From NCBI GenBank assembly GCA_053919585.1, contig CM132791.1: a stretch of 64,000 nt of DNA; one strand, 5' to 3'. This document shows, in pieces, positions 1 to 64,000 of the stretch. The first letter of the stretch is position 1. Every line of letters begins with the position of its first letter. Source of the DNA: Euprymna scolopes (lineage: Eukaryota). The notes beneath the pieces are model-generated. The model searched no databases, was not told the origin of the DNA, and was given only the letters and a program-made list of their open reading frames with translations. A program made the translations under genes and the position numbers.

Positions 1-649
1 TAAAGGTTTATTTCATATAATTTTTGATAGAAAGAAGAGGGTATGATCACTGAAATTTGGAAGGTTCTACTTATACACACTGACGAATCAAATGGTGCCA
101 CGTTCTGCTAGCAACCAACCAAAAGTGAGAATTTATATTGAATCTTTTAGCATTCCAGCACATATTTTTTCGTATCAACGATTAGGATTTTTGCTCTTCG
201 CCTTCAAAATTATGAAGTCCAGGACCTGTACACAATAGCTAGCCACTAAAATGTCTTCATGTCTTAGACTTGTACAGAATAGCTACTCATCGGAGACTTC
301 TTAAACTAAATTGCTTACAATTCAAGGTTTAATTTACTCTAAAAACTACACGAAGAGCAGTTAAATTTTAAAAAACACACCACACATTACGAAATCATAT
401 ATTTTTTTTTTACAAAAAAGGGCAAAAATATTTTCCTGCCATAATCGCAAGATATTTTAATAAATTCGAACGACTGTCTTGCTTCAAAATATAAAAGTAT
501 TTCTACGCCAGAAACGCACAACGTATTTTCAAACATTATACTTCTATGTTAATTCTTAGAATCAGTCATCTCGAAAAAGTCTAGAAATAAAAAGGAAACG
601 TTAAAGAATATAAATTTTCCTTTTTCGTTTACCTTTGCGATGTAATAGC

Positions 650-654
<5 letters not shown>

Positions 655-712
<58 letters not shown>
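655..712. repeat. (TA)n microsatellite
   Basis: Pure TA dinucleotide run visible in sequence. Confidence 0.95.
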
Positions 713-715
<3 letters not shown>

Positions 716-854
716 CATATCATATAATATATATAAATAGAGAGATATAACGTACATTATTATGATTTATAAATTTATAGAGATAATTTCAATGTACGTT
801 TTAGAATAAATGTAAATATAATCTGTAAGAATCTATCTAACATGTCAAGTGTTT

Positions 855-1072
855 AGACCCAAAATAGTCGGAGGAGTTTGGTAGAGTTCTTAAAGGTCAA
901 ATCCTTGAACTTTGACCCCTTAATCGCAACATTTCTGCCCGAAACCCGATCACATCGATTTTCCCAAATCTCAGTACCCTGTATATCAAATTTCGAGTCT
1001 GTAGACTAAAAATTGATAGAGTTATTGCGTAGGGAAATGTACATAGACACATTCACTTTTATAGATATATAG
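855..1072 (-). mobile_element. Partial non-autonomous Helitron-like element (5' end only)
   Basis: Ends in 'cattcacttttatagatatataga', whose reverse complement resembles the A|TCTATA...AAAAG 5' start of the Helitron at 13302-13827. It shares 'tttgacccct' with the copy at 26131. No CTAG 3' end found; left boundary approximate. Confidence 0.45.
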
Positions 1073-2539
1073 ATATATAAAGTACTCCATTCTTATAAGT
1101 GTGAATCGTATACTCGATTAGAATTTTATATTCCTTTTAATAAAAAATGTATACACCTCCAAATACTTTACCTAGTTTTACCGTAATGCAGTTTCGAAGA
1201 TATGTTCGTAAAAATATATCTACATCCTTCTAATTGTGATTTCGAATAAATTTATTATATAGATTTTTTAAATGTGGGAATACTGATTGTGCATAAATTT
1301 TAAATGTATTAGAGCGAAATATATTTACCGATTTGTCGAACATTTCTAATTCTGAATCTGTCTTCAATCCTTAATGTCACCATGATTTACTTATGTCGGT
1401 TTAATATATAAGAACGAAAATCAGGAAGCAGTAAATTCGGCATTCGAAAATATATTCTACTTCATAAAAAAAGAAAATCTACCTTTGAACAAAGACTTTG
1501 GAAAGAGATAAAGGTTTATCTGAAACCCCCAAAGCGTCAGAGCAAACAGATTGAAACTCAAATAAAAAAAAAACACAAAGCGATTTCTTTTATAACCAAC
1601 TTTTAGAAACTGTTTGATGTTTTGCTATAAAATCTCTTCAGATGATCGATATTCCATTTGGTTGCACGCGATGTAAAAAGACATACGAAAAAATGTATAG
1701 AAATACATTGAAAGTAGATATCACGTCGGGATAGACAAATACGAATATGTCCATAAAATACTGCTAGAATCGATATGTTAGATAGATGCGTCGTGGGAAT
1801 TTGGCAGCTGCTATGTATGTCAAAGCCTGGTCACCCTCCTTCAAAAAATGATAGGAAGTCAGGTCCAAACCGGAAGTATTGTCTTCTCTGTTTGATTGAT
1901 AATATATGTGATAGAAATGTTATCCAGGTGGCAGCATGAATGCTGTCAGTTATGGTGGAATAGAGACAGTAGAACTCAAAGATGTGCATGAGGCATATCA
2001 AATAGGTTAATACATCATAGACTGTTTTTAACAGAATTTGTAGTTTTTTAAATGAAATATTATGCGAAAAAAAAACAATTTTATTTTTATAGGATAAGTT
2101 GTTCATTAAATTGTATTCCTGTACTTTTAATATGCACACATTCGGCTCGATAGTAATTTCCGACATTTACTATAGATATTAAAAACCATATTTAATAAAT
2201 AATATTAATACGATAGAGCATTACTTGCAATTTAAAAATAATATAACTTTGTTTTAATCACTAATTTCTTGATATGCTGTCCCTCAAAGGCGACACAATC
2301 TTAACGTTTCGCATGAAAGCTCTTTTTTATTGAACATCAGATAACGAAAACATGTTTTATGCAATTTGATTGATTTGGGGCGATTGTCGCACTCATTACG
2401 CGAAGTGATTCAATAGTTAGGTATACGAGGGAGTACTTTGTTCATAAGTAACAGATAAAAGCATTAACATCTTGCAACTCATCTAAATGAATTCATCAGT
2501 GTGATTCAGAATCAAGCGTATATTACAATTAAACGTCAT

Positions 2540-2780
2540 CTCCACATAATCACGTTGACACATCGGTTCTCGTTAGATCACCGAATTCTAGGCGCTGTAC
2601 GTAGGAGGATGCGACACTTCTCTGCAAGAGTTGCAAAACCCTAACGTCGTCATCTCCTCTAACGGGAATATACATGCGACTGGGGACCGCTTGCGAGTTT
2701 TCATACTCCCATGAAACTTCCTCCTTTGGAGAAAGCCGATTAAACCTGCATATGGTTAGTGCCATTTCCAGTCCATTCCA
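2540..2780 (+). mobile_element. 5S rRNA-derived SINE (SINE3-like), copy 1
   Basis: 'atcacgttgacacatcggttctcgttagatcaccgaa' matches the 5' half of animal 5S rRNA. It is followed by a non-5S body 'gtaggaggatgcg...tgcaagagttgcaaaacc...ctctaacgggaatatacatgcgactgggg...tttggagaaag' that aligns by eye with the reverse complement of 32255-32435. Confidence 0.75.
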
Positions 2781-2989
2781 CTGACCGTTTGCATATGTAT
2801 AAAGTGTCTACCAGATAGATTACCAGGTTGCTAACACATTTCCAGAAGCGAGAACGCATCGAATGCTCGGGGATTTGTTTGGCGATATGCTTAGAAGTCA
2901 AGATTTTTCAAAAGATTGATTACACAGGATTTAACCTGGGTATATCACTATTACCGAGAGACCAGAACCACCACCTCGAAACGAGGACA

Positions 2990-3541
2990 GGGTGCAGCCC
3001 TCCGCTTGCATGGTCATGTTCATAGTCATCTTGGACCAGGATGGGGTAATGATGACAGATTTCCTGGCAAAAGAGTACTATAGTTACAAGAGTTTATTAT
3101 GCTTCACTTTTGAGAAAATTATTAAAATTATCAAACTGAAGAGGCAAAATCCACAAAATTATATTCTATCATGCAAGATAACTCTCCGGTCCACAATTGT
3201 CGATTTCGCCAGATCAGAAACATTGGCGCGTGGATATGAAATCCGCCTCCATCCCTAACCCCCACCCCCCTACTTTCCTTACTTTACACTCTATGACTTT
3301 CATTATTAACTAGCTATGAAGTTATTTCTCACAGGAATGCATTTCACAGATGATGCAGCTTAGATTTTAAAAGTTAAGTTGTAATGTAAAGACACTCTTG
3401 GTCTACAGTGCTGCATTAAACGACGAGCGAAATGCGCAATCTGGGTGGTTCTTACGTTGAAAAAGGCTAATGACTCTGCCAAATTTTTGTAACTCTAATA
3501 CTATTAGAAGTGGATCAGAATCATTATTGAACGTCTTTCGT
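2990..3541 (+). mobile_element. Degraded mariner (DD34D-type) transposase remnant, 3' part
   Basis: Broken-frame motifs DQDGV..DFLAK, QDNSPVH (HDNA-like), GYEIRLHP then a degraded YSPDLAPxDF region, HFTDDA, and a degraded KRWxKC..GGSYVEK C-terminus. Probable TIR-like end near 3540; the left end is unclear (possibly ~2400, interrupted by the SINE). Confidence 0.7.
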
Positions 3542-4596
3542 TGGTTATCTTGTTTTACTCAATTTTCAACCTCTGAATTTTTTAATTGTCTCTCTGTGAA
3601 GGTAAACTGCTTTATCATACTTTCATAATTTTCACAATTATGTGTGAATCTGGGTAAACCCTAGAGTGAATACCTATTTATTTAACAACCAGCATCGCTC
3701 GGATTAAGAAAGCACTAGTATAAGACAAATCCAAATTCGAAGCACTTCTCTTGTTGTTACCTTGTGATGAAAAGCAGACAGATAGATGAGTCCATCTTTA
3801 TTTTCGGGGTCGAGAGGCGCTGCGTTATTTCATGCAGCATGTGTTGAGCAAGGATAATCTGCCGGCGCTAATCTTTTTCCAGCACTAAGTATTACCAAAT
3901 TGTAACCCATTTTATTACTTACTAGACTCGACGTTGCTTAACTTCCGTCATCTAATGGGAGCTGGTGATTAATAAACTTGAACATATTGTATAATTGTTA
4001 TTATTGTTACAAACAAAAAGTCGCGCAAAGATAATTATCTAGTAGTTTTTCATATGTGCTTCTTCAACAATGATAAGTACAAACTTTCCAATAAGCGAGA
4101 TGAAAGAAAAATCTTGGAAGTTTCTACATTCATCTTGTTAACCAGATAAATTTGATACGAAAATGGAACCACCATTTGAAGTTGCACAGACTGAATGACC
4201 TATTAATTAACTATTAAATAATGCCATATGTCAAATATTTTCTCCATCAGATATCAAAGTATCCACAGTCAAACCATCAACGCAATATCCTATACCTGAT
4301 TAAATTTCCTGACAGAGCTTCCTCTAGTGGACGTTGTATATACAGTCGATAATGAATAGCTGATGGCTTGAATACATAGATAATGATATTTGAAGATTAT
4401 TAATTCATAATAATGTTAAATCTAGCACTCACAAATTTACACAGCATCCTTTAGCATGTTACAACTATTATTTAACTCAAAAAATATATCGTAATATTGT
4501 TACATAATAGTACGTCAGTAGCGATTGCGTACATGATAAACCAGACCAATAAAACAGAATCGTCTTCAGAAAAAAGGGGCGTAAAGTTGAGGGAAG

Positions 4597-4812
4597 GTGA
4601 CAGAAGTCAATACAGTACACAAACTAGACTTGTACAATGATGAATTACGTCACGTTTTTAGCCGAGAGAAAAATTGTTTTAATATCAGTTTTAAGATGCC
4701 AACCTGACACGGTGAAATCATGTAAAAAAAAATTATTATCACGGCGAATGTTTCCGATGTCTCTGTCCGTCTACGTCACTCATTTCTTTAGTCTATTAAG
4801 AAGTCAATAACT
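4597..4812 (+). repeat. Dispersed repeat of unknown class, copy A (homologous to 30352-30602)
   Basis: Shared collinear blocks 'ggtgaca', 'gtttt..gc.ag.agaaaa', 'cgaatgtt..ccgatgtct.tgtc.gtctacgt.act.attt' and 'ttaaga.gt.aataacta'. Confidence 0.6.
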
Positions 4813-5100
4813 ATAATATAACATTAGTGTCTCTCCTTATGTAAGTCCATTATCTCTAAATAAACTTCGAGAAGATAATAGAGACCATGTTTTATATGGC
4901 CACTTTAGCGAACGAAAAGATTAGATCAGAACTACTATTACCCACATATCTGCATATCATGGAAAATTGTGAAAAAGTCATGCCCGGATTTGCAGACAGT
5001 CTGTTTTACGCGATTTTTTAATGCGGTTCCCTTGTTTTTTTAGGGAATTAATATAAATCAACTAATTACCTCTAGAAAATAAGGGAAATACATAGAAGAC

Positions 5101-5133
5101 ACACAAACACACACACACACACACACACACACA
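5101..5133. repeat. (CA)n microsatellite
   Basis: Visible CA run. Confidence 0.9.
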
Positions 5134-5159
5134 AGGTAATAGGAGGAGTAATTTTACAG

Positions 5160-5930
5160 TCTTTAAACTGCCATTTCTGATTTTTGGAGGTGAGGAATGC
5201 GAGGCCAATTTTAAGTTCTCCAGGGACAATTCAACAAAACATTGAAGGAAATTTTCAATAGCTTTGCAGATATAGACTTGATCAAGCTAGTGTGTTCCCT
5301 GGAACCTTGCGAGAAATTGAGCTGCAAGTATAGGGCGGGAAACTATACATTTGAACTTGGAACCTTGGGAGAAATTGATCGATAGTTGCGAGAGAAGAAT
5401 CGATAGGCAACGGTTTACTAGCACGTGTGAGGGACTCTCGGTATTGGATATTGTGAGGCTAGAGGTTGCGAAAAATCGAGAAGATGTTAATAATATGATT
5501 GCCCAATTGCAAATCCTGCAAGAAGAGTTCGAACTTCTCCGGTAAGATAGTGACAGAAATATTCAGAATAGATGTATCTTTGTAGTGTTACAAATGTTGA
5601 GCCAATTAATCCCAACTGGGCAGTCCTGAAATGTGTGAACTGAATATATGAGGGTGTGGCTGGGCGGCCGTGGAGTCGTGTGTGAGCGGTAGTGGTACCA
5701 GCAAATGAGATGTTAATGAAATAAATGGATAATGTAAACCTGGTGGAATTGCGGACCAGGTTAGATCCGGATGTCAATAGAACAAAGTTCCTCTCTCATG
5801 GGGTGATGATGGCATAAAGTGTGATGACTATGATAGTGGTGCTGGTGTGGGTGGTGGCAATGTAGTATGTAAGAAACCGAGTGGATTAGCGTGACAGTAA
5901 GAAACGCCTCAAAGTTCCCCACGTCGTTGT
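5160..5930 (-). mobile_element. Possible highly degraded LINE AP-endonuclease region
   Basis: Minus strand has a GDF-like motif (VGNFEA) and a PTH.RG-like motif in plausible order, with higher GC than the flanks; motifs are weak. Confidence 0.3.
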
Positions 5931-6729
5931 CAGAAGTCGCCTTAAACCCAGATTACTCCAACCAAAGCAGATTCTGAATCTGAGACCCCTTTTTTGTCTT
6001 TTTCGGGAAAGATAATAATTAAATATTAACTGTAGAATGGTGAACCTTCATCCCAGAATAATACAATAGTCTAGCGAAGGATAATGTTAAGAAAAAAAAC
6101 TTTGTGATGAACTTTGATTGAAACTGACGTTTAACCCCAGACTAGATTAGACAATGGACCAAGGTATGATAATATGAGAAAAAAACCAAGTGAATGTGAG
6201 TAGACTACCTTTATTAGAATTGAACTTTTGCTTCATTAATAATGAACTGGACAATGACGTTTATAATCCTTTTTCTTGCATTATTTATGTACGCGCATGA
6301 ATTTTAATTCTTTTGTAAGTGAACAAGAAATACTCTGTACAAACATGTTGACGTTGTTAAGCGATAGCGTTGCGATGTACGGTGTATGTCAGTGACTAGG
6401 GAGAAGCAAGTGAGTGTGTGATGTGGAAGGTGTATTGATGAGTAAGACTCAACAATTTCCTTTAAAAGTTGACTGAGCTAAAGGGTGCGAATATTACCCA
6501 ACCACCTGTGATGATGAATTTTTACATAAATAACAGAGTTAATTTAGAACTTTTATTGTATGAACAATTCCGGGCAATAGTCGGTTGTCTCGTTGATACG
6601 GTTTATTTGGTCGATGATGCAGCCAGGCCGAGAAGGTATAGCTTCAGTTGGCGAATTTGGGATTGATAATAATATTTAATAATAATATTGTTTTGCGAAA
6701 GAACAATTGATATTTTTAGTATAGCTTCA

Positions 6730-7310
6730 CCCCAAGCAAGGCATATTTAGATCTAGAGGGCTACTATCTGGGACATAAGTTGCAGAAATACTTGAGTTGA
6801 GCAGAAAATGTATGTTTACACTTGAACTTGTGCATGTCAGTACAATTGGGGAAGCAGAAACCCTGAAGGGAATTCAAAAGTCTAGCAGTTTTGTTAACGT
6901 GTTAGAGGGGATGGGGGCGTGCTAGTTAGTTTCGCTTAGCGTTAAGATATCCAGGGAGTTTGCTAGGAGAAATGATTCTACATCATCTAAGCTAGTTCCA
7001 AGTCCATATTCAGGGATAACCGTTAAGATACCGAAAGTGTAATAGGCCTGCGCAAGTCATTACTGATTGTCGGAAAGAAAGAACTATGGTAGACTATCGG
7101 TAGTGTGATTAAGGATTTAAAGATGTCTTGGTGGAGCGAAAATTTTGCCGGTCAGTTCTTTTACTAGAGTTCTTGAATACTTGTACTACAAAGGCAATTT
7201 CCCAGTGAAACAAGATTCGCCAAGGTATTTATTGTAGAGTTTGGAGATGACTGAGGCGGATCAGCAGAGCAGTATTTGGTTGTGACTCTAGTTTAAATAA
7301 CATCAACCCC
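6730..7310 (-). mobile_element. CR1/L2-type LINE 3' fragment
   Basis: Minus strand reads TARLLNSL..FCFP. The segment 'gggctactatctgggacataag' is shared with the LINE fragment at 12600-12985 ('gggctactatcagggacataag'). Confidence 0.6.
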
Positions 7311-7346
7311 ACATGCTGTGAAAGTGTCAACGTATTTTATGATATA

Positions 7347-8165
7347 CTAGCGGGGTACCCGGCGTTGTCCGATTGTTTGAAGGTGTGTGTGTAAGTGTGG
7401 GAGTTAAGTAAAGAATGAACGGAGTAATAATCCTGGTTAAATATTTTTAAAAAACTTCTGTAAAAAATCGGCAAACCCAAATAAAAAAAAAAGCGAACAA
7501 ACGTAAAACTTCTTAAAAAAAGAAATCGGAAAAACAAAAAGGAAAAATCAGGAAAAAAATGAACGTGTTTTGAAAAACAAAAAAAAACAGCAAAAACGGA
7601 AAAAATGGCATAAAGAACCCTTCGATTCGCTTAAGTCCAATGGTGCGTTTCACCCAGTAGAAAATAAACGTTAAAATTCCATTCCAGTTTTTTTAATCAA
7701 CTACAAAACGAAAGAAAGCGAAAGAAAAAATGGCATAAATAACCCTTCGAATCGGCTAAGTCCATGGTGCGTTCCACCCAGTAGAAAGCATAGAACGAAG
7801 AAGGAACGTTAAAATTCCATTCCAGTTTTTTAAGCAACTAAGAAGTAAAGAAAACCCCAAACTGTTTTTCTTGGTACTTGGTACTTGGTCCCTTGTGAAC
7901 GATCCCGCAACGGTGTAAGTGGTGGAAGGGGAAGGAGGAATTTATTAGAGAAAAAGATTTTACAACTTCCATTGATTCTAACCGATTTTGGCAGTGAACT
8001 CTCAGCAGAAAAAATATAGGAATCTACGGTTATCGAGGAAGTGTAGAGGTAATAGGCCTATAACACACCTCAGATAATGTACTGCCGTTTGTGCATATTA
8101 CATTTGCATGAAATGTCTTGATTTTCAATCCTATTCAGGTCAAAACAGAGGGGAAAAATGAGTTC

Positions 8166-8170
<5 letters not shown>
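7347..8170 (-). mobile_element. Non-autonomous Helitron, copy 1
   Basis: Plus-strand 'a|ctagcggggtacccggcgttgtccg' is, on the minus strand, a GC-rich short hairpin then CTAG|T (Helitron 3' end). About 280 bp (7891-8170) is shared with copy 2; the 5' end runs into (TA)n. Confidence 0.75.
7600..7840. repeat. ~125-bp tandem duplication inside Helitron copy 1
   Basis: 'aaaatggcataaa.aacccttcga.tcg..taagtcca.tggtgcgtt.cacccagtagaaa...aacgttaaaattccattccagttttt' occurs at ~7602 and ~7727. Confidence 0.85.

Positions 8171-8230
<60 letters not shown>
8167..8230. repeat. (TA)n microsatellite
   Basis: Visible TA run. Confidence 0.95.
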
Positions 8231-8232
<2 letters not shown>

Positions 8233-8520
8233 TGATAATTCTTGTGAAGTTTTGATGATCAAATTATCGAGTGGCGTTTCAGTCCAAATTGGGAAGTTTG
8301 TGAAGTTGTGAATTAGGCAAGCACTTCAGTTTTGTCAGGTGACATTATGGCGGCTGGATAGCAGTATAATTGTTGATTGCTTATTATTCCCCACACTATT
8401 ATGGATTTTCCCAGATTTTTGCGAGTTCCTAATTTCTGAAACTCATTACGTTTTTTGAGTTTTTTGGGGGGGGTCATCACGTAATTCATATTCTTAGCTA
8501 CGCCTACTATACTTTTACAA

Positions 8521-9191
8521 CTAGCGGGGGTACCCGGCTTTGTCCGAGTGTTTGTTTCCGGGACGGGGGGGGGGGAGTTTTAAAAAATGTTATGGTAGGT
8601 AAGTAGGAAGAATCAAACCCGGAGTCATGAGTAAAAGTAGGAAAATAAAGTGTGAAAAAAAAACAAAAAAAAAAAACATCTGCAACGTTAACAGTTCGGC
8701 CACCAAGAAAAGTCCATCCCAGTTGTTTAAGAAAAAAAAACGACTACGGTAGGTCGGCGCGAACGTGAAAATATAATGTGAATTGTCCAGCACGCTAACC
8801 ACTACGCCACAGAGCACTGCAGCTTAGTTTAGTGATTTTAAATAACTTCACATGAAAGAACTACGAAGCCAAACCGGTGTTCTCTTCTCAACTGTTCCTT
8901 GTGAACGATCCCCAAACCGTGTTAAGTGGTGGCAGGGGGAGGAGGAATTTATTAGAGAGAAAATATTTTACCACTTCCATTGATCTTAACCGATTTTGGC
9001 CGTGACTTCTCAGCAGAAAAAGTATAGAAATCTAAGATTATCGAGGAATTTGAGAAATAATAAGCCTATAACACACCTCAGATATTGTTCTGCCGTTTGT
9101 GCATATTATATTTGCATGAAATATCTTGATTTTTAATCCTATTAATGTCCAAATCAGACGGGAAAAAATGAGTTCATTTTATTTATATAGA
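8521..9191 (-). mobile_element. Non-autonomous Helitron, copy 2
   Basis: Starts 'a|ctagcgggggtacccggctttgtccg' and ends 'gagttcattttatttatataga' (minus-strand TCTATA start). 8897-9180 is homologous to 7891-8170. Confidence 0.75.
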
Positions 9192-10199
9192 GAGAGAAGA
9201 GAAGAAGAGATGACTTTTTGATAATATATATTTTGGTTGATTTCTATGTGACTTATGACGATTGAATATTTGCTGTCTATGCAATATAGCAGTTGCAAAG
9301 GATGAATTAAACCATTGTGTAGTAAAGAACATGTTTTCTTTCACTTTGATCGTCTCTGATTTGATCTTCGATGAATTCACAATCAGCTTCTTCAGTTTGA
9401 GCAATGGCTTTTCAATTTAGGGTCGAATGTTGACATTAATATTAATCATTATCACAAGGTGGTGAAAGTTCTCAAGTGACCTGTTGGTATCCATCACACA
9501 AGTCTCGGAGAGTGTAATCGAGAATAGATCGATAAGTTAATAGTCACGATCGGGGGGATAGGGAAAGTGAGAGTCTGTGAAAAAGGAATGTGTATAAATA
9601 AGTGAAGAACTTTTGACCAAGCGACCAAGGCTAAATTTGATTTTGTTCTCAAGAAATTTAGTACTAATTTGTTTTTCGCTGCTTTGAAACCACTGACATG
9701 GCATATTGTAGCAGGGTTACTAGTTCTCGTTTATAGAGCCAGTAGCTAACAAGTGCGCGACTACCAGAACAAAACTAATCGCAATTGATTATTTTGTAAA
9801 AAAAAATTAACCAATAATAATGTATTAGTTATGGAAATTAAATTTTAAGCTGCTGGTGTTACTGCTTCTACTGCTGCTGCTAAAATAGGATTCCACAGGT
9901 TGTTCTAAAGGTTTTCCAAGACAAAAGAAATCACGGAACCATTGTGTAACAAAATATTGGAGTTGGAATCTTGGAACAAATCTAAAACAAAGTAAAATTG
10001 GGGAACGAGATTAATTCATTCCATACATTGAAGTCATTTTTAGCTTAACAAAGTTCCAGCAGCAAAAAAAGTATTGTCAAAAGAGAAATGTGCTTGAAAA
10101 TTGATGATGTCAAAGAATGGGAGGGTATCATTTCATAAACTGTCCAACGCTATTATTCATTTTTATGACCGTGTACACATTCAATTAAATACGTGCAAA

Positions 10200-10365
10200 A
10201 ATATGATTATAAACCAATTGAAATTTAAAAAAAATAAAATTTCAGAATTTTTTAGGTAAAGATTCATGGTTTCTACTATTTGAATGTTTAGGACTATTGT
10301 TCGCATCTTCAGTGTTATTTTTACAACGTTTCGACTAATATAACCTAAGACCTTCTTAGAGTTCA
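10200..10365 (-). mobile_element. Penelope-like terminal fragment (family with 19205-19350 and 33690-33850)
   Basis: Minus strand 'ctaagaaggtcttaggttatattagtcgaaacgttgtaaaaataacactgaagatgcgaacaatagtcc' aligns with the two other copies. The Penelope assignment is inferred from the CTGANGA...GAAAC-like core. Confidence 0.45.
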
Positions 10366-10669
10366 CCTTGTCAATTTTGTACATAATTATGAACATAACT
10401 ATGCATTTAATCCACGAGGTAGTTACCTTTCCTTCCTTCAGTCATGGCCAACTAGATGTCTTAATTATTTTTTAATTGCATTCTGCTTATCGACCGTACT
10501 GAGGATTGAACCTTCACTTTCCTCCCTGTAAAACTCTGGAATCGTTATGCAAGAGCACGTGGCGCAACGGATAAAAATGCTGAATGCTAATCATTTCTAA
10601 CTGAAAGTTTTCACTTTCGGAGGCGACATCGACCGTAACATTATGAACATCAATCGTGATGAGAAAGAA

Positions 10670-10975
10670 AAAAAAAGAGACGTTGCGAGCCTGTCTCTGC
10701 TCTATCGTTATTTTCATAGTAAGTATCCGTATGAACTTCAATCTATTAGTTCCTCCTTGCCAAACGTCTACAAAACACTCGTCAAGATATAACCACTATC
10801 AGCAATTTCCCCTACTCTCGATCTGTGCAGAAATCTAAAGGTAAATTTCATGAATAAATCTTCATTTCTAGAACTCGCCGCCTATAAAATTCTGTTCCGC
10901 TTGTCTGCTTCCAGTTGACTACAACATGGTTTTCTAATGTAAAAAAGTCCTTTATGAGCCGCTTTCTTAAATAAT
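10670..10975 (+). mobile_element. CR1/L2-type LINE 3' fragment
   Basis: 'gagacgttgcgagcctgtctctgctctatcgttattttcat' closely matches 24776-24816 of the main LINE; similarity continues to 'gactacaac'. Confidence 0.8.
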
Positions 10976-11869
10976 CAAATGATACTTAATTTCCACTGTT
11001 AACAATTACTACACTGCTATCCAAAATACCACTGTACACTCATTAACCCTTTTTTCTAGAGTTGATAAATGTTAACCCTCTTGTAAAAATAATAATAAAA
11101 AACGTATTGTCACTCTACAACTACCTGTTTAGTTTTATACACCAATTCATACTTCAATTACGCATTATATCGTAACGTTATGACGTTTCACGGATGCAGC
11201 TAGTTATAATAATGAGCTAATAAAATCAGATAATCTATGCGGATGAAGAGGATGTCTATAAATAGAAATATTCTTAATTAGTAAACATGTTAAATCGATA
11301 CTAAACAAAGAAATAGTTTATCAATAGATTTTGCCACCTCCGCAAAAATAAATCGATAGCATATTTGAACACTAAAATCTGCGTACAGTCGAACGGAAAG
11401 ATGAGAACATCATCAATTACTTGAAAAGCCTTAACATTGATTTCTTATTTGTTCCTTTCAATGCGCACATTCTGTTTACTCTGAAGAATTTACTGTGAAA
11501 ACAATACATTAGCAATTATCAGTGAATAAAAAAGAAACACATAAAAGTTATACCCCCCCATATGTACACTAAATTCACCAAGTTCTTATTTTGTTTTGTT
11601 GCATTATTATTGAAAATACAGAGAAGAATTAGATACGGACCAATTACATTGTCGAATGGGGTGATGTTGGTCTTTCTGATAAATTTTGTATCAGACAACT
11701 TACCTACTCTCACTATTCAAAGAAATCATGTTTTGGGGGTGAGGGGGTGTCCTCCTAGTATTAGCATTAATATTCTCGCGATAAACGCCGTATCTAAGGA
11801 AGTTGTTTGATGGAATAGATTGCACTGAATGAGTGCGAAGAGTACTGGGATCAATGGTCATTACAAACG

Positions 11870-12360
11870 AGAAACCAATGGCAGGCGACCTGGTCCACTA
11901 TCGGATGTTATCCTACCATCTTTTTTTTTTTTGTCACTCCTCCTCCTTTCCTGTATAGTTCATTCCCGGATTGTCTTTGCGAGACCTGATGATCGTATGA
12001 CATCGGCATGCCACTCATTTTTTTTCACGCAGGTCAGTAGATCTTCATATGGCTAGACTATTTGTAGGAGCATGTTCTCCACTTCCTTATTTGTAATGCT
12101 ATCTTTGTATGAGATGTTAAAAATTCTCTACATCCGCAGTTATACTCCATGACTCTCACGCGTACAGAAATACGAAGATCGCCGAGGAGGGCTTCAATCT
12201 GTTTTTAGCTGAACGTTACCTTTCGAATATTCCATACAAGCTGTACTCTGGACATTGCTAAATTTTCTATGCAATTCTTGTAAATACTACAGGCTTACGT
12301 TATCTATCAGAACGGCCTAAACGTACGTTGATGTCATTTCTAATGCCAGCGGCAGTGTTA
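11870..12360 (-). mobile_element. RTE-clade LINE 3' fragment
   Basis: Minus strand broken frames give VFLYACES, ISYKDSITNKEV, PYEDLL, WHADVIRSSGLAKTI and KKRW.DNIR.WT, the typical RTE/BovB ORF C-terminus. Confidence 0.75.
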
Positions 12361-12457
12361 GTCATTGAGATGAGCAATTTTCACAATATTGAGTAATAAT
12401 TATGAATATTAGATTATAAAAAAGTAAGAAAATTGTAATATTTGTAACGATACAAAT

Positions 12458-12592
12458 NNNNNNNNNNNNNNNNNNNNNNNNNNNNNNNNNNNNNNNNNNN
12501 NNNNNNNNNNNNNNNNNNNNNNNNNNNNNNNNNNNNNNNNNNNNNNNNNNNNNNNNNNNNNNNNNNNNNNNNNNNNNNNNNNNNNNNNNNNN
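12458..12592. other. Assembly gap (135 N)
   Basis: Run of N. Confidence 0.99.
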
Positions 12593-12599
12593 GCACATT

Positions 12600-12985
12600 A
12601 CCACTTTGATGTAGGGGGCTACTATCAGGGACATAAGCTACAATTGTACTATGTGGGGAGTTGGGCAGCAAGATGTCGGTTCACGTTGAACCCGGATGGG
12701 AATTCCAAAGTCTAACGATTCTGATGAAGATACTACTGGAGTAGAAGGCTCTCTTACATCTAGGGATTTCTACTGTGAAGGGGTGGGATTTTGCTGCTTG
12801 TCGGGTTTGTCTGGGGTATTTACGTCGAGGGGGTACAAGTGCTTGCAGTTCGTTGGAGCATTCACCGTTAAAGTACTTGTAGAACAAGCAGAGAGATGCT
12901 GCATTTCGTCGATGGGGCAGAGGCTGATGCTTAGATGACACTCCAGGACCTATCAGATTGGCGACTCTCTTTTGAACCTTGAATT
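12600..12985 (-). mobile_element. CR1/L2-type LINE 3' fragment
   Basis: ORF 12681-13106(-) contains KVQKRVANLIG, HRRNAASLCLFYKYFNGECSNEL and RLWNS, homologous to the C-terminus of the main LINE ORF. Confidence 0.85.
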
Positions 12986-13301
12986 GAACAGCTGCATTGC
13001 TGTTGAAAATAGAAATATTTTGCAAAAATATAATGAGATTCGTGACTGACAGTAGACTTATAGATAACATTCCAATCAAGTACTTCATTAGATTACGAAT
13101 TAACATTTACTTCAATAATCAAGAACAAGGTACAAATATTATTTGGGCTATCTAAAGGTTTGGGAGAGAATAATCTATGATATGGATAAAAGAACAGCGA
13201 CAAAATGACGACTAAATAATTTGACGTTTATAAAATTTATTTTTATGTTATTTTTACGCATTGCGGCCATCTTATTTTAAATAATTTACTTTTATTAAAG
13301 A

Positions 13302-13827
13302 CTAGCAAGGGGTACCCGGCGTTGTCCGTGTGTTTGGAGGTGTGTGTGGAAACTCCGGGGTTGGGGGCTAAAAAAAAAGTAAATATGAGGATCGAACCCG
13401 AACCGTTGATGCAAAGTTTAAATTAAAGTGTGAAAAAAAAACGTGCGACGTTAACGATTGCCCCACCGTGAGATGCTAACGGAAACACGTTTGAATTTAT
13501 TTAATTACTTGGATTTGGCAGGTGCCCGTTTTAATGAGTTAATGAGGTCAAGTTTGGCTGCGGGATTTTTAATTTTTTCCAAGATGTTATAGGAAAAAGA
13601 CTAACGCATATGCGGCGAGCGACAAATGTTGAATATTTATCTTCCCGAAATCGAGCAAATTAAATAGACAGGCGAGCTTCGTTGTTAACTCTGAGATATT
13701 ACGATTTATATGTGATATAAAAAGTTTTTAAAGTTGTGAAGCGAGCGACCGCTTCTCTGAAAAAAGCTTTTGTAGACATACAGAAAAAGCGAACACATAC
13801 ATACATTTTCGCTTTTATATTTATAGA
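13302..13827 (-). mobile_element. Non-autonomous Helitron, copy 3 (both ends intact)
   Basis: Minus strand begins A|TCTATAAATATAAAAGCG and ends ...cggacaacgccgggtaccccttgCTAG|T. It sits between A(13301) and T(13828) with no TSD, the canonical Helitron signature. Confidence 0.8.
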
Positions 13828-14542
13828 TGCTTGTATTAAAATACGTATTGCTTCTATATGTATTAAATTTTTAAATGTAAATAATCAATTGTTATCTCGT
13901 AAGTTACGAGGTGCTTCAATAAGTTTCCAGACTTTTTGTATAAGCATTTAAATTGTCGTAGACACTTGAAAAATCAATATCTTATTGCTATACATCTTAT
14001 GAGATGACTGACCAATTTTTATGATTTCAATTTCTAACAGGATTTTAGAATACAACCTTCTAAAGCCTGATTTCCATGAATTTCAAAAATATAATTTGGA
14101 CATAAGGACACTTTAGAAGAACAATATGAAATAAAATAAAATTTTAAACTTGAAAAAATTCCACAGAAACGTATGGAATGTAATAGATTGCTTTTGAGAA
14201 ATCTTGTATTTATCGAACATAAGTTTTAGAGTGCCGTAAGAGATTCAAGAAAGGCAGGGAGTGTGAGGGATGATGAGAGGCTTGGAAGGAGTAAGGAATT
14301 CAAGACACCAGAGTTGATTGGCAAAATAAAGAATTTTATGGATAAGGACCGTCGTGTGTCTATAGAGACAATAAGTGCACAGTTTGATATCAGTGTATGA
14401 ACTGTACACATAATTAACTGCGAGGAACTAAAGATGTGGAAGGTTTACACGAATGCACCAGTCCACAACTCCATCCTTGTCACAGACTATTACACCAAGA
14501 TGGACATCAAGGCCCTCTCTATAGTCTCCTTGTTGCTTTTTG

Positions 14543-14560
14543 TGTTATATAGGGTTTAAC

Positions 14561-14609
<49 letters not shown>

Positions 14610-15534
14610 GTTGTTGTTATTGTTCGTTGTTAGGAAGTCTTATTAAAAGTGAGTCTTAGAGAGTCTTATTAAGAGAGATGTTGCGTTCTGTGTTCGTGTT
14701 ATGAAGAGATTCATATATATAAAATGTTCATACTTAGAAGTGTAGTAGAAGCTCTTAGAGTGAGGAGACAGTGTTGAGACAGTCTTAGTGTTCACATTGT
14801 AGATATGAGATGTAGAGACATTGTGTATGTGAAGACATTTTAAAACACAGGATATATAAGACATATAATGACAATTTCACTTTACCTTTTGGTAGAATTA
14901 CAACACAAAGACGACGTTTATAAAAACACATGATATGTTTATTTCCATGGACCGGTCGGTGGTTTTCTTAGTCAGGAATTCAAAGTTTTACATTCTATGT
15001 TTCAAAGGTGACCGTCTCGTTTCCAGACGTTCGACTGTCCATCTCTGGACTCCAGACTGTCGTCTCTCGTCCTCAAACTCTCCCTGCTTAATTCTAAAGT
15101 TTCTAACTATGTCGAGAACTTCCCATTTTCTATGACGTCATACCCATGTTAAAACATGTGTCGTCTTTCACGTGTTCTGAAAATGCGTGTCCAAAAACTT
15201 TTCCTTTGTTTACAAAAGGAATTTTAACCTATATTTCCAGTAACCTATACTTCCAATATGTTAAAAACATGTTTATTAAATTATCCTATAGTTGCATTCA
15301 TCAATTCAATTTCATAACAGAATTGAAAAATGCACATTCCTTTTCTTAAAACAATTTATCTCTAAGCTAAACAATGGTTTGTTTTTACATTCCATTTTCT
15401 AATTCTCTCTCGTAATCTATTTCTAAACCTAAATTACGAGGTTCGAATTTCGTCTATTCTATTTCATATTTACATTTAACTAATTCCTTATTTTTATACT
15501 TACATGAAAAGGGGACAGCCCTTATCATATAACA
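14543..15534. mobile_element. Probable solo LTR (Ty3/Gypsy-like) inserted in the mariner
   Basis: 992-bp insert bounded by TGTTATAT...ATATAACA (perfect 8-bp inverted termini, TG..CA). It interrupts the mariner at the 'ttttggttattccc' region; flanks tttg/tcgg could be a decayed 4-bp TSD. Confidence 0.65.
14561..14625. repeat. (TAT)n/(TGT)n microsatellite
   Basis: Visible trinucleotide run. Confidence 0.9.
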
Positions 15535-16610
15535 TCGGTTATTCCCTAAGCTCAATGAAAACATCAGAGGCTGTCGTTATGAGACTATTGGGGAGATAAA
15601 TGATGCTGTAACGATGGTAATTGTCACGCCTACAGAAGAGGACTTCCATGTGGCCTTCCGGGAATTGTTGGAAAGGTACAAGTGCATTGCAGCCGGAGGA
15701 AATTATTTCGAGGGGGGATTAGAGTTTCATGTGTGCATCAATAAAAGCACCCATACGATAAAAGGCTGGAAGCTTATTAAACGCATCTCGTATAACTGAA
15801 CCCCCATAAGACTCTCACTTAGAACTATGGATGATAACGTCTATGTGTGGTCTCAGTTAAGTCTAAGTTAACTTAATTATGTAACAAAAATCTCGAATCT
15901 ATAGAAAGTATTTTCTCATGGCAGTGCGCAAGTAGTCAAACAGAAGATAGCGGCACATCAAACTATTAAGAAATGGTCACATTAAAACAGTTTATGTTTA
16001 AGGCTCTTTTAATTTATTATATAATTACACGTCGAAGTAACGGATAAAACAGTTGTTGATAAGTAGTTCTAAGTGACATTTTGGGAGTTTTAATTCTTAC
16101 TAGTGTAAGCCTCCTGCCTTAGGTCAGCAGATGTAGCCTCGGACCCTGTTGAAACTATAATGGTCGATGATCGTCTTCTTCCGGGAGTGCTTAACAGGAT
16201 TCTTCAGCGTCGCAGGCTTCGTGTTGATTTTCGCTGAAAATCAATTAGCTTCTCATGCAAATCAAACAGAAAACAGACCCAGGGGGTTCTAGTTTACTAA
16301 AAGTTAATTCACGAAAATTACAGGCGTTTTACATATGTACAATTGTTTAGTTCGATTATAGCAGAAAACAGTCCTAAATCTTATACTTCGTTCTCTGCGT
16401 CGGCACACACAACGCCAAGTCAAGCACAAAATCGAGTACACTCAACATCAAGTACACTCTACATCGTCTTACCATCAACGCTTACCCTGTGAACTCGAAG
16501 TATGGGAAATTCTTGACGCACAAACCAAAAACACTGAACAAACTAAAATACCCTTACTAAGGGTAAAGATAATGAGTACACGTTGGATAAAATGATAGGG
16601 AAAATTATTA

Positions 16611-16683
16611 CGAAGATGCCAGGATTCAAACCTGTAATCTTCTGATCTGTAGTCAGACACGTTATCCATTGCGCCACAAATCC
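16611..16683 (-). pseudogene. tRNA-Arg(ACG) pseudogene or tRNA-derived SINE head
   Basis: Minus strand GGATTTGTGGCGCAATGGATAACGTGTCTGACTACAGATCAGAAGATTACAGGTTTGAATCCTGGCATCTTCG (73 nt) matches metazoan tRNA-Arg(ACG). The anticodon now reads ACA, the T-loop reads GTTTG and the acceptor stem is mismatched. Confidence 0.8.
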
Positions 16684-16747
16684 TGTCGGTATGCCGAAAG
16701 ATGTTACCGCGACTGTATACAGACAGTGCTAAATTCCGTTGACATAG

Positions 16748-16787
16748 GCAATGGTCGAAAACCTCAATTGAGGTTTTCGACCATTGC
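16748..16787. repeat. Perfect 40-bp palindrome
   Basis: gcaatggtcgaaaacctcaa|ttgaggttttcgaccattgc, with no spacer and no mismatch. Confidence 0.95.
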
Positions 16788-17482
16788 ATGAAACGGCCCC
16801 AAACCCCTTATTTCGGGCGTTTTGTGTGACTCGGCGTTGTTCGTTACAAACCATATATAGATAATGGACAATCTAGGGACTCATATCTTTCAGAGAGAAA
16901 AAAAAGAATTTTTCAATTCGGTGCATCGGTTCGAAAGTTTTTTTTATATATACACGCACATAAATAAATAAATAAACATGTTAAATTTAATTAATAATAA
17001 AAGATAAATAGATTTTAAAACAATGGCGTTTTTTTCTATTGGCAACTATTTAACTGTCTTGTCGTGGTAAGAATTAAATTGCAAGTATTTTTAATAAATA
17101 CATAAATATACACGGTACACACACATATATATATATTTAACATACACACACGTGTGTGTATGTTTTATTCAAAAATTACTTAGTGGATAATAACAATTTT
17201 ACGGGAAAGGAGTCACTTTTCATAATACCATTGATCATGATTAAATATTTGGTATTTCAAAGGAAATATTATTGATAAACATAAATTATAACAAATCGGC
17301 ATTGAAAGAAACGTGGAATTTATGTAGAATCGTGCAAGTCCTAATTAATGTGTTTCAACTATATTTATGGCTATTTTATTTGTATTAGAAAATGTATGCG
17401 TAAAAGTTTTCACTTTAAATCAAAATACCAATCTTTTTATTAAACACAGCGCATCTACTGTTATTATCGTAACATATATATA

Positions 17483-17493
17483 TGTGTGTGTGT

Positions 17494-17531
<38 letters not shown>
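17483..17531. repeat. (TG)n microsatellite
   Basis: Visible TG run. Confidence 0.9.
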
Positions 17532-17532
<1 letters not shown>

Positions 17533-18001
17533 CGTGTTCTGCCTATAAGTCACTTTTTCGCGGGTGTTTGCGAGCTAACGATCTCATTTTTTACTCCGGT
17601 GAGAATAAAAACTCGCCATATTTGCAAACGTTTTCGTTGTCAGGTACGTGACGCGATTACAAAAATAAAAACCGGTGAATTTATTACGAAATTCGATTAG
17701 GAATTTTTTAAAAACATTTTCATACACTGCCTTTCCATGGTATCGAACTTACTTGAATGAATAAAGCTTCGCTGATGAAAGGAGAGAGGCGAGGATTAAA
17801 ATGTGTAAGAGCGAGGATGGCAGGGAAAAAACGCTGGTTATACATTTCACAAGTCTTTTTTGAATCTGTCGTTGTTAAAAGTTAATAAATGGAGTGAGGC
17901 GGCGAGAGATACTTGACCTAGTCATGCCAACAAGGAAAAACAGAGACTTTTAGTTCTGTTTAATCAAACATGCATGAAAGAAAAATGCGGCACAAATAAA
18001 C

Positions 18002-18065
<64 letters not shown>

Positions 18066-18075
18066 GGAGAGAGGG
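18002..18075. repeat. Compound (TA)n(GA)n microsatellite
   Basis: Visible in sequence. Confidence 0.9.
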
Positions 18076-19204
18076 ATAGAAATAGGGAGTGAGAGAGACA
18101 ATATTTTAAAAGCATATTAACAATTATACCTATAGATACCAGTGTTTCATGCTTACACAATTATCAGTGTAGGAAGTGATAAATACTGCTAGTCGGGAGA
18201 TTCGAACCCAGTGTGATAGTCACCCTTGATTTTGTAACTTGCTATTCTACTATCTCCTGGTCAATAGAAATTAACACAAGAATTGATGGAAATCAAGTAT
18301 CTATAAATGCCTAATCTATGGGCATAAATAGTAAACAATCAGAGAGTATTCAACGGCAGGAAGTCAAAATATTTCGTTTGCGCTTAAGTTGACTGTTTTT
18401 CTTAATTCCTCAATGTGGGTTCCCGTTTATTTCTTACAAGGACTTTACAGCAATAATATTTTAAAAATAATTATCAATTATAATTATTTTTTATTCTTAC
18501 AGGCAGTGTTCCCTTCTTACGCAATCATCAATGTGAAAATGTGCTAGAACCACCTTTTCTCTTCTGATGAGAAGCATTAGGCTTCAGAATGCTTGGGTAT
18601 AAAGAGCATATATCTCCCGTACCCCTAATTAATGTTATTAAATTTATATGCATAAGTATATGAATTTATATTGTTATTTTTTCCTTTTTTCCTTCTATAT
18701 CTACATATATGTATGCATATATATGTGTCTGTGTGTGTGCGTGTGTGTGTGTGTGTGTGCACGCGTGTGTGTGTGGGTGTAAGTTATATTGTCAGATGTG
18801 CTTTCATGTTTAAATTGAAGTATACGACTGCTTCATGCGATTTGTATAAACGTGCAAACTAAATGCGCATTCTTTTGTTATTGCAACTATACATAAAAAC
18901 TTATCGCGATTATATTGCGTGTTTTAGACTCCATTTTCCGTCAATAACACCAACGCCTATGCACGCTTTGACACCAACAAGTCTATTGGAACCGTTTCTC
19001 TTTATCATCAACGCCGTGCATAAAACAGAATAAATCTAATTAGATTTATTTTCAGTTTTATTGTATAAAGCTTTCAAACTATTCATTATTTTGTTATCAT
19101 GGTGAGAATTCTGCGATTCTCTGTACTAAACTAATAATGTTTTCGTTTCTCTAACCATGACAGGGCAGAATTTATAAGTCTGTTATTGTATTTTAAGTGT
19201 TAAG

Positions 19205-19350
19205 TGAAGTTCGACCGAATACGCCTGAAGATTATCGAAGGTTAGATAGGTCGAAAAGTTTTTAAAATAACACTCAAGATGAGAATAGTAGTCCGAAGAC
19301 TCTAAATAATACAAATACTAAATCTTTATCTCAAAAATTCAGAAATCTGA
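19205..19350 (+). mobile_element. Penelope-like terminal fragment with degenerate hammerhead-like core
   Basis: CTGAAGA (19225-31)...GAAA (19253-56), followed by 'aaaataacactcaagatgagaatagtagtccgaa', which is shared with the copies at 10.2 kb and 33.7 kb. Confidence 0.45.
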
Positions 19351-20685
19351 AAAAGTTATTGTCAGTTGAAAATATGACTATTTTGTTTTAGATTCGTAGC
19401 ACGTAGCGAGCGTCGTTCGATGTTATATTTTAGCGCTCGTTTTTGTTTCACTCTTTTTAATATGCCACCTTTTGTTTCAACTTATTATTTGATAATTGGA
19501 ATGAATGGGTATCCAACTGAGACAAATGAGAGCGAGTGAACGTACGTACATGCGGCTCGATTTGCGATTGAAGAAGAGTGGGAACAAGGAGTAAATGAAT
19601 AAGAAGGTAAAAAGAATAAAGAGTTAAAAAGAAAAGAAGTGAGTAAAAAAAGAGAGACAGAAGAAAACGCTGTAAAACGCAAGCCCAGCAAGCAAATCAA
19701 GAAAAAATATATATTCCTATACATCGGTGAAAGTAAAAAAAAAAAAAAAGATAAAATTTAATTTTAACTTTAAGTTTCGTATGTTTGCGAAAGAAACAGA
19801 ATGGGTATTTTAAATTAACAAATGAAATAATGTTTTAGCTTTTAAGAGTTAGAGAAATGTTTTTTTTTAATAAGCTTCGAAATAGCTAAGAATTACGTTA
19901 TGAGATTTTGAATTTTTAAAAACGTGATTTGCATTAGAAATTTAGAAACTTTCAATTAATTTATTTATTTAATTCATTTGGTAATTTTATTTATTTGTGC
20001 GATTTTTTTATTTAATTAATTTAATTTTTTCTATTCATAAACTATTAGTTTCATCGTCTTATTAATTAGTTTTCTCTTATTTTTCAAATCGATTAGTTTT
20101 AATGATTTTAAGAATAAAAATAAAGTTACTACACGATAGCGAGCGGACAAAACCAGCCTGTTATAAATAACTACTAATTCACTGAGTTAATTAATGTATA
20201 TTTTATTTCATTTTTGGCTTAGTCAAACTCATATTTTCTGCGGTTGGCAGTATTGAGGAATTAATTTTAAAAGCATGATAGCATAGCCTGAATCATTTTT
20301 TAGATATACTTTTTACCTGTAAATCGTAATTTAATGAAATAAATTGATTTTTTGTGACCTATTCGAATATTTTTTCCCTATTATAATCATGCTACACGAT
20401 GTTGTCCGGGATACAGTCAAGACTTCTTTTTGTCAATTGTTTAAACTATTTTGCCCTAGAAAAATGTCATAAAGATTCGATAGTAGAAAGAATATATTGT
20501 ACAGGGCAGTGATACAAAGAAAGGTCATCCGTATTTCCGAGTATTACACTAGACAGTCTGTAATCTCGTGTTGTATCGCGACAATTCCTCACGAGAAACT
20601 AAACTCGTTTATATATCTATATAATACAAAAACTCTGTCGTTCTTGGTTGTTTGCTTGTTTGCTTGCGCACTATCCTCCTCCTCC

Positions 20686-20870
20686 TACTACTACTACTAC
20701 TATTACTACGCCTCCTCTCTTGCAACTACTATTACTTCTCCTCTTTACAACTGCTACTACGCCTTCACTTCCCTCTCTTACTACTACTACTACTACACCT
20801 CCTCTTCCTTATCCTACTATTACTACTACTGGTTGACATGTATTTTCCGTACTACTACTACTTTACTACT
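20686..20870. repeat. Degenerate (TAC)n/(TCC)n low-complexity repeat
   Basis: Gives the poly-Y/T/L ORFs in the track; non-coding. Confidence 0.9.
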
Positions 20871-21619
20871 GCATTTTTTTTTACATCCTTCATTTCCGTA
20901 TTACGTTTAAGTTATTTTAACGGAATTTTCTTACAAATAAATCTACTATTTTACAATATATTGCTTTACTGTGCACGTTTTCAGCGACTCAATTTTTTTT
21001 CACGTTTAAATTAAAAGATATTTCAAAATTTGAATTTAACGTTAAGTATTATGGTATCTGTTCAGTGCACATTTACCTATAATTATGGCAAAGTTAAACG
21101 TTAAAAACAAACAAAATGCCGGCTTCTAACGATAAAAAAAATGCCGGAAATTATTCTCTTTTAGAGTAGATAAAGTTAGGACTTTAAGTAGTATACTTAA
21201 TATATATACTATTATGGAAGCCTGCCTGTATTGAAAATGCTTGCTTCCTTGCTGGCCAATCAAACCATCTAATATAGTTAGCCTTATGTTCAAGTACATT
21301 CGAAATATAATACAGTGTAAAGAAACAGTTACTCATGAAAACGAACCTCATAAAGTAAAACCTTGAATAATTATCTAAACTCGAATGTAAATTAATATTA
21401 AGTCGACTTTACAAATTGATAATAATTAATTATTGGATGTAATTAATTATAAGGTGAAACTCTAATGATTCACACTCGATAAATAACGACAAAATTCCAC
21501 AAATTAATATGGGAGGGGAGATTATCATCAAGTGTCCTGAATTGTTAACTTAGCACCGGACTTACTACTTAGATACAATAAGTCACTTGTACCCATTCCC
21601 CTCCCCCTTTTTTTTTTTT

Positions 21620-24600
21620 AAATGGAGAGTAGATAATACAGTGGATGTGTTATCGGCAGCTTCAGTAACTCTCGCTTTTCCTATTTTGTCATTCAGTCCT
21701 CATTCAATGAGTGATTTTTCTGACAAAGGGTGAAGAAAAAGCTGCTTAAAGGTCGGTAGTACTTGGTGACCAGTAGTCTGAGATGTCGGAAATTTTTCTG
21801 TCTCTGTCTGTCCTTGTGGCCATGTCACTAGTAAGGGTGCTGGAGGTAAACGTTTTGTCTGGGCTGACGTTATCCGCCTGATAGTCAGGGACCCGAACCT
21901 TGGATTAACCACTAAGGAGGCTGTCCTATCAGCAGGCGCAAAGTACTGGGACTGCTGTATTGCCATTTGGTGAGTGGATCTGGACCATGCAGCAGTCTCT
22001 GGTGGGGCCTCTCGATGCCATACTAGTGGGTAATTGTTACGGCTTTACCTTTTCGTGTGCTACAAAAAAAAATTTTCCTGTCTTTTTCTCTCTTACTTTC
22101 CCTCTCTGTACTGCTCTAATCAAGTATGCCGACCTATTTCACAAATCCCAAAACCTCAGCATAAACTATCTCCAGAATAAAAATTCGATTAAACCTAGAA
22201 CCCCATTTTCCAACGTAGACCCCTACTACCAGGTCTCCTTCTCCAACATCAGGGGTCTACGTTCCAACCTTCCAGAGGTTGAAACCTAATTACAGGAGAC
22301 GAAATCGGACATATTATTTCTAAGTGAAACTGGAATAGGGCCGACCACTTTCCTAGATGAGTTCATAATTAACGGATACTCTAATTTAACAGCTAAATCT
22401 GACACCCAAGATCGCCATGGGCATGAAATATGTGCCTACATTAAGGATGGCTTCCTGTGTTGCAGTGATATCTCAAGAGAAGATCCTAATTTACCCTATA
22501 TGTGCTTCAGGGTTGCACTTGCTAACACCACTGCATTTATATTTGCCCTCTATAGGCCCCACAACAGCGGAGTTACTCTCTTTAAGAGCATATCTGAGAA
22601 AATAGACCACATACTGTCTTCACATCCCTCGGCTAATATCCACATCTGTGGTGACTTCAACGTCCATAACGTGGAATGGCTGACCCATTCACATAAGACA
22701 GATGATGAGGGGAGGTTTTGTCATGATTTTGCCATTGTTTATGACCTCACTCAGATTGTTCGTGAACCCACCCGTGTGCCTGATACACCCGATCAATATG
22801 CAAGCCTCCTAGATCTTTTTCTCTCAACTTCCCCTGAGCTATGTTCATGTTCCGTTCATTCTCCTCTAGGATCCTCCGACCACTCCGTCGTATCAGTTAA
22901 GATAAAAACAAAATGTAAGAAGCCCCCAGACGTACCCCTCCACCGTACTGTATACCGATACTCTATGGCTGACTGAGATAGCTTCCGTACATTCATATCT
23001 GATCTACCTCTGCACTCCATGTTTAAAAAGGAAGTGTCCTCTATAGTATCAGATCTGACCGAATGGTTAATTGTAGGCATAGACCAATTCATACCATCTT
23101 AAAAATTCCAACAAAAACCTAACAGCCAGCCATGGTTCTCCCCAGAATGTGCTGCTGCTATCGCGCACAGAAATCACTTTTTCCATAGCTTCCAACGTAA
23201 TAGATGCACTGAGACTAAAGCTGCTTTCAGGACTGCCAGCAACCACTGTAAAGGAGTAATAAAAAAATGCAAGAGAGCTATATGCCCAGTCTGTTAAATC
23301 CAAGGTAGCTGATCAGCGGCTTGGTTCCCACCAGTTTTGGCAAATAACAAATAGGATCCTGAACAGAACTGTGTGCGTTCTATCCCAACCATTATCAATG
23401 GACCAGAGGTCATCTCGTCAGCGTCAGACAAGGTCAAACTATTTGCAAAGAACTTTGCAGCTAATTCTACCCTGTGCGACGAAGGCCATCAACTCCCTAT
23501 ATTTCCTCCTATAACACAGAACAAGCTAGGTAACATACAAATATCCGTGCATGAGGTCGCCAAGCTAATCAAGACCCTAGATTCCAGTAAAGCAACTGGC
23601 TCTGATGGCATCCCAATTATAGTGTTAAAAAAGCTTACACCAGAAATTGCTCCCATACTTACGAAACTGTTTAAGCGCTGCCTTAAGGAGAAGTGCTTTC
23701 CGACTCCCTGGAAGACCTCATCAGTTTGCCCTGTATTTAAGAATTCAGGTGATAAGTCATCTCCCTCTCAGTACAGACCAATAATCTCTTGTGTGTTATG
23801 AGTAAGTTGCTGGAATCCATATTAAATAGAGAAATAGTCAACCACCTCAGCAGGAATAACCTTCTTAGTGACACACAATATGGTGTCCGCTCTGCAAGAT
23901 CTACCGCAGATGTGGTGACGGTTATATCCCATAGGATTAGTGAATCTCTTGACAAAGGCTTCCTTTCTAGGGCAATTGCTCTTGACATATCAAAGGCCTT
24001 CGACAACGTATGGCATAAGGGTCTACTTCACAAGATTTCCAGCTACGGTATAACTGGAAATATCTTCTCAATCATTAAATCATTTCTCTCCGATAGGCTC
24101 ATAAGAGTAGTGGTAGATGGACAAAAATCGGAGGCCTGCAATATAAATGCTGGAGTCCCTCAGGGGTCAATCCTAGGCCCAACTCTCTTCCTGATCTACA
24201 TCATTGACCTCCCTAAACACATACTTAAATCATTCGTTGACATCTATGCTGATGACACGACCATCTACGGCAACACACATTAAAGGCTGTAAATGACAAA
24301 GTTCTCTCTGATTCTCTCTCCTCTAATCTCGAGCGCGTTGTTCAGTGGGGGGAGATGTGGCTAGTTACCTTTAATGCATCCAAAACCAAACTCCTATCCT
24401 TACATCATCAACGCTCTGATCCCCATCTGGCATCAATTGTGATGGATGGCTCTCGTCTGGGTGAGGCCCCGTGTTTTGACAAGCTTTTGGGTTTGACCTT
24501 TACTCCTGATCTGAAATGGAACACGTACATCAAGTCTGTTGCCAAGGTCGCTGGAAAGATGGTGGGATCCTTCTACCGCTCCAGAAGATATCTCACTACT

Positions 24601-25185
24601 GATGCAATTCTCTATGTATATAAAAGCCAAGTACGTCCAAGGATTGAATACTGTTGCCATATCTGGGCAGGAGCTGCTAAAAACAGCCTATCCTGCCTTG
24701 ACAGAGTACAAAATAGACTTCGTGGCTTAGTGGGGGATGCCCTTTTCTCTACCATGCAACCTCTCTCCCACAAAAGAGACGTTGCGAGCCTATCCTTGTT
24801 TTATCGTTATTTCCATGGCAGGTGCTCGTCTGAGCTCCTATCTCTGGTCCCCCCTCGCCAATCTTTCACGAAAAACACCCGTCTAGCCGAATCCACTGTG
24901 AAAAATTTCCCCACTCTTTATCTGTGCCTAAATCAAAACGTGGATTCCATGAACAAAGCGTCTTTCTTAGAACTGCACGCCTGTGGAACTCTGTTCAGTC
25001 TGCCTTCTTCCCACCGGACTACAACTTGGATGTGTTCAAGTCCAATGTTAACAAATTCCTAATGAACCGCCCCCTTAATTAAACACTTCATCAAATCTCC
25101 ACACTAACGTAATGTACTTGCAATAACCCTTATCCCTGAGTGGCTTCCGGGCCTTGATAAGTGGTGATCACTGTGTAAAAAAAAA
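21620..25185 (+). mobile_element. Near full-length CR1/L2-group LINE (APE-RT), disrupted
   Basis: APE motifs SNIRGL, ILFLSET, ICGDFNVH, LLDLFL, SDH. RT motifs LDISKAFD, GVPQGSILGP, YADD. C-terminal motifs RPRIEYCCHIW, LDRVQ, ASLSLFYRYFHGRCSSEL. A 3' UTR ends in a short poly(A) at 25177-85. The 5' boundary is approximate. Confidence 0.9.
22230..25062 (+). pseudogene. LINE ORF2 (endonuclease/reverse transcriptase) pseudogene
   Basis: Split by stops and frameshifts across ORF-track segments 21960-22289, 22500-22976, 23373-23801, 23789-24283 and 24355-25062. Confidence 0.9.
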
Positions 25186-25377
25186 GCACTTAATGGCTGT
25201 AAGTTTTTTTTTTCAAGAATAAACAATTATAAACAGAACGACTCATAGAAATCTATCTATATTCTTTTTTCATTTTAATATGCTTTCATAGAAATGTTTC
25301 TGTGTCGTCACAAAAAAACTATTTTCTTTACGTCAAAAGTGTCAGGCTCATACATTAATTCCATAGTTAATATATAC

Positions 25378-25403
25378 TGACCGAACGGGTCATGGGTAGT
25401 CTA

Positions 25404-25404
<1 letters not shown>
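25378..25404 (+). mobile_element. Helitron 3' terminus (hairpin + CTAG)
   Basis: TGACC-GAACG-GGTCA stem-loop, an 8-nt spacer, then CTAG|T running into (TA)n. Confidence 0.6.

Positions 25405-25482
<78 letters not shown>
25405..25482. repeat. (TA)n microsatellite
   Basis: Visible TA run. Confidence 0.95.
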
Positions 25483-25484
<2 letters not shown>

Positions 25485-25809
25485 GGTTAGAAGAGTCCAT
25501 TATGAGTAAATGGCTAATCCCTAAAACATAAAATTATATATAGAAAGAAATAATATTAAATTTTTACATTATTAAATGTAAAACATGATTTTATTCCGCT
25601 TGATGCTCTTTTATTTTGCGATGATAATTAAAAAAAGTGTGTATATTCCAGTTGTTTGCGCGAAATAAACTATAGCAAGGTATGTTATTTCCTATAAAAG
25701 ATAATTTTATTTTTTAACTAACAGAGCTGGGAAATCGGGAATAATACCACTAAAACTAACAATCGTTTGTTCTTCAGAATTTATTTTACTTTATAGTTAC
25801 AGGCATTTT

Positions 25810-26036
25810 CAATGAACTTCTGTGGAGAAGTCAATGACGCCTCTCTGCTTCTGACGCACGTCTTACACACGGATTTCTTTTCAGAGTATCACATCGTAAA
25901 TATCTGCAACAGAAATATGAAACTTTCCGACCATGAATGCATCAGTTCACTCATAAGTTATGCAATTTTTAATTCCTTCGGATCTATCAAACGAAAATAA
26001 AAAATATATGACGCATTCTTTTAGACCGCCCCTCGT
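25810..26036 (-). mobile_element. Mariner terminal fragment (homologous to 34780-34988)
   Basis: Shares 'tctctgcttctgacgcac', 'tatctgcaacagaaa.at.aaacttt', 'tgcaattt' and the TIR-like end 'cttt.ga...cctcg'. Confidence 0.65.
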
Positions 26037-26063
26037 TTATTATAAATATTATGATCCATGAGG

Positions 26064-26067
<4 letters not shown>

Positions 26068-26130
<63 letters not shown>
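26068..26130. repeat. (TA)n microsatellite
   Basis: Visible TA run. Confidence 0.95.
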
Positions 26131-26131
<1 letters not shown>

Positions 26132-26590
26132 TAGCGGGTGGGGGCGCCCGGCTTTTCACGGCTCTTCGTCCAGCTGTAAAATACGCTGACATATGATATT
26201 TTAATTTGTCCAGGTTTCGTATATATTATTATAGAGTCGTGATTTCAAAAGAAAAAAAGAAAGCATTTGGGTGCCATCAGCTAGAATCGAAACACAAACT
26301 ATAGCATTCAAATCACTCCACCAACGTGCCACGCAAATTAACGCATTAAAAATTGAAATCAAAAATTAAAAATAAACTAAGATGAATGTTGAAAATTGAT
26401 TACGATCTTTTCAATTTTTATCCCTTTTTGACCCCTTGAAACTATTTTAACTAGCTAAAGATCTATAAACGAAACTATTTTTACTAGCTTAAGATCTATA
26501 AACGAAACTATTTTAACTAGTTTCGAACTATTTTAACTAGCTAAAGATCTATAAACGAAACTATTTTAACTAGCTAAAAATCTATTTAGG
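26131..26590 (-). mobile_element. Non-autonomous Helitron, copy 4 (3' end present, other end unclear)
   Basis: 'ta|ctagcgggtgggggcgcccggcttttcacgg' resembles the termini of copies 1-3. It contains a tRNA-like segment and a 33-bp tandem repeat. Confidence 0.55.
26438..26588. repeat. 33-bp minisatellite, ~4.5 units
   Basis: Unit gaaactattttaactagctaaagatctataaac, with one truncated unit. Confidence 0.9.
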
Positions 26591-27466
26591 CAATTGGGCA
26601 ATTGTGTTATTGGTATGCAAACGGTAAGTGTTATATTTTGAGGGTAGGTTATACGTATTGCTAGAAGAGTGAAAAGTTACTTAAGAGGTGGGATTTATAA
26701 TGTTTACAATTAAGTGAGGTTTCAGTTTTTTATTTAGAAGTTTGTCTCTTTCTCTAAAATTAGTAATCAATAATTTTTCAGTTAAACATAAATAACATCT
26801 GCTACGATTTTTCCATTCTTATTTGATTTTATAACTCAGTCCATCTATGAATTCTGACGAAGCTAGTCGGATATTTCCTCTTCTTTTGAGGATTTCCCCC
26901 TTGCGGAAACAATATGTAAACTCATTCTGGACTCACAGTAATAAATTTCATATATATATATATATATATTAATTGAATATATATATATTAATTGCAGTGA
27001 TTCAATTAATTTCAAGAAAAAAATTATTGAAATTAAGTGTTTGAGTTTCATATCAAAGATTTTTATTATTCTAATCAGGACAAAGAATACTTTAGAAATT
27101 TTATATCCTTAACCTATAGGGTTTCTATGTCTACCATCTCATCAGAGGAGAGAAGATATTAGTAAATATGTATAAAGATATGTACTCTATTTTCTAAAGT
27201 CAGTGAGACATGGAAAGACAAAGTCAAAATAATTAATTAATCAGAAGTCATATCGCATGAAGATTTGAAGAAAAGAATATGAAAATTGTAGATCCAGATT
27301 GCATGGTAAAATTTAAGGTATTTGTTCTATCTTGCATATTGAGCAATTCTTATTTAGATGGGATAATACTTATAGAATATTACTGCCAGGAATATTTTGT
27401 AAATCTTATAATCACAGGTTTCCATACCAACTGATTGTTAAATAACATTATTCTGAAGAGTATATA

Positions 27467-27502
<36 letters not shown>

Positions 27503-27649
27503 CATATATACCTTACTACTGAACTCCAGTCGTCCGATTTAAGAGTGGCGTAGTTGGTGATTGCACAACCCTTAACTTACAATTACACGCGCAGAGACTG
27601 GACAAAGGCGATGATGACGATGAATACGTAAACTGTTTATAAAATAAAA

Positions 27650-27790
27650 AAACGTTAAACCTCGTCAGTACTAGATGGATTTCCATTTGGGGGGGGGGTG
27701 TATGTAGGAGGGTGTCGACATCCTACTGTGCAATAACTGCAATATACCTTATCTGACATAATCTGGATATACATGCCATGGAACGGGGTT
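27650..27790 (+). mobile_element. 5S rRNA-derived SINE, copy 2 (degraded, 5'-truncated)
   Basis: 'aacgttaaacctcgtcagtactagatggat' resembles the 5S IE/box C region, followed by the family body 'gtaggagggtgtcg...tgcaataactgcaa...ggatatacatgc'. Confidence 0.55.
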
Positions 27791-29347
27791 CGTTTATTAA
27801 TTTTAGATTCCATAGACGCTTTCGCTTATAGGTAACCTGTTATAAATAAATAGAGAAAACAATTTGCAGTTTCTCTATCAAACTTGACTGAAAAACAGGA
27901 ACTAATTATAAAAAATAAATTCAATTCGTTCTGTGAAATTGCAAAGAAGTAAAGATAAAAACTAATTTCTAAACACGTTTTCTTGTCTTTTCTGTGTAGC
28001 GAAATGGGTCGCATGCAACTTCCTTCATTTGTGATGTAATAGCTGCCATTTTATTTGTTTTATATTATACTTTATAAAAATACCAATATATAAAAGAAAC
28101 ACCCTTATGTTTTGCCGACATTGATTCGCGTTCATTAAAGCAAACATTTCCTTGTAGTTCTCGTTGTTCTTTTAATATAACCGCTGCCTTAATTATCAAT
28201 ATGTTCAGAATTTTATTTTTATTTACTGATTCATTACAAGCATCCTCTGTACAGAAATCTAATTATTTGTCTTTTTATGTTGTAAGTAAAAGAATATCTG
28301 TCCCAGAACGATTAAAATTAATTCCTCGAACAAGAACAGGTTTGTTCCACTTTCATGTACCTCTCAGAATATTAAAATCAATTTAAAATGTTATTAAACA
28401 AGATTATACTAACCAAACTTAATCCGATTTTGATTCAAATCCATTACATGTTTTGACGCTATAAAATATCTAAACTTTAAGTTGTCTTTTTAAGAAAACG
28501 TGAAACTCGAGGATTTTTTATAATGGCTATAGATCAAATTTAATGCAAATCTTAAGTATCTGGAATTTTAAATGGTAGGTTACGCGTTTACTATACATCT
28601 TAAAACCGTCGATTTTACATATTGAGTTAAATTCCGTTTGAATAGCATATTAAAACAGAGGACTTTTTCAATCAATTTCGGAAGGAGAAAAGTAACGATA
28701 CGTGCGTTGGTGGTTAAAGAATACAAGGTTCATGGAAATGTGTTCAAATTGACACTATCTTTCCTAGTACACCATATCCTCCATGTCTGAAGAAAGAGTA
28801 TCAGCGAGTTCCGTTCGAAGTGCTAACATTTAGACATTTAAATCTAATATGAACAGACCTCTCGCTGCTCAACTCCCTAGATATTGTCCTTGTAAACATC
28901 GCAATTTCTTACGTCTGAGTGACAATATACCGTGTTTGGATTAAATAAATTTTAAAAAGTGTTATTTTCACAAATTGATGATTAAAGCACACCGGCGTTT
29001 ATTCTATATTCTTCAGAACTCTGCCTATCGACAATATATTCATACGTTTCTCAAAGAAAAGAATGCGATAGTTGTGAATACATTGACAGTTATTTTATAG
29101 CTAGCAAATCTATAAAGCAACAGATTCTATCAAACGCCTTTTCTACGTGAAAGGCTATTGCTCTAGAAACAAATACCCCGTCAAAGGATTTGCTGATCGT
29201 ATGCAATATTACAATTAGCGCATTAGCATCTAACCTTACTGTGAAAAATTCGTATTTCTTGTCACTAAGTGAAGTGATTTGTTATTAGTTAAAATCTAAA
29301 TATTCTATCTCGTTTATATATTTAAAATACGTATTATGGTTAATTTA

Positions 29348-29592
29348 GTTATAGCCAGGATCGTCTGCTCTTTTTTACATCCGGTTTCTGGATTTCACTT
29401 GGCTGGACAATTAGACATGGCAAAGCCGACAAGAAAAGCAGTCTTAGCATGTGAAAAGCTGGGATGTGAGCTTTCTAGTTATTTAAGAGACAGACAATAA
29501 CTAATCAGGAGGAGTCATCATTTTTATCATTATTATTCCGTCTGCAGATCAGAAACCGGAAGTAAAACAGAGTAGGCAATTTTGACTATAAC
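29348..29592. mobile_element. MITE-like element with ~45-bp imperfect terminal inverted repeats
   Basis: 'gttatagccaggatcgtctgctcttttttacatccggtttctg' vs the reverse complement of 'cagaaaccggaagtaaaacagagtaggcaattttgactataac'. Confidence 0.6.
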
Positions 29593-30351
29593 CTTTAATT
29601 TTAAACTACACTACATCGGCGGATAAAAAGGTTGTATTGGTAAATTTAATTTGGGAAAAAAGAAAGTTTTAGCATTTCACCACAATTTCTTCTCCATCGG
29701 AATACATCTTTTTATGTACTGCTCAGCTTCAAGCTCTTATTATTCGAGCGAAGACACAATAACATATGGAGTATCTACTCTGTTCTATAGACACAGAAAA
29801 TTATTAGCTAGCAAATGCAAATTATTAATTGACAGAATCCCTATTATACATGAAAGACGTGAAACTGGGAAAGATTAAAAAGTCAAGTGCCAGTGCTTAC
29901 ATATTAATGATGGAATCACGCACAAATATTGTTCTAACATGTACGATATATATAGAATCAAGCAGAATTTCTTGTTCTACTCGGGGGGGATATAGATTTT
30001 CTGCTGTTTCATATTTGTTCTATAATGTAAAAGCATACTGAACCTCAACAGCAACATCAAATTAAAATCGAGCGACTTCATAAAAATTGTTACGGTATCT
30101 TGTGTCAAAAAATAGTCACAATAAATGGAATACTATTTAAATGTATTTTATGGATTATTTGAGCTACTGCTTTCATCTTGACTTTTATTTTAAGCTTAAA
30201 TGAACGTGTTGGTTTACACTCTCCACCCAGTAAGTGATGTATAGATATTATATATTAGGGAACCTAGGTAAGCAGGAATTTAGTTAGCTTGTATGTATTT
30301 TGACAAATGTCACATTGTAACAGAGTCGTTTCCAGGGTTGAATTAAAGATG

Positions 30352-30602
30352 GGTGACAAAGCAGGAGACATAGGTGAACGACCGCAGATAAAACAAGAGT
30401 CCATCAATATGACGACATAATGAATGACTTCATGTTTTCAAGCAAGGAGAAAACTAAGGTTTTAAAACGAGTCTTCCGCTGTAAGTCAAACACAACCCAT
30501 AATATAGAGACTCATAATCTCATCGAATGTTACTCCGATGTCTGTCTGTCTACGTTACTTATTTTTTAAGTTAGAAATTTAAGTTTAAGACGTAAATAAC
30601 TA
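30352..30602 (+). repeat. Dispersed repeat, copy B (homologous to 4597-4812)
   Basis: Same collinear blocks as copy A. Confidence 0.6.
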
Positions 30603-30617
30603 GCTAAAAAAACATTA

Positions 30618-30639
30618 CTCTCTCTCTCTCGCTCTCTCC

Positions 30640-30695
<56 letters not shown>

Positions 30696-30696
30696 A
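30618..30696. repeat. (CT)n microsatellite
   Basis: Visible CT run. Confidence 0.9.
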
Positions 30697-30699
30697 CTA

Positions 30700-31120
30700 T
30701 ACCCATTCTGTAGTAAGTAGTCCGGCGAATTCAAGTCGCGGGGAGCGCAGTGAGACAAAGGTACTAAGTCGTAGCACTCCTTCTGAAGTAAAGCCTAGGT
30801 CTCTTTGGACTTGTGAGCCGGCGCTGAATCCTGCCGCCACACCAGGCTCTGCCAACAGCCACTTGATTGCACTAGAGGATCACCACACTCTTCAGCAGAT
30901 CCAAGTACACGTTAGCGTGGAGTTTCAAGTCGACTTCAAAGATGTGAGGTGAAAACCACACCAAAGACAATAACCGTGGTCGGAAACTTTGTTTTCATCA
31001 ACATTAGCATATATCTGTTATTTATGGCAATCAAGTGATGTATTTTGAGGATGCTGGCAATGGTCATGTAGTCATAACCTCATAATTTGGATCAGTAGAG
31101 AGCATGAGTTGTACAGCGGC
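30700..31120 (-). mobile_element. Tc1/mariner-superfamily transposase remnant, maT/DD37D-like
   Basis: Minus strand reads MKTKFPTTVIVFGVV, PHIFEVDLKLHANVYLDLLKSVVIL, QDSAPAHKSKET and YDLVPLSHCAP.DLNSPDY. Confidence 0.75.
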
Positions 31121-31954
31121 GCTTCTCCGATCTCGTTCATTGAACATTGTCACTTTCAGACATGATAGAAGGCTCCCATCGCTCTTGACATTTGTACGCA
31201 ACTTGCCAACTAGTAGCTGGTCTGCGCAACACCAAACGGAAATGGAATCATGTCGTTTTTTTCTTGTGCGAGTAGTTTATCGTTCCACCCTGTATAGCGT
31301 TCTCTTGTTATTACATGAATGTTTATGTTGGTTAGAGGCTGCGAATGTGAATCCTTTAATAAGAAATCTACTGATGTGATGAGCTATGTTATAAAACCTT
31401 CGCTCGAATAAGTTTTATCTATGGTATCGATTGTCAGCGTGCAATCATGTGAATTCACAAGGAAGAGAATCGCTTGAATATCATTAATCATTTTTTGTCC
31501 GTGAGGAATTTCTAAAATTCTTTTGTTGAAAGAAAAAAATAACGGAAAAACATGAATATTCTACCGCACACAATAGAAGCATTCAAAAATCAAAAACACA
31601 ACAAAATATGAACGCGGAGGTCACCCTGACATGTTCTGTTGCCGTTTTGCAATTAAACTGGGGCTATATTATTTGCCGGTTATCAGAAGATACTCATCGC
31701 CTCGCGGTAATTATTGTACGGCCCAACACATTGCCGACGGCAAAATAATATGTATCTTAATAAAGGAAAAGATACATATTCTTATCAAACTGCTAAATTT
31801 GGCAATAGAGCTCACGTGATTCCACAACGGTTTTGAATAAATGACGTCGATTGTTACTATCAAGTAAATAGTTCTATATATAAAGCAATGGTGTCAGTAT
31901 GCTTGAATGTGTATCGCAGCGTTACAATTAAATGTTTGATCGAAGATTTTATTA

Positions 31955-32010
31955 AGTGATGGTAACCACTTATCAAGGCCCGTAAGCAGCTTTAGGATAA
32001 CGGTTAATAA
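31955..32010 (-). mobile_element. Isolated LINE 3'-UTR motif
   Basis: Reverse complement matches 'taacc.ttatcc...gggccttgataagtggt' at 25125-25170 and 36345-36390. Confidence 0.6.
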
Positions 32011-32254
32011 GTGTTAGATAGATTGTAAGACAACGCTATGATGATCAGAATTGGTAGAACTTTGGTACGGTTTAATTATTTGAGAGGATGGCCTTAATCG
32101 AATCAGCAGCTCTGAGCCGATAATCTTATCGATGTCAGAAGTTCCTAAACCTTTCTTATTATTCAAAAGTAAAAATTACATAAAAAATACGGCAAACGAA
32201 TGATCTGGCATGTTAGTATTATATTGTAGTTAGCGGAAAATATACTTATAATAC

Positions 32255-32529
32255 TGAACTGTACTGAAGTGATAGTGACCCTAGGCGGTTTTAACTGACT
32301 TCCTCCAAAGAAAGAAGTCTCGTTTGAGCGTGAAATTCACAAGTGGGCCCCAGTCGTATGTATATCCCCGTTAGAGTACACGATGACGGTAGGTTTTTGC
32401 AGCTCTTGCAAGGGGCCACCGACGTCCTCCTACAAAAATGATAACCAATTTTAGTACTAACCAGGCTCAACATTGCTTACCTCCGGTGGTCCAGCAAGAA
32501 CCTGTGTGTCAACGTGATCATGCCGTAAG
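32255..32529 (-). mobile_element. 5S rRNA-derived SINE, copy 3 (most complete head)
   Basis: Minus strand 'cttacggcatgatcacgttgacacacaggttcttgctggaccaccggaggtaagcaatgttgagcctggttagtact' matches about the first 80 nt of 5S rRNA, followed by the shared body. Confidence 0.8.
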
Positions 32530-32636
32530 TACTTATAATAGAACAAGCTAAGTCAATGTTTTAAAAATATTATTGCGTATTGTGAATTTTAAAGTTTTAG
32601 AAAACAAAAATAATGTTATATATATATATATATATA

Positions 32637-32681
<45 letters not shown>

Positions 32682-32699
32682 ATGAATGAAAAATACTTT

Positions 32700-33180
32700 A
32701 ACATATTTTAGATTTCAAAATTTATCGTTTAAAGATCAGTAAAGTGCAGAATATTTTTAATAAATATATTTATTTATTAAAATTAAATTAGAAGTATCAG
32801 TCAATGAAAAGCTTTCTTCTGGAAAATCTCGATAATAATTGGTTCTTTTCTTGTCCGGGTTTTGATTGTGAAATTATGAATTTTGAATTTCAGTATCAGA
32901 GTGCCTTTTAAACAGTCAATTTTCTATTATTTAAATGCGCATGCGGACGACCAGCGCTTTCACAATTAATCGGATACTTTGAACCTCGATCTTCATCAAC
33001 ATCTGAGGACGTGCGGGGTATTACTATTAGCATAGCACGTAATAGAAAGAAAATATTATTACTGGGTTAATCTTTCTTTATGGATCGAAAATTTGAGATT
33101 AATATTAATAAATAAATATATTTAAAAAAACATTTGCATCTGCCTGATTTTAAATGTTAAATTTTGAATTTCAATATAAC
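32700..33180. repeat. AT-rich ~80-bp inverted repeat pair (foldback/MITE-like)
   Basis: 32700-32785 aligns with the reverse complement of 33100-33180; a direct repeat also links ~32878 and ~33159. Confidence 0.55.
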
Positions 33181-33484
33181 ACTTTTAAACAGAAGGTTTT
33201 CTATTATGTTTAAAATTTATTTTGAATGGTTCAAATTATTTTATTTATTTAATAAAAATAAAATTTCGTTTTCTAAAATTTTCAAGATATACATATAATA
33301 AATATATATATTTTTTACTTAACGTACTTTATTTTGAAGAGAAAATATGTATCTTTTTTATATTAAAAGTTGATAAAAGTATATTTGTTTAATGTTAATA
33401 TATTTTTGCTTTGGTGAAATTTTTGCATCAGTAAATTTTTAAATTTAGAATCTATGTTTTTGTAAGTTTCTTTATTTTAGATAA

Positions 33485-33562
33485 TCGAACCGGTGCCAGG
33501 TCAGGATTATGCGGTAAGACAGAGCCGTCCAGCTGAACTTTGTCACACATTCCGTGGGCTTC
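33485..33562 (-). mobile_element. Short mariner fragment matching 34355-34420
   Basis: 'cggtgccaggtca.gattatgcgg.aagac...tccagctga.ctttgtcacacattccgtgggct' is present at both sites. Confidence 0.75.
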
Positions 33563-33689
33563 TAGAGATTGAAAGTTTAATCTTCAATGCAGGAGAAATT
33601 AAAAATACAATTACGAATTACTTCAAAGTTCTATCTGGTCATGATTGACGAAAGGAAAGAGTGTTAAATTAATTAAATAAAAGGTTTGG

Positions 33690-33850
33690 GTGAAGTTCCT
33701 TGCATATTCCGGAGTTCGACAGAAAGATTCCAGAGTTTGACAAGATACACTTTCAGAACAAAAGTTATATTGGTAAAACGTTGTAGGAATAACGTTTAAG
33801 ATGGGAAGAGTAGTCCAAATTATTAATCTTTAAATTCAAAATCCATAAAC
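33690..33850 (+). mobile_element. Penelope-like terminal fragment, third copy
   Basis: 'gagttcgac...gttatattggtaaaacgttgtaggaataac...aagatgggaagagtagtcc'. Confidence 0.4.
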
Positions 33851-34099
33851 ATTCATTTTAGGTTTTAATGTTATGTTAATCTTTTACTAATACAACTCGT
33901 ATTCAGTTTACAAAAATCCTTAAAGTTTACGTGATATTCTGATTCTGATATTTACATCGGAAAGATTTTGTCTTAGTAATGTGTACTTTGTTTTTGTCAA
34001 TGTTTTTGTGACATATTTTCATAGTATACACACAACAAAAGCAAGCACAGTAACTTTAATAGAATATGCCAGGATTATTCTAAACGTAATGCTTTCTAA

Positions 34100-34988
34100 T
34101 TTTAACTCAAAAGGGCTATGAAAACCGTTGTGGTACCATTAAAACAATCCCACTTTTGTTCCTTTTTCTACATTGTCATCACTATTCCTCAATGCAGTTT
34201 TGTCATCGGTGAACGAGAGCCTTGACGTCTTGATTGTAAAAGCCAGTCCCTACCAAGGCGGTCCATTTTTTTCACGGCTGTGATTACAGCATTGTTGTCG
34301 GTAAATATTGCCTATGTAATGCATCCTTCGGGGGTCCGGCCAAGTAAGATTCTGACGGTGCCAGGTCAAGATTATGCGGAAAGACCATCCAGCTGACTTT
34401 GTCACACATTCCGTGGGCTTCAAACTTATGCGTGGACTGGCGTCTTCGTGTTGCAAACAGAATGTTCCGTTTTCTCTGGCCTTTTATGGATATTCTGGGC
34501 CTTCAACTTCATCAATGTTTCAACGTGATAGTCAGAGTTTACAGTCAACCTGTGTATCAAAAAATCCTGAAAAATGACGTTTTTCCTGTCCCAGAAGAGA
34601 GTGTGCATTACTTTGCTTGCTGATGTTTACGTCTTAGACTTATTTGTTGGGAAGCGTGAATAGTGCCACTCACGTTTCCTAGAAAAAACGTTTAAGACTG
34701 GACTGACATCAACTACATTGGTTTCGTAAACGTTCTACGGGGGCCGTGAATGTTGATCGGTCTAATTTTTCTGCATGGGGGAATTCAATAGAGCATCTCT
34801 GCTTCTGACGCACACCCATGACAGGGGTTGCTTCCTTAGAGTCCCATACTGGCAATATCTGCAACAGAAAGATAAAACTTTCACATCATGGATTCATAAA
34901 TGCGGTCATCATAATGCAATTTGCAATCTCCTCTCATCCATTAGGACAGAATAAAAAACAGGATGCGTTACTTTTGGAATGAGCCTCG
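34100..34988 (-). mobile_element. Degraded mariner element
   Basis: Minus strand gives TVNSDYHVETL, LQHEDA (HDNA-like), a degraded SPDLAP motif and FYNQDVKALVHR..CIE; TIR-like end '...cctcg' at 34988. Confidence 0.75.
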
Positions 34989-35269
34989 CAGATTGATTGT
35001 ATACAATTAGTTGAACAGAAGTTGTTGTTTTACTCATAGATGGATGGAATTAAGGTTACTTATAGTATTGGCGCGGAAAAACAAAAGTGGTCCACTGGGA
35101 TTTGAACGCGACTTAAAAGCCCCTATAAGCTGAAGCGTATCCATTAAACACATTACACTTGTTAACTGGATGGTATAGTAAATATTACTTCTACGTTATT
35201 TGCTTTTAATTGAAATCGCTGGAGACAAGGCATGAAGCCACAAGATACGAAGGAGGAAAGATGATTATC

Positions 35270-35580
35270 ACAAAGACAGTAGATGCCTACTGATGTTAGT
35301 CTTGAAAAGGCGAAGCTGTAGGTAGAAGGAAAACAGTGAGTAGGAAGAGAGTTCCACAACCTTTTGTTCCTGGAAAGAAGCTATTAGAATACGAGATTCA
35401 TCAGCCTAAGCATGACAACACTAATCCACACATGGCTTCATAGTACATTTGTAGAGATAGAGATTTGCCTCAGGTGTGAGAAAGTGTTTAAAGCGAGAGA
35501 GAACTCATTTAAAACTCAATTCTATTTTATGTTCATCTTTCAAACCTTAGAATTAGAATCTCTTTCTAATGATCCCACCG
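35270..35580 (-). mobile_element. CR1/L2-type LINE 3' fragment
   Basis: SYSNSFFP..LWNSLPTHCFPSTY motif. Confidence 0.7.
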
Positions 35581-35954
35581 CTTCCTTAAGGGAATTTATA
35601 ATTAAGTATACAAGCGATATAAAATCCGAAATAAACATGCGTGTGTAGGAGTTAAAATTGAGCGAAATGAGAAACGTATCGATATTGATTAACTTCTTCA
35701 TTCGCGTACCTCCAAACCTATTTCGGTTGTAGGCCGCACCTTCGCTTTCTGCTCATGCAAGCGTGATTACAAAAAAAAACTAAAAAAATATATAAAATCT
35801 CAGTTCAATTTTTATTATCGCGATTCCACACCGTAAATACAATTTTCGATCAAAATTTATTATCGCATTAATAAAGAACGTGAGACAGAAATTAGAAAAA
35901 AAGAAGATGCTGATTACGATATGCAACAAGACACACAGATATTATGGTTAAGTT

Positions 35955-36125
35955 CGATTATTTTGTTTAACGGAATGTCAACACTTTTCGGGTTATTCAA
36001 TTCGGAATCCAGTTATTTTGGAAACAGTTTTTATGCTTCAAGTTCTTTATATCTTCAAGTATTTATTTGTAAAGTTTGGTTTGGTTGTTTTACGGCATGT
36101 CAACACTTTTCGGGTTATTTAACCG
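35955..36125. repeat. Direct repeat of ~40 bp (SINE-like head, two copies)
   Basis: 'tgttt.acgg.atgtcaacacttttcgggttatt.aa' at ~35963 and ~36086. Confidence 0.75.
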
Positions 36126-36330
36126 GTTACTAAACCGCAAAAAGTAACCCCAAGCTACACTTTATACTCTATTTAAATATTAATAGGAAAAATATCTTCC
36201 ACCTTTCTATACGCCATCTTCGTACGTACATAAGCAAACAATTGTCACGGTTGGATATCCAGTGCCATTAGCAACTCGATCGTTCTTCCGTACATAAATA
36301 CTTATTGGCTGTTGTCAATATGTTAGAATG

Positions 36331-37339
36331 TTTTTTCGCAAAGGAGTCACCGCTTATCAAGGCCCAAAGGCCACTCGGGGATAAGGATTAATGAGTATAA
36401 TTAATAGTTTAATTTTTTCTTAATTACATTTTTACCCCAAACCATGGCACAGTGTCACGTTGATTTAGAGGGTTACCATCTAAGACATAATTGCAGGGAT
36501 ACTATGCAGGAAGTCGAGCAGCAAGATGTCTGCTTACATTACTATTGAGCTTCTGCATGTCAGTACAGTCGGAAAAGCAGGAAGCCGGAAGGGAGTTCCA
36601 ACGTCTAGTAGTTCTAGAGAAGAAACTATTAGAGCATAAGTTTTTTTTGGCCTCTGGGGACCTTCACTGTTTAAGGGTGGGATTTTGCTGCTTGTTGGGT
36701 TTGTCGGGGGTATTTATGTTTAGGGGGTACAAAGGCTTGTAAAACAGGCAGAGGGATGCAACATTTTGTCGATGGGAGAGATATGGAGCCTAGCTGACAA
36801 TTCTGCCCCTATCAGGTTGGCGACTCTTCTTTGAACCCTGTTTAGGAGTAAGAGACTAGTAGTAGATGTACCATCTCAAATGTAACAACAATACTTCATA
36901 CATGGGGGGATGGTGGCCTTGTAAAGATATAGGATACTTTCAGGCGTAAATAACTTTCTAGCATCTTCCTCGCAGCAATGTCTTCGATGTATCTTTTCCA
37001 ACTCATGTTCCCTGTGAACGTTAAACCGAGAAGTACGAAGTACTTTTAGGTAATGTATCATTAGCCATAGCTATTGATAGTAATTATAAAAGGAAATAAA
37101 CTTAGCCTTTGCAGCATTGACTTTTACTCTCCATTTTTGTCCTCATTCAACTACAGACTACGAATACTTTAGTGTTTTGAACGTTTTGTGAGGTACATCC
37201 TGTCAGGTTGGCCTGGAAGACTTCTCTAAAAAGTGCTATTAGGCAATTAAGATGGTATCTTGTAGAGATTCTTAATATCTACGCGCTGAGTTGCCAGTGT
37301 TTTCATGAAACCGAATGGATCGATGAAATATCAAATCTA

Positions 37340-37380
<41 letters not shown>

Positions 37381-38667
37381 TCCTTTATGGTTTCCGCGAT
37401 TGTCTTAGACGTGTGTTCATTCTTCTTTTTCTCGTGCCTGCCATAGAGCGTGGTGTCATCAGAAAATATACCCCTTTTTCAGAGACAATTTTATCAAAGA
37501 GAGCATTTATGAATATCAGGAATATTAAAGGTCCAAGGATCGAACACTCGCATTTATATCATATTTTTTGACGTACCACTATCGAGAGACACCTGGACTT
37601 TTCTATTATTTAAAAAAGATTTAATTATGTTATGTATTTGTCCAGTAATACCGTATGACTTGATTTTTCTGAAAATAGCATCGTGCAATGCCCTGTCAAA
37701 AGTCTTAGATATATCTAGGTCTATTGCCCTTCCTTCCCCTTCTTTATCCAGTGTATGGTATATACGTTCAGAGATTACAGTTAGGATATCTGCAGTAGAA
37801 CGGGCTTAAAGCCATACTGTTGGTCGGACAGAAGTTAAGTAACTGTAAGTCAGTGGATTAGAGTTTGATTAATTATAGACTCAAATATTTTGGCGAAAAG
37901 AGGAAGGAGGCTTATAGGTCGGTAGTTTAATAGGTCAGTTTTTTCACCAGGATTCTTGAAAATTGGTACCACAGAAGCAGTTTCTAGCAGTCAGTAGAGT
38001 AACATTCTTTAAAGCATTTGTTGAAAAGTTTGAAAGTGACTAGAGCAACCGCAGCGGAGCATTTTTTAAATAATACAACCGAGATAAGATCAGCTTTTGA
38101 GCTGTGCAGGGTGTTTATGATATCATGTACTCGTGAAGGAGTGATTTTCAGATAATCTAGTGTGGTTTCTGTCTGCAAAGGAAAATTAAGAAGGGAGTGG
38201 TTTTCTAGGTTCAATGTAGGGTTTGAGGTAAACTGACGGGAAAGCACGTTAGCCTTCTCGGTTGCCGTGCGAGCAACCTCATGAGTTTTGGATAGTGAGG
38301 GAATTGTTGATTGGCCATTATTCACTACACTGATTTTCCAGAAATCGCAAGTTCCTCATTTCTGCAATTCAATGCATTTTCTGGTGGTTTTGTGTATTCT
38401 CTCTTAGCTGTCGCTATTTCTTTCTTGCAATTACTTCTTGCTTCTATGAATTTATGTCTGTTTGTACTGGAATTATGTCGGATAAGTCTGCGGTATGCAT
38501 GTTGCCTTTGAGCAATGGCAGCTGCGTAAGTAGAAGGAAACCATTGGAGAGAGTGTAGTTTTTTTATAAAACTTCTGTGTGAGATCATATGCTTCAATTG
38601 CCGCTTTGGACCATTCAGTAGTCTAATTTGCACACAGATGTTTCGCCATGGAGGATCTCTGATGAGA
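36331..38667 (-). mobile_element. Degraded 5'-truncated CR1/L2-group LINE (same family as 21620-25185)
   Basis: Minus strand gives AAAIAQRQH, NYRPISL, LDISKTFDR, GIFSDDT, LYLYKATIPPCMKYCC and RVQRRVANLIG. The shared 3' UTR motif and poly(A) lie at 36331. An unrelated insert occupies ~37150-37420. Confidence 0.85.
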
Positions 38668-38732
38668 CGGTTAAACTTTTGTTTACAGAATTTTATGAAA
38701 CCGGTAAAATTTAACTCCGTTTATTTCTTGAG

Positions 38733-41700
38733 AACCTTGGATACATATTATTAGAAATACATGATAAACCTTTAAAAACCTTGGATCAAATTATTAGAAA
38801 TACATGATAAACCTTTACAAACCTTGGATCAAATTATTAGAAATACATACCTTTAAAAACCTTGGATCAAATTATTAGAAATACATGATAAACCTTTAAA
38901 AACCTTGGATCAAATTATTAGAAATACATGATAAACCTTTAAAAACCTTGGATCAAATTATTAGAAATACATGATAAACCTTTAAAAACCTTGGATCAAA
39001 TTATTAGAAATACATGATAAACCTTTAAAAACCTTGGATCAAATTATTAGAAATACATGATAAACCTTTAAAAACCTTGGATCAAATTATTAGAAATACA
39101 TGATAAACCTTTAAAAACCTTGGATCAAATTATTAGAAATACATGATAAACCTTTAAAAACCTTGGATCAAATTATTAGAAATACATGATAAACCTTTAA
39201 AAACCTTGGATCAAATTATTAGAAATACATGATAAACCTTTAAAAACCTTGGATCAAATTATTAGAAATACATGATAAACCTTTAAAAACCTTGGATCAA
39301 ATTATTAGAAATACATGATAAACCTTTAAAAACCTTGGATCAAATTATTAGAAATACATGATAAACCTTTAAAAACCTTGGATCAAATTATTAGAAATAC
39401 ATGATAAACCTTTAAAAACCTTGGATCAAATTATTAGAAATACATGATAAACCTTTAAAAACCTTGGATCAAATTATTAGAAATACATGATAAACCTTTA
39501 AAAACCTTGGATCAAATTATTAGAAATACATGATAAACCTTTAAAAACCTTGGATCAAATTATTAGAAATACATGATAAACCTTTAAAAACCTTGGATCA
39601 AATTATTAGAAATACATGATAAACCTTTAAAAACCTTGGATCAAATTATTAGAAATACATGATAAACCTTTAAAAACCTTGGATCAAATTATTAGAAATA
39701 CATGATAAACCTTTAAAAACCTTGGATCAAATTATTAGAAATACATGATAAACCTTTAAAAACCTTGGATCAAATTATTAGAAATACATGATAAACCTTT
39801 AAAAACCTTGGATCAAATTATTAGAAATACATGATAAACCTTTAAAAACCTTGGATCAAATTATTAGAAATACATGATAAACCTTTAAAAACCTTGGATC
39901 AAATTATTAGAAATACATGATAAACCTTTAAAAACCTTGGATCAAATTATTAGAAATACATGATAAACCTTTAAAAACCTTGGATCAAATTATTAGAAAT
40001 ACATGATAAACCTTTAAAAACCTTGGATCAAATTATTAGAAATACATGATAAACATTTAAAAACCTTGGATCAAATTATTAGAAATACATGATAAACCTT
40101 TAAAAACCTTGGATCAAATTATTAGAAATACATGATAAACCTTTAAAAACCTTGGATCAAATTATTAGAAATACATGATAAACCTTTAAAAACCTTGGAT
40201 CAAATTATTAGAAATACATGATAAACCTTTAAAAACCTTGGATCAAATTATTAGAAATACATGATAAACCTTTAAAAACCTTGGATCAAATTATTAGAAA
40301 TACATGATAAACCTTTAAAAACCTTTGAACAAATTATTAGAAATACATGATAAACCTTTAAAAACCTTGGATCAAATTATTAGAAATACATGATAAACCT
40401 TTAAAAACCTTGGATCAAATTATTAGAAATACATGATAAACCTTTAAAAACCTTGGATCAAATTATTAGAAATACATGATAAACCTTTAAAAACCTTGGA
40501 TCAAATTATTAGAAATACATGATAAACCTTTAAAAACCTTGGATCAAATTATTAGAAATACATGATAAACCTTTAAAAACCTTGGATCAAATTATTAGAA
40601 ATACATGATAAACCTTTAAAAAACTTGGATCAAATTATTAGAAATACATGATAAACCTTTAAAAACCTTGGATCAAATTATTAGAAATACATGATAAACC
40701 TTTAAAAACCTTGGATCAAATTATTAGAAATACATGATAAACCTTTAAAAACCTTGGATCAAATTATTAGAAATACATGATAAACCTTTAAAAACCTTGG
40801 ATCAAATTATTAGAAATACATGATAAACCTTTAAAAATCTTGGATCAAATTATTAGAAATACATGATAAACCTTTAAAAACCTTGGATCAAATTATTAGA
40901 AATACATGATAAACCTTTAAAAACCTTGGATCAAATTATTAGAAATACATGATAAACCTTTAAAAACCTTGGATCAAATTATTAGAAATACATACCTTTA
41001 AAAACCTTGGATCAAATTATTAGAAATACATGATAAACCTTTAAAAACCTTGGATCAAATTATTAGAAATACATGATAAACCTTTAAAAACCTTGGATCA
41101 AATTATTAGAAATACATACCTTTAAAAACCTTGGATCAAATTATTAGAAATACATGATAAACCTTTAAAAACCTTGGATCAAATTATTAGAAATACATGA
41201 TAAACCTTTAAAAACCTTGGATCAAATTATTAGAAATACATGATAAACCTTTAAAAACCTTGGATCAAATTATTAGAAATACATGATAAACCTTTAAAAA
41301 CCTTGGATCAAATTATTAGAAATACATGATAAACCTTTAAAAACCTTGGATCAAATTATTAGAAATACATGATAAACCTTTAAAAACCTTGGATCAAATT
41401 ATTAGAAATACATGATAAACCTTTAAAAACCTTGGATCAAATTATTAGAAATACATGATAAACCTTTAAAAACCTTGGATCAAATTATTAGAAATACATG
41501 ATAAACCTTTAAAAACCTTGGATCAAATTATTAGAAATACATGATAAACCTTTAAAAACCTTGGATCAAATTATTAGAAATACATGATAAACCTTTAAAA
41601 ACCTTGGATCAAATTATTAGAAATACATACCTTTAAAAACCTTGGATCAAATTATTAGAAATACATGATAAACCTTTAAAAACCTTGGATCAAATTATTA

Positions 41701-44700
41701 GAAATACATGATAAACCTTTAAAAACCTTGGATCAAATTATTAGAAATACATGATAAACCTTTAAAAACCTTGGATCAAATTATTAGAAATACATGATAA
41801 ACCTTTAAAAACCTTGGATCAAATTATTAGAAATACATGATAAACCTTTAAAAACCTTGGATCAAATTATTAGAAATACATGATAAACCTTTAAAAACCT
41901 TGGATCAAATTATTAGAAATACATGATAAACCTTTAAAAACCTTGGATCAAATTATTAGAAATACATGATAAACCTTTAAAAACCTTGAATCAAATTATT
42001 AGAAATACATGATAAACCTTTAAAAACCTTGGATCAAATTATTAGAAATACATGATAAACCTTTAAAAACCTTTGACCAAATTATTAGAAATACATGATA
42101 AACCTTTAAAAACCTTGGATCAAATTATTAGAAATACATGATAAACCTTTAAAAACCTTGGATCAAATTATTAGAAATACATGATAAACCTTTAAAAACC
42201 TTGGATCAAATTATTAGAAATACATGATAAACCTTTAAAAACCTTGGATCAAATTATTAGAAATACATGATAAACCTTTAAAAACCTTGGATCAAATTAT
42301 TAGAAATACATGATAAACCTTTAAAAACCTTGGATCAAATTATTAGAAATACATGATAAACCTTTAAAAACCTTGGATCAAATTATTAGAAATACATGAT
42401 AAACCTTTAAAAACCTTGGATCAAATTATTAGAAATACATGATAAACCTTTAAAAACCTTGGATCAAATTATTAGAAATACATGATAAACCTTTAAAAAC
42501 CTTGGATCAAATTATTAGAAATACATGATAAACCTTTAAAAACCTTGGATCAAATTATTAGAAATACATGATAAACCTTTAAAAACCTTGGATCAAATTA
42601 TTAGAAATACATGATAAACCTTTAAAAACCTTGGATCAAATTATTAGAAATACATGATAAACCTTTAAAAACCTTGGATCAAATTATTAGAAATACATGA
42701 TAAACCTTTAAAAACCTTGGATCAAATTATTAGAAATACATGATAAACCTTTAAAAACCTTGGATCAAATTATTAGAAATACATGATAAACCTTTAAAAA
42801 CCTTGGATCAAATTATTAGAAATACATGATAAACCTTTAAAAACCTTGGATCAAATTATTAGAAATACATGATAAACCTTTAAAAACCTTGGATCAAATT
42901 ATTAGAAATACATGATAAACCTTTAAAAACCTTGGATCAAATTATTAGAAATACATGATAAACCTTTAAAAACCTTGGATCAAATTATTAGAAATACATG
43001 ATAAACCTTTAAAAACCTTGGATCAAATTATTAGAAATACATGATAAACCTTTAAAAACCTTGGATCAAATTATTAGAAATACATGATAAACCTTTAAAA
43101 ACCTTGGATCAAATTATTAGAAATACATGATAAACCTTTAAAAACCTTGGATCAAATTATTAGAAATACATGATAAACCTTTAAAAACCTTGGATCAAAT
43201 TATTAGAAATACATGATAAACCTTTAAAAACCTTGGATCAAATTATTAGAAATACATGATAAACCTTTAAAAACCTTGGATCAAATTATTAGAAATACAT
43301 GATAAACCTTTAAAAACCTTGGATCAAATTATTAGAAATACATGATAAACCTTTAAAAACCTTGAATCAAATTATTAGAAATACATGATAAACCTTTAAA
43401 AACCTTGGATCAAATTATTAGAAATACATGATAAACCTTTAAAAACCTTGGATCAAATTATTAGAAATACATGATAAACCTTTAAAAACCTTGGATCAAA
43501 TTATTAGAAATACATGATAAACCTTTAAAAACCTTGGATCAAATTATTAGAAATACATGATAAACCTTTAAAAACCTTGGATCAAATTATTAGAAATACA
43601 TGATAAACCTTTAAAAACCTTGGATAAAATTATTAGAAATACATGATAAACCTTTAAAAACCTTGGATCAAATTATTAGAAATACATGATAAACCTTTAA
43701 AAACCTTGGATCAAATTATTAGAAATACATGATAAACCTTTAAAAACCTTGGATCAAATTATTAGAAATACATGATAAACCTTTAAAAACCTTGGATCAA
43801 ATTATTAGAAATACATGATAAACCTTTAAAAACCTTGGATCAAATTATTAGAAATACATGATAAACCTTTAAAAACCTTGGATCAAATTATTAGAAATAC
43901 ATGATAAACCTTTAAAAACCTTGGATCAAATTATTAGAAATACATGATAAACCTTTAAAAACCTTGGATCAAATTATTAGAAATACATGATAAACCTTTA
44001 AAAACCTTGGATCAAATTATTAGAAATACATGATAAACCTTTAAAAACCTTGGATCAAATTATTAGAAATACATGATAAACCTTTAAAAACCTTGGATCA
44101 AATTATTAGAAATACATGATAAACCTTTAAAAACCTTGGATCAAATTATTAGAAATACATGATAAACCTTTAAAAACCTTGGATCAAATTATTAGAAATA
44201 CATGATAAACCTTTAAAAACCTTGGATCAAATTATTAGAAATACATGATAAACCTTTAAAAACCTTGGATCAAATTATTAGAAATACATGATAAACCTTT
44301 AAAAACCTTGGATCAAATTATTAGAAATACATGATAAACCTTTAAAAACCTTGGATCAAATTATTAGAAATACATGATAAACCTTTAAAAACCTTGGATC
44401 AAATTATTAGAAATACATGATAAACCTTTAAAAACCTTGGATCAAATTATTAGAAATACATGATAAACCTTTAAAAACCTTGGATCAAATTATTAGAAAT
44501 ACATGATAAACCTTTAAAAACCTTGGATCAAATTATTAGAAATACATGATAAACCTTTAAAAACCTTGGATCAAATTATTAGAAATACATGATAAACCTT
44601 TAAAAACCTTGGATCAAATTATTAGAAATACATGATAAACCTTTAAAAACCTTGGATCAAATTATTAGAAATACATGATAAACCTTTAAAAACCTTGGAT

Positions 44701-47700
44701 CAAATTATTAGAAATACATGATAAACCTTTAAAAACCTTGGATCAAATTATTAGAAATACATGATAAACCTTTAAAAACCTTGGATCAAATTATTAGAAA
44801 TACATGATAAACCTTTAAAAACCTTGGATCAAATTATTAGAAATACATGATAAACCTTTAAAAACCTTGGATCAAATTATTAGAAATACATGATAAACCT
44901 TTAAAAACCTTGGATCAAATTATTAGAAATACATGATAAACCTTTAAAAACCTTGGATCAAATTATTAGAAATACATGATAAACCTTTAAAAACCTTGGA
45001 TCAAATTATTAGAAATACATGATAAACCTTTAAAAACCTTGGATCAAATTATTAGAAATACATGATAAACCTTTAAAAACCTTGGATCAAATTATTAGAA
45101 ATACATGATAAACCTTTAAAAACCTTGGATCAAATTATTAGAAATACATGATAAACCTTTAAAAACCTTGGATCAAATTATTAGAAATACATGATAAACC
45201 TTTAAAAACCTTGGATCAAATTATTAGAAATACATGATAAACCTTTAAAAACCTTGGATCAAATTATTAGAAATACATGATAAACCTTTAAAAACCTTGG
45301 ATCAAATTATTAGAAATACATGATAAACCTTTAAAAACCTTGGATCAAATTATTAGAAATACATGATAAACCTTTAAAAACCTTGGATCAAATTATTAGA
45401 AATACATGATAAACCTTTAAAAACCTTGGATCAAATTATTAGAAATACATGATAAACCTTTAAAAACCTTGGATCAAATTATTAGAAATACATGATAAAC
45501 CTTTAAAAACCTTGGATCAAATTATTAGAAATACATGATAAACCTTTAAAAACCTTGGATCAAATTATTAGAAATACATGATAAACCTTTAAAAACCTTG
45601 GATCAAATTATTAGAAATACATGATAAACCTTTAAAAACCTTGGATCAAATTATTAGAAATACATGATAAACCTTTAAAAACCTTGGATCAAATTATTAG
45701 AAATACATGATAAACCTTTAAAAACCTTGGATCAAATTATTAGAAATACATGATAAACCTTTAAAAACCTTGGATCAAATTATTAGAAATACATGATAAA
45801 CCTTTAAAAACCTTGGATCAAATTATTAGAAATACATGATAAACCTTTAAAAACCTTGGATCAAATTATTAGAAATACATGATAAACCTTTAAAAACCTT
45901 GGATCAAATTATTAGAAATACATACCTTTAAAAACCTTGGATCAAATTATTAGAAATACATGATAAACCTTTAAAAACCTTGGATCAAATTATTAGAAAT
46001 ACATGATAAACCTTTAAAAACCTTGGATCAAATTATTAGAAATACATACCTTTAAAAACCTTGGATCAAATTATTAGAAATACATGATAAACCTTTAAAA
46101 ACCTTGGATCAAATTATTAGAAATACATGATAAACCTTTAAAAACCTTGGATCAAATTATTAGAAATACATGATAAACCTTTAAAAACCTTGGATCAAAT
46201 TATTAGAAATACATGATAAACCTTTAAAAACCTTGGATCAAATTATTAGAAATACATGATAAACCTTTAAAAACCTTGGATCAAATTATTAGAAATACAT
46301 GATAAACCTTTAAAAACCTTGGATCAAATTATTAGAAATACATGATAAACCTTTAAAAACCTTGGATCAAATTATTAGAAATACATGATAAACCTTTAAA
46401 AACCTTGGATCAAATTATTAGAAATACATGATAAACCTTTAAAAACCTTGGATCAAATTATTAGAAATACATGATAAACCTTTAAAAACCTTGGATCAAA
46501 TTATTAGAAATACATGATAAACCTTTAAAAACCTTGGATCAAATTATTAGAAATACATGATAAACCTTTAAAAACCTTGGATCAAATTATTAGAAATACA
46601 TGATAAACCTTTAAAAACCTTGGATCAAATTATTAGAAATACATGATAAACCTTTAAAAACCTTTGACCAAATTATTAGAAATACATGATAAACCTTTAA
46701 AAACCTTGGATCAAATTATTAGAAATACATGATAAACCTTTAAAAACCTTGGATCAAATTATTAGAAATACATGATAAACCTTTAAAAACCTTGGATCAA
46801 ATTATTAGAAATACATGATAAACCTTTAAAAACCTTGGATCAAATTATTAGAAATACATGATAAACCTTTAAAAACCTTGGATCAAATTATTAGAAATAC
46901 ATGATAAACCTTTAAAAACCTTGGATCAAATTATTAGAAATACATGATAAACCTTTAAAAACCTTGGATCAAATTATTAGAAATACATGATAAACCTTTA
47001 AAAACCTTGGATCAAATTATTAGAAATACATGATAAACCTTTAAAAACCTTGGATCAAATTATTAGAAATACATGATAAACCTTTAAAAACCTTGGATCA
47101 AATTATTAGAAATACATGATAAACCTTTAAAAACCTTGGATCAAATTATTAGAAATACATGATAAACCTTTAAAAACCTTGGATCAAATTATTAGAAATA
47201 CATGATAAACCTTTAAAAACCTTGGATCAAATTATTAGAAATACATGATAAACCTTTAAAAACCTTGGATCAAATTATTAGAAATACATGATAAACCTTT
47301 AAAAACCTTGGATCAAATTATTAGAAATACATGATAAACCTTTAAAAACCTTGAATCAAATTATTAGAAATACATGATAAACCTTTAAAAACCTTGGATC
47401 AAATTATTAGAAATACATGATAAACCTTTAAAAACCTTGGATCAAATTATTAGAAATACATGATAAACCTTTAAAAACCTTGGATCAAATTATTAGAAAT
47501 ACATGATAAACCTTTAAAAACCTTGGATCAAATTATTAGAAATACATGATAAACCTTTAAAAACCTTGGATCAAATTATTAGAAATACATGATAAACCTT
47601 TAAAAACCTTGGATCAAATTATTAGAAATACATGATAAACCTTTAAAAACCTTGGATCAAATTATTAGAAATACATGATAAACCTTTAAAAACCTTGGAT

Positions 47701-50700
47701 CAAATTATTAGAAATACATGATAAACCTTTAAAAACCTTGGATCAAATTATTAGAAATACATGATAAACCTTTAAAAACCTTGGATCAAATTATTAGAAA
47801 TACATGATAAACCTTTAAAAACCTTGGATCAAATTATTAGAAATACATGATAAACCTTTAAAAACCTTGGATCAAATTATTAGAAATACATGATAAACCT
47901 TTAAAAACCTTGGATCAAATTATTAGAAATACATGATAAACCTTTAAAAACCTTGGATCAAATTATTAGAAATACATGATAAACCTTTAAAAACCTTGGA
48001 TCAAATTATTAGAAATACATGATAAACCTTTAAAAACCTTGGATCAAATTATTAGAAATACATGATAAACCTTTAAAAACCTTGGATCAAATTATTAGAA
48101 ATACATGATAAACCTTTAAAAACCTTGGATCAAATTATTAGAAATACATGATAAACCTTTAAAAACCTTGGATCAAATTATTAGAAATACATGATAAACC
48201 TTTAAAAACCTTGGATCAAATTATTAGAAATACATGATAAACCTTTAAAAACCTTGGATCAAATTATTAGAAATACATGATAAACCTTTAAAAACCTTGG
48301 ATCAAATTATTAGAAATACATGATAAACCTTTAAAAACCTTGGATCAAATTATTAGAAATACATACCTTTAAAAACCTTGGATCAAATTATTAGAAATAC
48401 ATGATAAACCTTTAAAAACCTTGGATCAAATTATTAGAAATACATGATAAACCTTTAAAAACCTTGGATCAAATTATTAGAAATACATAACCTTTAAAAA
48501 CCTTGGATCAAATTATTAGAAATACATGATAAACCTTTAAAAAACTTGGATCAAATTATTAGAAATACATGATAAACCTTTAAAAACCTTGGATCAAATT
48601 ATTAGAAATACATGATAAACCTTTAAAAACCTTGGATCAAATTATTAGAAATACATGATAAACCTTTAAAAACCTTGGATCAAATTATTAGAAATACATG
48701 ATAAACCTTTAAAAACCTTGGATCAAATTATTAGAAATACATGATAAACCTTTAAAAATCTTGGATCAAATTATTAGAAATACATGATAAACCTTTAAAA
48801 ACCTTGGATCAAATTATTAGAAATACATGATAAACCTTTAAAAACCTTGGATCAAATTATTAGAAATACATGATAAACCTTTAAAAACCTTGGATCAAAT
48901 TATTAGAAATACATACCTTTAAAAACCTTGGATCAAATTATTAGAAATACATGATAAACCTTTAAAAACCTTGGATCAAATTATTAGAAATACATGATAA
49001 ACCTTTAAAAACCTTGGATCAAATTATTAGAAATACATACCTTTAAAAACCTTGGATCAAATTATTAGAAATACATGATAAACCTTTAAAAACCTTTGAC
49101 CAAATTATTAGAAATACATGATAAACCTTTAAAAACCTTGGATCAAATTATTAGAAATACATGATAAACCTTTAAAAACCTTGGATCAAATTATTAGAAA
49201 TACATGATAAACCTTTAAAAACCTTGGATCAAATTATTAGAAATACATGATAAACCTTTAAAAACCTTGGATCAAATTATTAGAAATACATGATAAACCT
49301 TTAAAAACCTTGGATCAAATTATTAGAAATACATGATAAACCTTTAAAAACCTTGGATCAAATTATTAGAAATACATGATAAACCTTTAAAAACCTTGGA
49401 TCAAATTATTAGAAATACATGATAAACCTTTAAAAACCTTGGATCAAATTATTAGAAATACATGATAAACCTTTAAAAACCTTGGATCAAATTATTAGAA
49501 ATACATGATAAACCTTTAAAAACCTTGGATCAAATTATTAGAAATACATGATAAACCTTTAAAAACCTTGGATCAAATTATTAGAAATACATGATAAACC
49601 TTTAAAAACCTTGGATCAAATTATTAGAAATACATGATAAACCTTTAAAAACCTTGGATCAAATTATTAGAAATACATGATAAACCTTTAAAAACCTTGG
49701 ATCAAATTATTAGAAATACATGATAAACCTTTAAAAACCTTGGATCAAATTATTAGAAATACATGATAAACCTTTAAAAACCTTGGATCAAATTATTAGA
49801 AATACATGATAAACCTTTAAAAACCTTGGATCAAATTATTAGAAATACATGATAAACCTTTAAAAACCTTGGATCAAATTATTAGAAATACATGATAAAC
49901 CTTTAAAAACCTTGGATCAAATTATTAGAAATACATGATAAACCTTTAAAAACCTTGGATCAAATTATTAGAAATACATGATAAACCTTTAAAAACCTTG
50001 GATCAAATTATTAGAAATACATGATAAACCTTTAAAAACCTTGGATCAAATTATTAGAAATACATGATAAACCTTTAAAAACCTTGGATCAAATTATTAG
50101 AAATACATGATAAACCTTTAAAAACCTTGGATCAAATTATTAGAAATACATGATAAACCTTTAAAAACCTTGGATCAAATTATTAGAAATACATGATAAA
50201 CCTTTAAAAACCTTGGATCAAATTATTAGAAATACATGATAAACCTTTAAAAACCTTGGATCAAATTATTAGAAATACATGATAAACCTTTAAAAACCTT
50301 GGATCAAATTATTAGAAATACATGATAAACCTTTAAAAACCTTGGATCAAATTATTAGAAATACATGATAAACCTTTAAAAACCTGTGACCAAATTATTA
50401 GAAATACATGATAAACCTTTAAAAACCTTGGATCAAATTATTAGAAATACATGATAAACCTTTAAAAACCTTGGATCAAATTATTAGAAATACATGATAA
50501 ACCTTTAAAAACCTTGGATCAAATTATTAGAAATACATGATAAACCTTTAAAAACCTTGGATCAAATTATTAGAAATACATGATAAACCTTTAAAAACCT
50601 TGGATCAAATTATTAGAAATACATGATAAACCTTTAAAAACCTTGGATCAAATTATTAGAAATACATGATAAACCTTTAAAAACCTTGGATCAAATTATT

Positions 50701-53700
50701 AGAAATACATGATAAACCTTTAAAAACCTTGGATCAAATTATTAGAAATACATGATAAACCTTTAAAAACCTTGGATCAAATTATTAGAAATACATGATA
50801 AACCTTTAAAAACCTTGGATCAAATTATTAGAAATACATGATAAACCTTTAAAAACCTTTGACCAAATTATTAGAAATACATGATAAACCTTTAAAAACC
50901 TTGGATCAAATTATTAGAAATACATGATAAACCTTTAAAAACCTTGGATCAAATTATTAGAAATACATGATAAACCTTTAAAAACCTTGGATCAAATTAT
51001 TAGAAATACATGATAAACCTTTAAAAACCTTGGATCAAATTATTAGAAATACATGATAAACCTTTAAAAACCTTGGATCAAATTATTAGAAATACATGAT
51101 AAACCTTTAAAAACCTTGGATCAAATTATTAGAAATACATGATAAACCTTTAAAAACCTTGGATCAAATTATTAGAAATACATGATAAACCTTTAAAAAC
51201 CTTGGATCAAATTATTAGAAATACATGATAAACCTTTAAAAACCTTGGATCAAATTATTAGAAATACATGATAAACCTTTAAAAACCTTGGATCAAATTA
51301 TTAGAAATACATGATAAACCTTTAAAAACCTTGGATCAAATTATTAGAAATACATGATAAACCTTTAAAAACCTTGGATCAAATTATTAGAAATACATGA
51401 TAAACCTTTAAAAACCTTGGATCAAATTATTAGAAATACATGATAAACCTTTAAAAACCTTGGATCAAATTATTAGAAATACATGATAAACCTTTAAAAA
51501 CCTTGGATCAAATTATTAGAAATACATGATAAACCTTTAAAAACCTTGGATCAAATTATTAGAAATACATGATAAACCTTTAAAAACCTTGGATCAAATT
51601 ATTAGAAATACATGATAAACCTTTAAAAACCTTGGATCAAATTATTAGAAATACATGATAAACCTTTAAAAACCTTGGATCAAATTATTAGAAATACATG
51701 ATAAACCTTTAAAAACCTTGGATCAAATTATTAGAAATACATGATAAACCTTTAAAAACCTTGGATCAAATTATTAGAAATACATGATAAACCTTTAAAA
51801 ACCTTGGATCAAATTATTAGAAATACATGATAAACCTTTAAAAACCTTGGATCAAATTATTAGAAATACATGATAAACCTTTAAAAACCTTGGATCAAAT
51901 TATTAGAAATACATGATAAACCTTTAAAAACCTTGGATCAAATTATTAGAAATACATGATAAACCTTTAAAAACCTTGGATCAAATTATTAGAAATACAT
52001 GATAAACCTTTAAAAACCTTGGATAAAATTATTAGAAATACATGATAAACCTTTAAAAACCTTGGATCAAATTATTAGAAATACATGATAAACCTTTAAA
52101 AACCTTGGATAAAATTATTAGAAATACATGATAAACCTTTAAAAACCTTGGATCAAATTATTAGAAATACATGATAAACCTTTAAAAACCTTGGATCAAA
52201 TTATTAGAAATACATGATAAACCTTTAAAAACCTTGGATCAAATTATTAGAAATACATGATAAACCTTTAAAAACCTTGGATCAAATTATTAGAAATACA
52301 TGATAAACCTTTAAAAACCTTGNNNNNNNNNNNNNNNNNNNNNNNNNNNNNNNNNNNNNNNNNNNNNNNNNNNNNNNNNNNNNNNNNNNNNNNNNNNNNN
52401 NNNNNNNNNNNNNNNNNNNNNNAAAACCTTGGATCAAATTATTAGAAATACATGATAAACCTTTAAAAACCTTGGATCAAATTATTAGAAATACATGATA
52501 AACCTTTAAAAACCTTGGATCAAATTATTAGAAATACATGATAAACCTTTAAAAACCTTGGATCAAATTATTAGAAATACATGATAAACCTTTAAAAACC
52601 TTGGATCAAATTATTAGAAATACATGATAAACCTTTAAAAACCTTGGATCAAATTATTAGAAATACATGATAAACCTTTAAAAACCTTGGATCAAATTAT
52701 TAGAAATACATGATAAACCTTTAAAAACCTTGGATCAAATTATTAGAAATACATGATAAACCTTTAAAAACCTTGGATCAAATTATTAGAAATACATGAT
52801 AAACCTTTAAAAACCTTGGATCAAATTATTAGAAATACATGATAAACCTTTAAAAACCTTGGATCAAATTATTAGAAATACATGATAAACCTTTAAAAAC
52901 CTTGGATCAAATTATTAGAAATACATGATAAACCTTTAAAAACCTTGGATCAAATTATTAGAAATACATGATAAACCTTTAAAAACCTTGGATCAAATTA
53001 TTAGAAATACATGATAAACCTTTAAAAACCTTGGATCAAATTATTAGAAATACATGATAAACCTTTAAAAACCTTGGATCAAATTATTAGAAATACATGA
53101 TAAACCTTTAAAAACCTTGGATCAAATTATTAGAAATACATGATAAACCTTTAAAAACCTTGGATCAAATTATTAGAAATACATGATAAACCTTTAAAAA
53201 CCTTGGATCAAATTATTAGAAATACATGATAAACCTTTAAAAACCTTGGATCAAATTATTAGAAATACATGATAAACCTTTAAAAAACCTTGGATCAAAT
53301 TATTAGAAATACATGATAAACCTTTAAAAACCTTGGATCAAATTATTAGAAATACATGATAAACCTTTAAAAACCTTGGATCAAATTATTAGAAATACAT
53401 GATAAACCTTTAAAAACCTTGGATCAAATTATTAGAAATACATGATAAACCTTTAAAAACCTTGGATCAAATTATTAGAAATACATGATAAACCTTTAAA
53501 AACCTTGGATCAAATTATTAGAAATACATGATAAACATTTAAAAACCTTGGATCAAATTATTAGAAATACATGATAAACCTTTAAAAACCTTGGATCAAA
53601 TTATTAGAAATACATGATAAACCTTTAAAAACCTTGGATCAAATTATTAGAAATACATGATAAACCTTTAAAAACCTTGGATCAAATTATTAGAAATACA

Positions 53701-56700
53701 TGATAAACCTTTAAAAACCTTGGATCAAATTATTAGAAATACATGATAAACCTTTAAAAACCTTGGATCAAATTATTAGAAATACATGATAAACCTTTAA
53801 AAACCTTGGATCAAATTATTAGAAATACATGATAAACCTTTAAAAACCTTGGATCAAATTATTAGAAATACATGATAAACCTTTAAAAACCTTGGATCAA
53901 ATTATTAGAAATACATGATAAACCTTTAAAAACCTTGGATCAAATTATTAGAAATACATGATAAACCTTTAAAAACCTTGGATCAAATTATTAGAAATAC
54001 ATGATAAACCTTTAAAAACCTTGGATCAAATTATTAGAAATACATGATAAACCTTTAAAAACCTTGGATCAAAATTATTAGAAATACATGATAAACCTTT
54101 AAAAACCTTGGATCAAATTATTAGAAATACATGATAAACCTTTAAAAACCTTGGATCAAATTATTAGAAATACATGATAAACCTTTAAAAACCTTGGATC
54201 AAATTATTAGAAATACATGATAAACCTTTAAAAACCTTGGATCAAATTATTAGAAATACATGATAAACCTTTAAAAACCTTGGATCAAATTATTAGAAAT
54301 ACATGATAAACCTTTAAAAACCTTGGATAAAATTATTAGAAATACATGATAAACCTTTAAAAACCTTGGATCAAATTATTAGAAATACATGATAAACCTT
54401 TAAAAACCTTGGATCAAATTATTAGAAATACATGATAAACCTTTAAAAACCTTGGATCAAATTATTAGAAATACATGATAAACCTTTAAAAACCTTGGAT
54501 CAAATTATTAGAAATACATGATAAACCTTTAAAAACCTTGGATCAAATTATTAGAAATACATGATAAACCTTTAAAAACCTTGGATCAAATTATTAGAAA
54601 TACATGATAAACCTTTAAAAACCTTGGATCAAATTATTAGAAATACATGATAAACCTTTAAAAACCTTGGATCAAATTATTAGAAATACATGATAAACCT
54701 TTAAAAACCTTGGATCAAATTATTAGAAATACATGATAAACCTTTAAAAACCTTGGATCAAATTATTAGAAATACATGATAAACCTTTAAAAACCTTGGA
54801 TCAAATTATTAGAAATACATGATAAACCTTTAAAAACCTTGGATCAAATTATTAGAAATACATGATAAACCTTTAAAAACTTGGATCAAATTATTAGAAA
54901 TACATGATAAACCTTTAAAAACCTTGGATCAAATTATTAGAAATACATGATAAACCTTTAAAAACCTTGGATCAAATTATTAGAAATACATGATAAACCT
55001 TTAAAAACCTTGGATCAAATTATTAGAAATACATGATAAACCTTTAAAAACCTTGGATCAAATTATTAGAAATACATGATAAACCTTTAAAAACCTTGGA
55101 TCAAATTATTAGAAATACATGATAAACCTTTAAAAACCTTGGATCAAATTATTAGAAATACATGATAAACCTTTAAAAACCTTGGATCAAATTATTAGAA
55201 ATACATGATAAACCTTTAAAAACCTTGGATCAAATTATTAGAAATACATGATAAACCTTTAAAAACCTTGGATCAAATTATTAGAAATACATGATAAACC
55301 TTTAAAAACCTTGGATCAAATTATTAGAAATACATGATAAACCTTTAAAAACCTTGGATCAAATTATTAGAAATACATGATAAACCTTTAAAAACCTTGG
55401 ATCAAATTATTAGAAATACATGATAAACCTTTAAAAACCTTGGATCAAATTATTAGAAATACATGATAAACCTTTAAAAACCTTGGATCAAATTATTAGA
55501 AATACATGATAAACCTTTAAAAACCTTGGATCAAATTATTAGAAATACATGATAAACCTTTAAAAACCTTGGATCAAATTATTAGAAATACATGATAAAC
55601 CTTTAAAAACCTTGGATCAAATTATTAGAAATACATGATAAACCTTTAAAAACCTTGGATCAAATTATTAGAAATACATGATAAACCTTTAAAAACCTTG
55701 GATCAAATTATTAGAAATACATGATAAACCTTTAAAAACCTTGGATCAAATTATTAGAAATACATGATAAACCTTTAAAAACCTTGGATCAAATTATTAG
55801 AAATACATGATAAACCTTTAAAAACCTTTGACCAAATTATTAGAAATACATGATAAACCTTTAAAAACCTTGGACTCAAATTATTAGAAATACATGATAA
55901 ACCTTTAAAAACCTTGGATCAAATTATTAGAAATACATGATAAACCTTTAAAAACCTTGGATCAAATTATTAGAAATACATACCTTTAAAAACCTTGGAT
56001 CAAATTATTAGAAATACATGATAAACCTTTAAAAACCTTGGATCAAATTATTAGAAATACATGATAAACCTTTAAAAACCTTGGATCAAATTATTAGAAA
56101 TACATGATAAACCTTTAAAAACCTTGGATCAAATTATTAGAAATACATGATAAACCTTTAAAAACCTTGGATCAAATTATTAGAAATACATGATAAACCT
56201 TTAAAAACCTTGGATCAAATTATTAGAAATACATGATAAACCTTTAAAAACCTTGGATCAAATTATTAGAAATACATGATAAACCTTTAAAAACCTTGGA
56301 TCAAATTATTAGAAATACATGATAAACCTTTAAAAACCTTGGATCAAATTATTAGAAATACATGATAAACCTTTAAAAACCTTGGATCAAATTATTAGAA
56401 ATACATGATAAACCTTTAAAAACCTTGGATCAAATTATTAGAAATACATGATAAACCTTTAAAAACCTTGGATCAAATTATTAGAAATACATGATAAACC
56501 TTTAAAAACCTTGGATCAAATTATTAGAAATACATGATAAACCTTTAAAAACCTTGGATCAAATTATTAGAAATACATGATAAACCTTTAAAAACCTTGG
56601 ATCAAATTATTAGAAATACATGATAAACCTTTAAAAACCTTGGATCAAATTATTAGAAATACATGATAAACCTTTAAAAACCTTGGATCAAATTATTAGA

Positions 56701-59700
56701 AATACATGATAAACCTTTAAAAACCTTGGATCAAATTATTAGAAATACATGATAAACCTTTAAAAACCTTTGACCAAATTATTAGAAATACATGATAAAC
56801 CTTTAAAAACCTTGGATAAAATTATTAGAAATACATGATAAACCTTTAAAAACCTTGGATCAAATTATTAGAAATACATGATAAACCTTAAAAAACCTTG
56901 GATCAAATTATTAGAAATACATGATAAACCTTTAAAAACCTTGGATCAAATTATTAGAAATACATGATAAACCTTTAAAAACCTTGGATCAAATTATTAG
57001 AAATACATGATAAACCTTTAAAAACCTTGGATCAAATTATTAGAAATACATGATAAACCTTTAAAAACCTTGGATCAAATTATTAGAAATACATGATAAA
57101 CCTTTAAAAACCTTGGATCAAATTATTAGAAATACATGATAAACCTTTAAAAACCTTGGATCAAATTATTAGAAATACATGATAAACCTTTAAAAACCTT
57201 GGATCAAATTATTAGAAATACATGATAAACCTTTAAAAACCTTGGATCAAATTATTAGAAATACATGATAAACCTTTAAAAACCTTGGATCAAATTATTA
57301 GAAATACATGATAAACCTTTAAAAACCTTGGATCAAATTATTAGAAATACATGATAAACCTTTAAAAACCTTGGATCAAATTATTAGAAATACATGATAA
57401 ACCTTTAAAAACCTTGGATCAAATTATTAGAAATACATGATAAACCTTTAAAAACCTTTGACCAAATTATTAGAAATACATGATAAACCTTTAAAAACCT
57501 TGGATCAAATTATTAGAAATACATGATAAACCTTTAAAAACCTTGGATCAAATTATTAGAAATACATGATAAACCTTTAAAAACCTTGGATCAAATTATT
57601 AGAAATACATGATAAACCTTTAAAAACCTTGGATCAAATTATTAGAAATACATGATAAACCTTTAAAAACCTTGGATCAAATTATTAGAAATACATGATA
57701 AACCTTTAAAAACCTTGGATCAAATTATTAGAAATACATGATAAACCTTTAAAAACCTTGGATCAAATTATTAGAAATACATGATAAACCTTTAAAAACC
57801 TTGGATCAAATTATTAGAAATACATGATAAACCTTTAAAAACCTTGGATCAAATTATTAGAAATACATGATAAACCTTTAAAAACCTTGGATCAAATTAT
57901 TAGAAATACATGATAAACCTTTAAAAACCTTGGATCAAATTATTAGAAATACATGATAAACCTTTAAAAACCTTGGATCAAATTATTAGAAATACATGAT
58001 AAACCTTTAAAAACCTTGGATCAAATTATTAGAAATACATGATAAACCTTTAAAAACCTTGGATCAAATTATTAGAAATACATGATAAACCTTTAAAAAC
58101 CTTGGATCAAATTATTAGAAATACATGATAAACCTTTAAAAACCTTGGATCAAATTATTAGAAATACATGATAAACCTTTAAAAACCTTGGATCAAATTA
58201 TTAGAAATACATGATAAACCTTTAAAAACCTTGGATCAAATTATTAGAAATACATGATAAACCTTTAAAAACCTTGGATCAAATTATTAGAAATACATGA
58301 TAAACCTTTAAAAACCTTGGATCAAATTATTAGAAATACATGATAAACCTTTAAAAACCTTGGATCAAATTATTAGAAATACATGATAAACCTTTAAAAA
58401 CCTGTGACCAAATTATTAGAAATACATGATAAACCTTTAAAAACCTTGGATCAAATTATTAGAAATACATGATAAACCTTTAAAAACCTTGGATCAAATT
58501 ATTAGAAATACATGATAAACCTTTAAAAACCTTGGATCAAATTATTAGAAATACATGATAAACCTTTAAAAACCTTGGATCAAATTATTAGAAATACATG
58601 ATAAACCTTTAAAAACCTTGGATCAAATTATTAGAAATACATGATAAACCTTTAAAAACCTTGGATCAAATTATTAGAAATACATGATAAACCTTTAAAA
58701 ACCTTGGATCAAATTATTAGAAATACATGATAAACCTTTAAAAACCTTTGACCAAATTATTAGAAATACATGATAAACCTTTAAAAACCTTGGACCAAAT
58801 TATTAGAAATACATGATAAACCTTTAAAAACCTTGGATCAAATTATTAGAAATACATGATAAACCTTTAAAAACCTTGGATCAAATTATTAGAAATACAT
58901 GATAAACCTTTAAAAACCTTGGATCAAATTATTAGAAATACATGATAAACCTTTAAAAACCTTGGATCAAATTATTAGAAATACATGATAAACCTTTAAA
59001 AACCTTGGATCAAATTATTAGAAATACATGATAAACCTTTAAAAACCTTGGATCAAATTATTAGAAATACATGATAAACCTTTAAAAACCTTTGACCAAA
59101 TTATTAGAAATACATGATAAACCTTTAAAAACCTTGGATCAAATTATTAGAAATACATGATAAACCTTTAAAAACCTTGGATCAAATTATTAGAAATACA
59201 TGATAAACCTTTAAAAACCTTGGATCAAATTATTAGAAATACATGATAAACCTTTAAAAACCTTGGATCAAATTATTAGAAATACATGATAAACCTTTAA
59301 AAACCTTGGATCAAATTATTAGAAATACATGATAAACCTTTAAAAACCTTGGATCAAATTATTAGAAATACATGATAAACCTTTAAAAACCTTGGATCAA
59401 ATTATTAGAAATACATGATAAACCTTTAAAAACCTTGGATCAAATTATTAGAAATACATGATAAACCTTTAAAAACCTTGGATCAAATTATTAGAAATAC
59501 ATGATAAACCTTTAAAAACCTTGGATCAAATTATTAGAAATACATGATAAACCTTTAAAAACCTTGGATCAAATTATTAGAAATACATGATAAACCTTTA
59601 AAAACCTTGGATCAAATTATTAGAAATACATGATAAACCTTTAAAAACCTTGGATCAAATTATTAGAAATACATGATAAACCTTTAAAAACCTTGGATCA

Positions 59701-62700
59701 AATTATTAGAAATACATGATAAACCTTTAAAAACCTTGGATCAAATTATTAGAAATACATGATAAACCTTTAAAAACCTTGGATCAAATTATTAGAAATA
59801 CATGATAAACCTTTAAAAACCTTGGATCAAATTATTAGAAATACATGATAAACCTTTAAAAACCTTGGATCAAATTATTAGAAATACATGATAAACCTTT
59901 AAAAACCTTGGATCAAATTATTAGAAATACATGATAAACCTTTAAAAACCTTGGATCAAATTATTAGAAATACATGATAAACCTTTAAAAACCTTGGATC
60001 AAATTATTAGAAATACATGATAAACCTTTAAAAACCTTGGATCAAATTATTAGAAATACATGATAAACCTTTAAAAACCTGTGACCAAATTATTAGAAAT
60101 ACATGATAAACCTTTAAAAACCTTGGATCAAATTATTAGAAATACATGATAAACCTTTAAAAACCTTGGATCAAATTATTAGAAATACATGATAAACCTT
60201 TAAAAACCTTGGATCAAATTATTAGAAATACATGATAAACCTTTAAAAACCTTGGATCAAATTATTAGAAATACATGATAAACCTTTAAAAACCTTGGAT
60301 CAAATTATTAGAAATACATGATAAACCTTTAAAAACCTTGGATCAAATTATTAGAAATACATGATAAACCTTTAAAAACCTTGGATCAAATTATTAGAAA
60401 TACATGATAAACCTTTAAAAACCTTGGATCAAATTATTAGAAATACATGATAAACCTTTAAAAACCTTGGATCAAATTATTAGAAATACATGATAAACCT
60501 TTAAAAACCTTGGATCAAATTATTAGAAATACATGATAAACCTTTAAAAACCTTGGATCAAATTATTAGAAATACATGATAAACCTTTAAAAACCTTGGA
60601 TCAAATTATTAGAAATACATGATAAACCTTTAAAAACCTGTGACCAAATTATTAGAAATACATGATAAACCTTTAAAAACCTTGGATCAAATTATTAGAA
60701 ATACATGATAAACCTTTAAAAACCTTGGATCAAATTATTAGAAATACATGATAAACCTTTAAAAACCTTGGATCAAATTATTAGAAATACATGATAAACC
60801 TTTAAAAACCTTGGATCAAATTATTAGAAATACATGATAAACCTTTAAAAACCTTGGATCAAATTATTAGAAATACATGATAAACCTTTAAAAACCTTGG
60901 ATCAAATTATTAGAAATACATGATAAACCTTTAAAAACCTTGGATCAAATTATTAGAAATACATGATAAACCTTTAAAAACCTTGGATCAAATTATTAGA
61001 AATACATGATAAACCTTTAAAAACCTTGGATCAAATTATTAGAAATACATGATAAACCTTTAAAAACCTTGGATCAAATTATTAGAAATACATGATAAAC
61101 CTTTAAAAACCTTGGATCAAATTATTAGAAATACATGATAAACCTTTAAAAACCTTGGATCAAATTATTAGAAATACATGATAAACCTTTAAAAACCTTG
61201 GATCAAATTATTAGAAATACATGATAAACCTTTAAAAACCTTGGATCAAATTATTAGAAATACATGATAAACCTTTAAAAACCTTGGATCAAATTATTAG
61301 AAATACATGATAAACCTTTAAAAACCTTGGATCAAATTATTAGAAATACATGATAAACCTTTAAAAACCTTGGATCAAATTATTAGAAATACATGATAAA
61401 CCTTTAAAAACCTGTGACCAAATTATTAGAAATACATGATAAACCTTTAAAAACCTTGGATCAAATTATTAGAAATACATGATAAACCTTTAAAAACCTT
61501 GGATCAAATTATTAGAAATACATGATAAACCTTTAAAAACCTTGGATCAAATTATTAGAAATACATGATAAACCTTTAAAAACCTTGGATCAAATTATTA
61601 GAAATACATGATAAACCTTTAAAAACCTTGGATCAAATTATTAGAAATACATGATAAACCTTTAAAAACCTTGGATCAAATTATTAGAAATACATGATAA
61701 ACCTTTAAAAACCTTGGATCAAATTATTAGAAATACATGATAAACCTTTAAAAACCTTGGATCAAATTATTAGAAATACATGATAAACCTTTAAAAACCT
61801 TGGATCAAATTATTAGAAATACATGATAAACCTTTAAAAACCTTGGATCAAATTATTAGAAATACATGATAAACCTTTAAAAACCTTGGATCAAATTATT
61901 AGAAATACATGATAAACCTTTAAAAACCTTGGATCAAATTATTAGAAATACATGATAAACCTTTAAAAACCTTGGATCAAATTATTAGAAATACATGATA
62001 AACCTTTAAAAACCTTGGATCAAATTATTAGAAATACATGATAAACCTTTAAAAACCTTTGACCAAATTATTAGAAATACATGATAAACCTTTAAAAACC
62101 TTGGATCAAATTATTAGAAATACATGATAAACCTTTAAAAACCTTGGATCAAATTATTAGAAATACATGATAAACCTTTAAAAACCTTGGATCAAATTAT
62201 TAGAAATACATGATAAACCTTTAAAAACCTTGGATCAAATTATTAGAAATACATGATAAACCTTTAAAAACCTTGGATCAAATTATTAGAAATACATGAT
62301 AAACCTTTAAAAACCTTGGATCAAATTATTAGAAATACATGATAAACCTTTAAAAACCTTGGATCAAATTATTAGAAATACATGATAAACCTTTAAAAAC
62401 CTTGGATCAAATTATTAGAAATACATGATAAACCTTTAAAAACCTTGGATCAAATTATTAGAAATACATGATAAACCTTTAAAAACCTTGGATAAAATTA
62501 TTAGAAATACATGATAAACCTTTAAAAACCTTGGATCAAATTATTAGAAATACATGATAAACCTTTAAAAACCTTGGATCAAATTATTAGAAATACATGA
62601 TAAACCTTTAAAAACCTTGGATCAAATTATTAGAAATACATGATAAACCTTTAAAAACCTTGGATCAAATTATTAGAAATACATGATAAACCTTTAAAAA

Positions 62701-64000
62701 CCTTGGATCAAATTATTAGAAATACATGATAAACCTTTAAAAACCTTGGATCAAATTATTAGAAATACATGATAAACCTTTAAAAACCTTGGATCAAATT
62801 ATTAGAAATACATGATAAACCTTTAAAAACCTTGGATCAAATTATTAGAAATACATGATAAACCTTTAAAAACCTTGGATCAAATTATTAGAAATACATG
62901 ATAAACCTTTAAAAACCTTGGATCAAATTATTAGAAATACATGATAAACCTTTAAAAACCTTGGATCAAATTATTAGAAATACATGATAAACCTTTAAAA
63001 ACCTTGGATCAAATTATTAGAAATACATGATAAACCTTTAAAAACCTGTGACCAAATTATTAGAAATACATGATAAACCTTTAAAAACCTTGGATCAAAT
63101 TATTAGAAATACATGATAAACCTTTAAAAACCTTGGATCAAATTATTAGAAATACATGATAAACCTTTAAAAACCTTGGATCAAATTATTAGAAATACAT
63201 GATAAACCTTTAAAAACCTTGGATCAAATTATTAGAAATACATGATAAACCTTTAAAAACCTTGGATCAAATTATTAGAAATACATGATAAACCTTTAAA
63301 AACCTTGGATCAAATTATTAGAAATACATGATAAACCTTTAAAAACCTTGGATCAAATTATTAGAAATACATGATAAACCTTTAAAAACCTTGGATCAAA
63401 TTATTAGAAATACATGATAAACCTTTAAAAACCTTGGATCAAATTATTAGAAATACATGATAAACCTTTAAAAACCTTGGATCAAATTATTAGAAATACA
63501 TGATAAACCTTTAAAAACCTTGGATCAAATTATTAGAAATACATGATAAACCTTTAAAAACCTTGGATCAAATTATTAGAAATACATGATAAACCTTTAA
63601 AAACCTTGGATCAAATTATTAGAAATACATGATAAACCTTTAAAAACCTTGGATCAAATTATTAGAAATACATGATAAACCTTTAAAAACCTTGGATCAA
63701 ATTATTAGAAATACATGATAAACCTTTAAAAACCTTTGACCAAATTATTAGAAATACATGATAAACCTTTAAAAACCTTGGACCAAATTATTAGAAATAC
63801 ATGATAAACCTTTAAAAACCTTGGATCAAATTATTAGAAATACATGATAAACCTTTAAAAACCTTGGATCAAATTATTAGAAATACATACCTTTAAAAAC
63901 CTTGGATCAAATTATTAGAAATACATGATAAACCTTTAAAAACCTTGGATCAAATTATTAGAAATACATGATAAACCTTTAAAAACCTTGGATCAAATTA
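38733..64000. repeat. 43-bp satellite DNA array (>=25 kb, ~585 monomers, runs off the window end)
   Basis: Monomer CCTTGGATCAAATTATTAGAAATACATGATAAACCTTTAAAAA (43 bp, 10/43 GC), head-to-tail in the same orientation on both sides of the gap. Most copies are identical. Confidence 0.99.
52323..52422. other. Assembly gap (100 N, probably an unsized placeholder)
   Basis: Exactly 100 N inside the satellite. Confidence 0.99.

What the first reader, a model, noticed from the sequence alone, without database searches (positions are those of the whole stretch)
38733..64000. Very homogeneous >=25-kb 43-bp satellite: candidate centromeric/heterochromatic array
Seen: ~585 head-to-tail copies, of which I could spot only a few dozen variants by eye. 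There are no TE insertions across 25 kb, although the adjacent 38 kb is saturated with decayed elements. The array contains an unsized gap and runs off the window, so it is larger than shown. Inference: a young or actively homogenised array that contrasts sharply with the old flank, as at a satellite-block or centromere edge. Function is not shown by the sequence.
Basis: partly seen in the sequence, partly recalled or inferred. Interest (0 to 1): 0.7.

Follow-up and report, generated by a model that had tools for sequence, protein, structure and literature searches.

The report
Single-locus 43-bp tandem array
This is a real, very uniform run of about 605 copies of a 43-base unit, but it occurs at only one place in a 5.9-billion-base animal genome and has ordinary DNA on both sides, so it reads as a recently expanded local repeat and nothing marks it as a centromere.

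Summary
From window 38733 a 43-bp unit repeats head to tail. There are 605 whole units, 550 of them identical, at 0.5% mean distance from the consensus. Nothing interrupts the array except a 100-N gap at 52323-52422.

The array runs only 797 bp past the window. It then ends sharply in unique DNA, followed by dispersed repeats. It is therefore a 26-kb island, not the edge of a satellite block.

A whole-assembly pattern search found 583 near-exact units. That equals the count at this locus exactly, so the monomer exists nowhere else in 5.9 Gb and 925 contigs.

The locus lies 149.0 Mb along a 169.65-Mb chromosome-scale contig. The unit has no CpG, no hairpin potential, no open frame and no Rfam match. 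No poly(A) RNA reads landed on it.

Recurring multi-unit variant patterns, including a 12-unit block copied 7,921 bp away, point to growth by unequal exchange.

Register is not kept across the gap, and the two sides can overlap by at most four units. The true size is therefore at least about 601 units and otherwise unknown.

The centromere or heterochromatin part is not. Earlier notes of this scan report several similar one-locus arrays elsewhere in this genome.

The parts
38733..52322 (+). Left part of the 43-bp array: 317 whole units (13,583 bp) plus 7 bases of the next unit. The first three units are variants: a 44-bp unit, a unit with 1 mismatch, and a 38-bp unit.
52323..52422 (.). Assembly gap of 100 N inside the array. 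Register is not kept and the size is unknown. It was not filled or looked up.
52423..64000 (+). Right part of the array. There are 288 whole units (12,371 bp) when the 797 bp beyond the window are included (L011:1-797). The array ends sharply in unique DNA.
38636..38732 (.). A 97-bp unique spacer between the end of a dispersed repeat and the first unit. It has no other copy in the genome and no monomer-like relic.
38000..38635 (.). Copy of a very abundant dispersed repeat, about 81% identical to its relatives. Most relatives end at the same point, so this is its natural terminus and it was not cut by the array.
   Evidence: heavy contig depth
40621..41126 (+). A 12-unit block with the variant pattern G....H..A..A: two rare single-base variants and two 38-bp units.
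48542..49047 (+). Second copy of the same 12-unit block, 185 units (7,921 bp) downstream. This is evidence of multi-unit duplication inside the array.
22500..24283 (+). Broken non-LTR retrotransposon in the flank, with endonuclease and reverse-transcriptase pieces. It is context only.
   Evidence: PF14529 6.8e-14; PF00078 6.3e-26

Best explanation
This is a non-coding, locus-specific tandem array: a very long minisatellite, or a 'private' low-copy satellite. It arose where it sits, in a short stretch of unique DNA between two old dispersed repeats. It expanded recently to at least about 600 units. Shown: its structure, its uniformity, its single location, its two sharp borders, and multi-unit patterns that recur within it. 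Inferred: a 43-bp segment that already contained an internal 10-bp-spaced AAACCTT duplication was first duplicated by replication slippage. The array then grew, and stays uniform, through unequal sister-chromatid or homologue exchange and gene conversion in registers of one to a few hundred units. That process copies variant units and blocks around the array. Its four A-tracts per 43 bp (mean spacing 10.75 bp) are roughly in phase with the DNA helix, so the DNA may be intrinsically bent, as in many satellites. No sequence-specific function is indicated. Most likely it is neutral and length-polymorphic.
For: The array and its uniformity are shown. Both borders were read. The left border is at 38733. 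The right border is at L011:797, followed by non-repeat sequence. For single-locus status, 583 units with 2 or fewer mismatches were found in the whole 5.9-Gb assembly, against 0 for the reversed control. This equals 565 in the window plus 18 in L011. The 24-base core with 3 or fewer mismatches gives 601 forward and 10 reverse hits genome-wide, of which 592 forward are at this locus. The reversed control gives 30 and 12. So there is no excess elsewhere, including in unplaced contigs. The flanks are unique for 97 bp on the left and about 160 bp on the right. They hold no degenerate units (scores lie within shuffles). Block-wise growth is indicated in three ways. The pattern G....H..A..A recurs at +185 units, and G and H occur only twice each in the array. 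The 124-bp module A..A recurs three times, plus two near-variants (A..M and A...A). A stepwise variant lineage, consensus > I > B > D, is spread at 8-23-unit spacing. Nothing suggests a product or structure: no Rfam match at E<=1, single-strand DNA folding weaker than every shuffle with z = +2.15, a longest stop-free run of 24 codons and no CpG. No reads from two poly(A) RNA-seq runs fell on the array or the spacer. The satellite is present in an independent sample of the same species as a 73-nt unitig (43+30, as a k=31 cyclic unitig would be) identical to the consensus (run X1).
Against: The gap hides an unknown number of units. Each side of it holds 12-14 kb of array, about what long accurate reads anchored in a flank could reach, so the real array may be larger. 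Same-type variants are not significantly clustered by a nearest-neighbour test (p 0.4-0.7), so short-range conversion alone does not describe the pattern. Substitutions avoid the 25-bp AT-rich core of the unit (P about 5e-4 before correction for post-hoc choice, about 0.02 after). A purely neutral picture does not predict this. Chromatin state, copy-number variation and presence in related species were not testable here.
Confidence: 0.8

Rival explanations
1. It is the centromeric or pericentromeric satellite of this chromosome, specific to that chromosome. Most of the array would then be hidden in the assembly gap.
For: The array is AT-rich (23% G+C), highly homogenised and free of insertions, with roughly helically phased A-tracts. 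An unsized gap lies inside it. No centromeric satellite of cephalopods or close relatives could be found in the searchable literature, so there is nothing to compare it with.
Against: The monomer occurs at one locus only, and no unplaced contig carries it. Both borders are ordinary dispersed-repeat DNA only 26 kb apart. There is no dyad symmetry and no CpG, so no CENP-B-box-like motif. The genome holds very many other distinct AT-rich arrays on many chromosomes, several per chromosome, including another on this contig at 22.8 Mb. An array of this kind is therefore not a centromere marker. In a low-coverage run the consensus unitig had word depth 29. The tool warns that this is not a copy number, so it is no evidence for a megabase-sized array either.
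Confidence: 0.05
2. It is the visible rim of a much larger heterochromatic satellite block, hundreds of kilobases or more, collapsed at the gap and without centromere function.
For: Both contigs stop inside the array after 13.6 and 12.4 kb, which is typical of assemblers that cannot traverse near-identical repeats.
Against: No satellite-only contigs exist among the 925 contigs. The variant make-up differs only mildly between the two sides. The only depth figure obtained is modest, but it is not a valid copy number.
Confidence: 0.1
3. It is an assembly artefact: the array is over-expanded, or two haplotype versions of a shorter array were joined end to end at the gap.
For: There is a scaffold gap within near-identical repeats. 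Register is not kept across it.
Against: Each side is anchored in a different unique flank and neither side reaches the other flank. The two sides cannot overlap by more than 4 units without conflict. The monomer is multi-copy in an independent run of the same species.
Confidence: 0.04
4. It is a satellite born from, or carried by, a transposable element, as in oyster Helentron-borne arrays.
For: The array lies between two abundant dispersed repeats. Earlier notes of this scan report element-derived arrays elsewhere in this genome.
Against: No other copy of the monomer or of the adjoining 97-bp and roughly 160-bp flanks exists in the genome. The left repeat ends at its family's usual terminus 97 bp before the array. 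The flanks hold no monomer relics.
Confidence: 0.03

Closest known systems
Minisatellites / VNTR loci (units of about 10-100 bp, single locus, arrays up to tens of kb)
   Same: The unit length (43 bp), the single chromosomal locus, head-to-tail order, interspersed variant units and signs of unequal exchange all match.
   Different: At 26 kb or more, the array is at or above the usual upper size. It is AT-rich with no G-rich core, unlike classical hypervariable human minisatellites. Length polymorphism was not tested.
Low-copy or euchromatic satellite DNAs described by satellitome surveys (review PMC10048060; Pacific oyster PMC8268682, PMC7492417)
   Same: It is an AT-rich non-coding tandem repeat lying among transposable elements in a chromosome arm. 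The review states that satellite DNAs are common outside heterochromatin and that array length, abundance and location vary independently.
   Different: The oyster families are scattered over many loci, often as short arrays inside Helentron or other elements. This unit occurs once, as one long array, and no carrier element is detectable.
Centromeric satellites (for example primate alpha satellite)
   Same: It shares tandem order, AT-richness, high homogeneity and multi-unit duplicated patterns.
   Different: Those form arrays of hundreds of kilobases to megabases with regular higher-order repeats at every or most centromeres. Here there is one 26-kb island with irregular variant spacing, no shared family on other chromosomes and no centromere evidence.
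Other one-locus arrays noted by this scan in the same genome (units of 29, 30, 51 and 84 bp; 27-86 kb)
   Same: They share the same genome, the same size class, single-locus occurrence and high uniformity.
   Different: The unit sequences are unrelated. Some of those arrays show founding relics or an origin in an element, and this one shows neither. Those notes are unchecked AI notes and were not tested here.

Membership tests
Centromeric satellite | Occupies the site of kinetochore assembly (CENP-A/CenH3 chromatin, primary constriction) | not testable with these tools
   No chromatin or cytological data could be reached.
Centromeric satellite | Very long array (hundreds of kb to Mb), or the dominant array of its chromosome | tested here: inconclusive
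   The assembled span is 26,065 bp with both borders seen. An unsized gap lies inside it. No satellite-only contigs exist elsewhere.
Centromeric satellite | Same or related family at the centromeres of other chromosomes | tested here: not met
   All 583 near-exact units are at this locus, and core hits elsewhere are at or below the control. The 70-72% look-alikes on C45 and C14 are no better than the generic similarity seen among AT-rich arrays.
Centromeric satellite | Protein-binding box (CENP-B-box type) or dyad symmetry / non-B DNA potential | tested here: not met
   There is no CpG in the unit. Single-strand DNA folding gives -1.7 kcal/mol, weaker than all 200 shuffles, z = +2.15.
Minisatellite / VNTR | Unit of about 10-100 bp repeated head to tail | tested here: met
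   The unit is 43 bp and there are 605 units.
Minisatellite / VNTR | Confined to one locus with unique flanks | tested here: met
Minisatellite / VNTR | Array length varies between individuals | not testable with these tools
   Only low-coverage contig sets of other samples were available. The tool's own warning says their depths are not copy numbers.
Classical satellite DNA | High copy number and an appreciable share of the genome, in heterochromatin | tested here: not met
   26 kb of 5.9 Gb is about 0.0004% of the assembly. Chromatin state is unknown.
Transposon-borne or transposon-derived tandem array | Monomer or array-plus-flank present in dispersed element copies, or array bounded by element termini | tested here: not met
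Telomeric / subtelomeric repeat | Lies at or next to a chromosome end | tested here: not met
   The locus is at 149.02-149.05 Mb of a 169.65-Mb contig, about 20.6 Mb from the nearer end.
Structured or catalytic RNA repeat (for example hammerhead-bearing satellites) | Match to a known RNA family, or a stable conserved fold | tested here: not met
   There is no Rfam match at E<=1 and no stable fold.

The most novel reading that the evidence does not exclude
The array is the visible part of a chromosome-specific centromeric or heterochromatic satellite in a mollusc whose centromere DNA is undescribed. The substitution-free 25-bp AT-rich core (unit positions 12-36) would be a protein-binding element kept by selection, and most of the array would be hidden in the gap.
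Probability: 0.04. Interest if true: 0.6.

Novelty: new member of a known kind. Interest (0 to 1): 0.17.

Why it matters
Taken alone it matters little. It is one more private tandem array, useful at most as a chromosome-9 FISH or VNTR marker and as a flag for an unresolved assembly gap. Its wider value lies in the pattern. My reciprocal searches show dozens of distinct AT-rich arrays on many chromosomes. Earlier unchecked notes of this scan report several other one-locus arrays of 27-86 kb in this genome. A genome-wide census of such arrays could show whether this lineage is unusually prone to local repeat expansion. It could also show whether any subset marks centromeres, which appear undescribed for this group in the literature I could search.

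Tried and rejected
(1) Founding relics at the edges. Local alignment of both flanks to the unit on both strands scored within shuffled controls, so this was rejected.

(2) Origin in a transposable element. Neither the monomer nor its immediate flanks have another copy, so this was rejected.

(3) A satellite superfamily sharing the core AATTATTAG(A/G)AATACAT..GAT with a 25-bp array on C45 and a 21-bp array on C14. Unit shuffles looked significant. However, the hits were selected from 5.9 Gb, and each of those arrays itself gets dozens of 67-77% matches to other arrays on many chromosomes. The similarity is therefore not distinguishable from generic AT-rich resemblance, and I make no claim.

(4) Regular higher-order repeat. 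Variant spacing is irregular, and only one offset (185 units) stands out.

(5) Local clustering of same-type variants. It was not significant.

(6) Copy number from public runs. Only low-coverage Logan contigs were available for DNA, and the depth ratios between the two runs vary 0.3-14-fold across the flank. No copy number was derived.

(7) Wider context of +-200 kb.

(8) Pfam on the transposase-like remnant right of the array (L011:1419-1865). There was no match, so 'mariner-like' remains a resemblance from memory only.

(9) Literature on cephalopod or squid centromeric satellites. Nothing relevant was found.

The organism was not identified here. 'Mollusc, probably squid' comes from earlier notes and is untested.
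Full report
**The observation**

Tandem Repeats Finder reports a single array at window 38733-64000 with period 43, 588.4 copies and 98% matches. The consensus unit is AACCTTGGATCAAATTATTAGAAATACATGATAAACCTTTAAA. G+C falls from 0.29-0.43 in the flank to a flat 0.23 in the array.

I fetched the next 10 kb of the contig. The array continues for only 797 bp, to G000:C9:149050797, and then stops abruptly. Parsing window plus extension unit by unit gives 605 whole units. Of these, 550 are identical to the consensus and 55 are variants of 18 types. The summed edit distance to the consensus is 131 over 25,954 bases, or 0.5%. It is 0.31% if each deletion counts as one event.

No stretch between exact units exceeds 129 bp, and each such stretch is a variant unit. 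The array therefore holds no foreign insertion.

**The gap**

The 100 N lie at 52323-52422. The left side stops after base 7 of a unit, and the right side resumes with the last two bases of a unit. 7+100+2 = 109 = 2x43+23, so the placeholder does not keep register. Continuity across the gap cannot be shown.

Comparing variant patterns, the last units on the left can coincide with the first units on the right for at most 4 units without conflict. So at least about 601 units are distinct. The two sides hold 13,583 and 12,371 bp of array. That is about what long accurate reads anchored in a flank might reach. This is inference, and it means the real array may be longer.

**Where else the unit occurs**

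The window is G000:C9:148986001-149050000, on a 169.65-Mb contig of a 5.9-Gb assembly with 925 contigs.

- A pattern search of the whole assembly with up to 2 mismatches finds 583 forward and 0 reverse matches, against 0 and 0 for the reversed control.
- The window holds 565 such units. The remaining 18 (17 exact plus one near-exact) fall in the 797-bp extension (L011), so the locus accounts for the genome-wide 583.
- A looser search with a 24-base core and up to 3 mismatches gives 601 forward and 10 reverse matches, against 30 and 12 for the control. Of these, 592 forward matches are at this locus.

Nothing above background exists elsewhere, including in unplaced contigs. The satellite is a single-locus sequence and makes up about 0.0004% of the assembly.

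**The borders**

On the left, window 38000-38635 belongs to a very abundant dispersed repeat, with more than 11,000 first-look candidates at about 81% identity. Most copies end at the same point, so this is its natural terminus. The next 97 bp, 38636-38732, have no other copy in the genome.

On the right, about 160 bp are unique. A second dispersed family follows (979 candidates, about 75% identity), and then a third (7,432 candidates, about 82%) that carries transposase-like remnants. Pfam does not recognise those remnants.

Neither flank contains a degenerate unit, since alignment scores lie within shuffled controls. Further left there is a broken LINE with endonuclease and reverse-transcriptase pieces at 22500-24283.

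The array is therefore an island in ordinary, old, repeat-rich DNA. It is not the edge of a block.

**Inner structure**

The commonest variant, with 12 units, is a 38-bp unit lacking GATAA. Next come TTTGACC (11 units), GGATAAAA (6) and TGTGACC (6). A stepwise lineage is visible: consensus TTGGATC, then TTGGACC (2 units), then TTTGACC (11), then TGTGACC (6).

Multi-unit patterns recur. The module made of a 38-mer, two consensus units and a 38-mer (124 bp) occurs three times, with two near-variants. The 12-unit pattern G....H..A..A at 40621-41126 recurs at 48542-49047, exactly 185 units or 7,921 bp away. Its two single-base variants occur nowhere else in the array.

Same-type variants are not clustered by a nearest-neighbour test, and there is no regular higher-order period. 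The first three units at the left edge are all variants, while the right edge is consensus up to the last unit. This is the pattern expected from repeated unequal exchange and conversion in changing registers. That mechanism is inferred from established knowledge of tandem-repeat dynamics and was not observed here.

**Properties of the unit**

- It has no CpG and one GATC. A-runs start at positions 12, 22, 33 and 41, a mean spacing of 10.75 bp, roughly in phase with the helix. Any resulting curvature is an inference.
- AAACCTT occurs twice, about 10 bp apart.
- The longest stop-free run in any frame of the tandem consensus is 24 codons.
- There is no Rfam match at E<=1.
- Three units folded as single-stranded DNA give -1.7 kcal/mol, weaker than all 200 shuffles, z = +2.15. 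There is therefore no dyad symmetry.

**Public runs**

Eight runs from four studies hold a small share of the sampled words of the junction region. The organism is coded. I laid four runs on window 38100-38990.

- The dispersed repeat is covered very heavily.
- The unique spacer is not covered in the two low-coverage contig sets.
- Run X1, whose library type is not on record, contains a 73-nt contig identical to the consensus at word depth 28.9. The length 43+30 is what a cyclic k=31 unitig of a 43-bp tandem would give.
- Run X3 touches the array weakly.
- Two poly(A) RNA-seq runs, with 1.8 and 1.4 billion letters read, put no read on the array or the spacer.

So the unit exists as a multi-copy sequence in another sample of the species, and there is no sign of polyadenylated transcripts. 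The depths are not copy numbers, as the tool itself warns. The depth ratio between the two contig sets varies 0.3-14-fold along the flank, so I derive no array size from them.

**Look-alikes**

A BLAST-type search with four units found 70-72% matches only to a 25-bp array on C45 and a 21-bp array on C14. Their units share AATTATTAG(A/G)AATACAT..GAT with the core of the 43-mer. Reciprocal searches show that each of those arrays gets dozens of 67-77% matches to other arrays on many chromosomes. The resemblance is therefore not distinguishable from generic similarity among AT-rich arrays, and I do not claim kinship.

These searches also show that the genome carries many distinct short-unit arrays, several per chromosome. 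One of them is on this contig at 22.8 Mb. This further weakens the use of such an array as a centromere marker.

Earlier notes of this scan (unchecked AI notes) describe other one-locus arrays of 27-86 kb in the same genome. They call the organism a mollusc, probably a squid. I did not test either statement.

**An unexplained detail**

About 12 independent substitution events can be inferred. Eleven fall at unit positions 3-11 or 37-42. Only one, in the edge unit, falls in the 25-bp core at positions 12-36. The binomial P is 5e-4, and roughly 0.02 after allowing for the post-hoc choice of window. Base composition explains part of it. The signal is too thin to support a claim of constraint.

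**Comparison with known kinds**

By unit length, single locus and variant interspersion, the array is a very long minisatellite. By size and uniformity it also resembles the low-copy, non-heterochromatic satellite DNAs that satellitome surveys now report widely (PMC10048060, PMC8268682, PMC7492417). Unlike the oyster cases, it is not scattered and has no detectable carrier element.

It fails the testable features of a centromeric satellite. The family is not shared among chromosomes, there is no dyad symmetry or binding box, and no long array is shown. The defining feature, centromeric chromatin, cannot be tested here. It lies 20.6 Mb from the nearer contig end, so it is not subtelomeric.

**Verdict**

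The 'young or homogenised' reading is supported. The centromere or heterochromatin reading is unsupported, though the unsized gap keeps it from being strictly excluded. This is a new member of a known kind and of low interest by itself.

Noticed in passing
L011:2316-3637 (G000:C9:149052316-149053637): A second tandem array lies 1.5 kb to the right of the 43-bp array: about 83 copies of the 16-bp unit TTTTGGAATGTCCATG at 91% matches. It creates long spurious ORFs in all frames.
   Followed up: no
window 38733-64000, unit positions 12-36: Substitution events avoid the 25-bp AT-rich core of the unit (1 of about 12 events; P 5e-4 uncorrected, about 0.02 corrected). Most recurrent variants alter the GGATC at positions 7-11.
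   Followed up: partly
L029 (G000:C45:28.232-28.238 Mb) and L030 (G000:C14:55.029-55.036 Mb): There is a 25-bp array and a 21-bp array, each at least 6 kb long and 90-91% uniform. Each has dozens of weak (67-77%) look-alike arrays on many chromosomes. The genome seems unusually rich in distinct AT-rich short-unit arrays.
   Followed up: partly
window 12458-12592: A second run of N in the flank is 135 bases long, not the conventional 100.
   Followed up: no
window 38000-38635: This dispersed repeat next to the array has two stop-free stretches on the minus strand (113 and 102 codons) with no Pfam match. Short conserved segments of it reach enormous summed contig depth in public runs and attract RNA reads that continue into unlike sequence. 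That suggests a very abundant, partly expressed family.
   Followed up: no
window 8168-8230, 25405-25482, 26068-26130 and others: There are many perfect (TA)n / (AT)n microsatellites of 30-40 repeats in the flank and in L012.
   Followed up: no
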